Assembly (NCBI GenBank): GCA_963797715.1
Contig: CAWCQS010000015.1
Coordinates: 168,792 to 232,791, forward strand
Length of the DNA stretch: 64,000 nucleotides
Reading direction: 5' to 3'
Source of the DNA: an uncultured Acidobacteriota bacterium
GTDB taxonomy: Bacteria > Acidobacteriota > Vicinamibacteria > Vicinamibacterales > 2-12-FULL-66-21
Shown: positions 1 to 64,000 of the stretch, in pieces
Position numbering within the stretch: position 1 is the stretch's first letter
Layout of the letters: each line of letters begins with the position of its first letter
The notes under the pieces: model-generated
Told to the model about the DNA's origin: nothing
Seen by the model: the letters and a program-made list of their open reading frames with translations, nothing else
Databases searched by the model: none
Made by a program: the position numbers and the translations under genes

Positions 1-2093
1 AGGGTGATGTAATCCGGTTCGGCCAGCGTGAGCCCCGGCACTTGCTCGCTCTTCCGCCACACCCGCTCGAGAAACGCTCCCGCATCGTCGGACACGGCGA
101 CGTCGCGCAGCGTCGAGAACCAGGCCGACTTGAGGCTCGGAGTCGGCGCGCTGGCGAGGCCTGCCTTGAGCGTCTGTTCGAGTCGCGGAGCCACGTGCTC
201 GCGTTCCGACGCTGAGAGGAAGTTCCAATAGGCCTGCCTGGCGTAGGCAAGGATGCGTTGCACGTTCTGCTCGTCGGTTTCGCGCGGAAGGGCGTCGAGC
301 GCCAGGGCGACGAAGCGGGCAGGGGGCGGCACCTTGTCGACGGTCGCCTCCCACAGCGTGATCCAGGCCGCCCCACGCGTCAGCGGGTCGGGTATCTCCG
401 GAAGGCTGGAGGTGAGGTAGCTCAGGCTGGCACTGTCGAGCTCGAACCTGGCATAGCCGACACCATTGCCCGAAGGCAGCACGAACGTCGGCGCGGCGAG
501 CCCGCGCGCTTCCGACACGTCGACGCTCGCGTCGCGCAGGCGCACGGAAATCGTGCGGAGCCCCTCGGGTAATCCAAGCGTCACGCGCAGCTGCTGATCC
601 CACACCAGCCCACGGCGCACCAGCGGATCGCGCTGATGGAACGCGAGCTTCGCAATTCGGCCGTCCTCGACGCGCAACTCCGTGGCAACGATCGGCCGCC
701 CCGCTTCTTCAACCCACGCGCGGCTCCAGCCGGCGAGATCGGTGGGCGTTCTGGCATCGAGCAGCGTAATCAAGTCGATCCATGTTGCGTTGGCGAAGCG
801 ATGCTGGCGCAGGTACTCCTGCAGTCCGTCCCGAAACGACGCTTCGCCGAGGATTGTCTCCAGCTGCCGCATGACGATCGGCGCCTTCTGATAGATGATT
901 GCGCCGTAGAGCGAGCCGGCTTCGTTGAGGTTGTCGAGACGCTGTCGAATGGCGTTCGTTCCAGGTGTGCGATCGACGTCGTAGGCGGCCGGGTAATGCG
1001 CCAGCAGGAACCGCAAGTCGTGATTGATCTCGGGAAACGTGGGATTGACGATCTTGGCCGCCATGAAATTGGCGAAGACTTCCTTCATCCACACGTCGTT
1101 GAACCACCGCATGGTCACGAGGTCGCCGAACCACATGTGTGCCGTCTCGTGTGCGATCAGGCTGGCCCGACCGAGCTTCTGGTTCTGCGTCGCCGATGGA
1201 TCGAGCAGCAGGCTGGCCGCGTTGTAGAAAATCGCTCCGGCGTGCTCCATGCCACCAAACTGAAACGACGGGATGAGCACGAAGTCGAATTTGCCCCACG
1301 GGTACGGGATCCCGGTGTACTGCTCGAGCCAGGCGAGGGCCGATGCGTGTAGATCGAAGACGGCCTCGCGGTTGCGCGCCACCTTGGCGGCGTCGGTCTC
1401 GCGGTGCAACATCCGGAACGTGCGGCCGCTACGTTCCGCGGTCTCGACCGAGAATCGTCCGGCGGCAAACGCGAAGAGATACGTTGACAGCGGTTCGGTC
1501 TCGGCAAAAGACAGCAGAGCCCGTCCATCTGCCTCCGTCCGCGACGTTTCGGCGCCGTTGGCCACCGCCTCCCAGCTGGCCGGCAACTCGAGATGGAGCG
1601 ACCAGCGCGCCTTCAGATCCGGCTGATCGAAGCAGGGAAACGTAAGGTGGGCCCGCGCCGGCACGAACAGCGTGTACAGAAACTCCGGATTTCGATTGAG
1701 GGCCGCGTCGCCGGCAACGAACTCAACCGTGATTTCGTTTCGGCCTTCTCGCAGCTGGTTCGCGGGAACGACAACGTGATCGGTCGTGGCCGACTCCGTG
1801 ACGTCCGCCGCGTTGGCGCGAACGCTGGCGGGTCGCGTCGGCGCCGCGAAGTCCAGCGACAGCGGCCGCGAGGCATCCTTGAGTGCGAACCCGATCCTCA
1901 CGCGTCCGGTGACCGGGCCTTGGTCTGCCGGAACTGAGAAATGCAGGTCGTAGCGAAGATCGCTGACGCGGGCCGCCCGTTCTTCGGCAAGCGTCAGCGG
2001 GATACCGGGCCCTGGCCCCTGAGGCGGTTGCATGGTGGACGCCGCGGCGGCGGCAATCGCGACAATCAACCGCGTGCCGAGTCCACGGATCAT
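1..2093 (-). CDS. M1-family zinc aminopeptidase (aminopeptidase N-like); C-terminal end lies beyond the window start
   Basis: This open-ended minus-strand frame is absent from the ORF track because it has no stop inside the window. ATG at 2093-2091. My translation gives a signal-like MIRGLGTRLIVAIAAAAAS, GGMEHAGAIFY (GxMEN-type motif) and LIAHETAHMWFGDLVTMRWFNDVWMKEVFANF (HExxH plus distal Glu) at about 1060-1260. The frame stays open to base 1. Confidence 0.85.
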   Translation of the reverse strand, partial: MIRGLGTRLIVAIAAAAASTMQPPQGPGPGIPLTLAEERAARVSDLRYDLHFSVPADQGPVTGRVRIGFALKDASRPLSLDFAAPTRPASVRANAADVTESATTDHVVVPANQLREGRNEITVEFVAGDAALNRNPEFLYTLFVPARAHLTFPCFDQPDLKARWSLHLELPASWEAVANGAETSRTEADGRALLSFAETEPLSTYLFAFAAGRFSVETAERSGRTFRMLHRETDAAKVARNREAVFDLHASALAWLEQYTGIPYPWGKFDFVLIPSFQFGGMEHAGAIFYNAASLLLDPSATQNQKLGRASLIAHETAHMWFGDLVTMRWFNDVWMKEVFANFMAAKIVNPTFPEINHDLRFLLAHYPAAYDVDRTPGTNAIRQRLDNLNEAGSLYGAIIYQKAPIVMRQLETILGEASFRDGLQEYLRQHRFANATWIDLITLLDARTPTDLAGWSRAWVEEAGRPIVATELRVEDGRIAKLAFHQRDPLVRRGLVWDQQLRVTLGLPEGLRTISVRLRDASVDVSEARGLAAPTFVLPSGNGVGYARFELDSASLSYLTSSLPEIPDPLTRGAAWITLWEATVDKVPPPARFVALALDALPRETDEQNVQRILAYARQAYWNFLSASEREHVAPRLEQTLKAGLASAPTPSLKSAWFSTLRDVAVSDDAGAFLERVWRKSEQVPGLTLAEPDYIT

Positions 2094-2105
2094 GCAGGCA
2101 TGATA

Positions 2106-3338
2106 TCAGGCGATCTTTCGCAGCCGGAGCGTTGTCAACGCTGCGATGACGACGAGGAAACACAGGCTGATGAATGAGAGCCGCATGAATTCGTGGTACA
2201 CCTTCCGGCCCACCAGATCGAACACGACGAAGGCGATCGTTGCGCCGGCGACGATCGTGATGAAGCGCAGCGGACGAGGCAGGAGATCGAGGTAGTTCGC
2301 GAGATAGACAATCGCCGGCGTGGCAATCAGGAAGACATAGTCCCAACCCTGCGGCGATAGCAGCGGCATCAACGTCAGGAGCAGGGCGCCCTCGACCCCC
2401 TCAGGAAACGCTACGCCCCGGCGGCGGAGGAAGACGAGCGCTGCCACGCCGAGAAGTACTAAGCCGGTGCCGTACGCGACGCGCGTCGAGAACTCGCCCG
2501 GACCGAACCAGCGGAAGAACATTCCGGCCAGCGATACGTTGTCCTGGATCGCCAGGTTGGGCGCGGTGGTTTCCGTTACTGTTCGCCACCACTCGCGATG
2601 GAGCGTCACGTTGCCGTCCCACCCGTAGAGTACCGCCGGCAGCACGAGGATGAGGGCGAAGCCAGCGCACGCCGAGACAATCGAGGGCAGCTGCCGCCGG
2701 GCGATCAGCCAGGGCATGAAGAGCAGGGCGTAAGGCTTGATCACGATCGCAAGGACGACGAGCGCTCCGGCTATGGCCTCACGCTTCGCTTTCATCGCCA
2801 GGAAGGCCGACGTGGCGACGACAGCGAACAGGATATTGACCTGGCCGAGCACGAGCTCGTGCGCGTAGAACTTCAAGAGAGTGATGACGGTCACGACGAC
2901 GAGCCAGCGCACAGATTTGCGGCGCTCGACAGGAAGCCTGACCGCCATCGACACGAGTGCCACGAGGAGAGCGACCGAGCTGAAAAACCAGACCATCTTG
3001 GCGGTCGCGAGCGGCAGGAGCCCCATCGGGATCGCCACCACGGCAAACGCCGGCAGGTACTTGAAGACGAAGTGCCCGTCGCTCTCGCGATAGAGCGGCT
3101 CGGCCTGGGCCGCCCGTGACGCCGCCTTCCACCAGACCTCGATATCCGTCATCTTCGGCGCCGCTTTGTAGACGAAGACCCAGATGGTCAGCGCTGCCAG
3201 GAGCGCCGTGAGCGCCACTTGACTTCGCGTCACGGTGCCGGAAATCACGCTGACATTCCCATTCAGTTGCGTTCGAGGCCGACGAGCGACCAGGCTTTGC
3301 CGCTCTGTCGAAAGTAGGCCATCAGCGGACGTGACCAC
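2106..3338 (-). CDS. Polytopic membrane glycosyltransferase, DUF2029/GT87-like
   Basis: 410-aa ORF with many hydrophobic helices and loops such as FKYLPAF and IKPYALLFMPW, resembling PimE/GT87-type lipid-linked-sugar transferases. The true start is probably an in-frame GTG at 3248 or 3233, because 3263-3338 overlaps the upstream gene. Confidence 0.6.
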   Translation of the reverse strand: MVTSADGLLSTERQSLVARRPRTQLNGNVSVISGTVTRSQVALTALLAALTIWVFVYKAAPKMTDIEVWWKAASRAAQAEPLYRESDGHFVFKYLPAFAVVAIPMGLLPLATAKMVWFFSSVALLVALVSMAVRLPVERRKSVRWLVVVTVITLLKFYAHELVLGQVNILFAVVATSAFLAMKAKREAIAGALVVLAIVIKPYALLFMPWLIARRQLPSIVSACAGFALILVLPAVLYGWDGNVTLHREWWRTVTETTAPNLAIQDNVSLAGMFFRWFGPGEFSTRVAYGTGLVLLGVAALVFLRRRGVAFPEGVEGALLLTLMPLLSPQGWDYVFLIATPAIVYLANYLDLLPRPLRFITIVAGATIAFVVFDLVGRKVYHEFMRLSFISLCFLVVIAALTTLRLRKIA

Positions 3339-4894
3339 GCAGGTTGGTCGCGGTGAAACGCGCGCACGAGCACGCCGACGTACTCAGGTCGCTCTGCCAG
3401 CAGCGCTGCAGGGGCCTGCGCAGCGAGGCCCGTCACCGTTTGCTCGCTTCCAACGTTCTTGTGCGAGCTCGAGGCGTTGTCGAAGATTGACCACTGAACG
3501 CTGTACCGTTCGGCCTCTGCACCCACACCAGCTTTCTGCGCCGCATTCTCGAAGGTTAGTTCGCCGGACGGGCTGAGCGCCAGATTGACAAGCGGATTGG
3601 TGGCGTTCAACCAACTCTTGAGCACTCTCGATTTGCGGGCGAGCAGCGTGTCCGTCAGGTAAGCCGTGGCTTTGTGATCGCTGTACTGGGCCGTTCCGAC
3701 GACGGCCCTGACACCATCATCGGAGAGGCCGGCGAGAATGCGGGCCGCCCAGAACAGATCGTCAGGCCGCGCGTTGGTGAACGCGGGGTTCGGATATTCC
3801 GGTTTCCACTCTTCGGGCCTGAAGTATGTGGATTCGATCCGCCCGAGCGACGGGATGTCGGGATAGTCCACCTTGATCCACGGCCGCACGTAGAAGCCGA
3901 GCGTGAGCATCGTGATGAGCGTCGGTCGCGAGTCCCACACGAACTCGTTCCCGGCGCGGCGGCTCTGCGCCTTGGTCGTGCCGCTGCCGAGCGTCGAGCC
4001 GAAGTCCAGGAGATGATGCCGGACGATGGAGCGATTACCCCCGACGCTGACGACGGTGTCGAGGCTGTTGATGCTGCGTGAGTCGTCGTGGTTCAGCCAC
4101 GCGCAGAATGCGAGTAGCCCTCGAAGCTCGCGCCGGTGCTCGTGCGCGAAGATGTCGTTTGGGTCGTCGGGTCGCGTGCCATCGTAGCGGAACGGCCCGA
4201 CCGGCCTGCCTTCGAGCGCCTTGCTGGCCAGGACGCGATAGCTGCCGTCATTCCGCCGCGCCCCTCGTTTGAGCAGCGCGTCCAGATCGCGATCGTCCAT
4301 CTGGCGACGCCGGCCGTTGTCGTCTTCGATGAGTGTGCCTTCGCCGATGACGAGCGACTCGCGCCGGACGATCGCGAGGTAGTTCTCGGGCACGTGGTAG
4401 CCGAACGCGTGAAAGAACTTCGTCGAGATGATTTCAGCGCCGCTCGCCATTTCCGGGTTCGACGGCGGATCGAACTTGATGAAGTAACGCTGGCCGGCCG
4501 CGTCACGAACCGTGAATCCCGGTGCGGCACCTTCCATCTTTCCAGAGATGATTGTGAGCGTCCCCGTTGGGCCGGTGCCAGTATCGGGCCCTTTGACCAG
4601 CTGATCGGTCGACCAGCTATTGCTCGCGCGATTGGTGAACCAGCTCGAGTCTGGGACCTCGTCGACCGTGTTGATGTTGACGGCACGGCGGTCGGCCCGT
4701 TCGCCGGCACCGAGAAATGAGTTCTCCGCGAAGTCGTAGATCTCGCTGAGCTCGGCTGTTCGAACGCCGCTGGCGTCCTCGATCTCGGGGTCGCGCGTGA
4801 GCGGATCGTCGCGGAAGAACTTGGGTTCGATCCCCGTGACGCCCGACGACAGGACTGCCACTGCGACCGCCGCGACGAGCCATCGGTTGCGCAT
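3263..4894 (-). CDS. Exported hypothetical protein with a kinase-like HxDxxxxN...DFG motif pair
   Basis: The track ORF 3263..5377 is trimmed to the internal ATG at 4894, 8 nt after the stop of the upstream gene. The N-terminus MRNRWLVAAVAVAVLSSG is signal-like. WLNHDDSRSINSLD is followed about 20 aa later by HHLLDFGSTLGS. The upstream 161 codons overlap the Omp85 gene and look non-coding. Confidence 0.6.
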   Translation of the reverse strand: MRNRWLVAAVAVAVLSSGVTGIEPKFFRDDPLTRDPEIEDASGVRTAELSEIYDFAENSFLGAGERADRRAVNINTVDEVPDSSWFTNRASNSWSTDQLVKGPDTGTGPTGTLTIISGKMEGAAPGFTVRDAAGQRYFIKFDPPSNPEMASGAEIISTKFFHAFGYHVPENYLAIVRRESLVIGEGTLIEDDNGRRRQMDDRDLDALLKRGARRNDGSYRVLASKALEGRPVGPFRYDGTRPDDPNDIFAHEHRRELRGLLAFCAWLNHDDSRSINSLDTVVSVGGNRSIVRHHLLDFGSTLGSGTTKAQSRRAGNEFVWDSRPTLITMLTLGFYVRPWIKVDYPDIPSLGRIESTYFRPEEWKPEYPNPAFTNARPDDLFWAARILAGLSDDGVRAVVGTAQYSDHKATAYLTDTLLARKSRVLKSWLNATNPLVNLALSPSGELTFENAAQKAGVGAEAERYSVQWSIFDNASSSHKNVGSEQTVTGLAAQAPAALLAERPEYVGVLVRAFHRDQPAWSRPLMAYFRQSGKAWSLVGLERN

Positions 4895-4902
4895 ATCCGG
4901 CA

Positions 4903-6138
4903 CTAGAACGCCTTGCTGAACTTGAAGAACGCCTGGACGCCTTCGCCGCCGAATCCGATATCGATGCGGTACAACACCGACTTGTAGGTATTGAAACGAA
5001 AGCCGATGCCGTAGGCGTTCTGAACTTCGGAAAGCTTCAACTGCTCGATGTTCGACGCGACGGTTCCCCAGTCCGAGAAGAGCGCCATGTCGAGTCCGGA
5101 GAACACCTCCCATCGATACTCGACGTTGACGTTCACGACCGCATCGTCGCGGAATCGGAAGTCGTTGAAGCCGCGGTGGCTGGTGCTGCCGCCGAGCGTG
5201 GGCTGGAAATAAAAAGGGACGATCTGGCCAGCGCCTTCGTCGGTTGCCGCCGATTGCAGTCGTCCCTGCACCGCGAAGACTCGTTTCTTGTCGAAGATGG
5301 GCACGAACTGCTGGAGGAGGAGATCGACAGCACGGAAGCTGTAGCGATTGAAGTCGAGGTCGGAATACTCGCGCCACGTCAGCGAATAGAGTCCACCGGC
5401 GCGGGCGTTGTCGTCCTCGTCACGGTAGTCGACCGTGGCAAAGAACTCGCCAAAGCCGAAGTCTGGCTGCTCGGACAGTCCGGGCGCCGTCGCATCGGTG
5501 AAGAGATCCTGGATCGAAGGAAAGCGTTTGTCCGTGCCACGACCGACTGACCCTACGAGCCACCCGAAGCGCGTGCCGGCTTCGAGCCACGATACCGGGC
5601 GCACGATAGCGCGTCCCTCGTAATCGGTGTAGTCGACGAGATAGCTGACCCGATCGTCTTTCGACGAGTCGATGCCAACGCCCCAGAAGTCTTCCTGCGG
5701 ATTGTGTCGATAGACGGCGTGCACGCCGAGTTCGAGGCGATTCTCCACGAGGTAGGGCAGCGAGAAGTCCGCCTGCAGCATCTGGTAGTTGCGCGTCGAG
5801 ATGCCGCCGCCGAGGATTGCTCGCGCGTTGCGATTGAAGAGATCGTGACGCCAGCCGCCGCCGATGCCGAGGCCGGCGCCAACCGGCTTCCAGCGGAAGC
5901 CGTACTGCAGATAGAAGCCATCGTGCGGCGCGAGCTTGCGGGTGGGCTCGGCGTCCTCGAACCACAACAGCGCACGCTCGAGCTTGCCGGCCTCGTAGGG
6001 CTTGAGTGACCGCGCCTTCTCGGCGCGTTGCGCGGCCAGCGTGCCCTCGCGGGTGTCTATTTCCTGGGCGAGGGACGCTTGCGGTTGGAACCCAAGCCCG
6101 AACGCAATCACAACGGCTGCCGCCGTTTGACGCCACAT
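4903..6138 (-). CDS. Omp85/BamA-family (bacterial surface antigen) outer-membrane beta-barrel protein
   Basis: 411 aa with signal peptide MWRQTAAAVVIAFGLGFQPQASLAQE. The sequence has alternating beta-strand character and the C-terminal OMP signature ...GVQAFFKFSKAF (terminal Phe). Confidence 0.7.
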   Translation of the reverse strand: MWRQTAAAVVIAFGLGFQPQASLAQEIDTREGTLAAQRAEKARSLKPYEAGKLERALLWFEDAEPTRKLAPHDGFYLQYGFRWKPVGAGLGIGGGWRHDLFNRNARAILGGGISTRNYQMLQADFSLPYLVENRLELGVHAVYRHNPQEDFWGVGIDSSKDDRVSYLVDYTDYEGRAIVRPVSWLEAGTRFGWLVGSVGRGTDKRFPSIQDLFTDATAPGLSEQPDFGFGEFFATVDYRDEDDNARAGGLYSLTWREYSDLDFNRYSFRAVDLLLQQFVPIFDKKRVFAVQGRLQSAATDEGAGQIVPFYFQPTLGGSTSHRGFNDFRFRDDAVVNVNVEYRWEVFSGLDMALFSDWGTVASNIEQLKLSEVQNAYGIGFRFNTYKSVLYRIDIGFGGEGVQAFFKFSKAF

Positions 6139-6213
6139 AGACCACGAACGATATCAGCTTCGGGGCGCCAGCTTCCAGCCGTCGGCCTCGCTTTGTGCGT
6201 GGTCTACGTCGAG

Positions 6214-8643
6214 CTACTCGACTCTGAGCGCGGCGAGCGGATCCATTCGCGTCGCGCGCCGGGCAGGAATGAGACACGCGGTCAGCATCACTGTTGTCAG
6301 GAGTAGCGTGATGCCGACGAACGTCACCGGGTCGAGCGCCGGTATCTGTGCAACCAGCGACTTGAGGATTTGACTGACGCCCCACGCGGCCGCGAGGCCG
6401 ATGGCAAGACCGAGGCTCAGCTGGATGAGCCCCGTCCGCAGAATCAACCAGGAGATCTGCGACCCTTGTGCGCCAAGCGCCAGCCGCAGTCCGAGCTCCG
6501 CTGTCCGTTGAGACACCGAGTACGACGTGATCGCGTAGATACCGACCGAGGAGAGGACGAGCGCGATGACGGCAAAGATCACGAACAGCGATCCGAAGAC
6601 GCGATACGGCCAGCGCGCCTCGGCGATCACGTCGTCGAGTGGCTGGACGGCGAAGAGCGGCTGATCGGGATCGAGCGCCCGCGCGGCTTCGCGCACGGCG
6701 CCGATCATCGACGCCGGATCGGCAGTCGTGCGCAGCAGCATCGAGGCAACTGTCGACGTGCTCATGCGCGTGGGTCGATAGATTACCGCCGCCGGTTCGA
6801 GTGCCTGCAGGTCGCCTTGCCGGATCGTCGGACTCACGCCGACCACGGTCAGCCACGGTCCGGGCTCGTCTTCCTTCGGTCCCTGCATGACGCGGATTCG
6901 CTTGCCCAGCGGGTCTTCATTCGGCAGAAACTGCGATGCGAAGCGCTGATTGAGGACGACGACCTCGCCGCCAGGCGCGCCGTCGGCGTCGGTGAACGCG
7001 CGCCCGCGCTGCAGCCCGACGCCCAGGGTCTCGAAGTATCCGGGTCCCGCGTCGATGACCGTCACCCGCGGCCGGTTGGTTTCCGCGGCGACAGTCCGGC
7101 CTTCGATCTCGAACTTGAACTCGCCGGCGCCGCTCAAGGGAAACGTTGACGCCCGCGCCGCGCCGGTGACGCCTGGCAGCGCGCGCATGCGGGCCTCCAG
7201 CGTGTTCAGGAAGATCTGACGCTGCTCGACCTTCGGATACTTGCTCTCGACGAGCTGCGTGCGGAACGTCAGCAGATGACTGGTCTCCACGCCGAGGTCG
7301 AGCGAATACAGCTTGAGGAAGCTCCGGGCCATCAGGCCGGCGCCGGTGAGCAGGGCGAGCGTCAGCGCGAGCTCGAACACGACGAGACTGGATGTCAGCC
7401 AGCGCGCGCGGGCGCCGCCGGACTGGCCGCGGCCGCCTTCCTTCATCAGATCGTTGAGGTTCGTCTTGGACACCTGCAGCGCCGGCGCCAGGCCGAAGAC
7501 GATGCCCGTGGCGAGACAGATCGTCGCGAAGTATCCGAACACCGACCAGTCGAGCTCGAACACGATCCAATAGGGTTTGCCGACGTTGGAGACCGCCGCG
7601 TCGAACAGCCGCACGCCGATGGCGGTCAGGCCCAGGCCCAGCAGCCCACCCAGGCAGGCGAGCATGACGCTCTCGATCAGCAGCTGCCGGACGATGCGGC
7701 CGCGACTGGCGCCGAGCGCCGTGCGCACCGCGATCTCGCGCGTCCGATATGCCGACCGTGCGAGCAGGAGGTTGGCGACGTTCGCGCAGGCGATCAACAG
7801 CACGAAGCCGACCGCTCCGAGCAGGGACAGGAAGACCAGGCGAATCGGCCCGCCGTTGAAGCGCTCGTTGAACGTCATCAATCGCGACTCGATGTTCTTG
7901 TTGGTCTCGGGATACGTCGACTGCAGCTGTCGCGAGATGGCCAGCATCTCGGCATCGGCCTGGGCCCACGTGATGCCAGGTGCCAGCCGGCCGAACACAC
8001 CGTGAGTCCGGTTGCGCACGATGTCGCCTGTCACCGGCAGGAGCGGCCGCCACAAGTCGGCGTTGGTTGGAAACCGCATGCCTTCCGGCATCACGCCGAC
8101 GATCGTGTGGGCGACCTCATTGACCTTGAGCGAGCGGCCGATGACGCCGGGGTCGCTTCCGTAGCGATTCTTCCAGACGCTGTGGCCGATCAGGACCACC
8201 GGCGCCGCGCCGGCGGCATCCTCCCCAGGTGCGAAATCGCGTCCCAGAAACGGCTGTTGGCCGAGGAGCCCGAAGGTGTTGGCCGTGACCGACGCCGCGC
8301 TGACGCGCTCGGCCGGGTGATCGGGGTCGCTGACGTTCAACTGCGCGAAGCGGAAGGCGGCCAGCCCGGAGAAGGAGCGCGCCTTCGCTCGCCAGTCGTC
8401 GAACTCCTGCCAGGACGCCGTCGATCGGTCGTCTTTGTCCCTGGTCGTGTCGTGCGTCGCCAGGTAGACGATCTCTTCCGAATGCGGGAACGGAAGGCCG
8501 CGGATAAGAACCGCGTTCACAAAGGTGAACACGGTCGTATTGACGCCGATACCGAGCCCGAGCGCCGTCGCCGCAACAACCGTGAACCAGGGGTCCTTGA
8601 CCAGCATGCGGGCGGCAAAGCGGAGGTCCTGGAAGATGGTCAT
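6214..8643 (-). CDS. ADOP-family duplicated ABC permease (MacB/FtsX-like)
   Basis: 809 aa. The N-terminus MTIFQDLRFAARMLVKDPWFTVVAATALGLGIGVNTTVFTFVNAVL is typical of Acidobacterial duplicated orphan permeases. There are two FtsX-like 4-TM modules, each preceded by a large periplasmic domain. Confidence 0.9.
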   Translation of the reverse strand: MTIFQDLRFAARMLVKDPWFTVVAATALGLGIGVNTTVFTFVNAVLIRGLPFPHSEEIVYLATHDTTRDKDDRSTASWQEFDDWRAKARSFSGLAAFRFAQLNVSDPDHPAERVSAASVTANTFGLLGQQPFLGRDFAPGEDAAGAAPVVLIGHSVWKNRYGSDPGVIGRSLKVNEVAHTIVGVMPEGMRFPTNADLWRPLLPVTGDIVRNRTHGVFGRLAPGITWAQADAEMLAISRQLQSTYPETNKNIESRLMTFNERFNGGPIRLVFLSLLGAVGFVLLIACANVANLLLARSAYRTREIAVRTALGASRGRIVRQLLIESVMLACLGGLLGLGLTAIGVRLFDAAVSNVGKPYWIVFELDWSVFGYFATICLATGIVFGLAPALQVSKTNLNDLMKEGGRGQSGGARARWLTSSLVVFELALTLALLTGAGLMARSFLKLYSLDLGVETSHLLTFRTQLVESKYPKVEQRQIFLNTLEARMRALPGVTGAARASTFPLSGAGEFKFEIEGRTVAAETNRPRVTVIDAGPGYFETLGVGLQRGRAFTDADGAPGGEVVVLNQRFASQFLPNEDPLGKRIRVMQGPKEDEPGPWLTVVGVSPTIRQGDLQALEPAAVIYRPTRMSTSTVASMLLRTTADPASMIGAVREAARALDPDQPLFAVQPLDDVIAEARWPYRVFGSLFVIFAVIALVLSSVGIYAITSYSVSQRTAELGLRLALGAQGSQISWLILRTGLIQLSLGLAIGLAAAWGVSQILKSLVAQIPALDPVTFVGITLLLTTVMLTACLIPARRATRMDPLAALRVE

Positions 8644-8718
8644 GGGATCGGAGTGCTATACGAGCTGGGCAATGCCGGGGTTCGGCGGCTGGCTGCCAAA
8701 CCCTGTGTTACATTCGAC

Positions 8719-9474
8719 GTGTTGTCCTGGCCGCTGCTTCCCCCTTCCTACGAGCGTCGCCACGGTCATGCCGAGCGAATAGAGCTGGCAGGCGATCGAC
8801 GCATCCGGGAACGGAACAAAATCAATTACCGGCTGGCCCACTGGCCGATCTGGATCTGGGTATTTTTCATCGCCCCGGGTCCGCTCACCTTCGATCTGTT
8901 CGCGCACGGCTTCGATACGCGGATGGCGTTGTGGCTGACGGTTGTGCTCGTGGCCACCGGCATCGCCGGACTCCGCGGGAGCCTGCCGGGCGTCGAGCCA
9001 AGGCCGTACATCATCCGCTTCACTGAGGACCGTCCCAACCCGATTTACCGTCGCGTCTGTTACACCGTCGCCTGGAGCGAGGTGATCGCGTTTGCGATCC
9101 TCAATATCTCGGGACTGGTGATCGCGATCACCACCGGCACGTGGCGGCTGCGGCAACTCTACGACGCCTGGTATTTCCCGATCGTTGGCGCGATCTGGGT
9201 CCTCGGAGCGTTCGGTCTTCTGCCACGCGTCAGGCCGTCGACACAGGGCGAGGGGCACGAGCGCCGCTATTTCTACGGCTCGGTCTGGGCGGTGGCGATC
9301 GCTCAGCCGATCGTCGGCGTGCTGTGGAAAATCCTGCCGCAGACCCGGCCCGCAGACATCATCAAGCTCGTCGTTTTTATTGCGATCCTTGCCTACGTCG
9401 GCAACCTCGCGCGACGCGGCCTCCTGCCGCGGACGAGGCCGATCGTGCCGGGCGAGCTGGCCGTGTCGGACTAA
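8719..9474 (+). CDS. Hypothetical integral membrane protein
   Basis: Only the 3-prime third of track ORF 7276..9474 looks coding: hydrophobic helices WPIWIWVFFIAPGPLTF, LWLTVVLVATGIAGL and IIKLVVFIAILAYVG. The rest is antisense to the ADOP permease. The start is assigned to the in-frame GTG at 8719 (TTG at 8722 is also possible). I recognise no family. Confidence 0.5.
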   Translation: MLSWPLLPPSYERRHGHAERIELAGDRRIRERNKINYRLAHWPIWIWVFFIAPGPLTFDLFAHGFDTRMALWLTVVLVATGIAGLRGSLPGVEPRPYIIRFTEDRPNPIYRRVCYTVAWSEVIAFAILNISGLVIAITTGTWRLRQLYDAWYFPIVGAIWVLGAFGLLPRVRPSTQGEGHERRYFYGSVWAVAIAQPIVGVLWKILPQTRPADIIKLVVFIAILAYVGNLARRGLLPRTRPIVPGELAVSD

Positions 9475-9567
9475 TACCGCTGATCTTCTGACTGATGAGT
9501 TGACGGGTTCGCCACGAGGAACTCGAAGCTCCGCAGATCGCGCCGGCCCGCGTTGTAGGATCGACAG

Positions 9568-10041
9568 ATGACTGAGGTCGACGATCGCGGCGTCATTGTC
9601 AGTTGCCCCTCGTGCCAGCAGCGTAACCGTGTGCCGTACGCTCACACGTCGGCGCAGGCAACCAAGTGCAAAAAGTGCGGGACGCCTCTGCCCGCGCCGA
9701 GCGAGCCAGTCGAAGTCCCGACTGCGCAGGTGTTCGACGCACTGGTCTCTTCATCGTCACTTCCCGTTGTCGTCGACTTCTGGGCGCCGTGGTGCGGTCC
9801 GTGCAAGATGGTCGCGCCGGAGCTCGCGCGCGTTGCCGCGAACAATGCCGGGCGTTATCTCGTCGTGAAAGTGAATACTGACGCCGTCCCCGAGCTCGGC
9901 GATCGCTTCGCCATCCGCTCGATTCCGACGATGGCGGTGTTCGATGGCGGACGCGAGCGCGCGCGGACGTCCGGCGCGCGGCCGGCGGCGGCGATCGAGC
10001 AGTTCGTGGCCCAAGCGGTGGGGAATGGGGTCAGGCCGTGA
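9568..10041 (+). CDS. trxC: Thioredoxin, Trx2-type with N-terminal zinc-finger
   Basis: CPSCQQ...CKKCG zinc-ribbon followed by the WAPWCGPCK active site. 157 aa. Confidence 0.9.
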   Translation: MTEVDDRGVIVSCPSCQQRNRVPYAHTSAQATKCKKCGTPLPAPSEPVEVPTAQVFDALVSSSSLPVVVDFWAPWCGPCKMVAPELARVAANNAGRYLVVKVNTDAVPELGDRFAIRSIPTMAVFDGGRERARTSGARPAAAIEQFVAQAVGNGVRP

Positions 10042-10105
10042 ATCGTGAACGGCGCATTTTCCTAGCTTTTGACACCGCGCCGTTCACGATTCACGGCCTG
10101 ACCCC
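10027..10105. repeat. Perfect 29-bp inverted repeat (hairpin, 21-nt loop) overlapping the trxC stop codon; possible terminator or REP-like element
   Basis: Left arm ggggtcaggccgtgaatcgtgaacggcgc (10027-10055) is the exact reverse complement of the right arm gcgccgttcacgattcacggcctgacccc (10077-10105). No T-tract follows. Confidence 0.8.
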
Positions 10106-10151
10106 AATCTCCGATTCGCGGCCTGACACGGTTCCCTGCTAGCATTTCTGC

Positions 10152-12629
10152 ATGGCTCGGGCATCCACGGTTCACCCCGCCACAGACCTCGCCCGGCGCC
10201 TCGAAGCCTTCGTCGTCGAGCGGTTTCCTTTTGCGGTCGCGCCGGTGCGCGCCGCATTCGACGCCAGCAAGACCGCCTACAAGCCTGAAGAACCGGCGCT
10301 CGAATCCCTGAGGACTGCGTTCGCCGAGGCCTTGCGCACGCGGCTGCAGAACCTCGCGCCGACCGAGCGGGTCGAAACTACGCCCGGCGTCGAGGCACCG
10401 GCACGGTTCGCCTTCGCGACCGACGAGCTCGCTGCGGCCTGCGACGGCTTCTTCCAACGCGCGGCCATACGCGCGTCGCTCACCGCCGACGAGCGGCGCG
10501 AGATTCTGCGTGGCATGGTGCTGACTCGCGCCACCGATAATCGCCTGAAGGCGCTCTTCACCGGCGGCGAGGTCCGATACGGTGAATCCTCGTTTCAGGG
10601 AAAGGGCTTCCGCTCGCTTGGACAAGAGGCGATCTACGGGGCCGCGATCCGGCTGCGCCGTGGCGACGAGTATCGCGACGGCAACACGTGGCGTGGCGAC
10701 GTCATCTCGCCCATCATCCGAGACCTCGGCGCAACGCTGGCGATGCGGCCGACCTCCGAGACCGTCCGCATGGTCCTGACCGCACAGATGGGGAAGGTCG
10801 GCCCGCCGATGGACGGCAAGGACCTCCACATGGGCGACATGACCTGCGGTGTCCTGCCCGCTGCTGCGCCACTCGCGATCGGAGCGCTCACGCTCACGGG
10901 CATGGCCTTCGCGTTCGCACGCGACGGCAGCGGTCGCGTCGCGATCACGTTCATTGGGGAGGGCGGCACCTCGCTCGGCGAGTGGCATGAGGCGATCAAC
11001 CTCGCCGCCGTGCGCAAGCTGCCGATCATCTTCGCCGTCGAGAACAATCAGACCGCGCTCTCGACGCCGCTGCGCGAACAGTCAGCCGCCCGGACGTTCG
11101 CCGACAAGGCCGGCGGCTACGGCATTCCCGGGATCACGATCGACGGCACGGATCCCGACGAAATCGCGGCCGCGTTCGCGTGGGCGGCCGAACGCGGGCG
11201 AGGGGGCCATGGCCCCACGCTCATCGAGGTCGTCTCGATGCGGATGTGCGGGCACGCGCATCACGACGACATGCTGTATCTCGGCAAGGATCCGCAGGCC
11301 GGCTGGGAATACCCCACGCTCCATCCCGGCGGTTATGCGGATCCTGAGCGTTATGCCTTCTGGTCGGCCAAGGATCCGATTCCCGCGTACGCGTCGCAGC
11401 TCGCGGGCGAAGGCCTCATTGACGAGGGCGAGCTCGATCGCCTGAAAGAGGAATGCGAGGCGCTCGTCGAATTCGAGGCGCAGGAAGTGATCGCGGCACC
11501 CTGGCCGGATGGCGAGCTGGCGCGCGCCGGCGTGTACGCGAATGAGGCGCCTCGGCAACGAATCGATGTCCTCGATCCGCAGGTGCGGCTTCGCTTCGAG
11601 ACAGAGGCAGCGCTGCCCTCTCTCGAGCCTGGCGCGCCGTTCGACAAGGCGGGCAGCACGTTTCTCGATGGCGTGATGCTCGGCGTCGGCGACGCGCTGC
11701 GTGCGGATCCGTCGGTCTTCGTCTTCGGCGAGGACGTCGGCGGTTCGTACGGCAACGCGTTTCTGCTCCTCCGGCCGCTGCTCGCCGAGTTCGGCGATCG
11801 CATTCTCAACGCGCCCATTGCCGAGAACGCGGTGCTCGGGACCTGCGTTGGTTCGGCACTCGCCGGTCAGCGGCCGATTGCCGAGATGCAGTTCAACGAC
11901 TTCGTCGCGACGGGTTTCAATCAGCTGGTAAACAACGCCGCGAAGATCCGTTATCGCTGGGGTGGCTCGGTGCCGATGGTCGTTCGGATGCCGTGGGGCG
12001 GCTTGCGCCACGCGGGTCCGTACCATAGCCAGAACACCGAAGCCTGGTTTTATCGGACGCCTGGACTCAAGATCGTAGTGCCGTCGACGCCCGCCGACGC
12101 GCGTGCGCTCATGGCCAGCGCGGTCGCGGATCCCGATCCCGTTCTCTACTACGAGCACATCGCGCTCTACCGCGATCCGCGGGTCAAGCAAGTCCTTGCC
12201 ACGGAGGCGCCGGCGCCGATTCCGATCGGGCGTGCCGCCCTCCGTCGCGAAGGCGACGCTCTGGCGATCATTTTGTACGGCGCCTTCGTCCACGCCGCGA
12301 TGCGCGTCGCCGAGCGCCTGGCTGCTGATGGCATCCAGGCCAGCGTGCTCGATCTGCGTTCGCTCGCGCCTCTCGACCGAGAGGCCGTGCTCGCGTGTGC
12401 GCGCCACTGCAGCCGGGTCCTCATCCTCCACGAAGACACTCGCACCGGCAGCATCGGCGAAAGCCTTGCGGCCATCATCCAGGAAGAGGCCTTCGAATCG
12501 CTCGACGCACCGATTCGCATCCTCGCCTCGCTCGATACGCCCGTTCCGTACTCCCCGCCGCTCGAAGGCGTCTTCCTTCCGTCAGACGCCGAGATCGAGC
12601 GGAACGCCCGGCAGCTCGTGGCCTATTGA
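10152..12629 (+). CDS. Thiamine-diphosphate-dependent 2-oxoacid dehydrogenase E1 component, fused alpha/beta subunits
   Basis: 825 aa. The alpha-like half carries the TPP motif FIGEGGTSLGEWHEAINLAAVRKLPIIFAVENN. The beta-like half has NAPIAENAVLGTCVGSALAG and a transketolase C-terminal-like end. Confidence 0.85.
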   Translation: MARASTVHPATDLARRLEAFVVERFPFAVAPVRAAFDASKTAYKPEEPALESLRTAFAEALRTRLQNLAPTERVETTPGVEAPARFAFATDELAAACDGFFQRAAIRASLTADERREILRGMVLTRATDNRLKALFTGGEVRYGESSFQGKGFRSLGQEAIYGAAIRLRRGDEYRDGNTWRGDVISPIIRDLGATLAMRPTSETVRMVLTAQMGKVGPPMDGKDLHMGDMTCGVLPAAAPLAIGALTLTGMAFAFARDGSGRVAITFIGEGGTSLGEWHEAINLAAVRKLPIIFAVENNQTALSTPLREQSAARTFADKAGGYGIPGITIDGTDPDEIAAAFAWAAERGRGGHGPTLIEVVSMRMCGHAHHDDMLYLGKDPQAGWEYPTLHPGGYADPERYAFWSAKDPIPAYASQLAGEGLIDEGELDRLKEECEALVEFEAQEVIAAPWPDGELARAGVYANEAPRQRIDVLDPQVRLRFETEAALPSLEPGAPFDKAGSTFLDGVMLGVGDALRADPSVFVFGEDVGGSYGNAFLLLRPLLAEFGDRILNAPIAENAVLGTCVGSALAGQRPIAEMQFNDFVATGFNQLVNNAAKIRYRWGGSVPMVVRMPWGGLRHAGPYHSQNTEAWFYRTPGLKIVVPSTPADARALMASAVADPDPVLYYEHIALYRDPRVKQVLATEAPAPIPIGRAALRREGDALAIILYGAFVHAAMRVAERLAADGIQASVLDLRSLAPLDREAVLACARHCSRVLILHEDTRTGSIGESLAAIIQEEAFESLDAPIRILASLDTPVPYSPPLEGVFLPSDAEIERNARQLVAY

Positions 12630-12654
12630 GTTCGCCCAACGGCTTGTCCATCCC

Positions 12655-13788
12655 TTGATCGCCAGGCAGATCGCCATCGTCCTGCAGACGCCGAGGGATC
12701 AGCAGTCGTCCGTCCTGCAAACTTACCAGGACCTCGCGGCTGAGCTCGCGCGGCGAGGCCACCTTGTCACGATCGTGACGCCGGAGGATTTCCCGTCGTT
12801 CCGCGGCGTCGGCGGAAGGTTGACGCCGCTCATCTATCCGTTCGTGATCGGCCGCTGGATGAAACGTCAAGGCGTCGCATGCGATGTCGTGATCTTGCAC
12901 AGCTATGCGGGGTGGCGGGCAGTGTCGGCGGCCAGACGCCCCTCTGGTCCCGCCGCTCCCACGGTCATCGCCTTTCACGGCCTCGAGCCGCTTTATCACG
13001 AAGCGCTGCGAGCGGAAGCCGAACAGTCAGGGGGTCTCAGCTGGCGGTATCGTGTGTTGCAGGAATGGCTGATGCCTTTCATGCTGAAAACCGCGTGCCG
13101 GCGTGCAACGCGGATCACGTGCCTCAATTCGGTCGAGCGCGACTATCTGGTCCGGCGTGGCTGGACGACTGAAGATCGCGTGGACGTTGTGTTTCACGGA
13201 GTGCTACCGGAATTCTTCCTGGCCGAGCGCCTGGTGCGTCCCGTGCGCAGGCTCCTCTTTGTCGGTCAATGGCTGCCGATGAAAGGCGTCACTTACCTCC
13301 GCGATGCCTTTGGCGAGATCGCTCACCGTCATCCGGACGTCAGCCTGATTTGTGCCGGCACGCTCGCGCCAGCCGAGCGGGTCTTGGCCGATTTCGATGC
13401 TGGGGTGCGGTCACGGGTGCGGGTCGTGCCGCGGCTCGATCGCCTCGCCCTCGTCGATCTCTATCGAGAGGCGGACATCATGGTTGCGCCGAGCCTGTAC
13501 GAGGGATTTGGCGTCGCCCTGGTCGAAGCGATGGCCGCCAGGCTGCCGATTGTGACGACTCGCGTCGGCGTTGCCGCCGACGCGCTGACCGACGGCGAAA
13601 GCGCGCTCGTCATCCCCACGCGGCACGCCCACGCGATCGTCGGCGAGGTCGAGCGGCTGATTGCTGATGCCAGCCTTCGGGAGCGGCTCGGCGAGGCGGC
13701 GGCCGACGTCGCGCTCCACTATCGTTCCTCCGTCGCCGTGACCGCTCTGGCAGACCGCGTCCTGCGTGTGATACACAGCACGCTGTGA
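12655..13788 (+). CDS. Glycosyltransferase family 4 (GT-B)
   Basis: Track ORF 12103..13788 is trimmed to the in-frame TTG at 12655, after the E1 stop at 12629. It has the C-terminal GT4 signature SLYEGFGVALVEAMAARLPIVTTRVG. Confidence 0.8.
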   Translation: MIARQIAIVLQTPRDQQSSVLQTYQDLAAELARRGHLVTIVTPEDFPSFRGVGGRLTPLIYPFVIGRWMKRQGVACDVVILHSYAGWRAVSAARRPSGPAAPTVIAFHGLEPLYHEALRAEAEQSGGLSWRYRVLQEWLMPFMLKTACRRATRITCLNSVERDYLVRRGWTTEDRVDVVFHGVLPEFFLAERLVRPVRRLLFVGQWLPMKGVTYLRDAFGEIAHRHPDVSLICAGTLAPAERVLADFDAGVRSRVRVVPRLDRLALVDLYREADIMVAPSLYEGFGVALVEAMAARLPIVTTRVGVAADALTDGESALVIPTRHAHAIVGEVERLIADASLRERLGEAAADVALHYRSSVAVTALADRVLRVIHSTL

Positions 13789-15590
13789 AAGCCTGGCTGC
13801 AGCAGCTCGCCGAGCTCCGCAAGATCCTCGCCTTTCTTCGGCCATACCTGGTGCGCCAGCCCCTGCTACTGGCGGCCGTGCTCGGCAGCGCCCTCTTCGT
13901 CATGTTGTTCGAGGGCTTCGGCGTCGGGCTGCTCGTTCCGCTCTTGAACCTGCTGCTGGGCGGCGAGCGAGCGACGCCGATGCGGCCGCTTCAGTGGCTC
14001 GAGCGCACGATTCCTGGCCACTCGCCAGCCTTCTACATCGGCGCGATTGCCGTCGCGATCGTGGTCTCGGTCGCCCTGAAGAACGTCGCCTTCTATACCT
14101 CACTCGTGCTCGCGGCGCGGCTCAAGCGGCGAATCGCCGTCAGGCTGCGCGACGATCTGTTCCGCCGTCTTCACCGCGCCGATCTCGATCTCTTCGATCG
14201 GCTGCCCGGCGGCGACTTGGCCAACGTCTTCCTCGTCGAGACGTACCGGACGACGGTCGCCATCGACGCCATGCTGGCGCTCATCCAGCGCACGAGCATC
14301 GCGTTCTTCTACGTCGCCGCGCTGTTTTTCCTGTCGTGGCCGCTGACCGCGCTCGTGCTCGTGCTCGCCGTAGCGCTCGGCGGCGCGCTGTCGTTCGTCT
14401 ACGGCCGACTGAAGACGGTTGGCATCGAGCTGACCGATCTCAATCACCGGATGGCGGCGCTCCTCGGCCAGTCCTTCTCGGGCGTGCGGATCGTGCGCGC
14501 GACACATTCCCAGGATCGCGAGATCGAGCAGTTCCACTCCCTCAACGACGCGCAGGCCGGCGCCGAAGAACGGAGCGCCGAGGCGCTGTCGCTTGTCTTT
14601 CCAATAACCGAGACGCTGGCGGTTGCCGGCGCGATGGTAATCGTGACGTGCGCCTACATCTTTCTCGTTCGGCCCGGCTACATGCTGAGCAGCTACCTGC
14701 TCGCGTACGGCTTCGTGCTGCTGCGGCTCCTGCCGCTGATGAATCAGCTCTACGGACTGCATGGACACCTGGCGTATCTCGCCGGCGGGATCGAGGAAGT
14801 CAAGGCGTGGCTCGATACGCCATATTTCCCCGACCGTCCGTTTGGCGCCACCGAGTTTGCGGGAGTGCGCCGATCGCTGGCCTTCGAGCGCGTGACCTTC
14901 CGCTATCCCAACGGCAAGACGGCGCTCGACAACATCGACTTCGTCGTCCCCGTCGGCCAGACGATCGCGATTGTCGGCCCCTCCGGCGCTGGCAAGTCGA
15001 CGCTGGCCAACATCCTCCTCCGTCTTCGCGCCCCGACGAGCGGACGCGTCATTGTCGACGAGCGCGACTTCTGGGACTTCTCGTCCGAAAGCTGGCATCG
15101 TGCGACTGCGCTCGTCGAGCAGGACGCGTTTCTCTTTCACGGCACGTTGCGGGAAAACATCCTCTACGGATGCGAGAACGTCAGCGCCGCCGCACTCGAG
15201 CACGCACTACACGCGGCGCATCTGACGGACGTAGTGAGCTCGCTTCCCGACGGTCTCGAGACGCTCGTCGGAGAGCGCGGTGCGATGGTCTCGGGGGGAC
15301 AACGGCAACGCATCGCCATTGCCCGCGCCGTCATCCGCAATCCGAGCATCCTCATCCTCGACGAAGCGACGTCACACCTCGACGCCGTGTCCGAGCGCCT
15401 CGTCCAGCAAGCGCTCCAGAACGCCTCCCGCGGCCGGACGACCATCGTGATTGCCCACCGCCTGTCGACGATCCGGGAGGCCGACCGGCTCATCGTCCTC
15501 GAAAACGGCCGTATTGCTGAGCAGGGGACGTGGGACACGCTGGCTACGGCCGGCGGCGTCTTCGAGCGGCTCATTCGCGGGTTGGCCTGA
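13785..15590 (+). CDS. ABC exporter, fused permease/ATPase (MsbA-like type)
   Basis: 601 aa with a 6-TM N-terminal domain. Walker A GPSGAGKST, signature VSGGQRQRIAIARA, Walker B ILILDEATS. The start overlaps the upstream stop. Confidence 0.9.
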   Translation: MKAWLQQLAELRKILAFLRPYLVRQPLLLAAVLGSALFVMLFEGFGVGLLVPLLNLLLGGERATPMRPLQWLERTIPGHSPAFYIGAIAVAIVVSVALKNVAFYTSLVLAARLKRRIAVRLRDDLFRRLHRADLDLFDRLPGGDLANVFLVETYRTTVAIDAMLALIQRTSIAFFYVAALFFLSWPLTALVLVLAVALGGALSFVYGRLKTVGIELTDLNHRMAALLGQSFSGVRIVRATHSQDREIEQFHSLNDAQAGAEERSAEALSLVFPITETLAVAGAMVIVTCAYIFLVRPGYMLSSYLLAYGFVLLRLLPLMNQLYGLHGHLAYLAGGIEEVKAWLDTPYFPDRPFGATEFAGVRRSLAFERVTFRYPNGKTALDNIDFVVPVGQTIAIVGPSGAGKSTLANILLRLRAPTSGRVIVDERDFWDFSSESWHRATALVEQDAFLFHGTLRENILYGCENVSAAALEHALHAAHLTDVVSSLPDGLETLVGERGAMVSGGQRQRIAIARAVIRNPSILILDEATSHLDAVSERLVQQALQNASRGRTTIVIAHRLSTIREADRLIVLENGRIAEQGTWDTLATAGGVFERLIRGLA

Positions 15591-15770
15591 ATCAGGCATT
15601 GTCAGCCCACAAAGCGCTCCCCTCCGGTCGCGGACGCGAGTTGGTGACCGTGGAAGTCACCCCTTGAACGAAGCCCGAATTTGTTATCGCCACCGGCTGT
15701 ACAGGCCGAAACTACGGGGAATGGGGTCCCGTTGGCAGTCCGGCATGGGACTGAGAGGGCGGAGCTGCAA

Positions 15771-16985
15771 TTGCGTGCATTGACGTGCATCGGCGTACTT
15801 ACAATTCTGTGCTTCGATCCGACGATTTCGTATGCGCAGACCGGACCCGGCAGCGATCCGCTCGAAACCATGCCGTTCCGGTTCGGTCTGTTGGGGGTTA
15901 ACCCCACGCTGGCGATCACGAACTTCGGCGTCGACGACAACATCTTCGACGACTCGACCGACCCGAAGAGCGACTTCACGATGACGGTCACGCCCCGTCT
16001 GCAGGCTCGCCTGCGGAGCGGGAACCTGCTCTTCTCCGGCTCAGCTGCCTCGGGCCTCGTCTACTACCAGAAGTTCGACGACCAACGTTCGGTCGACTAT
16101 GCGACGGACGGCCGCATGGACGTGGATCTTGGCTGGCTGCGCCCCTATGCGCTGGGATCGTTTCTCGACACGCGCGAACGGCTCAATGTCGAAATCGATG
16201 CGCGTGCTCCGCGCACACAAACCACCGTAGCCGTCGGTACGAACATGACCCTCTCGCCGAGGACGGGCCTCGTGTTCGCCCTTCGCCGGGCCGGGTTGGA
16301 TTTTGCGGAGGGCGACACGTTCGAGGGCGTACCGCTCGCCACGGCGCTCAATTCGACGACGAATACTGTGGAGGGTGGCATCGAGTTCTTCCTTACGCCG
16401 CTCACCACGCTCTCGGTTACGGCGTCGGGGCAGACCGACCGCTTCGACAGTTCGCCGGAACGAAACGCGGACACGCTCCGCATCCTGCCGTCGATCCGCA
16501 TGGAGGCACCGGCAATCATCCAGGGCTCACTGGCTGTCGGCTACCGGCGATTCTCGGCGCTCGATCCTGACACCCCTGACTACAGTGGACTCGTGGTACA
16601 AGGATCGCTCACGCACACGTTCGGCGAATGGACGAAGATCGACCTTGCGCTCTCGCGCGACGTCCAATACTCGTTCGAGGAGACCGAGCCGTACTATCTA
16701 TCAACAGGATTCAGGGTCGTTCTGACGCAGCAGCTGCAGGAGGCCGTGGACGTGCGCGGGACGATGGGGCGCGATCGTCTCGACTATCGTGAAGAGGCGA
16801 CGTCGGGCGTGCCGAACGACACGAGAACCGATCGCGCGACTGTGCTCGGCGGCGGCATGGGGTATCGGTTGCAGCCGAATCTTCGGGTCGGTGTCGACGT
16901 CGAGTTCGCGAAGCGCTCGAGCGATCGTCCCGACCGCCGCTACGACCGCACCCGGGTGTTTGCGTCGATGACCTACGGATTCTGA
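15771..16985 (+). CDS. Outer-membrane beta-barrel protein associated with polysaccharide export
   Basis: Track ORF 15681..16985. The likely start is TTG at 15771, giving signal-like LRALTCIGVLTILCFDPTISYAQ. The sequence has alternating beta-strand patterns throughout and the C-terminal ...RVFASMTYGF. It lies immediately upstream of the Wza-like gene. Confidence 0.6.
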   Translation: MRALTCIGVLTILCFDPTISYAQTGPGSDPLETMPFRFGLLGVNPTLAITNFGVDDNIFDDSTDPKSDFTMTVTPRLQARLRSGNLLFSGSAASGLVYYQKFDDQRSVDYATDGRMDVDLGWLRPYALGSFLDTRERLNVEIDARAPRTQTTVAVGTNMTLSPRTGLVFALRRAGLDFAEGDTFEGVPLATALNSTTNTVEGGIEFFLTPLTTLSVTASGQTDRFDSSPERNADTLRILPSIRMEAPAIIQGSLAVGYRRFSALDPDTPDYSGLVVQGSLTHTFGEWTKIDLALSRDVQYSFEETEPYYLSTGFRVVLTQQLQEAVDVRGTMGRDRLDYREEATSGVPNDTRTDRATVLGGGMGYRLQPNLRVGVDVEFAKRSSDRPDRRYDRTRVFASMTYGF

Positions 16986-16988
16986 CCC

Positions 16989-17798
16989 ATGGCGTTCTTG
17001 TTGTGCCTGTTGTTTCTGACGTTCCAAGTCTCTCAGGGTGCCACTACGTCGGCCGAGTACACCGTCGGTCCGCAGGATCGACTCTCGATCGCCGTCGTCG
17101 ACGAACCCACGCTGACGAAGATCGTGACCGTCGGCAGCGACGGCACGTTCGACTATCCCTACATCGGCCTGGTCAGGGCCGCGGGCGTGACGCTGCGGTC
17201 GGTGCAGCAGGACATCACCGCACGCCTCCAAGAGAAGTACCTGCGCAATCCGCAGGTGTCGATCGAGGTCGAGACCTACCGGAGTCAAGTCGTCTACGTC
17301 TGGGGCCAGGTACGGTCGCCGGGAGCGGTGACGCTGACGGGGCATATCAATCTCACTGAAGCGCTCGCCAAAGCGGGATCGCCGACGCCGGACGCGGGTT
17401 CGTACATCGAGATCAATCGGAAGCCTGCATCAGTACCCGGTGGAACCGACGGAGCATCGCCGCCCAAAACCACGCCCGTGCGCATCAGCATGGCGGACCT
17501 GCAGAGCGGACGGGCACAGGGCATCATCCTCTCCGACGGCGACACGGTGTTCGTACCCAAGGCGGAGACGTTCTTCGTCACTGGCTACGTGAAGAATGGT
17601 GGCCCGTTTCTGCACGACGGCGCGATGACCGTGTCGAAGGCGATCTCGATGGCCGGCGGCGTGACGGAGAAGGGCTCGAGGAGCCGCGTCCGCATCACCA
17701 GGGTCGTCGATGGCAAGCAGGTCGTGATCAAAGACGTGAAGCTGGATGATCCGGTCATGCCGGGCGACTCGGTCGAAGTCATGTCCAGGCTCTGGTAA
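16989..17798 (+). CDS. Polysaccharide export protein (Wza/Poly_export + SLBB type)
   Basis: YTVGPQDRLSIAVVDEPTLTKIVTVGSDGTFDYPYIGLVRAAGVTLRSVQQDI matches the Poly_export motif. The C-terminal part is SLBB-like (GDTVFVP..., PGDSVEV). Confidence 0.85.
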   Translation: MAFLLCLLFLTFQVSQGATTSAEYTVGPQDRLSIAVVDEPTLTKIVTVGSDGTFDYPYIGLVRAAGVTLRSVQQDITARLQEKYLRNPQVSIEVETYRSQVVYVWGQVRSPGAVTLTGHINLTEALAKAGSPTPDAGSYIEINRKPASVPGGTDGASPPKTTPVRISMADLQSGRAQGIILSDGDTVFVPKAETFFVTGYVKNGGPFLHDGAMTVSKAISMAGGVTEKGSRSRVRITRVVDGKQVVIKDVKLDDPVMPGDSVEVMSRLW

Positions 17799-17849
17799 CC
17801 GCCACCGGGCTTCGCCTTAGTCCCGCCTCGCACCCACCCTCGACCACGC

Positions 17850-18995
17850 ATGCGCGTCCTGCACGTCGCGAGCGGTCGGCTTTTTGGCGGCATCGAGCAG
17901 ATGCTCGTCACGATCGCGCGGCATCAGGCCATTACGCCCGATGTCACGGCCACGTTCGCCATAGCCGCGCCCGGCCACCTGGCCCGGGCGCTCTCGGCAA
18001 GCGGCGTTCAGGCGCACGATCTCGGCGACGTGCGACTCAGCCGCCCCGCGTCGGTTGTCCGGGCCCGCCGCCGATTTCGAGCGCTGCTGCAGTCAACCGG
18101 TGCTCAAGCCGCCATCTGTCACGCACCGTGGTCGTATGCGATCTTTGCCCCTGTCGCCAGACGGGCGGGTGTGCCGGCCGTCTGGTGGCAACACGATCGC
18201 GCGGATGGCTCGCCGCTCGTCGAACGCTGGGCGGCGAGGACGCCTGCTGCGCTGGTGATCGCAAATAGCTCCTGGACGTCCCGCAGCGCAGGGGCGCTGC
18301 AGCCGGATGCGCCTGTCACCGTCATCCACCCGCCCGTTGCCGTCGAGTGTTCGAGCGACGAACTGAGGGAGGAACAGCGGCGGTCGCTTGGTGCCGGCCG
18401 CGACGAGCTCGTCGTGTTCTGCGCCAGCCGGCTCGAGCCCTGGAAAGGCCATCGGCATCTGCTGCGCGCATTGGCGAATCTTCGGACGTCACGCTCCTGG
18501 CGGGCGTGGATTGCCGGGGGGGCGCAGCGGCCGCACGAGCAGAATTACGCGGCGGAACTGCGCCGCGAGGTAGCGGCCCTCGGCCTCGAATCGCGCGTCG
18601 AGTTCCTCGGCGAACGTCGGGACGTGCCGTCGCTCATGCGCGCCGCCGACATCTTCTGTCAGCCAAACGAAAGACCAGAACCATTTGGCGTGGTCTTCGC
18701 CGAGGCCCTGCTCTCGGGGCTTCCCGTCGTGACCACTGACATGGGCGGCGCTCCAGAAATCGTGTCGAACGAATGCGGTCGGCTCGTGCCACCGGAAGAC
18801 ACGGCCGCTCTCGCCGGTGTGTTGGCGGAGCTCATCGACAACGAGGAGTTGCGGGCGCGGCTGGCAGCTGCCGGCCATGGACATGCGACCGCACGCTGCG
18901 CTCCGTCGGTCGTCCTGCCACAGCTCGCCAGGGCGGTTGAACGGGTCCGAGTGAAGCGCGAGCCGCCAGTCGCGAGCCGGCAGGGCGAAATATGA
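17850..18995 (+). CDS. Glycosyltransferase family 4
   Basis: MRVLHVASGRLFGGIEQ... N-terminal domain. EPFGVVFAEALLSGLPVVTTDMGGAPEIV EX7E-type motif. Confidence 0.85.
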   Translation: MRVLHVASGRLFGGIEQMLVTIARHQAITPDVTATFAIAAPGHLARALSASGVQAHDLGDVRLSRPASVVRARRRFRALLQSTGAQAAICHAPWSYAIFAPVARRAGVPAVWWQHDRADGSPLVERWAARTPAALVIANSSWTSRSAGALQPDAPVTVIHPPVAVECSSDELREEQRRSLGAGRDELVVFCASRLEPWKGHRHLLRALANLRTSRSWRAWIAGGAQRPHEQNYAAELRREVAALGLESRVEFLGERRDVPSLMRAADIFCQPNERPEPFGVVFAEALLSGLPVVTTDMGGAPEIVSNECGRLVPPEDTAALAGVLAELIDNEELRARLAAAGHGHATARCAPSVVLPQLARAVERVRVKREPPVASRQGEI

Positions 18996-19663
18996 CCGAC
19001 ATGATCGATGTGGCAGCCGTCGAGCGTGGACTGAAGAGTGTTGGCGAAAGCGACGCACCGATCTACCGCGCGGCGGCAAAGCTGTTGCACGCGCGCCGCG
19101 CGCGTGGCGTGGTCGTCGACGTCGGCTGCGGCATCGGGCGGTTTCTGGAGTACACCGGCGATCTGGCCAGCGACTACGTTGGCATCGACGTCGTGCGGCA
19201 CCCCAGGCTCTCCCCAGACGCGGCGTTTCATCGCGCCGATCTCGATCGCGAAGACATTCCACTGTCAGACGGCACAGCGGACATCGTCGTCGCGCTGGAA
19301 ACGATTGAGCACCTCGAAAGCCCGCGTGCGTTCTGCCGCGAGCTGACGCGTGTGCTCAAGCCGGGCGGCTGGCTGGTGATGAGCACGCCGAATCAGCTGA
19401 GCGTGCTGAGCATCCTGTGCCTGATCGTCAGAGGTCGATTCGTTGCGTTTCAGGATGCGTACTATCCGGTCCATCGGACGTCGCTCTTGCCCGTCGATCT
19501 GGTGCGCATCGCCGGCGAGTGCGGGTTGGTGGACGTCGAGCTTGGATACTCGTGCGTGGGACGAATTCCGCTGACTGGCGCGCACTATCCGGAGACGCTG
19601 TCGCAGATGTTTCCCCAGGGGTTGTCGGATAACGTGCTGCTGGTCGCACGCAAGCATGCGTGA
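18992..19663 (+). CDS. Class I SAM-dependent methyltransferase
   Basis: SAM motif I VVDVGCGIGRFLE. The ATGA start/stop overlaps the upstream GT4 gene. Confidence 0.85.
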   Translation: MTDMIDVAAVERGLKSVGESDAPIYRAAAKLLHARRARGVVVDVGCGIGRFLEYTGDLASDYVGIDVVRHPRLSPDAAFHRADLDREDIPLSDGTADIVVALETIEHLESPRAFCRELTRVLKPGGWLVMSTPNQLSVLSILCLIVRGRFVAFQDAYYPVHRTSLLPVDLVRIAGECGLVDVELGYSCVGRIPLTGAHYPETLSQMFPQGLSDNVLLVARKHA

Positions 19664-20576
19664 TTCGGCCCCGCTCTGGGTATCGTTGTCGGCGTCTGCG
19701 ATTCGCGCGCTGCCGTTCGGCCGCTATCAGGCGGCAAACGCGCTGGCGCGGTTCGCTGGCCCGCCGTTCCTGGCTCGACTGCCGTCCGATCTCGGCCGCT
19801 CGAGCTTCGTTTGCGATCTTCACGACACGATCGCCCGCGAAGTATGTTTCACCGGCCGCTACGAGCCGCAAGAGACCCAGCTGGCGCTGCGCCTGCTTGG
19901 TGCGGGCATGACGGTCGTCGATGCCGGGGCGAACTGGGGATACTTCACGCTCGTATGCGCGCATCGCGTCGGTGCATCGGGGCGCGTGCTCGCGCTCGAG
20001 CCGCACCCGCGACTGGCCTCGATGCTCGGCGAGAACGTGACCGTGAATCGCTTGTCGCAGGTCGAGGTGATCCGGGTGGCGGCCGGTGCTGCCGCCGGAA
20101 CGGCGGCATTCGTCGGCTTCGACGAGCGTGACGGCAATTCGGGCGTGTCGCGCGCCGCACGCGCCGCCGATCACGTCGACTTCGAATCACCGGTTGCAGG
20201 GCTCGACACGTTGCTCGACGAGCGGAAGATTGACCGAGTGGACCTCGTCAAACTCGATATCGAAGGCGCCGAGATCGAAGCGCTCCGCGGCATGACCACC
20301 GGTCTCATGAAACGCCGTTACCGATTCGTCCTGCTCGAGTGTCATCCCCAGCACCTCGAGCACCTCGGTGCATCGGTGAATGACTGCCTGGCGCCGTTCG
20401 ATCACGCCGGCTATCGCGGCTGGCGGATCGACCACTCACCATCCATGCATCGCCGGGCGGCGGAGCGCGTGGTCCCGACCAGCGAACTGCTCACACCGCT
20501 CGAGCACTCGCCCACGGCCACAGAGGTGTGGCCGCACTTTCTGTGGACCGCGCCGGGCGAAGCGCTGCCGGAATGA
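19656..20576 (+). CDS. FkbM-family methyltransferase
   Basis: VVDAGANWGYFTLVCAHRVGASGRVLALEPHP and VDLVKLDIEGAEIEALRGM are FkbM (Methyltransf_21) hallmarks. Confidence 0.85.
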   Translation: MRDSAPLWVSLSASAIRALPFGRYQAANALARFAGPPFLARLPSDLGRSSFVCDLHDTIAREVCFTGRYEPQETQLALRLLGAGMTVVDAGANWGYFTLVCAHRVGASGRVLALEPHPRLASMLGENVTVNRLSQVEVIRVAAGAAAGTAAFVGFDERDGNSGVSRAARAADHVDFESPVAGLDTLLDERKIDRVDLVKLDIEGAEIEALRGMTTGLMKRRYRFVLLECHPQHLEHLGASVNDCLAPFDHAGYRGWRIDHSPSMHRRAAERVVPTSELLTPLEHSPTATEVWPHFLWTAPGEALPE

Positions 20577-21764
20577 ATGCGAATCGCCTATTTGAGCGTC
20601 TCGGACCAGTTGGGCGGCTCGGAAATCGTGCTGCTCGAGATCCTCAAAGGCGTCCGCCGGCTCCATCCCGAGTGGAAGATTCATCTGGTGCTACCGGGCC
20701 GCGGTCCGCTGCTCGAGCGCGCGGAAACCATTGGCGCCGACTGCGTGATGGTTCCAATGCCGCCATCGCTCGCTCGGCTGGGTGAATCGGGTGCCGGCCC
20801 TGTGTCGCTCGTGGCGCGACTGATGCCCGTGGCGCTCGCGTTACCTGGATATGTGCGTCGCGTTCGAACCGTGCTCGACGCCGCCCGTCCGGACATCGTC
20901 CACACCAACGGTTTCAAGGCTCACGTGGTCGGCGCGCGTGCACGACGAGCATCGAGGCTCGTGTGGCACCTGCACGAGTACATCGGTGCGAGACAGGTGA
21001 CACGTTCTCTGCTCGCCCGGCACCAGGCAGGCGTGACGGCGATGATTGCAAACTCGAAGAGCGTCGCGGCAGATGTCACCGAGACGCTTCAGCCGACCGT
21101 CCAAGTGCACGTCGTGCCGAACGCCGTCGACCTGGCGACATTCTCGCCGCAGGGACCAGTCGAGAACCTGGATCGTCGCGCCGCGGTCGCGCCGCCGGCA
21201 GGTCCAGTCGTACGCGTCGGTCTGGTCGCCACCTTCGCACGCTGGAAGGGTCACGATGTCTTCCTCGAGGCGCTGTCGGCGATCCCTGCAGGAGTTCCGG
21301 TCCGTGGTTACGTGATCGGCGACGCCCTGTACGATACCGCTGGGAGTCAGCACTCGCTCCAGGAGCTCAGGGCACTGGCGGATCGCTACGGTCTCGGCGA
21401 CCGCATCGGCTTCACGGGTTTTCTTCCGGCCGCGCCATCGATGCGCGCGCTCGACATCGTCGTCCACGCCAGCACGCGTCCGGAGCCGTTCGGATTGGTC
21501 ATTGCCGAGGCCATGGCGTGTGGCCGAGCGGTGATTACGAGCGGGGCGGGTGGAGCAGGTGAGCTCGTGAAGGCAGGACACGACGCGCTGACGCACACGC
21601 CTGGCGACTCACGCTCGCTTGCAGAGTGCATCGAGCGCCTCGCCATCGATCCAGGGTTGCGCCGAACGCTTGGCGCCAACGCGCGCGCATCGGCGTGCGA
21701 ACGCTTCGACTCCGACCGTCTCGCACGCGACGTCATCGCCGTGTATGAAGCCATTTGCGGTTAG
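20577..21764 (+). CDS. Glycosyltransferase family 4
   Basis: MRIAYLSVSDQLGGSE... and EPFGLVIAEAMACGRAVITSGAGGAGELV. The ATG directly abuts the upstream TGA. Confidence 0.85.
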   Translation: MRIAYLSVSDQLGGSEIVLLEILKGVRRLHPEWKIHLVLPGRGPLLERAETIGADCVMVPMPPSLARLGESGAGPVSLVARLMPVALALPGYVRRVRTVLDAARPDIVHTNGFKAHVVGARARRASRLVWHLHEYIGARQVTRSLLARHQAGVTAMIANSKSVAADVTETLQPTVQVHVVPNAVDLATFSPQGPVENLDRRAAVAPPAGPVVRVGLVATFARWKGHDVFLEALSAIPAGVPVRGYVIGDALYDTAGSQHSLQELRALADRYGLGDRIGFTGFLPAAPSMRALDIVVHASTRPEPFGLVIAEAMACGRAVITSGAGGAGELVKAGHDALTHTPGDSRSLAECIERLAIDPGLRRTLGANARASACERFDSDRLARDVIAVYEAICG

Positions 21765-23079
21765 TCCGTCGCCGCCGGCATCGACGAGCTGGGGCCTTGC
21801 CGAGCTCTTCATCGTCAGCCAGACGGCCATTCCGGCGTTGCTCTTTCTGCCTGGCACGCAGGGCATGCGCTTCTACGTGCGCGTCGCGTCGTTCGCCTTC
21901 TCGATGGCGCTGCTCGTCTGGTGGGGATTTGGCAGCGCCAGGAACAGCAAGGGACACCCCGCGCAGACGTGGCTGATCGTGGCCATGATCTACACGGCGG
22001 CGATGGTCTTTCATCCCTTCACGAGCTCGACGCTCGCAGGGCTCGCGCAGCTCGTTCTCTATGCCTCGGTGATCGCGCCGCTGTTCTGGGCGCCAGCTGT
22101 TGTCCGAAGTCCCGAGCACCTGGCGCGACTGATGACGCTGCTGCTCATTTGCAACGGCGTGAACGCCTGCGTCGGCGTCCTTCAGGTCTATGACCCCGCG
22201 CACTGGATGCCGCAGGAGATGTCGCGGATCGTGACCGAATCCGACTACGGCTTGGGCGCGGTCACGTACCAAGGGCCCAACGGGCTGATCGTGCGGCCGC
22301 CGGGGCTGTTCGACAATCCAGGAGCGGTTGCAGGCCCTGGGATGTACGCCGCGCTGCTCGGCCTGGTCTACGCGACGAGCGCGGCCACGCTGTGGAAGCG
22401 GGCCTTGGCGCTGCTCGGTTCGTTTGCAGGTGTCGCCGCCATTTATCTGAGCCAGGTCCGCGTCTCGCTCGTCGTCCTCGTCATCATGCTTGGCACTTAC
22501 GCGGGGCTGCTGATGTTTCAGCAGCGTAAGCAACGAGCCGTCATCTTTGTTGCCGTCGCCGGCGGCATCGTCGTCGCTACGTTTACTTTCGCGCTCACGC
22601 TCGGCGGCGTGAGCATTGCGGAGCGGACGCTCACGCTTTTTGCGCAGGACCCGGTGACGTTGTATTCGGCATCGCGGGGCGGACAGCTCGTCTACACGTT
22701 CGACGATCTCATCAACAGCTACCCGCTCGGCGCCGGCCTTGGCCGCTGGGGAATGATCAACGGCTATTTCGGCGCCGGGTCCGAACGTCCGCTCTGGGCA
22801 GAGATTCAGATAGCTGGCTGGGCGATCGACGGCGGCATTCCGCTCATCGTCGTGAGCGTCGCGGCGCTGGCGGTGGCCTTGCTGGCCGATCGCCGGCTGG
22901 CGCTCTTTGACGCGGACGCGAAGGTACGAGCGTGCGCTGGAGTGGTGCTGGCCGCCAACATCGGAACGGCGGCGCTCATCTTCAGCTTCACTCCATTTGT
23001 CACGCAGATCGGGCTTCAGTTCTGGTTTCTGGCCGGTGCCGTTCAGGCGATCGCCACGCCGCGCCTCGCGAGCCGATGA
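21745..23079 (+). CDS. O-antigen polymerase/ligase-like (Wzy-type) polytopic membrane protein
   Basis: Track ORF 21619..23079 is trimmed to the in-frame ATG at 21745. It has at least 10 hydrophobic helices and a large loop with YPLGAGLGRWGM. It sits within a GT operon. Confidence 0.6.
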   Translation: MKPFAVSPSPPASTSWGLAELFIVSQTAIPALLFLPGTQGMRFYVRVASFAFSMALLVWWGFGSARNSKGHPAQTWLIVAMIYTAAMVFHPFTSSTLAGLAQLVLYASVIAPLFWAPAVVRSPEHLARLMTLLLICNGVNACVGVLQVYDPAHWMPQEMSRIVTESDYGLGAVTYQGPNGLIVRPPGLFDNPGAVAGPGMYAALLGLVYATSAATLWKRALALLGSFAGVAAIYLSQVRVSLVVLVIMLGTYAGLLMFQQRKQRAVIFVAVAGGIVVATFTFALTLGGVSIAERTLTLFAQDPVTLYSASRGGQLVYTFDDLINSYPLGAGLGRWGMINGYFGAGSERPLWAEIQIAGWAIDGGIPLIVVSVAALAVALLADRRLALFDADAKVRACAGVVLAANIGTAALIFSFTPFVTQIGLQFWFLAGAVQAIATPRLASR

Positions 23080-24209
23080 GCACGTGGCTGCTCGTCTCCG
23101 GTGACTTCACTCAGTACGGCGGTATGGACCGCGCGAACTCGGCGCTTGCAGGCTATCTGGCGCGGAATCACGAAGACATCCATCTCGTCAGCCACCAGGT
23201 GTCGCCTGAGCTCGCGGCTCTGCCCGGCGTCCACGTGCACGCCGTCGCCCGGCCGCTCGGCATGCACACGCTCGGGGAGCCGATGCTCCGCTCTGCCGCA
23301 CAGCGCGTGCACCAGCGTCTGTGTTCGCCAGCACTGCGATCGCTCGCCAACGGTGGCAACGCGGATCTCGGCGATCTCAACTGGGTGCACTACGTGCACG
23401 CGGCGTTCGATCCACCGGCGGCAGGACTTCGCAACCGCTTGCGCGCGAATTGGAGTCGGCATCGGTATCTCGCCGACGAGCGTCAGGCGCTCGGTCGCGC
23501 GCGACTCGTCATCTGCAACAGCAACCGCACTGTCGAGGATGTCGCGAGGCTGGGTGTCCCGCGCAGTCGCACCCTCGTGGCTTACTACGGCACCGATCCG
23601 TTGACGTTCGGGCGTGTGGAGGCTGCCGAACGTGGCGCCGCCCGTCGCGCGCTCTCCCTTCCGGCCGATCGGCCGTTGGCGCTCTTCGCTGGGGCGCTTG
23701 GTGATCGCCGAAAGGCGTTCGACACGGTGTTTGGCGCGTGGCAAGCGCTCTGCTCGCGCGCTGAGTGGGATGTGGATCTCGTCGTCGTGGGGATCGGCGC
23801 GGAACTCGAGGCGTGGAAGGCGCGCGCCGCCCGTGAGCTTCCCGAGAACAGGATGAGGTTCCTCGGGTTCCGCCGAGACATGCCGACCGTGCTCGCGGCA
23901 TGCGATCTGTTAATCCATCCGGCCAGATACGAAGCGTATGGCCTCGCCGTCCACGAGGCGCTCTGCCGCGGAGTGCCGGCACTCGTCAGCGCATCGGCAG
24001 GTGTCGCCGAACGATATCCCTCCGATCTCGCGCAACTGCTCCTGAGCGATCCCGATAGTGTGTCCGAGCTGATTACCCGCTTGGAAAACTGGCGCGGCGA
24101 TTCGACCATTCGGGCTCGCGTCGCTGAGTTTGGTGCCCGTCTGCGGTCGCGCACGTGGGATCACATGGCTCGCGAGATCGTGGCCGCAGCCGAGATGATC
24201 CAGGCGTGA
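23076..24209 (+). CDS. Glycosyltransferase family 4
   Basis: Start is ATG at 23076 (ATGA overlap with the upstream stop). The protein begins MSTWLLVSGDFTQYGGMDRAN and contains YEAYGLAVHEALCRGVPALVSASAGVAE. Confidence 0.8.
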   Translation: MSTWLLVSGDFTQYGGMDRANSALAGYLARNHEDIHLVSHQVSPELAALPGVHVHAVARPLGMHTLGEPMLRSAAQRVHQRLCSPALRSLANGGNADLGDLNWVHYVHAAFDPPAAGLRNRLRANWSRHRYLADERQALGRARLVICNSNRTVEDVARLGVPRSRTLVAYYGTDPLTFGRVEAAERGAARRALSLPADRPLALFAGALGDRRKAFDTVFGAWQALCSRAEWDVDLVVVGIGAELEAWKARAARELPENRMRFLGFRRDMPTVLAACDLLIHPARYEAYGLAVHEALCRGVPALVSASAGVAERYPSDLAQLLLSDPDSVSELITRLENWRGDSTIRARVAEFGARLRSRTWDHMAREIVAAAEMIQA

Positions 24210-25153
24210 GCGAGGCGACAGCGTTCTTCGCGACTGGGCCGTGTTGGGTGTGCGGCGGCAGCGATCTCACCAAGGTCCATGACGCGATCCTGGAGTTCTC
24301 GGCGTGGCGGGAGCAGGACCCGGAGCTGGCGGCGTTGACCGGCGAGCAGGTCTGGCTGGTGCGCTGTGGGGCCTGCGGCTTCGCGCAACCGAGCCGGATG
24401 CCCACGCTATCGCGTTTTTTCGAACGGATGTACGACCAGCGCTGGTCGGCCGAGTGGGTTGCGCAGGAATTCGACTCCACTTACAAAGATCTGATCTTTC
24501 GCCGGATTCTCGAGGAACTGGGCGGCCGCATCGTCGCGACGCCGCGCACGTTGCTCGATGTCGGTTGTCACGCCGGCCGCTTTCTGCTGTTGGCTCGAGA
24601 GGCGGGCTGGCGCGTTGAAGGGACTGAAATCAACGAACGGACGTCAGCGCACGCGGCGGCCCGCAGCGGTGCGGTCGTCCACCGCCTTGCCGCGGAGCGT
24701 CTTCCGGAATTGCGACGCCGGTTCGAAGCCGTCACGCTGACCGATGTCCTCGAGCACATTCCCGAGCCGGTGAGCTTGCTGTCGATCGTTCGCCGGGCTG
24801 TCGTGGACGGTGGTTGGGTCGCGGTCAAAGTGCCGTGCGGTTCTGCGCAACTGCTCAAGGAGACGTGGCGCGCCCGCCTGAAGACCGGCTATCGAGCGAC
24901 AGTTGCTGACAACCTCGTCCACGTCAACCATTTTTCACCGGCGGCGCTCCGGCACGCGCTCGAGCGCGCGGGCTTCGACGAGATCAGCGTCCAAATCGCG
25001 CCGCCCGAGTGCCCGCCGTCAGCGCCGGCGTCGACGCTGCTTCGGCGCTGCCTCTACAACGCGAGCCGTCTCATCCCGGGCGCCGTTCACACGCCCCTGG
25101 CGCTTCATCTCCAGGCGTTCGCACGAGCAGCACCGGTGTCGCACGAGTCATGA
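24206..25153 (+). CDS. Class I SAM-dependent methyltransferase with N-terminal Cys-rich (zinc-ribbon-like) segment
   Basis: GTG at 24206 overlaps the upstream TGA. CWVCGG...CGACGF is followed by LLDVGCHAGRFLLLAREAGWRVEGTE. Confidence 0.8.
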   Translation: MSEATAFFATGPCWVCGGSDLTKVHDAILEFSAWREQDPELAALTGEQVWLVRCGACGFAQPSRMPTLSRFFERMYDQRWSAEWVAQEFDSTYKDLIFRRILEELGGRIVATPRTLLDVGCHAGRFLLLAREAGWRVEGTEINERTSAHAAARSGAVVHRLAAERLPELRRRFEAVTLTDVLEHIPEPVSLLSIVRRAVVDGGWVAVKVPCGSAQLLKETWRARLKTGYRATVADNLVHVNHFSPAALRHALERAGFDEISVQIAPPECPPSAPASTLLRRCLYNASRLIPGAVHTPLALHLQAFARAAPVSHES

Positions 25154-26040
25154 CCGACTTCCGTCCGGCGCTGTCGGTTGTCATCCCAACCTTCAACAAC
25201 GAAGCGGTCCTGCGCCGCTGCCTCGCAAGTTGGCAGCGGTCTGGCGGCGGCGACACCGAGATCATCGTCATCGAAGATGGGTGCCGCGACGGCACGCGGG
25301 CCTTTCTCGAGTCGGAGGTCCGGTCGCGATGGGGTCAGCGACACCTGCGATGGCTCCATTTGGACGATGCGCACGAGTTGAGGTGCACGAATGCGGGGCT
25401 CGTCGCAGCGCGTGCGCCGCTGACGATGGCCTGGCAGGACGACATGTTCGTCACCGCCGATTGGCTTGTGCCCGAGCTGCTCTCGACATTCCGCGTTCAC
25501 GCCGACATCGGCTTGATGAGTTTGAGCCGAGGGCTCGATCACTACCCGCTCGACGAGCCAATCAATCGCTGGGAAGATCTCGTCGATTGGCGGCGCCTCC
25601 GCAGCACCATCGGTCCCGCGCCGGGCAACTGGTTTCGCATACAGGAAGTGGATGCCGTCATCAGACCGTGGATCGTGCGGCGTACCTGCATCGAACGCGT
25701 TGGCGCGCTTGACGAGGCGTTCGTGCCGACTGAGTGGGACGAAGCCGACCTCGCGTACAGGATTCGCGAGGCCGGTTGGAAGATCGCGACCTGCGGCTAC
25801 GAGCGGCTTGGTGGCTATGAGCACCTGGGCAGCAGCACGCTGGGCGAGTTGAGCGCGGCGTACAAGGCGCGGGTGTTGAAGAACGGCTTGCTCTTTCACG
25901 AGCGTTGGTCGCCAATAGTCGCGCGCGATCATTCGAGAACGCGGCGGACGTGGTTGCGTCAGACGACGCCAGCCGGGTGGGCGCAAGCGATGTCGAAGGC
26001 GGCGGCGCGAGTCCTCTCTTTCGCTTCGGCCAAAGGGTGA
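25150..26040 (+). CDS. Glycosyltransferase family 2
   Basis: ATG at 25150 (ATGA overlap). LSVVIPTFNNEAVLRRCL...EIIVIEDGCRDGT is a GT-A DxD-type N-terminus. Confidence 0.85.
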   Translation: MTDFRPALSVVIPTFNNEAVLRRCLASWQRSGGGDTEIIVIEDGCRDGTRAFLESEVRSRWGQRHLRWLHLDDAHELRCTNAGLVAARAPLTMAWQDDMFVTADWLVPELLSTFRVHADIGLMSLSRGLDHYPLDEPINRWEDLVDWRRLRSTIGPAPGNWFRIQEVDAVIRPWIVRRTCIERVGALDEAFVPTEWDEADLAYRIREAGWKIATCGYERLGGYEHLGSSTLGELSAAYKARVLKNGLLFHERWSPIVARDHSRTRRTWLRQTTPAGWAQAMSKAAARVLSFASAKG

Positions 26041-26046
26041 CGGGCG

Positions 26047-26931
26047 GTGCTGAAGACGGTGCGCAACGCAGCGGCTTCGATGGGCGCCTGGACGCTGTAT
26101 CACGTTCCGGCGCTCGAAGCGCCCTATGCGTACGCGGCACACGCCGCGCGCCGCCTGCCGGGCATCCACACGCTGTTCCGCGAAACGACGGACCGACTGG
26201 TGAATCGCCTGTCGCGGGAACGCGCCGCCGAGCGGCGAGTGCGTATCGGACCGGTCGAACCGCTCTTCGACGTCAGCAGCTTCACCGTCAAGGGTCGCTA
26301 CTTCGCGCATGTTCCGTATGAGCCGGGGGCAACCGGGCTCGTGCTCGACGCGCTCGCGCCCGGTGACGTCTTCGTAGATATTGGCGCGAACAACGGCTAC
26401 TTCACGATCCTCGCGGCGCTCCGTGTCGGGTGCAGTGGACGCGTGTTCGCGTTCGAACCGAATCCGGCCGTGCGACGGCGGCTCGCGCATCACGTAGCCA
26501 TCAACGGCGTTGACGATCGCGTGTTGATATCCGACGTCGCTATCGCGGGAGCGGACAGGGAGGATGGTCAGCTGTTCGTGTCGTGTTGGCCCGAGAACGA
26601 CGGCATCGCGTCGCTGACGCCGGCGGCAGACACCGTGGCGCGAGGCGGTCTTCGCGACGATCGTTCGGTGTTCGTGCGTGTGCGCACGTTCGATAGCTGG
26701 ATGGAATCGGCCGCGTTGACCCGTATCGACCTGCTGAAGATCGACGTCGAAGGCGCGGAGGCGCAGGTCCTGTCGGGCATGGCCCGCACTTTTACGCACG
26801 TCCGTCCCCGTCGAATCATCTGCGAGACGCCAATGGGTAGCGACGCTGTGGCGATGCTGCGCGTACACGGCTACTCGCCATCGATGCTCGACGAGATTCC
26901 GGACGGCATTCCCAATCTTCTGTTCGAATAG
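26047..26931 (+). CDS. FkbM-family methyltransferase
   Basis: VFVDIGANNGYFTILAALRVGCSGRVFAFEPNP and IDLLKIDVEGAEAQVLSGM. Confidence 0.85.
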   Translation: MLKTVRNAAASMGAWTLYHVPALEAPYAYAAHAARRLPGIHTLFRETTDRLVNRLSRERAAERRVRIGPVEPLFDVSSFTVKGRYFAHVPYEPGATGLVLDALAPGDVFVDIGANNGYFTILAALRVGCSGRVFAFEPNPAVRRRLAHHVAINGVDDRVLISDVAIAGADREDGQLFVSCWPENDGIASLTPAADTVARGGLRDDRSVFVRVRTFDSWMESAALTRIDLLKIDVEGAEAQVLSGMARTFTHVRPRRIICETPMGSDAVAMLRVHGYSPSMLDEIPDGIPNLLFE

Positions 26932-28586
26932 TGCTAACCACCGTGTCCTCGCGCGCGCGAACACTCGCCGCCGTTCCTTACGGCCGCATTCTCCAGGCGC
27001 TCTACTCGAAACGTGGGCTGCCGTGGAAGGTTCACGACGAACTCGTTCGCATCGACCCAGGTGCGCGCCACCTCGTTCCTCACGAGCCGGAACCGGCGCT
27101 GTTCGAGTTCCTGCGAGCGACGATTCGCCCTGGCGACGTCGTGCTCGATGTGGGCGCCTTCGTTGGTGTCTACGCCGTGCTTGCGGCGCGGTGGTCCAGT
27201 CCCGGCGGACACGTGATTGCTCTCGAGCCGACACCATCGAGCGCGGCGCTGGCGCGAAACCATCTGATGTTCAACGGAGTGGATGCGGCCGCGGCCGAGC
27301 TTGTCGAGGCTGCGGTATCGGATCGATCCGGTACCGCGACGTTGCACGAATACGACAACTGCGGCATGCCGTACGTCAACAGCCTGGTCTGCGCCGTCGA
27401 TACCGACGCGGCCCCGGCCGTTCGTCAGGTGACCGTCGTCACGATCGACGAGATCTGCCGCAGGCTACGGGTGGTGCCCTCAGTTGTTCGAATGGACGTG
27501 CAAGGTGCCGAGATTCAAGCGCTCCGCGGCGCCAGCGAGACGATCCGGCTTGCGCCGAGGTTGTCGCTCGTCGTCGAGATGCACCCGCAGTGCTGGCCAT
27601 CGTTTGGTGTGACCGAGCAGGATGTGCGCGACACATTGCGCGATCTCGGACTCGCGGCCCGTCCACTCGTGACAGGCGAAGAGCTGTTTGCTCGCGACAC
27701 GCACGCGGTAACTCACGCGGTGCGGGGAGCAGGGATTGTGAGCGCGTCGGGCGGCGATTCCTTTCGCAATCGCTCGATGTCCGAGCGAGTCGCCGGCGTA
27801 TTGCCAGCACACGGCGGCTTTGCGTCGGTGCGGCGATGGCTCAAGCCACTCTTTTCCCGGTGGCTGGCGCCAGCGGGAGGGGGGCTGCGATCGGTTCTGC
27901 CACATGGGGAGGAGGTTCTCGTCTCGCCGGCGTACCGGCACATGACGTGGAATCGCGAGGAATACGAGGCGTTGCGCGCGGCAGTGCGTCCGGGCGACAC
28001 CGTGCTCGAGGCTGGCGCCAATGTGGGCGCGTATACGATGCTGTTCGCGCAGTGGGCGGGCCCGTCGGGCCGAGTGTTTGCGTTCGAACCGGACAGACGC
28101 GCATATGCGGGGCTGCAAGCGCACGCTGCCCTCAACGGCGTCTCGGATCGCGTGACCGCAGTGCCGTCAGCGATTGCCGATGGTCGAGAATCACGATTGC
28201 GATTCGAAGTCGGCACATCGTCTGGCGTCAGCCGCATCGTCGCGCGCGCGGACGAAACCCCTGGCGTCGAAGAAGTCGAGGCGATTTCGATCGATCGTTT
28301 CTGTGGCCAGCGAGGCATCGTGCCGCGGGTCATCAAGATCGATGTCGAGGGAGCGGAGCTGGCGGCGCTCCGGGGTGCGAAGGAGACGATTGCGGCTGCG
28401 GGCGGCGCGCTGCAACTGTTCGTCGAGATGCATCCGCACCTGTGGCCCGAGTTCGGCATCACGACCGACGACATTCGCCGCGAGTGTGACGCGCACGGTC
28501 TCTCTGTAGAGACGATCGACGGCAGCCGCGCCAACGTCTGGCAGGTCGAAGGCGTGTGCTTGCGGCTTCGTCCCACACGCGCATGA
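26931..28586 (+). CDS. Tandem-domain (duplicated) FkbM-family methyltransferase
   Basis: There are two complete FkbM modules in one 551-aa ORF. Module 1 has VVLDVGAFVGVYAVLAARW...VIALEP...VRMDVQGAEIQALRGA. Module 2 has TVLEAGANVGAYTMLFAQW...VFAFEP...IKIDVEGAELAALRGA. Confidence 0.85.
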   Translation: MLTTVSSRARTLAAVPYGRILQALYSKRGLPWKVHDELVRIDPGARHLVPHEPEPALFEFLRATIRPGDVVLDVGAFVGVYAVLAARWSSPGGHVIALEPTPSSAALARNHLMFNGVDAAAAELVEAAVSDRSGTATLHEYDNCGMPYVNSLVCAVDTDAAPAVRQVTVVTIDEICRRLRVVPSVVRMDVQGAEIQALRGASETIRLAPRLSLVVEMHPQCWPSFGVTEQDVRDTLRDLGLAARPLVTGEELFARDTHAVTHAVRGAGIVSASGGDSFRNRSMSERVAGVLPAHGGFASVRRWLKPLFSRWLAPAGGGLRSVLPHGEEVLVSPAYRHMTWNREEYEALRAAVRPGDTVLEAGANVGAYTMLFAQWAGPSGRVFAFEPDRRAYAGLQAHAALNGVSDRVTAVPSAIADGRESRLRFEVGTSSGVSRIVARADETPGVEEVEAISIDRFCGQRGIVPRVIKIDVEGAELAALRGAKETIAAAGGALQLFVEMHPHLWPEFGITTDDIRRECDAHGLSVETIDGSRANVWQVEGVCLRLRPTRA

Positions 28587-29752
28587 GGATCGCCGTTGCG
28601 CACGAGTCGGTGGGCACGGATGGTGGAGTCGAGACGTATCTGCTCTCGACGATTCAGGGACTCCGCCATCGCGGGCATCAGGTGGCCTTGGTCTACTACC
28701 GCCGTAGCGACAGCGCGACGCCGCTCCGCAGCTCGTCGCACGTCGCGCTCGGTATCGAAGAGCACGGCATCGATGCCGTATTCGACGAGCTCGGCGCCTG
28801 GCGGCCGGACGTCGCCTTCTCGCACAACATGGGCCCGCTCATCGTCGATCGACGGCTCATGGATCGATGGCCGGCCGTCAAGATGTTGCACGGTTACTTT
28901 GGTACCTGCGTAAGCGGCCTCAAGATGCATGCGTTTCCGTCGCCCTGCGCCTGCGATCGCACGTTCGGGCCGGCCTGCCTGGCTCTTTACGCTCCTCGAC
29001 GCTGCGGCGAGCTGTCCGCGTCCGCAATGATCAGGGGCTATCGCTGGGCGCATGAGCAGCGTGGGTTGTTCGGACGATACGCGCGGACAATCGTCGCCAG
29101 CCAACACATGCGCGACGAGATGCTTCGTCACGGCGCACCTGGCGACAGGCTCGACGTGTTGCCGCTCTTCTCGACCTTGAAAAGTCAGGCCGAATCGCCC
29201 AGCGCCGAGCGCGACACAGTGCTTTTTGCTGGCCGCATGACGTCCCTCAAGGGCGGGCAGGTCCTGGTGAGTGCCGCAGCACACGCGTCGCGGCTCCTGG
29301 GTCGTCCCGTGAATGTGATCATGGCTGGGGATGGACCGCAGAAGGGAGCGTGGCGCGCCCTCGCTCGGTCGCTCGGCGTACCGCTGGAGTTGACGGGATG
29401 GCTGACGCTCGACGATCGTGCTCGCGTCTACGCGCGCGGCATGATCGCCGTGATGCCGAGCCTGTGGCCAGAGCCGTTCGGCCTCAGCGGACTCGATGCG
29501 GCGGCACTCGGTCGCCCAACGATTGCATTCGACGTCGGCGGCATAAGGGAGTGGCTCACTGATGGCGTGAATGGGTTGCTGGTCGCGCCCCGAGCCGGCG
29601 CAGAAGGACTCGCGCGCGCGATCGCGTCCATGCTCGATCGTCCGGCTGAATGTGCGCGAATGGGGCAGTGCGCCCTCGAAGTATCGTGCCGCATGTCACC
29701 GGCAGCGCACGTCGAACGGCTCGAAGCCGTTTTGCGTCGAGCCGCAGCCTGA
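28583..29752 (+). CDS. Glycosyltransferase family 4
   Basis: ATG at 28583 (ATGA overlap). The protein begins MRIAVAHESVGTDGGVETYL and contains EPFGLSGLDAAALGRPTIAFDVGGIREW. Confidence 0.8.
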   Translation: MRIAVAHESVGTDGGVETYLLSTIQGLRHRGHQVALVYYRRSDSATPLRSSSHVALGIEEHGIDAVFDELGAWRPDVAFSHNMGPLIVDRRLMDRWPAVKMLHGYFGTCVSGLKMHAFPSPCACDRTFGPACLALYAPRRCGELSASAMIRGYRWAHEQRGLFGRYARTIVASQHMRDEMLRHGAPGDRLDVLPLFSTLKSQAESPSAERDTVLFAGRMTSLKGGQVLVSAAAHASRLLGRPVNVIMAGDGPQKGAWRALARSLGVPLELTGWLTLDDRARVYARGMIAVMPSLWPEPFGLSGLDAAALGRPTIAFDVGGIREWLTDGVNGLLVAPRAGAEGLARAIASMLDRPAECARMGQCALEVSCRMSPAAHVERLEAVLRRAAA

Positions 29753-29755
29753 CGC

Positions 29756-30919
29756 ATGCAGCACTGGACCATCCTGACGTGCGAATACCCGCCCGGATGC
29801 GGCGGCGTCGGCGACTATACCGCGCAGGTAGCGGTTGCGCTCGCTAACGCAGGCGACAGGGTGACGATCGTGTGCCCCCCGAGGACCGATTCTTACGCAC
29901 CGTCGGCTATTGCCGGGATCGATGTTGTCGTCCTCGACGATCTCTACGGACGAGCCGGACGGCGAGCGATCGCCACTCGGCTGGATGCGCCGAAGTATGG
30001 CGACGTGTCGCCGATCCTCGTCCAGTACGTCCCCACCGGCTACGGACTCCGCGGCGCCAACATTCCGTTCTGCCGATGGCTTCTCGCGCGCGCCGAACGT
30101 CGCCTGGATGACGTTCGCGTGATGTTCCACGAACCTTACGTCGAGTACACCTGGAGCCCAATTCGCCGGAACGCATTGGCGGCCGCCGAGCGCGTGATGG
30201 CCCGGACGCTGCTGCGAGCCGCGTCCCGCGTGTACCTCTCGACCGACGCGTGGCGCCGGTACCTGGCCCCGCATGCCATGACGCGCCGTGCCGACGAGTT
30301 CGAGACGCTGCCGATCCCGTCGGCAATTCCGCGTTGTGAGGACGTCCACGAGATCGCGCATCGTCGCCACCAACTGCTCGGATCGTCATCACAGCTCGTC
30401 GGTCATTTTGGTACCTTCGGTTCGCAGGTGGCGCCGATGCTGACTGACACGCTACCCGCGATGCTTGGACGGCGTGGCGACTTGTCAGCAGTGTTCGTGG
30501 GTGCCGGCAGCGATCTCTTCGCCCGTCAACTGATGGAAGCGCATCCCGCTCTTCAAGGGCGCATACATGGAACGGGACGTCTCGATGCGAAGGACGTGGC
30601 CGTCTTCATTGCCGCCTGCGATCTCTTGCTCCAGCCTTACCCCGATGGTGTCACGACGCGACGGACGTCAACGATGGCAGGGCTCATCAATCGTCGCCCG
30701 GTCCTGACGACGACGGGGCATCTCACCGAGCCAGTGTGGACGGAGACGGCCGCGGTCGCGCTCACCGGCGCCGGAGAATCGGCGTGGTTCATCGCCTCGG
30801 CTCTTTCGCTCCTCGCCGCCGAGGGCGAACGCGCGGCGCTTGCGGAGAGAGGAGAGCGTACCGTACCGTCAGCGGTTCGCGCTGTCGCACACCGTTCGAT
30901 CGTTGCGCGGAGCCGTTGA
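29756..30919 (+). CDS. Glycosyltransferase (GT-B, GT4-like); last ~25 codons possibly frameshifted (alternative end 30935)
   Basis: The protein begins MQHWTILTCEYPPGCGGVGDYTAQVAVALANAGDRVTIV. From about 30855 an adjacent frame reads SVPYRQRFALSHTVRSLRGAVEGAAA* and ends in an ATGA overlap with the next gene. Confidence 0.7.
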   Translation: MQHWTILTCEYPPGCGGVGDYTAQVAVALANAGDRVTIVCPPRTDSYAPSAIAGIDVVVLDDLYGRAGRRAIATRLDAPKYGDVSPILVQYVPTGYGLRGANIPFCRWLLARAERRLDDVRVMFHEPYVEYTWSPIRRNALAAAERVMARTLLRAASRVYLSTDAWRRYLAPHAMTRRADEFETLPIPSAIPRCEDVHEIAHRRHQLLGSSSQLVGHFGTFGSQVAPMLTDTLPAMLGRRGDLSAVFVGAGSDLFARQLMEAHPALQGRIHGTGRLDAKDVAVFIAACDLLLQPYPDGVTTRRTSTMAGLINRRPVLTTTGHLTEPVWTETAAVALTGAGESAWFIASALSLLAAEGERAALAERGERTVPSAVRAVAHRSIVARSR

Positions 30920-30931
30920 AGGTGCCGCGGC

Positions 30932-31867
30932 ATGACGTCCCCGCGCCTGACCGTGGGTATCACGACGCGCAACCGTCCGGAAGCGTTTCGACGGTGCCTC
31001 GCGTCGCTGATGGCGCTGTCGGATCTTTGTCCGGAAGTGATCGTGTTCGACGATGCGTCTACGCCAGCGGTCGCGGATCAGATCGGCAGCTGGACCCTGC
31101 GGCCTTCGGTCCGCACGATTCGTGACGACGGGGCTCCCGGCTATATCGCCGGCCGCAATCGTCTCGTGCAAGAGGCCGGGGCGCCTGTCGTGCTGCTGAT
31201 GGACGACGATGCGGCGGTGCTCGAGGGCGAGGCGATCCGCGGCGCATTGCAATTGCTCGAAGCCGATGCGAGCGTCGGCGCGATCGCCTTTGCCCAGTGC
31301 GACGCCGCGGGTAAGCCTTGGCAAGAGGGTATGCAGCCGGCGCGAAGTCAGATGGCCTGCCGCGTCCCCGCGTTCATCGGCTTTGCGCATCTCGTCAAAC
31401 GCGACGTGTTTCAAACGATTGGAGGCTACAGGGAGACGTTCGAGTTCTACGGCGAGGAGAAGGATTTCTGTTTGCGGCTGATCGACGCCGGGTACCAGAC
31501 TATCTACCTGCCCGACGCGCTCGTGATTCACGAGCCCGATCGCGCTGGCCGCAGCCAGCAGCGGTATCTCCGCTACGTGACGAGAAACGATTGCCTGACA
31601 GCGCTCTACAACGAGCCCTTCACTCGGCTCACCTGGCTCTTGCCTGCGCGGTTCGCGCTCTACTTCCGCATGAGGCGCGACTGGCAGATCCGGGATCCAC
31701 TGGGGTGGCTCTGGATTCTCAGAGAACTGGCCGGGCATGCCAACGCCGTGATTCGAGACCGCGCGCCGGTTTCGCGCGACACGATCGCGACCTGGAAGCG
31801 GCTCCGCGAATCGCCGGAACCCTACGTCCGCCAACCTCTTGAACCTCTGGAACCGTTAGAACCTTAG
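30932..31867 (+). CDS. Glycosyltransferase family 2
   Basis: LTVGITTRNRPEAFRRCLASL...VIVFDDASTP is a GT-A N-terminus. The C-terminus QPLEPLEPLEP is encoded by a short DNA repeat. Confidence 0.85.
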   Translation: MTSPRLTVGITTRNRPEAFRRCLASLMALSDLCPEVIVFDDASTPAVADQIGSWTLRPSVRTIRDDGAPGYIAGRNRLVQEAGAPVVLLMDDDAAVLEGEAIRGALQLLEADASVGAIAFAQCDAAGKPWQEGMQPARSQMACRVPAFIGFAHLVKRDVFQTIGGYRETFEFYGEEKDFCLRLIDAGYQTIYLPDALVIHEPDRAGRSQQRYLRYVTRNDCLTALYNEPFTRLTWLLPARFALYFRMRRDWQIRDPLGWLWILRELAGHANAVIRDRAPVSRDTIATWKRLRESPEPYVRQPLEPLEPLEP

Positions 31868-31876
31868 AGAGTCCTT

Positions 31877-33022
31877 GTGCCCCGCCTGATCTCCATCTCG
31901 CACTCGTACGTCGTCGCCAACAACCGGCGGCTCGCGCACGAGATGGCACAACAAGGACGTGGACGCTGGGAGGTCACGGCGATCGCGCCGGCACGTCTGG
32001 CCGCGGATCTTCGGGATGTGTCGCTCGAGCCAATCGCCGAAGAAGCATGCACGACGCGCGGGCTCAGAATGCGGCTCGGCCGTAGCCCTCACTTGCGACA
32101 TTACGAGCGCCAGTTGCACGCACTGTTGGACAGCTCGTGGGACGTCGTCCATGTCTGGGAGGAGCCGTATGTCGCCGCTTGTGCGCAGGTCGCCTCGGCT
32201 GCGCGCGCGCGTGCCTGTTTGGTCCCGGCGACCTTTCAGAACATCGCGAAGTCCTACCCGCCGCCACTGACGCAATTCGAACGCAGGGTGATGCGTCGCG
32301 CCAATGGCTGGATCGCATTTGGCGAGAGCGTCCACGAAGTTCAGCACGCCCGGCCCGGCTACGCAACCGTGCCGTCACGGGTGATTCCCCCTGGAGTCGA
32401 CACGCTGCGATTTCGACCAGACGGAGAAGCACGGACGGCTGTCCGTGCGAGTCTTGGCTGGAATGACGACACACCGGTCGTGGGGTTCCTCGGCCGCTTC
32501 GTTCAGTCGAAGGGGCTTGCCGTGCTGATGAACGCACTGAAAGAGGCGCGCCAGCCGTGGCGCGCGTTATTCGTCGGCGGCGGACCGATGGAGCGAGACC
32601 TGTCGGCGTTTGCGGGCGCTCATCCCGGACGTGTCCGCGTGCTGACGGGCGTTGCGCATGATGACGTGCCTCGACACTTGAATGCGATGGATCTCATGTG
32701 TGCACCGAGCCAGACGACGCGCGCGTGGCGAGAGCAGTTTGGCCGGATGTTGATTGAAGCGATGGCGTGCGGCATTCCGGTTGTTGCCAGCCGCAGCGGT
32801 GAGATTCCGCACGTGATGGGAGACGCTGGTGTGCTCGTCGACGAATCCGATGCCGCGCACTGGACCGCCGCCATCGATCGACTGCTGACGGAGCCGAAGA
32901 GTCGCGCCGACTTGTCAGCGCGTGGACTCGGGAGGGTGCACGAGAAATTTGCCTGGCCGATTGTTGCGCGGGCGCACCTCACCTTTTTTGAAGAGCTGTT
33001 GTCGTCCTCGTCACGTCAATGA
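31877..33022 (+). CDS. Glycosyltransferase family 4
   Basis: GTG start. Contains REQFGRMLIEAMACGIPVVASRSGEIPHVM. Confidence 0.85.
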   Translation: MPRLISISHSYVVANNRRLAHEMAQQGRGRWEVTAIAPARLAADLRDVSLEPIAEEACTTRGLRMRLGRSPHLRHYERQLHALLDSSWDVVHVWEEPYVAACAQVASAARARACLVPATFQNIAKSYPPPLTQFERRVMRRANGWIAFGESVHEVQHARPGYATVPSRVIPPGVDTLRFRPDGEARTAVRASLGWNDDTPVVGFLGRFVQSKGLAVLMNALKEARQPWRALFVGGGPMERDLSAFAGAHPGRVRVLTGVAHDDVPRHLNAMDLMCAPSQTTRAWREQFGRMLIEAMACGIPVVASRSGEIPHVMGDAGVLVDESDAAHWTAAIDRLLTEPKSRADLSARGLGRVHEKFAWPIVARAHLTFFEELLSSSSRQ

Positions 33023-34185
33023 CTGCACTCCGCGTTGCCGTTATCGCCGACTACCTGGAAGAGGGGTGGCCGAGCATGGACCTTGTCGCCGACATGCTGT
33101 TCGATCGGCTGCAGCGCGAGCACGGCGCGGCGATTGTCCCGACGCTGGTACGCCCGCCCATGAGGCGTCGAGCCGGACGCCTTCCTATCTCCACGCGTGG
33201 CTGGGGGCGAAACATCGATCGCGTCGCGAACCGTCTGTGGGATTACCCGAGGCTCGTGTCCGGCCTCTCGCAACGTTTCGACGTCTTCCACATCGTCGAT
33301 CACAGCTACGCGCAGCTCGTCCACCGCTTGCCAGCGTCGCGGACGATCGTGACCTGTCACGATCTGGACGCGTTTCGGAGCGTGTTCGATCCCGATCTGG
33401 AGAGGCGCACGGCGATGTTCCGTGCGATGACGCGCCACATCCTCGCCGGTCTGCGCAAGGCGGGCCACATTGCGTGCGACAGCCACGCGACGCGTGACGC
33501 CCTCGTCGCGAAGGCAGGCATTGCTGCTGAGCGCACGATCGTCGTGCCCAATGGTCCCCACCCGAGCTGCTCGCCCGAAGCGGAACCCGCTGCCGACATC
33601 GACGCCGCGCGTCTCCTCGGTCCGCGCGGGGCGACTCTCGATCTGTTGCACGTGGGCAGCACCATCGCACGCAAGCGCATCGACGTATTGCTGCGTGTGA
33701 TCGACTCGCTGCGCGCCGCCCACCGGCACCTGCGGCTCGTGCGGGTCGGCGGGCCCTTCACCGCCGCCCAACAGGCACAAGTGCGCGAACTCGGCTTAGG
33801 CGACGCCATCGTCGTGCTGCCGGCGCTCGACCGGTCGACGCTGGCGGCGGTGTATCGCCGCTGCGCATTGCTGCTGATGCCGTCCGAACGCGAAGGGTTT
33901 GGCCTGCCCGTGCTCGAGGCGCTGGCCTGCGGGACACCCGTCGTTGCGAGCGACGCGCCGGCGTTGCGCGAGGTCGGCGGATACGCGGCGGCTTATTGCC
34001 CAGTTGACGACCTTGACGCGTGGCACCGTACGGTCACACGTCTACTCGACGAGCGATCGCAAATGCCGGCGCAGTGGACCCTTCGCCGTGAGTCCGGCAT
34101 CAGGCGCGCATCGGCTTTCAGCTGGTCGCGGTACGCGAGCGACATCGTCGCTCTTTACTCGCGCGTGGCGAGCTCCGTCTCGTAG
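33019..34185 (+). CDS. Glycosyltransferase family 4
   Basis: ATGA overlap with the upstream gene. Contains REGFGLPVLEALACGTPVVASDAPALREV. Confidence 0.85.
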   Translation: MTALRVAVIADYLEEGWPSMDLVADMLFDRLQREHGAAIVPTLVRPPMRRRAGRLPISTRGWGRNIDRVANRLWDYPRLVSGLSQRFDVFHIVDHSYAQLVHRLPASRTIVTCHDLDAFRSVFDPDLERRTAMFRAMTRHILAGLRKAGHIACDSHATRDALVAKAGIAAERTIVVPNGPHPSCSPEAEPAADIDAARLLGPRGATLDLLHVGSTIARKRIDVLLRVIDSLRAAHRHLRLVRVGGPFTAAQQAQVRELGLGDAIVVLPALDRSTLAAVYRRCALLLMPSEREGFGLPVLEALACGTPVVASDAPALREVGGYAAAYCPVDDLDAWHRTVTRLLDERSQMPAQWTLRRESGIRRASAFSWSRYASDIVALYSRVASSVS

Positions 34186-34208
34186 ACCTGTGAGTGAGGC
34201 GATGATCG

Positions 34209-35336
34209 TTGGCTGACGGACGGCTGATCCGCGTCGCGCACGTCGGCAAGTTCTATCCGCCTGTCACCGGCGGCATGGAGCGAGTGGTGCAGTCCCTGTG
34301 CACGGTGACCAAGGGCCGCCTGGACAATTGCGTGCTGGCGTTCAACACGACGGCGCGAACCGTGAGAGAAGAAGTCGACGGCGTGCCGGTGACTCGCGTC
34401 GCGACGTGGGGTACGGCTGGGTCTGTGCCGATCGCGCCCTCGCTCGCTGGACAGCTGTCGCGGCTCGAGGCGGATGTCATGATCCTGCACGAGCCGAACC
34501 CGTGGGCGCTCGTGTCGTACGCGGCGGTCAAGCCACGGATCCCCCTCGCCATCTGGTTCCACAGCGAGGTCGTGCGGCCGGTACTCCAGTATCGATTGTT
34601 CTATGCGCCGTTCGCGCGGCCTGCCTACCGTGCGGCTAGGCGCTTTCTCGTGTCGTCGGCAGCGCTGGCGGAGCACGCGGTCACGCTGCAGCCGTATCGC
34701 GACCTCGTGTCGGTGATTCCGTTCGGCATCGACGTGGGCGCCTGGCAACCGAGTGACGACGAGCGCTGCCGCGCGGTCGAGATTCGGAGGGACGCCGGCC
34801 GGCCGATCGTGCTGTTCGCCGGACGGCACGTGCCATACAAAGGTGTGCCGACGTTGATCGAGGCGGCTGCGCCCCTCGACGTGTCAGTCGTGATGCTTGG
34901 CGACGGCCCCATGCGCGAGACCTGGACCAAGCTCGCCAAAGCCCAGCGTGGGCGTGCCAGCTACAGCTTTCCCGGCGAGGTGCCTGACCACGAATTGCGC
35001 GCGCAGCTGCTCGCGAGCCGCATGTTCGTCCTGCCCTCGGTGACACGTGCCGAAGCGTTTGGCTACATTCAGCTCGAGGCCATGGCCTGCGGGACACCGG
35101 TCATCAGCACGGCGCTTCCGACAGGCGTTCCTTGGGTGAACGAATCGGGTGTGGTCGTGCCCGCCGGTGACGCTGGGGCACTCCGTGCCGCGATCGAGGA
35201 GCTCGCCACTGATTCCGAGCTCGCGAGCCGCTTGGGCGAGCGAGGTCAGGAGCGAGCGCGCTCAGTGTTTACGTTGGACAGTATGGCCGACCGACTGGTG
35301 TCGGTATGCCAGGAACTGGCGGGGCGCCCGTCGTGA
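34209..35336 (+). CDS. Glycosyltransferase family 4
   Basis: IRVAHVGKFYPPVTGGMERVV; AEAFGYIQLEAMACGTPVISTALPTGVPWV. Confidence 0.85.
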   Translation: MADGRLIRVAHVGKFYPPVTGGMERVVQSLCTVTKGRLDNCVLAFNTTARTVREEVDGVPVTRVATWGTAGSVPIAPSLAGQLSRLEADVMILHEPNPWALVSYAAVKPRIPLAIWFHSEVVRPVLQYRLFYAPFARPAYRAARRFLVSSAALAEHAVTLQPYRDLVSVIPFGIDVGAWQPSDDERCRAVEIRRDAGRPIVLFAGRHVPYKGVPTLIEAAAPLDVSVVMLGDGPMRETWTKLAKAQRGRASYSFPGEVPDHELRAQLLASRMFVLPSVTRAEAFGYIQLEAMACGTPVISTALPTGVPWVNESGVVVPAGDAGALRAAIEELATDSELASRLGERGQERARSVFTLDSMADRLVSVCQELAGRPS

Positions 35337-35932
35337 AGCGTGCACTGGACATGACACTCGCTGGCACGGGCCTGATCCTTTCCTCGCCGCTCTGGCTGCT
35401 GTTTGCCGCCGCCATCAAGCTCGAGGATGGTGGTCCCGTCTTCTACTCGCAGGAGCGGGTCGGCTTCGGCGGCCAGGTGTTCGACGCGCTGAAGTTCCGA
35501 TCCATGCGCATCGATGCCGAGGCGGGCGTGGGTGCGGTGCAAGCGATCGAGGACGATCCGCGCGTGACTCGCATCGGACGTTTCATGCGGCGAACGGCGA
35601 TGGACGAGTTGCCGCAGCTCTGGAACATTTTTCGCGGCGACATGAGCTTCGTCGGACCGCGTGCGCTACGTCCGGGCGAAGTCGAGTCTGCGGGCGGCGC
35701 CGCCGTCAGGATCGATCAGATTCCCGGCTACGAGGCGCGCATCGCCGTGCGACCGGGGCTGACCGGCATCGCGCAGATTTACGCGCCACGCGACGTCCCG
35801 CGCCGTCAGAAGTTTCGCTACGACCGTCTCTACGTGCGTCAGCAGTCGATGTCGCTCGATTGTCGTTTGATTCTGCTGTCGTTTTGGATTAGCTTCCTTG
35901 GCACATGGGAGTCCCGGGGACGCAAGTACTGA
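35333..35932 (+). CDS. Priming phosphoglycosyl transferase (bacterial sugar transferase, small PglC/WbaP-C-terminal type)
   Basis: The GTG at 35333 overlaps the upstream TGA (the track starts at 35306). Single N-terminal helix. Motifs: GGPVFYSQERVG, KFRSM, DELPQLWNIFRGDMSFVGPRA, PGLTGIAQI. Confidence 0.9.
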   Translation: MKRALDMTLAGTGLILSSPLWLLFAAAIKLEDGGPVFYSQERVGFGGQVFDALKFRSMRIDAEAGVGAVQAIEDDPRVTRIGRFMRRTAMDELPQLWNIFRGDMSFVGPRALRPGEVESAGGAAVRIDQIPGYEARIAVRPGLTGIAQIYAPRDVPRRQKFRYDRLYVRQQSMSLDCRLILLSFWISFLGTWESRGRKY

Positions 35933-37125
35933 CGACCGATCGCGGCAATCGAACACGGCCTGTTGATTGTGATGTGATCGTCGTCGGCGGCGGGCCGGCG
36001 GGGCTCATCGCCGCGCGCGAGCTCGCCGCGGCGGGACAGGCCGTGCGCGTGCTCGAGGAGCACGACGTCATCGGCACACCGGTCCACTGCACGGGCGTTC
36101 TTGGGCTCGACGCCTTCGACGAGCTCAGCCTTTCACGCGGCGCGATCGTCGGAACTGCTGATGCCGCGCGGTTCGTCTCTCCAAACGGAACGACGGTGCT
36201 CATCGGCGCCGAGCAGGTTCGAGCCGCCGTTGTCGATCGCGCGATCTTCGACCGCGAATTGGCCGTCTCGGCCATCGACGCTGGTGCTATTGTCGAAACC
36301 GGCGTTCGCGTCGCCGGTGTTTGGAAAGGCGAGGCGTCTGTCACGGTGCAGACCTCCGGCGCCGCGGCTCCCCTCGAGGCACGAGCAGTCATCCTCGCCT
36401 GCGGCGCCAGCTATCGTTTCAACCGCGCACTCGGGCTCGGCGTTCCGCGCGTGCTCGTGCATAGCGCGCAGCTCGAGGTCCCGTTTCCCAGCCTCGATCG
36501 AGTGCAGGTTCATTTCGGTCGCAAGGTCGCACCGGGAGGATTTGCCTGGGTTGTGCCGTTCGAGCGCAACGGCCAGTCGTATGCGCGGGTCGGACTCCTC
36601 TGCGAGCGCGACGCCGGCACTCGTTTTCGCACGTTCGCGGCGGCGCTGCAGGCGGAGTACGGATTGTCCGGGCTGTGGCCCGAGCCGCGCCTGCGTGCCT
36701 TGCCCCTCGGTCCGGTTTCTCGGACGTGGACCGATCGCATTCTTGCGGTCGGCGATGCTGCCGGGCTGGTGAAGCCGACGACGGGCGGTGGGATCTATTA
36801 CGGCCTGTTGACAGGCCACCTCGCCGCCAACGTTTTGTCGGAGGCCTTGCGCGAGAATCGTCTCGGCGCACGCCGCTTGCGTGAATACGAGCGTCGCTGG
36901 CGTGCGCGTCTCGGCCGGGAGATTCGTGCCGGCCTGGCGTTCCGGGGCGTGGCCGCGCGCCTGAACGATTTGACGATCGATCGCCTGATGGAACTCGCGC
37001 GCGTCGACGGCATCGTCCCTCTGCTCAAGCAGACCGCCGACTTCAACTGGCATCAGTCGGCGGCACAAGCGCTGCTGCGTCACGCCGAGTTCCGCCGCAT
37101 CATCGTGAAGTCGATGCTGACGTAG
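35905..37125 (+). CDS. FAD-dependent oxidoreductase, geranylgeranyl-reductase family
   Basis: CDVIVVGGGPAGLIAARELAAAGQAVRVLEE is a dinucleotide-binding motif. RILAVGDAAGLVKPTTGGGIYYGL is characteristic of geranylgeranyl reductases. Confidence 0.8.
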   Translation: MGVPGTQVLTTDRGNRTRPVDCDVIVVGGGPAGLIAARELAAAGQAVRVLEEHDVIGTPVHCTGVLGLDAFDELSLSRGAIVGTADAARFVSPNGTTVLIGAEQVRAAVVDRAIFDRELAVSAIDAGAIVETGVRVAGVWKGEASVTVQTSGAAAPLEARAVILACGASYRFNRALGLGVPRVLVHSAQLEVPFPSLDRVQVHFGRKVAPGGFAWVVPFERNGQSYARVGLLCERDAGTRFRTFAAALQAEYGLSGLWPEPRLRALPLGPVSRTWTDRILAVGDAAGLVKPTTGGGIYYGLLTGHLAANVLSEALRENRLGARRLREYERRWRARLGREIRAGLAFRGVAARLNDLTIDRLMELARVDGIVPLLKQTADFNWHQSAAQALLRHAEFRRIIVKSMLT

Positions 37126-37135
37126 TATTCGCGGC

Positions 37136-37936
37136 TTGCAACGCTGCTCGTTGCCTACAATCTTCGACGTGACCCAAGTCTCCCCTGGACACTACGCGCA
37201 GAAGCAGCTGCTCAGCCCAAGTGGCCTCGTGCGCTGGAGCCACGGCAGCCGTTTCCGCCTGGCGCGCGAGCTCGTCGCGCCGTTTGCGGGACGCCGGCTC
37301 CTCGACTACGGCTGCGGCGACGGCACATTTCTCTCCCTCGTACTCGATCTCTTTCCAAACGCTGTCGGTGCTGACGTTGCCGCCGACCAGCTCGCTGATT
37401 GTTCCCACCGCTTCAGCAGTGCGCCTGGCGTTCGCTTTCTTCTCACCGACGCCCTCGACGGCCCTGGACACGCCATCCACTACGACGTCGTCGTCTGTAT
37501 GGAAGTGCTGGAGCATTGTCCTGACGACATTCAGTTGGCTGTGCTCGACCGGATCGGTCGCGTGACGATCCCCGGCGGCAGAGTGATCGTCAGCGTTCCG
37601 ATCGAGATTGGTCCGACGTTGGTAGCGAAGCAAACGGCGCGCGCTCTCGTGGCGCTCACAGGCGCTTCGGACTATGCGGCGCGAGAGCGATACCAGTCTG
37701 CTGAGCTGTTGCGTCAGTGCTTCGCGTCGAGTGCGACGGCGATTCCTCGCGAGGAGTACCGGGGCGAAGACGGCTCACGCTTCACGGGTCACAAAGGATT
37801 CAACTGGCGACGGCTGGAACATCGGATCGCAGAGCGGTTCGAGATCGAGCGGCGGCTGTTTTCGCCTGTGCCTTACACTGGCGCATGGCTGAACAGCCAG
37901 GTGTGGTTCGTATGCCGGACACGGCCGAGAACCTGA
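37136..37936 (+). CDS. Class I SAM-dependent methyltransferase
   Basis: RRLLDYGCGDGTFLSLVLD (motif I) and VVVCMEVLEHCPD. TTG start at 37136 (an alternative GTG lies near 37169). Confidence 0.75.
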   Translation: MQRCSLPTIFDVTQVSPGHYAQKQLLSPSGLVRWSHGSRFRLARELVAPFAGRRLLDYGCGDGTFLSLVLDLFPNAVGADVAADQLADCSHRFSSAPGVRFLLTDALDGPGHAIHYDVVVCMEVLEHCPDDIQLAVLDRIGRVTIPGGRVIVSVPIEIGPTLVAKQTARALVALTGASDYAARERYQSAELLRQCFASSATAIPREEYRGEDGSRFTGHKGFNWRRLEHRIAERFEIERRLFSPVPYTGAWLNSQVWFVCRTRPRT

Positions 37937-39030
37937 ACGACGCACTGCTCGCCGAAGCGCTGCGCGGTGCATGCCGGCATGCGCCCGAGCGTTCCGAATG
38001 GCCCGCATTTCTGCACGCGGCCGACAAACACGGTGTTCTTCCGCTCGTGGCTGACGCCGCAGCGGCCGCGCGATGGGACACCGATTTTCTCGCCGCAATC
38101 AGGCCCGCGGTCGCGGCGCACACCGTGCTGGACATGTTGCGGCAGGGAGAGGTCCGGCGAGTGCTCGCGAGCCTGACCGCTGCCGGCGTCCAGCCTCTGA
38201 TCATCAAAGGCTCGCACCTCGCGTTCACGCACTACCGTTCTCCGGACCGTCGTCCGCGCCTCGATACCGATCTGCTGATTCGCGAGATCGACAAGCCGGC
38301 GCTTACGAGCGCCCTTACGTCTCTTGGATACGAACCCGTGCCGCACGTGACTGGCGAAGTCGCCTTCTCGCAGTTCTCGTACGAGCGCACCGACGAGCGC
38401 GGAACGAGCCATACACTCGATGTCCACTGGCGCATCGCCATTCCAAAAGCCTTCGCCGATCGCCTGACCTACGACGATCTCCGGCAAGATGCGGTGTCCG
38501 TCGCGGCCCTGGGGCCGCATGCTCTTGCACCATCGCCGCCGCTCGCTCTCCTGATTGCCTGTCTGCACCGGACCGCTCACCACGGCACGACGACGAGGCT
38601 GCTGTGGCTGTATGACATCCACCTGCTGTCCGCGTCGCTCTCGGAGGGGGAATGGGAAGTCGTCGTGACGCGCGCCCACCACACGGGTCTCACGCCCGTC
38701 GTCGCCGCCGGTCTCGAGCACGCGGCCGAGCGGTTGGGCACCCAGTTGCCTGCGGCCGTTCTCGAGCAATTGCACGCTGGGGATAGCGACGTCGATGCCG
38801 ACGTCCTGATGTTTCTGGGCGGCACGCCGGCACAAATGCATGTGGCTAGGTCAGACTGGCGGCGGATCCGCGGCGTTCGCAACAGATTGCAGTTTCTGCG
38901 CGAGCACGTCTTTCCGTCGCGGCACTACATGCGACATCGCTACGGTGTCTCGTCTTCGGCGGCGTTGCCGCTTCTCTACGCGCACCGCGCCGTCACCGGA
39001 GCTGTGAAATGGGTGAGGCGGCCGATCTAA
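37912..39030 (+). CDS. Uncharacterised nucleotidyltransferase-family protein (NTP_transf_5-like)
   Basis: Track ORF 37717..39030 is trimmed to ATG at 37912. PRLDTDLLIREID...LGYEP...HTLDVHWRI resembles the DxD...DxH pattern of the PF14907 family. Confidence 0.6.
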   Translation: MPDTAENLNDALLAEALRGACRHAPERSEWPAFLHAADKHGVLPLVADAAAAARWDTDFLAAIRPAVAAHTVLDMLRQGEVRRVLASLTAAGVQPLIIKGSHLAFTHYRSPDRRPRLDTDLLIREIDKPALTSALTSLGYEPVPHVTGEVAFSQFSYERTDERGTSHTLDVHWRIAIPKAFADRLTYDDLRQDAVSVAALGPHALAPSPPLALLIACLHRTAHHGTTTRLLWLYDIHLLSASLSEGEWEVVVTRAHHTGLTPVVAAGLEHAAERLGTQLPAAVLEQLHAGDSDVDADVLMFLGGTPAQMHVARSDWRRIRGVRNRLQFLREHVFPSRHYMRHRYGVSSSAALPLLYAHRAVTGAVKWVRRPI

Positions 39031-39723
39031 GGTAGCGGCCTGTTGACCCGCGGATTGAGGGGCAGGGGCTCTTCCGGTTTCTTCAAGAACCAATCGACCA
39101 GCCGGAGCGGCTTTCCGATCCGCATCGGTAGCGCCTCCTGCAGCCGCTCAATCGCCGGCAGCGCTTCCGTCAGGCTGCTGACAACGCCGATTCCACGTTC
39201 GGTCGCATGCGCCTCGAGCGTCGGATTGGGATCGCGCAGCATCAGCAGCGTCCTGGTCGGCCCCGCCGCAATCACCTCCGCGCAATTGACGATCTGATCG
39301 TCGACAACGAGATCGAGACGCATCGCGTTGGCGAGTTCCCCCCGAGACCCAGGCACCGTAAGCACCGCCGGCAAGTAGAAACCCTGCAGCTCCAGCCACC
39401 ACTGCGTCTGGAATTGCACGGGATCGCCCGCACTCGCCGGCCGCTTCGTCAAGAAGAACACTTCCCACCGCGCAGCGCGAGCCAGCGTGTAGAGCCTCGC
39501 AATCTCGGATGGCTCGTGGGGCGGTACCCTTCAGCCACCAGTTGGGCGTGCGAGCGATGTGCGCCCACACCTTCCCGACGTCCCCTTGGGTGAGCGGCGC
39601 CGGCTTGGCGCCGTCCACATCCTCCGCTAGCGCGTGCCCCAGGCATTCACGGGCGGCGGCCCTGAAGGCGCTGCGAAAATCCGCGAGGACGCCGTCGACG
39701 TCGAACCCGAGGCGGAGCGACAT
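39027..39723 (-). pseudogene. HAD-superfamily 5-prime(3-prime)-deoxyribonucleotidase-like gene, split by a frameshift
   Basis: The N-terminal half (frame of 39148..39723) reads MSLRLGFDVDGVLADF...TPNWWLK. The C-terminal half (frame of 39027..39461) continues VPPHEPSEIARLYTLARAARWEVFFLTKRP.... The junction is at about 39515-39535, and the N-frame becomes nonsense after it. Confidence 0.7.
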
Positions 39724-39839
39724 TGGCTCACTACTCTAACGCGGCTCGGGGCTGGCGGCTCGCGGTCAGCAGCTCGCTGCTCGCGGCTCGGGCACGGTTC
39801 GGGGTTCGGCCCAACGAACAAGTGCAGCCGCACTTCAGT

Positions 39840-41183
39840 TCACGCCACGTCGTGGCGTTCGTAGACCACCAGCGCCGCAAGCAGAGCGGCCAGGGCGGCG
39901 TTGGCGGGCATCACGAGGCCGGTCTCCCAAAGGCTCTGGAGCGCCACTGCCGCCAGACCGCAGGCCGCGCCGGCCCTGATCCAGAACAGGCCCGATTGGT
40001 CGCGTGTCAACCGCTCGCGGGCAGAACGAACGAACGCGATGACCGCGAGGACGAACGCCGTTATCAACATCGCGCCGCCTTCCGCCGCGATTTGCAGATA
40101 GTGGTTGTGCGCCTGGTTGAAGTAGACGACTCGCGACGACTGCTGGTAGTAGAACATCGCTCGCTGATAAGTGCCGGCGCCGGTGCCAGTCAGCCAGAAG
40201 TCGCGGATGATGGGCACGGTCTCGCGCCAGATCGTCAAGCGGTTCGCCAAGCCGCTCTGCGCTCCGGCGACGCGTTGACCCAACGCCGGGATATCGGCCC
40301 ACGCAAAGCCGCACACGACGACGAGGGCTGCTGCCAACAGTAGTCGGTTGCGGCGCCGGCGATCGAGGCGATGTCGGCAGAAGATGATGGTTCCGCACGC
40401 CGCGGCGGCGAGCGCGAGCATTCCTGAACGCGACAGCGAGAGGAGCAGCGCGACGAGCATGGTCACGCCCGCCGCCAGCAGCCAGGCCGTTCGCGGATCG
40501 ACTGACGATGCCAGGCGTGCACGCGCGCTGGCGTGCGTCGGCTCGGCCGGCTTCCCCAGGCGCGCCGCAATATAGCCGAGAGAGAGCGGCAGCGCCATGA
40601 TGACCCAGGTCGCGAAGTGGTTTCGGTTGACGAACGGACCAAAGGGAAGCGGTCCCTCGAATTCGGTCCTGAATCGCCAGTAGATGTCACGTCCGGCCGT
40701 CGCTGCCTGCGCGATCGCCAGCAGCGAGACGGCAAAACCCAGCGCCACGATCATGCGGACCGTCTGCCGGACTCCACCCCGGCGAAACCGGCCGCGGGCT
40801 ATCAAAAACGTCGCGATGGCTCCGGCCATTACGATCCACGCCCAAGCGGTATCCGTTCGACTGAGCGTCAAGGCGCGAAAGCCTGCGTCTGTGCTCAACT
40901 GAATCGAGAGCGCACGGCTCACCGCCACGGCGTGTGGTGACAGCATCGCCACAAGCGCAGCTGGCAAAGGAATGAGCTGGACGGTGACAATCGCGAGCAG
41001 GCCGAGAAGCGCTCGATCGACGGCACCGCCAAGGCGTGACCGTTCGAATGCCGCCAGCGCGAGACAGGTCAGGCCAAAGGCGGTTGCCGTCGTTGCCGAC
41101 CGCCCGCCAAACGCGACGAGTGGCCAAGCCACGAGCACGACCAGCGCGATAACCCGCAGCCGTCGCGAGCGATCGGACCCCAC
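39840..41183 (-). CDS. O-antigen ligase/polymerase family (Wzy_C-type) membrane protein
   Basis: Trimmed to the GTG at 41183-41181, one base after the upstream TGA. Polytopic. NQAHNHYLQIAAEGG is typical of the Wzy_C loop. Confidence 0.75.
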   Translation of the reverse strand: MGSDRSRRLRVIALVVLVAWPLVAFGGRSATTATAFGLTCLALAAFERSRLGGAVDRALLGLLAIVTVQLIPLPAALVAMLSPHAVAVSRALSIQLSTDAGFRALTLSRTDTAWAWIVMAGAIATFLIARGRFRRGGVRQTVRMIVALGFAVSLLAIAQAATAGRDIYWRFRTEFEGPLPFGPFVNRNHFATWVIMALPLSLGYIAARLGKPAEPTHASARARLASSVDPRTAWLLAAGVTMLVALLLSLSRSGMLALAAAACGTIIFCRHRLDRRRRNRLLLAAALVVVCGFAWADIPALGQRVAGAQSGLANRLTIWRETVPIIRDFWLTGTGAGTYQRAMFYYQQSSRVVYFNQAHNHYLQIAAEGGAMLITAFVLAVIAFVRSARERLTRDQSGLFWIRAGAACGLAAVALQSLWETGLVMPANAALAALLAALVVYERHDVA

Positions 41184-41184
41184 T

Positions 41185-43461
41185 TCAGGCAGTCTTCTTG
41201 CCGCTGGTGCCGCTGCCGTAATAGTTCTGGTAGTGGTAGCCGTAGTAGCGTGAGTAGTAGTACTTGTTGCGATCGAAATCGACACGGTTGAGCACGGCGC
41301 CGATCGACTTCGCCTTGCCTGCGCCGAGCGTTTCGATCGCGCGCTCAGCGTGCACGCGCCGCGTCATCTCCGAACCGATCACGAAGACGACGCCTGATAC
41401 CGCTCTTGCAACGATGACGGCATCCGTCACCGCCAATATGGGCGGCGTGTCGATGATCACCCAGTCAAACGGACCCGATCGCAGGTTGGCGAGCAGCGCG
41501 TTCATGCGCTCGGAGGACAGCAGCTCCGATGGATTCGGTGGGATCAGGCCGGCAGTGATGACGAACAGGTTGGGCTCACTGGTTTTCTGCACGGCTTCCC
41601 GCACGCGCGCCTGACCGACGAGGAGATGCGAGAGGCCGATCTCGTTCTTTGCGCCGATGACGGTATGCAGGCCGGGCCGGCGCATATCGGCGTCGACCAG
41701 CAGGACGCGTGAGCCGCCGAGCGCCAGGACCAACCCGAGATTGCACGCCGTCGTCGTCTTGCCCTCGAGCGGCTGGCTGCTCGTGACTCCGATGACTCGC
41801 GGCCCTTCCGACCTGCTGGTAAAGACGAGAGAAGTCCGCAGCGATCGAAACGCTTCGCCGAAATCGTGAGGCACCGGCTCCGAGAGCAGCGGCGCGCGCT
41901 TGTCCCTTACTGACGGCACGAGGCCAAGGAGCGGCAGTCGCAGCTTGCCGGTGACGTCATCCGGCGTTTTCACGGTGTCGTCCAGGTACTCCATCCCGAA
42001 CGCGAGGCCAAGCGCCACCAGCAACCCGGCAAGGAGCGCGGTGAACCAGTCGCGACGAGCGTTGGGCGAGAACGGCGCACCCGGCACCTCGGCACGGTCC
42101 ATGACCGTCACGTTGTTCGTCCGGCTGTTGCTGATAACGCGCAGTTCCTTCTGTTGCTGCAGGAGCGACTGATACACGAGCCGGTTGGTCTCGGCCTGAC
42201 GCTGCAGCACCAGATAGCCGCCGCTCTTGCGGTCGAGATCCATGGCCGCACCCTTCTGCGACTCGAGCTGCCCGGCGTAGCTCCGTTCCTCTATTGCTGC
42301 CGCTTCATACTCGTTGCGGGCCGATTCGATGACGCGCGTGCGTTGCGCGACGAGGGCGGCGCGCGCGCTTTCGATCTGCCCCTCGACCTTGATGAGATCC
42401 GGATGTCCCGGCAGGTACCGTTGCGAGAGCCGCGACTTGTCCGCCATCAAGTCGTTCAGGCGCGTCTTGGCTTCAATCACGCCGGGATTGGCAGCAATCA
42501 CCGGGAACGCGTCTGCGGCGTCGCTCTTGGGGTCGACCGACTTCACCTGGCTGTAGGCGGCTTCCTTCTGTAACCGCGTGGTCCGCGCTCGTGTCGCCGT
42601 GTCGTTGAGCGTATTCAGCCGCGAGACGACGATGTTCTGGCGATCTTCGAGCGACAGCGCATTCTGCTGCTCGCGGTACTTCGCCATCGCCGTTTCGGCT
42701 TCGGTGACTTTCTTTTCCTGCTTCACGACCTCGTCGCTCAGCCACACGAGGTTCTTGTTGATCGTCTCGAGCCGAAGGTCGAGGTTCTGCTGCGCGTACT
42801 CTTCGGCAAGCGTGGTCGCTGCAAGCGCCGCGAACTCCGGGCTCGATGACGTGTAGATGACTTCGACGAGACGCGTCGCCTTCTCTGGCACGATGTCGAC
42901 GCCACCGAGGAACTGGCTGATGAGGCCGCTCTCGACTGCGCTCTCGTCCGCGGCGGGTTTCTCGATTGTGTGCTGGTTCTTCGCTCCCGAGACCATGCTC
43001 CGCACAGACGTGCCGATCGCCTTGCGCACCTCGCGCACCGCGCCCAGCGGGCCGCGGCTCTGCGGCGCGCTGCCGTTGAAGAGCGGGTGATTCTGCAATT
43101 GCAGCCGGCGAACGACGCGCTGGGCCAGACTGCGGCTGCGCAAAATGCTGTACTGGGTGTTGTAGTACTGCTCCGAGTCCTGCCAGAACATCGGATCGTT
43201 CGAGTTGAGATTGCCGACCGCGTTGGTGCGTTCGTCGCGAATCTCGACGCGGGCGCTCGAACGATAGAGCGGAATCTTCGAGTAGGTCTGAAGCATCATC
43301 AGACCGACGACGATGACGAAGGCCGTGCCGGCGACGCGGCGATGTCGGAAGACGGCCGTCAGGCGATCCAGCAGGTGCACCTGCGTCGTCGCTGAAGACG
43401 ACCGCTGGCCCTCGACTGTGTCGGCTGGCCCGGTTGGTTGGAGATCCTGGACGTCGAACAT
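41185..43461 (-). CDS. Polysaccharide co-polymerase / tyrosine autokinase (Wzc/GumC-like)
   Basis: Trimmed to ATG at 43461 (MFDVQDLQ...). It has a Wzz-like N-terminal domain, a long coiled-coil periplasmic region and a second TM helix. The C-terminal P-loop kinase has SSQPLEGKTTTACNLG, LLVDADMRRP and VIIDTPP, followed by the Tyr-rich tail NKYYYSRYYGYHYQNYYG. Confidence 0.9.
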   Translation of the reverse strand: MFDVQDLQPTGPADTVEGQRSSSATTQVHLLDRLTAVFRHRRVAGTAFVIVVGLMMLQTYSKIPLYRSSARVEIRDERTNAVGNLNSNDPMFWQDSEQYYNTQYSILRSRSLAQRVVRRLQLQNHPLFNGSAPQSRGPLGAVREVRKAIGTSVRSMVSGAKNQHTIEKPAADESAVESGLISQFLGGVDIVPEKATRLVEVIYTSSSPEFAALAATTLAEEYAQQNLDLRLETINKNLVWLSDEVVKQEKKVTEAETAMAKYREQQNALSLEDRQNIVVSRLNTLNDTATRARTTRLQKEAAYSQVKSVDPKSDAADAFPVIAANPGVIEAKTRLNDLMADKSRLSQRYLPGHPDLIKVEGQIESARAALVAQRTRVIESARNEYEAAAIEERSYAGQLESQKGAAMDLDRKSGGYLVLQRQAETNRLVYQSLLQQQKELRVISNSRTNNVTVMDRAEVPGAPFSPNARRDWFTALLAGLLVALGLAFGMEYLDDTVKTPDDVTGKLRLPLLGLVPSVRDKRAPLLSEPVPHDFGEAFRSLRTSLVFTSRSEGPRVIGVTSSQPLEGKTTTACNLGLVLALGGSRVLLVDADMRRPGLHTVIGAKNEIGLSHLLVGQARVREAVQKTSEPNLFVITAGLIPPNPSELLSSERMNALLANLRSGPFDWVIIDTPPILAVTDAVIVARAVSGVVFVIGSEMTRRVHAERAIETLGAGKAKSIGAVLNRVDFDRNKYYYSRYYGYHYQNYYGSGTSGKKTA

Positions 43462-43475
43462 GAGTGCGTCAGCGT

Positions 43476-43971
43476 CTACTGACCGCTCGCGGGACTCCCG
43501 TTCGATCCCACTGCGGTCACGCCGAGCGTTGACGCGGCAATGATTGCCGCAGCAGCGGCGTTGCCGAAGAAGCCCGCAACCCACGGCGTTTTCGAGCTCA
43601 GCCGGACGAGGGTGGTCACCTGCCCACCAGCGGTGACGCCGAAAAGATCACCGATCGCGAGAACTCTCTCGTCGGCGGACAGGAGCTCGACGACATAGGC
43701 GCCGGGTTCGGCGCGTTCGAACCGGAAGCGGCCGTCCGCATCACTGACGGTGCGCGCGACGCCGCGGCCTGTGTTGACGCTGCGGAGGCGAATCCGCGCT
43801 TGAGGGTACGGTTGAGAATCGCCCTTCCAGGCGCCGCCGATCACGACGCCGACGGTCGTGGTTCCCACCGGCAGCCTGCGGCTTCGCTGGTGTCTGTGCC
43901 GTTGCGGGCAGGGTGACCAGTAGCAACGCGGCGACGGCCACCATCGCACGACTCCCCGTGGCGCGGAACAT
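43476..43971 (-). pseudogene. Carboxypeptidase-regulatory-like (CarboxypepD_reg) domain protein, signal peptide in a different frame
   Basis: The frame of 43741..43971 gives MFRATGSRAMVAVAALLLVTLPATAQTPAKPQAAG (a signal peptide). The frame of 43476..43949 gives ...TTTVGVVIGGAWKGDSQPYPQARIRLRSVNTGRGVARTVSDADGRFRFERAEPGAYVVEL. The junction is at about 43860-43870. Alternatively this is an intact CDS from the GTG at 43868 that lacks a signal peptide. Confidence 0.5.
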
Positions 43972-44320
43972 GGATACTCCCCAGAAGCGCTCCGGGCCGG
44001 CCCCGGCGGCGCCCCAATCGCCAGTTGTCAGACGGTTTCAATCTTGTAATGTAGACCAGGATGCCGGCAGGAACAACCTGGAATCAACTTCTTATGTAGC
44101 AAAGATCTGGCCGGCTTCCGAGCGGTTGCCACGCAGGGATGGCCGCGTGCGGAATCGACTCGCAAGCTGTTCCGAGATGGACCAGTTGATCACGTTTCGC
44201 GTGCTACAATCCCTCGCTCTCGAGCGGTCGGCGTGGCCGATCGTGCGCGAGATTTCGCACCCGCGCCCGGCGTCGGCGCCGATAGCTGACCCCATCCGGG
44301 AGCGACATGAGCCCAGACCA

Positions 44321-45163
44321 ATGAGCCGTGACCTCGATGCGCTGACCTCTTCGACGCTCAAGCATCTCCGCGAGCACTGGTGGGACGATGCCTTCACGGC
44401 GTTTCTCGAGGAGACCCTGCGTCCGCGGCCGGGGAAGCGGATCCTCGACGTCGGCTGCGGAACCGGAACCGCCGAAATCAGCCTTGCGCGTCTGCGTTTG
44501 TCGCAGATGCACCTCTTCGGGGTGGATCTTGTGACCGAGCGCGTGCGCGAGGCGCACGCGGCAACTCGAGGCATCAACGTGCGGGTCGGCTATGCGGCTG
44601 CGGATGCGTGCCGGCTGCCGTTTGCCGCCAACTCGTTCGACTCGACGTATTGCGTTGCCGTGCTGCAACACATCCGCGATCTGTCTGGCGGGCTGGCCGA
44701 AATCGCGCGCGTGACGCGTCCCGGCGGACGGGTGCTCATCGTCGAGCCTGACAACGCCGCACGCTATTGGTTCAGCTCGGTGCAGAGCGGGATGGAAGCC
44801 TTCGAGATCAGCCGGCGCTTTTTCGGCGGGCTGCTGTCAGTCCGCGGCGAGTCGCCGGCCGCTGCGGTCGGACCGCTCGTCCCTGGACTTCTCGCCGCGA
44901 GCGGCGTCGAACCCGTCTCGGTCCGGCTCTTCCCGGTATCGGTCGCGCATCTTGGCGTGCCGCCGCCGACGTTCTGGGAGTCGCGCCGAACCACTGTTCG
45001 TAGTGTCATCGCCAAGGCGCCAGACGAATCGCTGCGGCGCCTCGGCGCCGACTTCCTCAAGGCGATCGATCAGTACGCTCGCGACGCGTCAACGGCCGGT
45101 TCTGCCTTCGTCGAAATCCAGAACACGATGCTCTTCGCAACGGTCGGACAGCGGGCGGAGTGA
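44321..45163 (+). CDS. Class I SAM-dependent methyltransferase (Methyltransf_11-like)
   Basis: Track ORF 43913..45163. The likely start is ATG at 44321 (alternative ATG at 44177). Contains KRILDVGCGTGTAEISL...RPGGRVLIVEPD. Confidence 0.75.
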   Translation: MSRDLDALTSSTLKHLREHWWDDAFTAFLEETLRPRPGKRILDVGCGTGTAEISLARLRLSQMHLFGVDLVTERVREAHAATRGINVRVGYAAADACRLPFAANSFDSTYCVAVLQHIRDLSGGLAEIARVTRPGGRVLIVEPDNAARYWFSSVQSGMEAFEISRRFFGGLLSVRGESPAAAVGPLVPGLLAASGVEPVSVRLFPVSVAHLGVPPPTFWESRRTTVRSVIAKAPDESLRRLGADFLKAIDQYARDASTAGSAFVEIQNTMLFATVGQRAE

Positions 45164-45957
45164 CGCGTCAACCTGCACAGAAAGCCACGAGTGGCACCGA
45201 GGGCTGGGACCAGTACGCGCCGTTCTACGATTGGGAAAACGCGCAGACCGTCGCGCGGCGTGACATCGCGTTCTGGCAACGGCTGGCCGTCGCCAACGAT
45301 GGGCCGGTGCTCGAGCTCGGCTGCGGTACGGGCCGTGTCGCGGTTCCGGTTGTCAAGGCCGGCGCACAACTCGTCGGGATTGACCTGTCGGCGCCCATGC
45401 TCGAGCGGGCGCACCGGCGGCTTCGGCGGGCGCGCCTGAGCGATCGCGCCCTCCTCGTGCGCGGTGACATCCGGCACCTGCCGTTTCGATCGCGACGCGG
45501 GTTCGGTCTGGTGATGGCGCCGTACGGGATCTTGCAGTCTCTGACCCGCGAGCGCGATCTCGTCGCCACTCTGGCGTCAGTGTCCCGCGTCGTACGCCCA
45601 GGTGGCTTGTTCGGCGTCGACCTCGTGCCCGATCTGCCGCGTTGGAGCGAATACAGACGGCGTACGAGCCTGCGAGGGAAGAAAGGTGCGGCGACGACTG
45701 TGACGCTCGTCGAGTCGGTCCGTCAGGATCGCCGGCGCAAGCTCACAATCTTCGATCAGGAGTACATCGAGCGGCGTGGACGCGAGCGTACCGTTCATCG
45801 CTTTGCGCTGACCTTCCGCACGTTGTCGGTGCCGCAGATGGTCACACGAGTCGAGGCGGCAGGTTTTCGGATTCAGGCCATCCTCGGCGACTATCAGGGC
45901 GGACCGTGGGACGAGCGCGCCGATGTCTGGATCATCCTGGCGGAGAAGAAGCTGTGA
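45160..45957 (+). CDS. Class I SAM-dependent methyltransferase
   Basis: VLELGCGTGRVAVPVVKAGAQLVGIDLSAPMLERA. The start overlaps the upstream stop. Confidence 0.8.
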   Translation: MTRQPAQKATSGTEGWDQYAPFYDWENAQTVARRDIAFWQRLAVANDGPVLELGCGTGRVAVPVVKAGAQLVGIDLSAPMLERAHRRLRRARLSDRALLVRGDIRHLPFRSRRGFGLVMAPYGILQSLTRERDLVATLASVSRVVRPGGLFGVDLVPDLPRWSEYRRRTSLRGKKGAATTVTLVESVRQDRRRKLTIFDQEYIERRGRERTVHRFALTFRTLSVPQMVTRVEAAGFRIQAILGDYQGGPWDERADVWIILAEKKL

Positions 45958-45959
45958 AC

Positions 45960-46232
45960 ATGTGGAAGCACAGCCCTGACGTCGTCTATCGCGATCTCGA
46001 GGGCGAGGCCGTGATCCTCGATCTCGCCTCGGGCACGTACTTCGGATTGAATGAAGTCGGCACTCGGGTCTGGCGGATGATTGATGAAGGACGCGACGCG
46101 GCCGAGATCGTCGATATCGTCGCTACGGAGTATCAGGCCGATCGCGGGACCATCGCCCAGGACGTCGCGCGGCTGCTCAACGACCTCAGTGCCCGCCGTC
46201 TCATAGTCGCGGGCGGGGCCGAGCCGGTGTGA
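45960..46232 (+). CDS. PqqD-family protein (lasso peptide B1 / RiPP recognition element)
   Basis: Track ORF 45642..46232 is trimmed to ATG at 45960 (a GTG at 45954 overlaps the upstream TGA). 90 aa: MWKHSPDVVYRDLEGEAVILDLASGTYFGLNEVGTRVWRMIDEGRDAAEIVDIV..., a typical PqqD pattern. Confidence 0.8.
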   Translation: MWKHSPDVVYRDLEGEAVILDLASGTYFGLNEVGTRVWRMIDEGRDAAEIVDIVATEYQADRGTIAQDVARLLNDLSARRLIVAGGAEPV

Positions 46233-48092
46233 GCGCGATCGCGGGCTGCTGCTGGCTCGACGGCCGGCCCGCCCGCGCCGATGACCTCAGTACGTCCATG
46301 GGCGCCGCTCGGCACCGGGCGCGCCTGCCGTTCCGCGTGAGGTGCGCCGGGCCGGTCGTTCTCGCGTACGCCCCCGGCGACGCTGCCGACTGCCAGCCAT
46401 TTCACGACGCATCCTCTCGTACGACGCTCGTCATCGACGGCCACATCGATAACGTCGACGAGATGGCAATGGCGCTCGCCACCGAACGATCGGCGCTGGC
46501 CGTCGTCCTCTCTGCCTGGCGCCGCTGGGGGCTCGACTGTGGCTCGCATCTTCTCGGTGATTTTGTCGTCGTCGTGAGCGAGGAGACGACGCGGCGTGTC
46601 GTCTGCATCCGTGATTCCATGGGGCAGCGTCCGCTGTTTTATTGCACCGGACCGCACGGAGTCGTGTTCGCATCCGAGGTGCAACAGGTTGTGCGGCACG
46701 TCGCCGCGAGCACTGGCGTACCGCCGGTGTTCAACGACGCCATGATTGCTGAGTACCTGTCGGGCGAGCCCCAGACCGTCGCAGAAACGCTCTGGCGGGG
46801 TGTGTATCGATTGCCGCCTGCGCATTCGCTCGAGATCACGAGCCGCGGTACGGTGGTGCGGCGTTACTGGGATTTCGATCCCGAGGCGCGGGTGGAGTAC
46901 GCTCACGCCGGGGAGTATGCCGAGCATTTCCGCGACGTCTTCACTCGCGCTGTCGATTGTCGAGTGCGCGGCACAGGCCCTGTTGGTGTCTTCCTGAGCG
47001 GAGGCATCGACTCCTCCTCGGTGGCGGGTCTGGCGCAGGCCGCTCAACGCGCGGCCGGTCGCGAAGCGATCCAGGCATTCACGGTCGCCTTTCCGGGACG
47101 GCCATGCGACGAAACCGTCTATAGCCAGGCGGTCGTCGACAAATGGAGTTTGCCGGCCACCCGTATCGATGCCGCGCCTCCGTCCAGAGAGACACTGGCG
47201 CTCCGGGCAGCGCAAGACCTCGATATCCCGCCGAGTCCCACCAGCCTCAGTTGCCGATCCGCTCCGTGCACGCGCCGCCTCGGCGGGAGTGCGAGTCCTG
47301 TTGACTGGCTACGGCGGCGACGATTTCTTCACGGGAGATCCCTCGTCGCGGCTCGATCTGCTGCGCGAGGGCCGCGTCGTAGCGTGGGGCCGGGCCATGA
47401 TCAGCCCAGTGTTGTCTCACCGCGTACGAGGTCTGCTGAGGCCTGTGGTGGGCGCGCGTCCGCCTCGCCGTCGGTGGATTCGGCCCGAGTTTGTGTCACG
47501 TGTCGCGCTGGAGGACCGGCTGCGCCCTCGTCCAGCGCTGCCGTTTGCGACGCCCGAACAGCGGGAGAGTCATCGTTCGGCCACCAGCCTCACGCAGATC
47601 CTTGGCGATGAGGTGGAGGACCGGACCGCACACGCGTCCGGCATCGATCAGCGCCACCCCTTCTACGACCGGCGAGTCGCCGAGTACGGTCTCGCCCTGC
47701 CCGTCGGCCAGCGCTCGAACGGGCGCGAGATCAAGATCGTGATTCGTCGTGCCCTCGCCGACTATCTGCCGCCACTGGTGGCGGCCCGGACAACGCTCGC
47801 TGACAAGGCCGAGTTCTCGTCCACCTATGTCGAAGCGATCGAAGCGTTCGGCGGCAGGGGGGCCTTCACCCGGCTGCGCTCCGAGGATGCGGGATGGGTC
47901 GACGGCCGCGCCGTCTGTCGCATGTATGAGGACATGATTCAGCTTTACACTCGTGGCAGGGCCGCGTACATTGCTCTCACCGAGCCGCTGTGGGCGGTGA
48001 TCGCGCTTGAACTATGGCTCGACGCGTGCGAGCGGTTCGCGTGTCGCGGGTCCGATGAGCGTGCGGATCTGAACACTGGGGGATTGACGTGA
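46229..48092 (+). pseudogene. Asparagine-synthetase-like lasso peptide cyclase (C protein), split between two frames
   Basis: The N-terminal frame (46229...) has MSAIAGCCWLDG... and VGVFLSGGIDSSSVAG (PP-loop SGGxDS). It becomes Arg/Ser-rich nonsense after ...AAQDLDIPPSPTSL. The frame of 47169..48092 continues ...VADPLRARAASAGVRVLLTGYGGDDFFTG...IDQRHPFYDRRVAEY.... The junction is at about 47240-47255. Confidence 0.8.
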
Positions 48093-48286
48093 ACGACGAG
48101 CGCGACGCCAACGAGCGGGACGGAGGCAGCCCCGCGTCGAACGCGGTGCAGAACGATGTCCGGGCCGCGCGGCGCCCCTATCTCGCGCCGGAGCTGATCG
48201 AGTACGGAACCGTTGCCAAGCTGACACAGACTGGTGGCGGCTCGGTCAAGGACTTCGGCAACATGATGACAATGGCAGGTCTGTGA
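48089..48286 (+). CDS. Candidate lasso peptide precursor (A peptide)
   Basis: 65-aa ORF whose start and stop overlap the flanking C and B2 genes (GTGA at both ends). The leader contains YLAPEL...KLTQ, that is YxxPxL with Thr at the position matching -2. The predicted core is TGGGSVKDFGNMMTMAGL, with Asp at position 8. Confidence 0.65.
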   Translation: MNDERDANERDGGSPASNAVQNDVRAARRPYLAPELIEYGTVAKLTQTGGGSVKDFGNMMTMAGL

Positions 48287-48765
48287 GCGCCGTTCGCGGC
48301 TGGACGCTTCCAGCCGCTGCGGTCGTGCTGACGTGTGCGAAGGTGTGGGTCCGAGTAGCGCCAGGACGGGCCGTGCGATGGGGAGCGCGGATTGGCCAGG
48401 GACACGGCTCGCACTCCCGGCGGAGATCTCTCACGGGACGCGCTGCATGCGAGGCACGTCCGACAGTCGATGCCCGGATCCGAAATCTCACTGCCGCGGT
48501 GACTGCGCTCGGCGCGCGGCGACCATTCTCCGCGACCTGCCTCGAGCAGAGCGTGGCGCTGGTGATGCTCCTTTCCATGGTCCGGATTCCCTCGCATCTG
48601 ATCGTCGGTGTGACCCGCGCCGAGTCAACCGTTCGCGCGCATGCCTGGGTCGAATCCCGCGGCGAGGTCGTGCTCGGAGGATCTCAGGCCGTGGGCCTGC
48701 AGCCGCTCGTCGGAGCGCCCGCCGCTTCGGCTGCCTCCGCGAGTGTTGCCTCGTGTCGCGGGTAA
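48283..48765 (+). CDS. Lasso peptide biosynthesis B2 protein (transglutaminase-core Cys protease)
   Basis: SATCLEQSVALVMLLSMVRIPSHLIVGV...VRAHAWVESRGEVV carries the Cys and His of the Transglut_core3 family. 160 aa. Confidence 0.85.
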   Translation: MSAVRGWTLPAAAVVLTCAKVWVRVAPGRAVRWGARIGQGHGSHSRRRSLTGRAACEARPTVDARIRNLTAAVTALGARRPFSATCLEQSVALVMLLSMVRIPSHLIVGVTRAESTVRAHAWVESRGEVVLGGSQAVGLQPLVGAPAASAASASVASCRG

Positions 48766-49889
48766 TCGACGAACACCGACGCTACCTCCGCGATCGCCAT
48801 CGCCTGTCGGCCTACGATCGCGCCATCCGCGAGGTCGTAACGCGCGGTGATGTCGTCGTCGATCTCGCCTCGGGGACGGGGATCCTCGGCCTGCTGGCGT
48901 GTCGTGCGGGTGCGTCGCGCGTCTACGCGATTGAAGAGGGTGGCATCGTCGGGGTGGCACGGCAGATTGCCAAAGCCAATGGGTTCGAACGCGTCATCTC
49001 GCCCATCCGCGGCTACTCGCGTCACGTGACGCTTCCCGAGCGCGCGGACGTCGTCGTCTGCGATCAGATCGGCGGCTTCGGCCTGGAAGCCGACATCCTG
49101 GAGCGCGCGTACGAGGTCAGGACACGGTTTCTGCGGCCCGGGGGCACATTCGTTCCGCGCGGGCTCGAGCTCATGATCGCGGCCGTCGAGCATCGGGGTC
49201 TGCACGACCGCCTCCGTTTTTGGAAAACGCGGCCCGCCGACTTCGACGTCTCCGCGGCCCTCGATATGGCCGCCAACACCGGCTATCCCGCTCGCCTTCG
49301 CCCGGAACATCTCCTCTCGCCTGCGCTCCCGGCGGCGACAATCGATCTGCTGGTCGAGCAGTCCCTGCCGCTTCATGTCCGGGGCACACTCCACATATCG
49401 CGCGCTGGGGTGCTGCACGGGATTGGAGGATGGTTCGTCGCCCTGCTCTCGCCGGGGGTCACAATGACCAACTCTCCCTTGTCGGTCGAGCGCATCAACC
49501 GCCGGCCAATCTTCTTTCCGATTGAGGACGGAGTCCCGGTCGAGGCCGGCGCCACGATCGACGTGTCGATGCGGATCCGGCCAGCCGACACAATGTACGC
49601 CTGGGAGGTGCGCGTCGCGCCAACGTCTGGTCCGGTGCTGACGTTCCGTCACACCACGCTTCGCGGCATGTTGCTCGTGCGCGACGACCTCGAGCTCACC
49701 AACCCGGCGCATCGTCCGGCGCTGACGCCCGCGGGCGTTGCGCGGATGGCTGTTCTGCGTCTGTGTGATAGCCGCCACACGCTCGGCGAGATCGAACAGC
49801 TCGTCTTTGAGGCGCATCGCGATCTGTTCGCGTCGCCGGCGGAAGCCGCGATGTTCGTCGCCGAAGTCGTGACGCGATACGGCCGGTGA
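48753..49889 (+). CDS. PRMT-fold (protein arginine N-methyltransferase-like) SAM methyltransferase with C-terminal PqqD-like extension
   Basis: Track ORF 48333..49889 is trimmed to the in-frame GTG at 48753. HRRYLRDRHRLSAYDRAI, VVVDLASGTGILGLLACRAGASRVYAIEE and VVVCDQIGGFGLEADILE align with PRMT pre-I, motif I and the double-E region. A beta-barrel-like middle follows. The last ~65 aa, LTPAGVARMAVLRLCDSRHTLGEIEQLVFEAH...AAMFVAEVV, look PqqD/RRE-like. Confidence 0.7.
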   Translation: MSRVIDEHRRYLRDRHRLSAYDRAIREVVTRGDVVVDLASGTGILGLLACRAGASRVYAIEEGGIVGVARQIAKANGFERVISPIRGYSRHVTLPERADVVVCDQIGGFGLEADILERAYEVRTRFLRPGGTFVPRGLELMIAAVEHRGLHDRLRFWKTRPADFDVSAALDMAANTGYPARLRPEHLLSPALPAATIDLLVEQSLPLHVRGTLHISRAGVLHGIGGWFVALLSPGVTMTNSPLSVERINRRPIFFPIEDGVPVEAGATIDVSMRIRPADTMYAWEVRVAPTSGPVLTFRHTTLRGMLLVRDDLELTNPAHRPALTPAGVARMAVLRLCDSRHTLGEIEQLVFEAHRDLFASPAEAAMFVAEVVTRYGR

Positions 49890-49908
49890 CCTGCCGTCTC
49901 GAACCCTC

Positions 49909-50868
49909 ATGCGCTACCGGCTTCATGGTGTGACGGTGATGAGCGAGCTCGCACTGCCGGGCGTGCGGAAGTCCTCGTCGCCCGACCAGATCGCAATCGA
50001 GGTTGCCGGCCCTCCCCACGCATCGCCGATCGACGCGTTCCATTATTGGCGCCTGAAGGGAATGCCGCGAAGTCGTCCGTGGCTCTCGATCGCGCGTGCT
50101 GAGGGCGGCTATCTGTTGCGGTTCCCGGAGCTGGCCGACTTCGACGTGTCTGCCGGCGGCGATCGAATCGTGTGCCGGCCACGTCCGAGACTGGCCGCCT
50201 CGACGCTCGTCCACCTGCTGCTCGATCAGGTGCTTCCGCTTGCGCTCAGCAGGAGAGGTCAGCTCGTTCTGCACGCGAGCGCGGTCCACATCCCCCGTCT
50301 CGGTGCCGTTGCATTTGTCGGTTCGACCGGAAGCGGCAAATCGACGCTGGCTGCCGCCTTGGGGCTGGACGGTTGCCAGGTCATCACCGACGATTGCCTG
50401 GCGATCGACGTCGGTGTGCCGCCGCTCGCGCTTCCTGGTTATCCCGGATTGCGGCTGTGGCGCGACGCCGCTCGAAGCCTGCAGATCGAACGGCACACGG
50501 ACGGTCCAGTGGCGCACTACACTTCAAAGCGGCGGTTCCAGCGAGACGCGGTTCGCTTTCGATCGGCCACGAGCCCACTGGCGGCGGTCTTCGTGTTGGG
50601 CCGGCGTCGGACCAGCGGCGCGACGCGCGCCCATCCGTTCGCCTCACGCGACGGGCTGATGGCGCTCGCATCCTTCGTTCACGTGCTCGATGTCGAAGAC
50701 CGCCGTCAACTGGCCGAAATGTTCCGAGGGCTGACCTCGCTCGTCACCCGTGTCCCGGTCGCACGGCTCAACCTTCGCGACGGCCGGCGGCAGGTCCGCG
50801 ATGCCGCGACCGAAGTCCTGGCCATTGCCCGGTCGCTGGCTGCGCCGGCGATGATCAACCGCAAATGA
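49909..50868 (+). CDS. HPr-kinase-related (HprK C-terminal-domain-like) P-loop kinase
   Basis: LHASAVHIPRLGAVAFVGSTGSGKSTLAAAL...ITDDCLAID matches the HprK-like P-loop core. It is the last gene of the lasso operon. Confidence 0.7.
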   Translation: MRYRLHGVTVMSELALPGVRKSSSPDQIAIEVAGPPHASPIDAFHYWRLKGMPRSRPWLSIARAEGGYLLRFPELADFDVSAGGDRIVCRPRPRLAASTLVHLLLDQVLPLALSRRGQLVLHASAVHIPRLGAVAFVGSTGSGKSTLAAALGLDGCQVITDDCLAIDVGVPPLALPGYPGLRLWRDAARSLQIERHTDGPVAHYTSKRRFQRDAVRFRSATSPLAAVFVLGRRRTSGATRAHPFASRDGLMALASFVHVLDVEDRRQLAEMFRGLTSLVTRVPVARLNLRDGRRQVRDAATEVLAIARSLAAPAMINRK

Positions 50869-50962
50869 GTCAAGCAGTTACCGAAAGACGCGCGTCGAAT
50901 GACGGCGCCGATTCGTGATAGGATCGTCCGTCTTTTTCTCACTGTTTCTGGAGTTTCGACCC

Positions 50963-51712
50963 ATGTCTGGCCATTCCAAGTGGCACACAATCAAGCACAA
51001 GAAGGGCGCCGCCGACGCGAAGCGCGGCAAGGTGTTCACTCGGATCATCAAGGAACTGAGCGTCGCCGCGCGAGCCGGCGGCGGCGATCCCGATTCGAAT
51101 CCGCGGCTTCGGACGATCATTGCCGAGGCCAAGGCGGTGAACATGCCCGCCGACAACATCAAGCGCGCGATTCAGCGCGGCACGGGTGAGCTGCCCGGTG
51201 TGTCGTACGAGGAAGTGACCTACGAAGCGTACGGGCCTGGCGGCGCCGCGCTCATCATCGAAGCGCTCACCGACAACCGCAACCGGACTGTCGGCGAGCT
51301 GCGGCACACGCTGACGAAGTACGGCGGGAACCTCGGCGAAACCAACAGCGTCGCCTGGATGTTCCACAAGAAAGGCTACATCGTCGTCGAGAAAGCCAAG
51401 GCGAGCGAGGACGCGCTGATGAACGCAGCGCTCGATGCCGGCGCCGACGATCTGCGCGACGATGGTGACAGCTGGGAAGTGGTATCGCCGCCGGAAGCAT
51501 TCCAGCAGGTGCTCGACGCCGTCAAGGCGCTCGGTCTCGAGCCGGCCGCGGCGGAAATCGCAATGCTGCCGCAGAACTACGTCAAGCTCGAAGGCAAGCC
51601 CGCGCAGCAGATGGTCAAGCTGATGGACGTGCTCGAAGACCACGAGGATTCGAAGAAGGTGTGGTCGAACGCCGACATCGAAGAGAAGGAGATCGAGGCC
51701 TCGTTGGCGTGA
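50963..51712 (+). CDS. yebC: YebC/PmpR-family DNA-binding transcriptional regulator
   Basis: MSGHSKWHTIKHKKGAADAKRGKVFTRIIKEL... is a diagnostic N-terminus. The track ORF is trimmed to ATG at 50963. Confidence 0.95.
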   Translation: MSGHSKWHTIKHKKGAADAKRGKVFTRIIKELSVAARAGGGDPDSNPRLRTIIAEAKAVNMPADNIKRAIQRGTGELPGVSYEEVTYEAYGPGGAALIIEALTDNRNRTVGELRHTLTKYGGNLGETNSVAWMFHKKGYIVVEKAKASEDALMNAALDAGADDLRDDGDSWEVVSPPEAFQQVLDAVKALGLEPAAAEIAMLPQNYVKLEGKPAQQMVKLMDVLEDHEDSKKVWSNADIEEKEIEASLA

Positions 51713-52257
51713 GGATCTTCGGCATCGATCCAGGCTCCGCCCGCACCGGTTACGGCTGCGTCGAGCGGATCGGCAGCCGACACGCCCTCGTCATCTGCGG
51801 CTCGCTCTCGGGCCCCCCGCGCGCGCCGTTCCAGGACAAGCTCAACGCGATTCATGACGGTCTGACGGCGCTGTTGCGCCGTCACCAGCCTGACTGCGTG
51901 GCAATCGAAGACATCTTCCATGCCCGCAACGTTCGCAGCGCGTTGAAGCTGGGCGAGGCGCGCGGCGTCGCGCTGCTCGCCGCCGCCGAGGCCGGCGTGC
52001 CTGTCGCCTCCTATGCGCCTGCGGCGATCAAGCGCGCCGTCGTCGGTTACGGTCGTGCCGAGAAGCATCAGGTGCAACACATGGTCAAGCTGCTGCTCGG
52101 ACTGCAGCAGCCACCGACGCCGCACGACGTCGCCGACGCGCTGGCAGTAGCGATTTGTCACCTGCAGGCGTCGACGGGCGGCGTGTCGGAGCGCCTGCGA
52201 GGCGCTGACGTCCGGCCGCAGTCGTCGCTGCGATCGTGGCGGCAGTATCGACCATGA
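51709..52257 (+). CDS. ruvC: Crossover junction endodeoxyribonuclease RuvC
   Basis: The GTG at 51709 overlaps the yebC TGA. VRIFGIDPGSARTGYG...VAIEDIF...ADALAVAICH. Confidence 0.9.
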   Translation: MRIFGIDPGSARTGYGCVERIGSRHALVICGSLSGPPRAPFQDKLNAIHDGLTALLRRHQPDCVAIEDIFHARNVRSALKLGEARGVALLAAAEAGVPVASYAPAAIKRAVVGYGRAEKHQVQHMVKLLLGLQQPPTPHDVADALAVAICHLQASTGGVSERLRGADVRPQSSLRSWRQYRP

Positions 52258-52393
52258 TCTCAGCTCAGAGCGGCCGTGCTGAAATGTTGTTCGAATGTGT
52301 CCCGAGCGTGAATCAGCAGCGCCTGCGGCCGCGTCCGAGCGCGAATGCGCGAGGACGCCGCGAGCGGGGGTGGGGCCCCGCGAGCTCTGATCG

Positions 52394-53002
52394 ATGATCG
52401 CGCAGCTTCGTGGGACGTTGGTCGAGAAGCACCCAAGCCGCGTCGTCGTTGATGTCGCCGGCGTGGGCTATGACGTGCAGGTGCCGCTCTCGACGTTCTA
52501 CGGGCTGGGCGAGCCGGGTGAGACGGTGGCGCTTCGGATCCACACGCACGTGCGCGAGGATCAGATTGCGCTCTTCGGGTTCAGCACCTCGCTCGAGCAG
52601 GATCTCTTCGAGCGGTTGATTGCGATCAGCGGCATCGGGCCGAAGTTGGGGCTGTCGGTGCTCTCGGGGATCGAGCCGGCCGATCTCGTGCGCGCGATTC
52701 GGGTGCAGGATGTTGCCCGGCTCACCAAGATTCCGGGTGTGGGAAAGAAGACGGCCGAGCGCATTGGGCTGGAGCTGAAGGATCGGTTGCCGCACGTCAC
52801 AATCGAGGCTCCGGGGCCAGCATCAGCATCCGGCCGGCCTGAAGATCAACTGCGCGACGATCTGCTCTCAGCGCTCGTGAACCTCGGCTATCAGGCGCCC
52901 GCCGCACAGAAGGCCATCGACAGCGTGCTGAAGGCCACGCCGGCTGCGGGATTCGAACAGGCATTGCGTGAAGCGCTCCGCTCGATGATGAAGGGGGCAT
53001 GA
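52394..53002 (+). CDS. ruvA: Holliday junction branch migration complex subunit RuvA
   Basis: [31 protein letters not shown]...[18 protein letters not shown]...[12 protein letters not shown]. Confidence 0.95.
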
Positions 53003-54015
53003 CCGACAACCGTCTCGTAACCGCCGCCAAGGCCGAAGACGACGCCCAGTACGAAGCCGGCCTGCGGCCGCGCACGCTCGACGACTACATCGGACAGGAT
53101 CGCGTGCGCGAGAACCTGCAGGTGTCGATTGCGGCGGCGAAGCAGCGTGGTGAGGCGCTCGACCACGTGCTGCTCTACGGTCCGCCGGGTCTCGGCAAGA
53201 CGACGCTGGCCTATGTCATCGCCAACGAGCTCGGTGTCGCGATCCGATCGACCGCCGGGCCGGTGATCGAGAAAGCGGGCGACCTCGCCGCGATCCTCAC
53301 CAATCTGCAGGAGCGCGACGTGCTCTTCATCGACGAAGTGCACCGCATGCAGCCGACGATCGAGGAGACGCTGTATCCGGCGATGGAGGACTATGTCCTC
53401 GACATCATGATCGGCCAGGGTCCCGGTGCCCGGTCGGTCAAGATGCCGCTCCAGCCGTATACGCTCGTGGGCGCGACGACGCGCACCGGCTTGCTGACGT
53501 CGCCGCTGCGCGCCCGCTTCGGCATCGTCCACCGTCTCGACTACTACGACGATGGCGACATCGAGGAGATCGTGCGACGGTCGGCCCGCATCCTCGGCGT
53601 GCCGATCGACGACGATGCGGCGGTGGAGATTGCGCGCCGCTCGCGCGGTACGCCGCGCGTCGCCAACCGGCTGCTACGCCGCGTTCGAGACTATGCGCAG
53701 GTACGCGCCGACGGGCATATCACCGGGTCGGTTGCCGACGGTGCGCTGCGTCTGCTCGAGGTCGATGCGCGTGGATTCGACGAGATCGATCGCCGTCTGC
53801 TGCGAACGATAATCGACAAGTTCGGCGGCGGACCAGTCGGCGTCGGGACGTTGGCCGCGGCGATGAGCGAAGAGAAAGACACGATCGAAGAAATCTACGA
53901 ACCGTTTCTCATCCAGATTGGGTTCCTCGACCGGACGCCGAGAGGTCGCGTTGCCACCGCGCGTGCCTACGAGTACTTCGGCCTGAACGCCCCAGCAAAG
54001 GATCGCTTGTGGTAG
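52999..54015 (+). CDS. ruvB: Holliday junction DNA helicase RuvB
   Basis: [19 protein letters not shown]...[14 protein letters not shown]...LFIDEVHR.... Confidence 0.95.
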
Positions 54016-54053
54016 AGAGTCAGCGACAGATTGCCGGCATGGCCGGCGCCACC

Positions 54054-55043
54054 ATGCGGCCGGTGAAGATTGCCGGCTTGTCGACCTACGTGCCGCCGCG
54101 GGTGTTGACGAACCTCGATCTCGAAAAAATGGTCGAGACGACGAACGAGTGGATTCTGCAACGCACCGGCATCCGCGAGCGCCACATCGTCGATCCCGGG
54201 GTCGCCACGTCTGACCTGGCGAAAGAAGCAGCGCTCGGCGCAATGCAGCAGGCTGGCGTCGACCCGACCGAGATTGGCTTCATTGTCGTCGGCACGACCA
54301 CGCCGGATACGATTTTCCCGAGCACCGCCTGCGTGCTTCAGGACAAGATCGGAGCGACCTCGGCCTGGGGGTTCGACCTCGGCGCCGCCTGCTCAGGGTT
54401 CACCTACGCGCTGACGACCGGCATGCAGATGGTCGCGAGCGGCGCGCACGATCACGCGCTCGTCGTCGGCGCCGACGTGATGTCGAGCATCATCGACTAC
54501 ACCGACCGCGCGACGTGCATTCTCTTTGGCGACGGCGCCGGCGCGGTCGTGCTGTCGGTCGCCGAACCGGGCGAGCCGTCGATCATCGGGTTCTCGCACG
54601 AGATCGATGGCAGCGGCGGACCATCGTTGTGCATGCCGGCCGGCGGCAGCCGCGTACCGGCTTCGCACGAAACCGTCGACCAGCGGCTGCATTACGTCAA
54701 GCAGGATGGCCAGGCCGTCTTCAAGTTTGCCGTGAGAAAGACCGAGGAGATCTGCCAGCGCGTGCTGCACAAGTACGGCGTCGACCCGTCGGAGGTCGAC
54801 CTCTTCGTCTCGCATCAGGCGAACCGCCGCATCATCCAGGCCGCGGCCGACCGCCTCGGCCTCCCCGAGTGCAAGGTCGTGATCAACCTCGAGCGATTCG
54901 GCAACACGACCGCCGCCACGATTCCCCTGGCGCTCGCCGACGCAGTCGCGGAGAAGCGAATCAAGAAGGGCAGCCTGGTGCTGATGACTTCCGTCGGCGC
55001 CGGCTTCACCGTTGGCGCCGTGCTGCTGCGCTGGGGATTGTAG
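54054..55043 (+). CDS. fabH: Beta-ketoacyl-ACP synthase III
   Basis: MRPVKIAGLSTYVPPRVLTNLDLEKMVETTNEWILQRTGIRERH. Active-site GAACSGFTYAL, HQANRRI and FGNTTAATIP. The start is chosen at ATG 54054 (upstream in-frame ATGs at 54039 and 54009 are possible). Confidence 0.9.
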   Translation: MRPVKIAGLSTYVPPRVLTNLDLEKMVETTNEWILQRTGIRERHIVDPGVATSDLAKEAALGAMQQAGVDPTEIGFIVVGTTTPDTIFPSTACVLQDKIGATSAWGFDLGAACSGFTYALTTGMQMVASGAHDHALVVGADVMSSIIDYTDRATCILFGDGAGAVVLSVAEPGEPSIIGFSHEIDGSGGPSLCMPAGGSRVPASHETVDQRLHYVKQDGQAVFKFAVRKTEEICQRVLHKYGVDPSEVDLFVSHQANRRIIQAAADRLGLPECKVVINLERFGNTTAATIPLALADAVAEKRIKKGSLVLMTSVGAGFTVGAVLLRWGL

Positions 55044-55081
55044 CGTTCGGCTTGAGCCGGACTTTGCACCCGCGTGCGGGG

Positions 55082-57773
55082 TTACAACAGGCCGACGCGG
55101 TCGTCGCCTCGCGGCGTCGAGTCTCCACGTGCGACCTGGTGCTCGACGATAGCAACGTGGCGCGCTGGCGCCTGCAGCTTGAAAGAAAACCTCATGCCGT
55201 GCCCGGCGCTCCGTTCGGCGCCGAGAGAGCCGTCGTGAAGGTCCATGATCATCTGGCAGATCGGCAGGCCCAGCCCCATGCCGTTGACCTTGGTCGTGTA
55301 GAACGGCTCGAACGCCAGGGCCATCTGCTCGTCGGTCAGGCCGATACCGTGGTCGGTGACCGAGACCACCACTGAGTCCCCATCTACGGCTGTTCCGAGC
55401 GAGACGTGTCTGAATTCAGTCGGCTGGTGCTCGACCGCGTCACAGGCGTTCATCAGCAGGTTGAGGGCGACCTGCTGGAGCTGCACGCGGTCGCCGAACA
55501 CTCTCGGGAGATCGGGCTCGAGCTCGACCGTCAGAGAGATTCGCCTCGCCATCAGGTCGGCGCGAAGCACCTTGACGACTTCGTTAAGGCCGGCGTTCAA
55601 ATCGACCTCTGAGTGTGCGGACGTATCCCGTTTCAGGAGAGCGCCCACGTGTTCAATCACGTCGTTCGCGCGCTGGCTGTCGGCGACGATGTCAGCAAGC
55701 GCGTGGTCGAGTTCAGCGACATCGGGACTCGGTTGGCCGATGAAGCGACGCGCCGCCTGGGCATTGGTGCGGATCGCGGCGAGCGGCTGCCGGATCTCGT
55801 GAGCGAGCGATCCGGTCAACGCCGCGAGGGTCGAGACCCGGCTGATGTGGGCCAGTTCCTGCCGCAGGTCGCGGGCCTGCTGTTCGGCGCGCTTGCCTTC
55901 CGTTACGTCGCGAACGATCGTCAGAATCCGATCGTTACAGCGCACGGCACGCACTTCGTAGTACCGGATTTGGCCGGCGACCGGCACGAAGGTACTCGTG
56001 CGTCCCGGGGTCATCCGTTCGAGCGACACGATCGAACAGGCGAGTGAGATCGGCTGCGAGCTCGGGTGGGAGCACCTCGGTCACGTGGCGGCCGACGAAG
56101 TCCTGGGGCTCGGCCAGCAGGAATTCCCTGTCCTTGACGTGGCAATCCAGAAACACCCCGTCAGCGCTCATCAGGAAGACCCAATCGGGAAGCGCGCGGA
56201 GGATTGCGCGATGCCTGACCTCGACCTGCTGCTGTGCGGTGACGTCGAGCGCAACCGACAGCACGTACGATTGTCCATCCATGGAGATCGTGTCGGCCGA
56301 AAAGAGGATCGCCAGCTCTTCGCCGGCCTTTGACCGCCATCGAACCTCGCGATTCACGACTTTCCCGTGCTGCTTCAGGTGGGCCACCATGTCGGCGCGA
56401 TCGGCCTGGTCGATCCAGAGTCCGAGCTCCTGCGAGGTTCGACCGATGACCTCGCTCCGGTGATACCCCGTTGCCTGCTCGCAGGCGTCGTTGATTTCTA
56501 TGACGCGTCCATCCTCGAGGGTGCTGATGGCGATGGAGCTGGGACTCGCCCTGAAGGCGGCGGCGAATTTAGCTTCCGACACCCGCAGGGCGCGCTCTGC
56601 CTTGACCCGTTCCGTGACGTCGTGAGCCATGCCTCTCACGATGGGAGCCGGCACACCGTCGGTTCGAAGTGTGCTTCGAAACTCCCACATGCGTCGCTCG
56701 CCGGTGCGGGTCATGACGGCCAGGAGCCCGCGTGCGATCCCGTCTCGCCGGAGGTCGGCAATGTACGCATCGAACCTGTCTCGGGTATCCGGAGCGAGCA
56801 GCTGCGGAATGGTCATACGCGCGAGCTCGTCCGGCGAGTACCCCAGAATCCGAGCCGGCGGGTCGTTGACCGTGAGAAGTCGACCCTCGAGGTCATGGGT
56901 GGCGATCAGGTCTTCACTGTGCTCGACCAGGTCGCGATACCTGTCTTCGCTGTCTCGAAGCGCCTGTTCGACTCGACGGCGTTCGCTGATTTCCGCCTGA
57001 AGGACGGCGTTCTCGTCGAGGGCCTCACGCTGGCACCGGAGACTCTCCTCGAGTGCCCGTCTGGATCGCGTGAAGTCCTCCACGAGAAGGAGGACCATCC
57101 CGAGGCAGATGCCGTACGCGCTGACGACATCGACGAGAAAGAGGAGCGGCCGCAAGGCGGCCTCATCGTTGAAGATGGCAGCGAAGGGGGCCGCGGCACC
57201 AGCCACGAGTCGCCCAGTAGCAGCCACTCCGTATACCGCCTGAACCAAGCTGTACACCAGGCAGGCGATCGCGGTCTCGTAGCAGGCGAGCGAGCCCGTT
57301 TCCCGCCCACGGCGGACGAACACGACGACCGAAAAGAGTGCAGCGGCAGCCAGGGCCCAAGCGCGCGGCGCCAGCCGAAGGGAGAAGCTGTCGATTGCAT
57401 TGTGGAGCGCGAGGGACGCGAAGAAGGTCACGATTGCGGCCACGAGTGCTGATGCAATCCCCAGTGTCCGCCATGCCCGTTCAGGCGTCACGGAGGATCG
57501 AAGGCTGGCGACTCCGACCATCAGCAGCACAGGCTGGAGATAGCCACAAATCGTGGCGAGAAACGCCAGCGTGCCGACGGCAGGACTCCACTTCGCTGAC
57601 AGGGGCAGCGTCAACACGCCCAGCAGCAGATACACCGCGAACATGGTCCACGCCCACCCCCACCACAGGAAGAATGGGCGTCGGCCGAGCCTCGCATGCA
57701 GCACCCAAAGAACCGTAACCAGGCCCGCAGAAATGAGCGATTGAAGGACAGCGAACCAGCTCAGGCTCGTCAA
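55082..57773 (-). pseudogene. Membrane-anchored multi-PAS sensor histidine kinase, split by a frameshift
   Basis: Track ORF 55935..57773 has a multi-TM N-terminus plus PAS repeats and ends ...DDPGTHEY followed by nonsense. Track ORF 55082..56029 continues the same PAS domain, FVPVAGQIRYYEVRAVRCNDRILTIVRDVTEGKRAEQ. HisKA (SLAHEIRQPL) and a HATPase_c domain follow (the domain includes DHGIGL and GMGLGLPICQ). The junction is at about 55988-55994. Confidence 0.8.
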
Positions 57774-57877
57774 AAAAAGCTGCTCCGGATGTAGGTGGAT
57801 GCTCTGGCCGATCGGGACCCTGAAACTCTACCGCAAAGGCGCGGCCGAACAAAAGACTGTGCAGGTCGCCGGGCCGA

Positions 57878-58255
57878 TTACAGCGAGATGAGTCCTTGCC
57901 GCAACGCCGTCCGCGCAGCCTCGGTGCGGTTGGCGGCGCCGAGCTTGCCGCAGATCGTCGCCACGTGGAATTTGACAGTCTGATCGCTGATGCCGAGACG
58001 GATGGCGATCGCCTTGTTCGACAGCCCTTGAGAGAGCAAATCGAGCACGTCGAGCTCACGGGCCGTCAAAGGCTCGAGGACGGGGCCATCGGGGTCGGGG
58101 AAGCCCGGCGCGGCGACGAGCCAGGCTTCCGCCGGAAGGGACCGACTGCGGGCGTCGGCCATGGTATCCGCCTCGCCCACTACTTCGATCCCGTCAGGAA
58201 GTTCTGCCGCCAGCCGCGCGCGTGCCGCCCGCGTCCCCACGATCACGAGGCGCAT
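57878..58255 (-). CDS. LuxR-family HTH transcriptional regulator with short, non-canonical N-terminal domain
   Basis: The C-terminal LTARELDVLDLLSQGLSNKAIAIRLGISDQTVKFHVATICGKLG is a LuxR/GerE HTH. The N-terminal ~65 aa are too short for a full receiver domain. Confidence 0.85.
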   Translation of the reverse strand: MRLVIVGTRAARARLAAELPDGIEVVGEADTMADARSRSLPAEAWLVAAPGFPDPDGPVLEPLTARELDVLDLLSQGLSNKAIAIRLGISDQTVKFHVATICGKLGAANRTEAARTALRQGLISL

Positions 58256-58257
58256 CT

Positions 58258-58306
58258 CAGCTTCCAGCTCCCAGCTTCCAGCTATGAGCTCTCAGTGCTC
58301 AGCACT
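58258..58306. repeat. Intergenic tandem heptamer repeat (CAGCTYC x3.5, then CTCAG x2)
   Basis: cagcttc cagctcc cagcttc cagct ... ctcagtgctcagc fills the spacer between the HtrA-like stop (58309) and the LuxR start (58255). Confidence 0.8.
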
Positions 58307-58308
58307 TC

Positions 58309-59208
58309 CTAGGACGCTGGACGCTCGCCGATGGTTACCGTCAGGTCGGTAGCCGTCCCGCCCCTCAGAACGCGGAGCGCCACGTCGCGGCCGACACGCT
58401 CGGTCGTCAAGAGCGCGAGCAGGTCGTCGGTCGAGCGCACCGGCTGCGTGTCGACGTCGAGGATTACGTCACCGACGATGACTCCGCCCGACTCCGCCGG
58501 CCCGCCGGGGTTGACGTCGACGACCAGGAGGGCGCGGTCGCGCCCGCTCCCGTCGCGCTGCCGCTCGGGCAGGCGCACCGCCTGACCGGCGATGCCCAGG
58601 AAGCCGGTTTTCGGCCGGCCGTGCTCGAGCACGTGCGCGACGCTCTTCCACGCGATTTCCGCTGGTATAACGACTGCCAGGCTGCGGATTTCGGCCGCCG
58701 TGCCAATGCCCATCAGTTGGCCCGCCGCGTCGAGCACTGCTCCTCCAGCGAACCCGCCGTGCATCGGCGCCGTGACCCGGATGATCTGATCGATCTGCCG
58801 CCCATGACCCGTTCGCAGCGGTCCACCGACAACGGCGACGATGCCGGTGCTGGCGGTCACGGCATTGCTCCATGAGCGCCCGATGGCGATCGCGATGTGC
58901 CCGGGGCGGGGGGCACCTGTTGCTCGAACGAAAGGCGTCAGGCCGAGCCCCTCGACCTTGATGGCCGCCAGTCCGGTTGCCGGATCCCAGCCCGCAAGCT
59001 CACCGTCCGCACTGCGACCATCCGCAGCGTTCACTTTTACGGCATCGCTGCGGCCGAGGGCGCGGGCGTTGGTGATGATGATGTCTTTTGCGTAGGCGAC
59101 GCCGCTGACCGGGCGGCGGCGGCCGTGCACCTGTACCACGGATGGCGCGGCACGGTCGACGATTGAAGCGATCTGATCCGAAAGAGCAGCCAAAGTATTG
59201 GTATCCAT
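58309..59208 (-). CDS. HtrA/S1C-like trypsin-fold + PDZ protein lacking the catalytic triad
   Basis: The trypsin-like core aligns to DegP motifs, but TNARAL replaces TNxHVv, TGLAAIKV replaces xDIAllkv, and GGFAGGAV replaces GNSGGal. The C-terminal PDZ-like region is FLGIAGQAVRL...GVIVGDVILDVDTQPV. Confidence 0.75.
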   Translation of the reverse strand: MDTNTLAALSDQIASIVDRAAPSVVQVHGRRRPVSGVAYAKDIIITNARALGRSDAVKVNAADGRSADGELAGWDPATGLAAIKVEGLGLTPFVRATGAPRPGHIAIAIGRSWSNAVTASTGIVAVVGGPLRTGHGRQIDQIIRVTAPMHGGFAGGAVLDAAGQLMGIGTAAEIRSLAVVIPAEIAWKSVAHVLEHGRPKTGFLGIAGQAVRLPERQRDGSGRDRALLVVDVNPGGPAESGGVIVGDVILDVDTQPVRSTDDLLALLTTERVGRDVALRVLRGGTATDLTVTIGERPAS

Positions 59209-59270
59209 GGCTTCGAGTTTCTCGTGGCGCTGCTCGGGTGCGCATCACCCGAATGGGCGGGAAGAAATTT

Positions 59271-59325
59271 TGAATTCTGAATTCTGAATTCTGAAGTGGG
59301 GTTCGAAGTTCGAAGGCTGAAGTGG
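59271..59325. repeat. Intergenic compound tandem repeat (TGAATTC x3; GTTCGAA x2; CTGAAGTGG x2)
   Basis: tgaattc tgaattc tgaattc at 59271-59291. ctgaagtgg at 59291-59299 and 59317-59325. gttcgaa gttcgaa at 59301-59314. Confidence 0.85.
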
Positions 59326-59349
59326 CAGAATGATGTCCGGAGACATTCA

Positions 59350-59847
59350 GTGACGCATCAGGATCTCTGCACGCTCGTTGACTTTCACTACTGGGCGCGC
59401 GATCGCATGCTTGACGCGGTTGATGGCTTGACGTCCGACCAGTACGCGCGCGATCTCGGCAGCAGTTTCCGGTCGGTGCGCGACACGGTCGTGCACATCT
59501 ACGCCGCCGAGTGGATCTGGTACATGCGTTGGCTCGGCACGTCGCCGTCGGCTTTGGTCACGGTCGATCAGTTCCCGGACATCGCCGCGATCCGGAATGC
59601 CTGGACCGAACTCGAAGGAAAGGTCCGCGCGTTCGTGTCGGCGCTCGACGAAGATGGCGTGACGCGGGTGATTCCATACACCCTTCTCAGTGGGGTCTCG
59701 TCCACGTCCCCCTTCTGGCAGATGATTCAGCACGTCGTCAACCACGCGAGCTACCATCGCGGACAGGTCACGACCATGCTGCGGCAGCTCGGGGCGGCCC
59801 CGGCCAAGAGCTGCGACATGATCACGTTCTACCGTGAGCGTGCCTGA
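59350..59847 (+). CDS. DinB-family protein
   Basis: LVDFHYWARDRMLDAV...HVVNHASYHRGQVTTML. Track ORF 59296..59847 is trimmed to the GTG at 59350 because 59271-59325 is a tandem-repeat spacer. Confidence 0.8.
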   Translation: MTHQDLCTLVDFHYWARDRMLDAVDGLTSDQYARDLGSSFRSVRDTVVHIYAAEWIWYMRWLGTSPSALVTVDQFPDIAAIRNAWTELEGKVRAFVSALDEDGVTRVIPYTLLSGVSSTSPFWQMIQHVVNHASYHRGQVTTMLRQLGAAPAKSCDMITFYRERA

Positions 59848-59875
59848 GGCCAGAGGCCGGAGTTACCATAACCGC

Positions 59876-61303
59876 ATGAGCAAGGGACTGCAGTTGGTCT
59901 CGACCGTTGTCGTGACGATGGTCATCGCGATCGCATGCGGCGCCTCGGAGCATTCTGCGCCACAGCCGCAACAACCAGCGCAATCGGGTCCGCCCAACAT
60001 CATCCTGATCCAGGCTGACGATCTCGGTTTCGGCGATCTCAGCGCCTATGGGCAGGGGAAGTTCGCGACGCCGGGGATCGATCGCCTGGCGACCGAAGGC
60101 ATCCGCTTCACGAACTATTACTCGGGAAGTACGGTGTGCGCGCCGTCTCGCGCCGCGCTGATGACCGGCATGCACACCGGCCATGCGTGGATTCGCGGCA
60201 ACGGCGAAATTCCGCTGCGGGCGGAGGACGTGACGGTGGCGATGCTCCTTCGCGACGCGGGCTATCGCACGGCCGTTATCGGCAAGTGGGGGCTCGGTAC
60301 AGCGGGGACCACCGGCCAGCCCGATAAGAAAGGCTTCGAATACTCGTTCGGTTTCCTCGATCACCGCCACGCGCACCGGCAGTTTACCGACCACCTGTAC
60401 CGCAACGCCCAGCGTGTCGCGGTCGATCCCGAGAAGGACTACGTCAACGATCTCTTCACGCGCGAAGCCGAATCCTTCATCACCCAGAACGATCCGAAGC
60501 CGTTCTTTCTCTACTTGAACTACACGGTGCCGCACGCCGAGCTGCGGGTGCCGGAAGATTCGCTGGCGCCGCTCCGCGCCCGATTCCCCCCCGAGACGCC
60601 GTTCGTCAACGCGCAGGCGGACGCCAAGCCCTTCGGCTCGACGCCCGACGGCGCGTCGCTCGGCTACCGATCGCAGCCCACGCCGCATGCGGCCTTCGTC
60701 GCGATGATCACCCGGATGGATCGTGACATCGGCCGGCTCACCGACGTCGTGTCGCAGCGTGGGATGTCCGAGCGCACGCTCATCATCTTTACCAGCGACA
60801 ACGGGCCGCATCAGGAGGGCGGTGCCGACCCTGCGTACTTCCGCAGCTCTGGCGGCATGCGCGGCATCAAACGAGATCTGTACGAGGGCGGCATTCGTGT
60901 GCCGATGGTCGCTCGATGGAGCGGCACGATCCCCGCGGGTCGCGTCAGTTATCAAGAGTGGGCGCACTGGGACATGCTTCCGACGCTGGCCGAGATCGCC
61001 GGCGCCAAGACGCCTGCCGGCATCGACGGCCTGTCGATGGCGCGCGCGCTGCGGGGTGAGCAGCAGCGCGGCCATGACTTCATGTACTGGGAGTTCCACG
61101 AGCGCGGCTTTCAGCAGGCCGTCCGCATGGACTACTGGAAGGCGGTCCGGCTGAAGAAGGGCGGGCCTCTCGAGCTCTACGATCTGCCCAACGATCCGAA
61201 CGAACAGCACGACGTCGCGTCAGTTAACCCCGACGTGGTCGCGAAAATCGAGAAGTATCTCGCCACGGCGCGGACCGAGTCGGCGCGCTGGCCGACGAAG
61301 TAG
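59876..61303 (+). CDS. Arylsulfatase-family sulfatase (probable lipoprotein)
   Basis: ATG at 59876 gives MSKGLQLVSTVVVTMVIAIAC (lipobox-like). PNIILIQADDLGFGDL and the formylglycine motif CAPSRAALMTG are present. Confidence 0.9.
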   Translation: MSKGLQLVSTVVVTMVIAIACGASEHSAPQPQQPAQSGPPNIILIQADDLGFGDLSAYGQGKFATPGIDRLATEGIRFTNYYSGSTVCAPSRAALMTGMHTGHAWIRGNGEIPLRAEDVTVAMLLRDAGYRTAVIGKWGLGTAGTTGQPDKKGFEYSFGFLDHRHAHRQFTDHLYRNAQRVAVDPEKDYVNDLFTREAESFITQNDPKPFFLYLNYTVPHAELRVPEDSLAPLRARFPPETPFVNAQADAKPFGSTPDGASLGYRSQPTPHAAFVAMITRMDRDIGRLTDVVSQRGMSERTLIIFTSDNGPHQEGGADPAYFRSSGGMRGIKRDLYEGGIRVPMVARWSGTIPAGRVSYQEWAHWDMLPTLAEIAGAKTPAGIDGLSMARALRGEQQRGHDFMYWEFHERGFQQAVRMDYWKAVRLKKGGPLELYDLPNDPNEQHDVASVNPDVVAKIEKYLATARTESARWPTK

Positions 61304-61329
61304 GGAATCTCTGGAACCTCTGGAACGCT

Positions 61330-62139
61330 ATGGACACAATCGATTACAAAACGATCACGGCACGCCAGCAGATGGCGTGGGCCGCTGGTGATTTCAACGA
61401 GCTGGCACGACAGCTCCTGCCGGTGAGCGAGTCGCTTGTCCGTGCCTGCGATCCGCGGGCTGGAAGCCGCGTGCTCGACGTGGCGTGTGGGAGCGGCAAT
61501 GCGGCTCTGGTCGCGGCACGGCGATATTGCGACGTGGCGGGCATCGACTTCGTGCCGGCATTGGTCGAACGGGCGATGGTGCGCGCCGCTGCCGAGGGTA
61601 CGCCGATCGATTTCCGGGTCGGCGACGCCCAGGAACTTCCGTTTCCTGATAGTCACTTCGATACCGTGCTGTCGGTATTCGGTGTGATGTTCGCGCCGGA
61701 TCAGGAGCGCGCAGCCCGTGAGTTGCTACGGGTGTGCCGAACGGGGGGAAAGATTGGGCTGTGCAGCTGGACGCCAGATGGTTTCGGCGGCCAGTTCTTT
61801 CGCATCGTCTCCAGCTACGTGCCTCCGCCGGATGGCCTGAAGCCGCCGGTTCGCTGGGGCACAGAGGCGGGGATCAAGGAACTGCTCGGCGAAGGCGCCG
61901 CGTCGATCGCGATAGAGCCGCGACTTGCGTACCAATACTACCGTTCAGTCGATCACGCGCTGGAGGTGTTTGGCACGCATCTTGGACCCGTCAGTCGCGC
62001 CATGCAGGCCCTCGACGCCTCCAACCAGGCAAGCCTGCGTCGCGATCTCGTCAGCTTCTTGACCGCGGCGAACAGCGCATCGGACGGCACGCTCGTGCTC
62101 GCCGGTGAATACATCGAGATCGTCGTGAGGCGCCGGTAA
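61330..62139 (+). CDS. Class I SAM-dependent methyltransferase
   Basis: VLDVACGSGNAALVAARRYCDVAGIDFVPALVERA. Confidence 0.85.
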   Translation: MDTIDYKTITARQQMAWAAGDFNELARQLLPVSESLVRACDPRAGSRVLDVACGSGNAALVAARRYCDVAGIDFVPALVERAMVRAAAEGTPIDFRVGDAQELPFPDSHFDTVLSVFGVMFAPDQERAARELLRVCRTGGKIGLCSWTPDGFGGQFFRIVSSYVPPPDGLKPPVRWGTEAGIKELLGEGAASIAIEPRLAYQYYRSVDHALEVFGTHLGPVSRAMQALDASNQASLRRDLVSFLTAANSASDGTLVLAGEYIEIVVRRR

Positions 62140-62519
62140 TGGCGCCCGATGTCGACGTCGAGCGGTGCGCACGCAGGATCGCGGCGGCAATCGGCGCGCG
62201 AGACACGGCCACACTTCAGACGCTGCTCGCTGATGAGTTCGTCCATCGCGCACCCGGCGGCGCGAGCACCGACCTGGCGGCGTTTCTCAGGGCCGTCGCC
62301 GAGATTCCCGGAGACATCGTGTCCGTCACGCTCGAAGCGCTCGTGATCGACGTCGTCGGAGATGTGGCGCTTGCGACAGGCATTCAGCAGGCCGAAGTGC
62401 GGGTGGATGGTCAGCTCATCAAGGACCGCCGAGGTTTCGTCGACTGGTTCGTCAAGACTGGAGACACGTGGCGCATCCGCGTGGCTGTGGACATGCCCGC
62501 AGCATCTGAGCCAGGATAG
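62139..62519 (+). CDS. NTF2-fold (SnoaL/DUF4440-like) protein
   Basis: 126 aa. Contains ...IGARDTATLQTLLADEFVHRAPGG...FVDWFVKTGDTWRIRVAVD, a typical DUF4440/SnoaL pattern. The ATG overlaps the upstream TAA. Confidence 0.7.
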   Translation: MAPDVDVERCARRIAAAIGARDTATLQTLLADEFVHRAPGGASTDLAAFLRAVAEIPGDIVSVTLEALVIDVVGDVALATGIQQAEVRVDGQLIKDRRGFVDWFVKTGDTWRIRVAVDMPAASEPG

Positions 62520-62592
62520 CTCTTCGACCTTCGTGGTGCCCCCTCAGATTTTTCTCCTTTCGCCGGCCAATTGTGGCGGACGTCGCGCGACG

Positions 62593-63165
62593 ATGGTCAT
62601 GTCCGAGCGTTCAACGTTCGATGTGGCGGTGCAGTTGCGCACCGCAGGTGGCGCGCCGATCGGGGACGTCTTCGCGTTTCTGAGCGGTCTCTATTTCCGC
62701 GGCAAGCTGGCGTACGCGCGTGCGTTCGCACGCGCGCCCGACCCGGACTCGTCGATTTCCGGCGCTGGCGCGTTCGTGATTACACCGAGCGCCGGCCTGC
62801 GATCGATCGACACGCCAGTCACGCTCGATGCCCTTCGCAGCTTTGCGCGCGTCGATATTGCCACCGACAACGCGAAGTATCGCCGACCGCTCGAGGCGAG
62901 CGCCCGCGCGATTGCCGAAGATGTGGGTCCCGACTGCGACGTCGTGCTGCTCGGCAGCATCGCGTCGCCCAAGTATGTCGATATCCTGCAGGGCATCTTC
63001 GGCGCCCGGTTGCTCTTTCCGGCGGACTTCGTCGGCCGCGGTGACATGAGCCGCGGGGGCCTGATGCTCCGCTGCGTCTCTGCGTCGCAGGAGCTCATGT
63101 ACATTCCTGTCGCTGGCGCAGTCCGCCACGGCACGCGCCCGCCGAAGCTCGCCCCGCTGAAGTAG
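62593..63165 (+). CDS. Hypothetical protein
   Basis: Track ORF 62362..63165 is trimmed to ATG at 62593, downstream of the preceding stop. The codon usage looks coding, but I recognise no family. Confidence 0.45.
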   Translation: MVMSERSTFDVAVQLRTAGGAPIGDVFAFLSGLYFRGKLAYARAFARAPDPDSSISGAGAFVITPSAGLRSIDTPVTLDALRSFARVDIATDNAKYRRPLEASARAIAEDVGPDCDVVLLGSIASPKYVDILQGIFGARLLFPADFVGRGDMSRGGLMLRCVSASQELMYIPVAGAVRHGTRPPKLAPLK

Positions 63166-63176
63166 ATTTCGACGGT

Positions 63177-63196
63177 ATGAAGTGCGATGAAGTGCG
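63177..63196. repeat. Intergenic tandem decamer (ATGAAGTGCG x2)
   Basis: atgaagtgcg atgaagtgcg lies directly upstream of the ATG at 63221. TGAAG-containing words recur at 63157, 63201 and 63221. Confidence 0.8.
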
Positions 63197-63220
63197 AACG
63201 CTGAAGGACACGGCTGACGT

Positions 63221-64000
63221 ATGAAGTTGTTGCTTGTGTGGCTGCTGCTCGTTGCCGCGCCGGCGGTCGAGCAGCAGATACCGATTGGCATCGTGGACTT
63301 CTATGGGCTCGAGCGTGTGCCGGAGGCGGACCTTCGGCGTGCGCTGACGATTAAGGAAGGCGACACGATTTCAGTTGCCTCCGGCCGACCGGCAGCGCTC
63401 GGAGAATCCGAAAAGCGGCTGCTGACGGTTCCGGGCGTCGTACGCGCTCAGGTGAGCCTGGTGTGCTGCGACGAAGGGCGCGGCATCGTCTACGTCGGCA
63501 TCGAAGAGAAAGGCCGCCCGGCGCTGCGCTTTCTACCGGCGCCGAGCGGGAGCGTTCGGCTTCCGGCCGACATCGTCAAGGCTGGCGCAGCTCTCGAGAA
63601 GGCGTTCATGGCCGCCGTTGAACGCGGTGATTCGGCCGAGGATGACTCGGAGGGACATGCGTTCTACCACGATCCCGCGTCGCGAGCGATCCAGGAGCAG
63701 TTCGTCTTCTTTGCGGCTCGCGATCAGAGTCGCCTGCGACAAGTACTCCATGAATCGTCCGATGGTGACCACCGCGCCCTCGCAGCGGAAGTCCTGGCGT
63801 ATGCCGCGAACAAGGATGACATCATCGACGACCTCGTCACGGCCATGCGCGATCCAGGCTCGGACGTTCGCAACAATGCGATGCGGGCACTGGGCATCCT
63901 CGCCCGGGTGCCGGTCACCGTCAAGCTGACGCGAAAGGTTCCTTACGACGGCTTCATCGCGCTCCTCGGATCGCTGGTGTGGACCGATCGAAACAAGGCG
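63221..64000 (+). CDS. Exported hypothetical protein with HEAT-like repeat region; 3-prime end beyond window
   Basis: This open-ended frame is not in the track. ATG at 63221 gives signal-like MKLLLVWLLLVAAPAVEQQ. Later, DPGSDVRNNAMRALGILA resembles HEAT/PBS-lyase repeats. The frame stays open to 64000. Confidence 0.5.
   Translation, partial: MKLLLVWLLLVAAPAVEQQIPIGIVDFYGLERVPEADLRRALTIKEGDTISVASGRPAALGESEKRLLTVPGVVRAQVSLVCCDEGRGIVYVGIEEKGRPALRFLPAPSGSVRLPADIVKAGAALEKAFMAAVERGDSAEDDSEGHAFYHDPASRAIQEQFVFFAARDQSRLRQVLHESSDGDHRALAAEVLAYAANKDDIIDDLVTAMRDPGSDVRNNAMRALGILARVPVTVKLTRKVPYDGFIALLGSLVWTDRNKA

Follow-up and report, generated by a model that had tools for sequence, protein, structure and literature searches.

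The window, a stretch of 64,000 nucleotides from an uncultured soil member of the Acidobacteriota (probably Vicinamibacterales), carries a predicted lasso-peptide cluster (Table 1). Its central genes run in the order B1-C-A-B2 with overlapping stop and start codons, and by homology they match the genes of an RRE-dependent lasso system. B1 is 37% identical to BsfB1 and has the invariant tyrosine of the YFGLN motif, which has been proposed to engage Thr(-2). B2 scores 65.2 bits against NF033537 (cut-off 33). Among the window's close relatives, five to six orthologous loci lie in the same setting, between an exopolysaccharide locus and yebC-ruvCAB, and share the kinase, the PRMT-like methyltransferase and two further methyltransferases.

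Table 1. Features of the predicted lasso-peptide cluster and nearby genes in the window
Feature	Position	Strand	Basis or remark
NTP_transf_5 nucleotidyltransferase	37717..39030	+	PF14907, 3.3e-38
Two class-I SAM methyltransferases directly upstream of B1	44321..45957 (44321-45163; 45160-45957)	+	
B1 (PqqD-like RiPP recognition element), 90 aa	45960..46232	+	PF05402, 1.5e-19; NF033530, NF033536
Lasso cyclase (C), full length, one frameshift	46229..48092	+	GATase_7 + Asn_synthase; NF033535, 7.7e-64
Lasso precursor gene (A)	48089..48286	+	GTG start, 65 codons + TGA
Predicted 47-aa leader	48089..48229	+	Alignment of close homologues; codon-position GC
YLAPEL, the YxxPxL B1/RRE-binding motif, -17 to -12	48179..48196	+	Y31, P34 and L36 invariant in 43/43
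Thr46-Gln47, predicted Thr(-2)/Gln(-1); predicted scissile bond after Gln47	48224..48229	+	Conservation
Predicted 18-aa core, TGGGSVKDFGNMMTMAGL	48230..48283	+	Conservation in close relatives and listed representatives
Predicted core landmarks	Thr1 48230-48232; Ser5 48242-48244; Asp8 (acceptor) 48251-48253	+	10-residue Met-rich tail
Codon starts in the precursor	Y31 48179; T46 48224; Q47 48227; T48 48230; S52 48242; D55 48251		
B2 leader peptidase (transglutaminase-like Cys protease)	48283..48765	+	PF13471, 1.8e-20; exact start uncertain
PRMT-like SAM methyltransferase, candidate tailoring enzyme	48753..49889	+	PRMT_C, PrmA and TRM5 matches
HprK-related lasso-precursor kinase homologue	49909..50868	+	Weak TIGR04352 and TIGR04355 matches

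The open reading frame (ORF) between C and B2 had been singled out as a lasso precursor by an earlier sequence-only reading of this DNA. It is present as described there, with an identical translation, and the database homologue P0001 is 100% identical to it over 100% of the length. The gene occurs in a single copy within the 64-kb window. Its GTG start overlaps the cyclase stop and its own stop overlaps the B2 start, each within a GTGA, and a GGGGGA run resembling a Shine-Dalgarno sequence lies 5 nt 5' of the start. GC content by codon position is 0.68/0.48/0.83 over the whole ORF, like that of the window's housekeeping genes. The peptide scores 23.2 bits against NCBIfam NF033521 (lasso_leader_L3; curated cut-off 19), and a Pfam search with it returned no match. 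Of two further models considered for the precursor, NF033528 (lasso_cyano) reached 23 bits, under its cut-off of 33, and the match to TIGR04227 was spurious.

The close relatives of the precursor comprise 43 homologues in a 90%-clustered database. A profile search of a 50%-clustered library (E<=1e-3) gave a wider family of 964 representatives, 143 of which are listed individually, and 186 family members were aligned on the leader motif. Alignment of the 43 close homologues bears out the expectation that small ORFs of this kind are conserved at related loci: Y31, P34, L36, E38-Q47, G49, G50 and D55 are invariant in all of them. Wherever the flanks of a homologous locus extend far enough (L003, L004 and L009), the precursor lies between C and B2 in the order C-A-B2, and the gene order is consistent with this in L001 and L002, where the cyclase and B2 calls are fragmented. 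Counted from the leader tyrosine across the 143 listed representatives, position Y+15 is Thr in 142 and Y+16 is Gln in 117 (Gln47 being present in 43/43 close homologues), and Y+17 is the first variable residue (T46, G39, S31, A12, N8). Further into the core, position 5 is Ser or Thr in all 43 close homologues and in 110 of the 143 representatives, Arg occupies position 14 in 36/43, and a penultimate Cys is present in 25/43; a C-terminal Cys-Leu occurs in 120/186 aligned members. The window peptide, which ends in MAGL, has neither the Arg at position 14 nor the penultimate Cys. Relatives were found in the Vicinamibacterales MAG GCA_035691125.1 and in MFD Acidobacteriota MAGs. A contig search with the pattern EYGTVAKLT found 4 loci; core position 1 is Thr in each of them, and the gain was in taxonomy and not in variation at that position.

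The NF033521 match, the homologues, the constant C-A-B2 position and the GC content by codon position together mark the ORF, on comparative grounds, as a genuine and conserved lasso-peptide precursor and not a chance reading frame. It is predicted to encode the precursor, A, for a class II lasso peptide of the RRE-dependent kind. The family is a large one, from uncultured soil Acidobacteriota; the literature searched contained no paper describing this acidobacterial lasso family and no experimentally studied member.

The sequence-only reading had applied the YxxPxL/Thr(-2) spacing to place cleavage after Gln47, and the LarA/BsfA register, the variability within the family and the relative L009 all agree with that placement. 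A cut at this point puts Y31 at -17, P34 at -14, L36 at -12, G40 at -8 and T46 at -2. LarA is cleaved between A26 and G27, with an essential T-2 and a conserved G-8 (PMC4960549), and in BsfA the cleavage IIR/GTSGNEVD (slash at the cut) has been shown by MS (PMC10368454). When the peptides are anchored on the leader tyrosine, T48 of the window falls on G1 of BsfA and D55 falls on D8. The sequence-only reading gives the same Y(-17) spacing for LarA. Thr conserved at Y+15, variation starting at Y+17 and the acceptor at +8 place the landmarks of the family in the register mapped experimentally for BsfA and LarA. With this cut Asp55, invariant in 43/43 close homologues, stands at core position 8, within the range of 7 to 9 for an Asp or Glu acceptor, and is followed by a tail of 10 residues (at least 5 being looked for) that includes F9, M12, M13, M15 and L18. 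The relative L009 carries KLTQ/GSTGSGND, a canonical LTQ/G at the same register; its gene order is C-A-B2, its B2 is 45% identical to that of the window, and its cyclase is 66% identical over the recovered C-terminal 190 residues. L009 is a 1-kb contig of the Gly1-type relative P0053, and a homologue search with P0053 returned P0053 only. The best-supported reading, and a likely one, is the predicted cleavage after Gln47 that would give the core TGGGSVKDFGNMMTMAGL with a Thr1-Asp8 ring and a 10-residue Met-rich tail, as had been proposed.

What is unusual in this core is its first residue. Residue 48 is Thr in 42 of the 43 close homologues and Ala in the other, so that nearly all of them lack the small residue (Gly, or Ala, Ser or Cys) found here in characterised members. 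A small residue 1 is a tendency and not a strict rule, since lasso peptides with Trp1, Tyr1, Phe1 and Glu1 have been characterised, and PalC accepts all residues but Pro at position 1 (PMC13632552). The earlier description of an N-terminal Thr as non-standard holds among characterised lasso peptides. It does not extend to predicted ones: according to the large-scale survey as cited in PMC13632552, every residue except Pro is predicted at core position 1. In the literature searched we found no characterised lasso peptide with Thr1, the matches to 'Thr1' being residue numbers of the form Thr1x.

Were B2 to cut one residue later, after Thr48, the core would be GGGSVKDFGNMMTMAGL, with a seven-residue Gly1-Asp7 ring. 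All 43 close homologues have Gly49, and 149 of the 186 aligned members have Gly at that position (Y+18); characterised lasso peptides begin with Gly far more often than with any other residue (PMC7549694, PMC13632552), and seven-residue rings exist (LassoPred text). As the sequence-only reading rightly objected, however, the later cut breaks the Thr(-2) rule, placing Gln at -2 and leaving an invariant Thr at -3 unexplained. It also moves Y, P and L to -18, -15 and -13 and the leader Gly to -9, off the register mapped for BsfA and LarA. The known seven-residue rings, those of the xanthomonins, are closed by Glu and are not known to use Asp; the literature searched contained no published ring-size or acceptor statistics bearing on Asp7 rings. 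Moreover, Y+18 is other than Gly in 37 of the 143 listed representatives, so a non-Gly residue 1 would be required under the later cut as well. Twenty representatives combine Gly at Y+17 with a non-Gly residue at Y+18, that is, a canonical T-x/G when cleavage follows Y+16, and in L009, one of the twenty, the later cut would produce a Ser1-Asp7 ring with Gly(-1) despite the available LTQ/G. Of the sequences whose +1 residue is not Gly, 84% have Gly at +2, against only 49% of those that start with Gly (Fisher p=6.5e-5), a pattern consistent with a flexible Gly2 offsetting the bulk of residue 1. Ring-length variation does not separate the two registers: 131 of the 143 listed representatives have the acceptor (Asp or Glu) at +8 and about 9 have it at +9, whereas none has it at +7. 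We consider cleavage after Thr48 improbable and keep to the Thr1-Asp8 ring.

The start of the leader can be read in two ways as well. The sequence-only reading had called the 47-aa leader long and suggested that an internal GTG might give one of 28 aa. The length stands and is not exceptional: leaders in the family have a mode of 41 aa and a main cluster of 35-47 aa. An in-frame GTG is indeed present at codon 20 (Val20, 48146), and the homologues P0013 and P0037 have been called with short leaders starting from MRRPY. Against a start there, the N-terminal 27 codons, whose sequence varies among the 43 close homologues whereas R28-Q47 is conserved, have a GC content by codon position of 0.78/0.48/0.93, the coding signature of the source genome. 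An N-terminal M-x-D-E-R-D/E motif recurs among the close homologues, and it is the upstream GTG that has the GGGGGA run before it and overlaps the cyclase stop. This overlap is 4 bp in the window and in L003 and about 10 bp in the fragmented gene calls of L001 and L002; L004 has a 21-nt gap instead. The suggested internal start finds no support in the GC3 of 0.93 or in the cyclase overlap, and we regard it as very unlikely; long leaders are usual in this family, and the one here is translated.

A tblastn comparison with the intact 606-aa cyclase of L003 shows that the window's cyclase is split by a single frameshift near 47237-47241, residues 1-337 of the L003 protein matching one frame and residues 334-594 another. 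The broken frame means either that this strain makes no peptide or that the assembly contains an indel error. In the former case the cluster could be decaying in this genome, with the cyclase a pseudogene and the precursor drifting, in a family that is otherwise functional. The cyclase is the only split gene among 15 syntenic genes; among the 43, the window peptide alone has Thr at core position 14 and alone has a penultimate Gly, and its nearest relative, P0002 (92% identical), keeps both Arg and Cys. The absence of Arg14 and of the penultimate Cys could reflect relaxed selection. On the other hand, both are likewise absent from P0015 and P0021, and the precursor, B1, B2, the kinase and the methyltransferases are all intact. 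The two halves of the cyclase are open and 52-55% identical to the intact orthologue over residues 1-594, with no further stops, and the shift falls in a stretch rich in C (ccc a cc a gcc). The related genomes are MAGs from long reads, and many of their genes are broken, which makes an assembly indel equally likely. Decay of the cluster is a possible but doubtful account of this locus.

The cluster is accompanied by several candidate tailoring genes. The HprK-related kinase is 35% identical to BsfK over 112 aa (E=5e-11) and keeps all eight of its motif residues (H, G, G, G, K, S, D, D). An HprK-like kinase is thus present, whereas the C-terminal Ser of the paeninodin type is not. The sequence-only reading had pointed to the missing Ser, correctly in view of the C-terminus; BsfK offers a precedent for this, as its target, with help from B1, is Ser3 in the ring of the precursor and not a C-terminal Ser (PMC10368454). 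The BsfA site has no counterpart either, as core position 3 is the invariant Gly (G50). The best candidate for phosphorylation, from conservation only, is the Ser/Thr at core position 5. The PRMT-like methyltransferase is syntenic in L001-L004, and its start was taken from a tblastn match to the L003 orthologue. Both upstream class-I methyltransferases are syntenic in L002-L004, only the first being called in L001, and the second (45160-45957) resembles daptide methyltransferases. The NTP_transf_5 gene is parted from the lasso cluster by opposite-strand exopolysaccharide genes. It could be part of the lasso cluster. A nucleotidyltransferase is likewise found among the bsf genes (PMC10368454).

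By homology with known systems, the following pathway can be proposed. B1 would bind the leader through YLAPEL, the YxxPxL motif whose role is described in PMC10368454, and the B1/B2 pair would read Thr46 as Thr(-2) and cut after Gln47. The cyclase would then link Thr48 (core position 1), through its alpha-amine, to the Asp55 side chain (core position 8), forming an 8-residue ring that would trap the 10-residue Met-rich tail. While the leader is still attached, the HprK-like kinase probably acts on a hydroxyl of the ring and phosphorylates it, the Ser/Thr at core position 5 being the best candidate, and the three methyltransferases probably add further marks.

The Thr-first core is unusual, yet it fits a large and unstudied lasso family, and the kind of system is already known; the general picture of lasso biosynthesis is unchanged and a known kind is extended. 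If the Thr1-Asp8 ring is right, these would be the first natural lasso peptides closed on the amine of a beta-branched Thr, made by a cyclase lineage for which T, S, A, N and G are all natural first residues and which would be useful for engineering. A kinase with neither a C-terminal Ser nor a Ser3 target should reveal a third regiochemistry of lasso phosphorylation, and new modifications may come from the PRMT-like methyltransferase and the others. More tentatively, the relatives could constitute a very large Acidobacteriota lasso superfamily (at least 964 clusters at 50% identity) whose macrolactams are routinely closed on Thr, Ser and Asn besides Gly, with a Met-rich tail usually ending in Cys-Leu and, in the five to six loci close to the window, a fixed chromosomal position and dedicated tailoring, although we consider this broader view possible rather than likely. 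The tailoring enzymes may install modifications without precedent in lasso peptides, such as a phosphate at ring position 5 or a methyl group on Arg or on the C-terminal Cys. Vertical inheritance of the locus together with a Met/Cys-rich tail, if true, would favour a function in the physiology of the cell, metal binding or signalling for instance, over that of a strain-specific antibiotic.

Several known systems resemble the one described here. The NF033521 family ('lasso RiPP family leader peptide-containing protein'), whose cut-off the window precursor exceeds, is defined by a model that covers the leader only; the homologue P0043, from a Vicinamibacterales MAG, already bears this name in NCBI. 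Fusilassin and cellulassin (Trp1), halolassin (Tyr1) and the palassoptides (Phe1, Glu1) likewise have a first residue other than Gly, Ala, Ser or Cys in the macrolactam, and their cyclases accept a wide range of first residues; they differ in lacking Thr1, in being actinobacterial, in their unrelated cores and in the absence of the set of kinase and methyltransferases. The paeninodin type (Zhu et al. 2016, as cited in PMC10368454 and PMC13352647) has a clustered HprK-like kinase and a nucleotidyltransferase, and is phosphorylated on the precursor before leader removal, as is proposed for the window peptide. According to these citations it is the C-terminal Ser that is phosphorylated there, whereas the window peptide has Gly-Leu at its C-terminus and most of its family Cys-Leu. 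LarA (PMC4960549) shares Thr(-2), Gly(-8) and the 8-residue ring; its first residue is Gly and its acceptor Glu8 (neither the G1A nor the E8D variant is produced), its leader is 26 aa long, and it comes from an actinobacterial cluster without kinase or methyltransferases. BsfA, encoded by the bsf cluster of Bradymonas sediminis (PMC10368454), is also RRE-dependent; its YxxPxL motif likewise spans -17 to -12, and Asp8 closes its ring of 8 residues. Its cluster has split B1/B2 genes, an HprK-like kinase and a nucleotidyltransferase, the last being only possibly part of the cluster in the window, and BsfK acts on a ring hydroxyl of the precursor, as the window kinase would. BsfA differs in having Ile(-2) and Gly1 where the window peptide has Thr(-2) and a predicted Thr1, the Ser3 site of BsfK corresponds to an invariant Gly in the window family, and the bsf cluster has no methyltransferases and another gene order, A lying between C and B2 in the window.

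The ORF proposed by the sequence-only reading is a real lasso precursor and a member of a large uncharacterised Acidobacteriota family. Its translation reproduces the peptide quoted there and is 100% identical, over the whole length, to the database protein P0001. The peptide matches the NCBIfam model NF033521 (lasso_leader_L3) at 23.2 bits (cut-off 19 bits), and a Pfam search with it gave no match. The gene occurs once in the window, a GGGGGA run lies 5 nt upstream of its start, and GTGA overlaps join that start to the stop of the upstream gene and its stop to the start of the downstream gene. Every oddity flagged earlier is precedented or family-typical; newness is most likely to be found in the tailoring enzymes and in the family's Met-rich tail with its Cys-Leu end.

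Features of the lasso locus and its surroundings (window coordinates)
Feature	Position	Strand	Remark
NTP_transf_5 nucleotidyltransferase	37717-39030		farther upstream of cluster
Flank of lasso cluster	39840-43584	-	
Class-I SAM methyltransferase	44321-45163	+	likely start
Class-I SAM methyltransferase	45160-45957	+	daptide-methyltransferase-like
B1	45960-46232	+	PqqD-type RRE
C	46229-48092	+	Asn-synthetase-like lasso cyclase
Precursor A	48089-48286	+	GTG start, 65 codons + TGA
B2	48283-48765	+	transglutaminase-like peptidase
PRMT-like methyltransferase	~48753-49889	+	
HprK-related kinase	49909-50868	+	
Flank of lasso cluster	50915-55043	+	

Alignment of homologous small ORFs, the check proposed with the original reading, found the ORF conserved: in 43 precursor homologues from a 90%-clustered database, Y31, P34, L36, E38-Y-G-T-V-A-K-L-T-Q47, G49, G50 and D55 are invariant; 42 of them have Thr at residue 48, the other one Ala. 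An exhaustive HMMER profile search returned 964 family representatives (E<=1e-3), of which the 143 listed were aligned on the YxxPxL motif. Counted from its Tyr (Y), Y+15 is Thr in 142 and Y+16 is Gln in 117, while Y+17 is the first variable position (T 46, G 39, S 31, A 12, N 8 and seven others). The residue eight past Y+16 is Asp in 109 and Glu in 22 of these representatives, and about nine have the acceptor nine residues past it. Among the profile matches, P0125 is one ORF with two tandem leader-like copies (…YQEPQVIDYGTVAELTKKPGAKKPYHEPQVIDYGTVAELTKKPGS…), and P0060 (1351 aa, 12 tandem repeats weakly leader-like, ARRPYIYARLLDSGVIAVLYQASGGGH) is probably a spurious match or an unrelated repeat protein.

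Cleavage after Gln47 would place the landmarks at Y(-17), P(-14), L(-12), G(-8) and T(-2), the same leader register as in two experimentally mapped precursors. In BsfA, from the bsf cluster of Bradymonas sediminis, MS/MS of B1/B2 digests proved that the cut falls at IIR/GTSGNEVD (slash, cut bond), and its authors used the -17/-14/-12 ruler (PMC10368454); the lariatin precursor LarA is cut between A26 and G27, with an essential Thr(-2) and a Gly(-8) conserved across phyla (PMC4960549). A Tyr-anchored alignment sets window T48 on G1 and D55 on D8 of BsfA. Twenty listed representatives have Gly at Y+17 and non-Gly at Y+18, a textbook T-x/G at the same register. One of them, locus L009 (KLTQ/GSTGSGND), shares the C-A-B2 arrangement of the window, with a cyclase 66% identical over 190 recovered C-terminal residues and a B2 45% identical; the same bond is expected to be cut in both, since orthologous enzymes read an identical leader end. 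The window B1 also keeps the YFGLN tyrosine, the residue proposed to engage Thr(-2). Together, the mapped sites, the family alignment, L009 and this tyrosine argue that the original assignment, a cut behind Gln47 and a ring from Thr1 to Asp8, is probably correct.

Were the cut one residue later, after Thr48, the ring would be Gly1-Asp7, and Gly does occupy Y+18 in 149 of 186 family members when the 43 homologues and the 143 listed representatives are pooled in the motif alignment. That register would displace every leader landmark by one position, with Gln at -2, against the Thr(-2) rule as had been objected, and the invariant Thr left at -3, and 37 of the 143 listed representatives would still require a non-Gly first residue. 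Moreover, in the Gln47 register Gly is found at +2 in 84% of cases when +1 is non-Gly versus 49% when +1 is Gly (Fisher p=6.5e-5), a bias that we interpret as compensation, a flexible Gly2 offsetting a bulkier residue 1. Seven-residue rings, as in the xanthomonins, close on Glu and are not known to use Asp. We regard the Gly1-Asp7 ring as unlikely. As for Thr1 in the favoured Thr1-Asp8 ring, a literature search found no characterised Thr1 lasso peptide, so the description of it as non-standard holds, yet it is unsurprising in chemistry and bioinformatics. Trp1, Tyr1, Phe1 and Glu1 peptides have been characterised; a large-scale survey, as cited in PMC13632552, found position 1 occupied by every residue but Pro, and PalC, a lasso cyclase, accepts all residues but Pro (PMC13632552).

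The 47-residue leader had been called long. It is at the long end of the family, but since family leader lengths cluster between 35 and 47 (mode 41) it is no oddity. The internal GTG start once suggested for it was not borne out and is rejected because the 27 codons before the conserved block have coding-type GC by codon position (0.78/0.48/0.93; RuvB 0.71/0.44/0.82), an M-x-D-E-R-D/E motif recurs among close homologues, and the precursor start called in the related loci overlaps the preceding cyclase call in L001-L003 and follows the cyclase stop by 21 nt in L004.

One gene order is common to loci L001-L004, each taken from a related genome or metagenome: Wzy_C, GNVR tyrosine kinase, methyltransferases, B1, C, A, B2, PRMT-like methyltransferase, kinase, yebC, ruvC, ruvA, ruvB and fabH, with gene calls fragmented in L001 and L002 and L004 stopping at the PRMT-like gene. 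Where the source is named, it is either a Vicinamibacterales MAG or a long-read MAG of 'uncultured Acidobacteriota'. In the related genomes examined, the cluster is bordered on one side by an exopolysaccharide locus, with a Wzy_C-type ligase/polymerase and a GNVR tyrosine kinase, and on the other by yebC-ruvCAB-fabH; in the window, opposite-strand exopolysaccharide genes separate the nucleotidyltransferase from the cluster. This order suggests vertical inheritance of the lasso locus at one unchanging place in the chromosome, a constancy unusual for a RiPP cluster. Compared with L003 across 39840-55043, identity is 52-55% for the cyclase, 51% for the kinase, 58% for the precursor, 65% for the PRMT-like methyltransferase and 71% for B1, versus 82% for the GNVR kinase, 83% for the first methyltransferase and 87% for YebC and RuvB. 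The greater divergence of the lasso-specific genes suggests fast co-evolution of the precursor and its contacting enzymes, or relaxed selection. The mechanical ORF of the first methyltransferase (43913-45163, 416 aa) is ~136 codons longer than its 280-aa orthologues; homology begins at 44321, hence the likely start. The full-length cyclase, the sole split gene among 15 syntenic with L003, matches the intact 606-aa orthologue over residues 1-594 in two frames; a 1-base insertion or a 2-base deletion within a C-rich run shifts the frame near 47237-47241. Many genes are broken in the related long-read MAGs, so this may equally be a long-read assembly indel or a recent inactivating mutation (pseudogene).

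Across the family (close-homologue alignment A1 and P0044-P0188), tails are rich in Met (17%), 124 of 186 cores hold just one Cys, and 120 of 186 members terminate in Cys-Leu. Core positions 14-15 are a conserved Arg-Met; in the predicted window core (48230-48283), residue 14 is Thr and residue 17 is Gly. Among the 43 homologues, Thr for Arg at position 14 is unique to the window peptide, and so is Gly for Cys as the penultimate residue; lack of both Arg and Cys is also seen in other members. The PRMT-like methyltransferase, with a PRMT_C oligomerisation subdomain and a PrmA-like fold, comes immediately after B2 and keeps its syntenic place in every relative. In the family this enzyme may act on the conserved Arg of the tail, but the window core has no Arg; a literature search for a lasso peptide linked to an arginine methyltransferase found no paper.

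The peptide ends Gly-Leu and thus, as had been observed, without Ser. The paeninodin C-terminal-Ser rule is not universal, because BsfK, a characterised lasso-precursor kinase, phosphorylates ring Ser3 of its precursor, aided by B1 (PMC10368454). The window kinase is 35% identical to BsfK over 112 residues and keeps all eight of its motif residues (H, G, G, G, K, S, D, D). Residue 52, which would be core position 5, is Ser or Thr in all 43 close homologues and in 110 of the 143 listed representatives, making its hydroxyl a candidate phosphorylation site; BsfA is modified at Ser3, whereas position 3 is an invariant Gly in the 43 close homologues.
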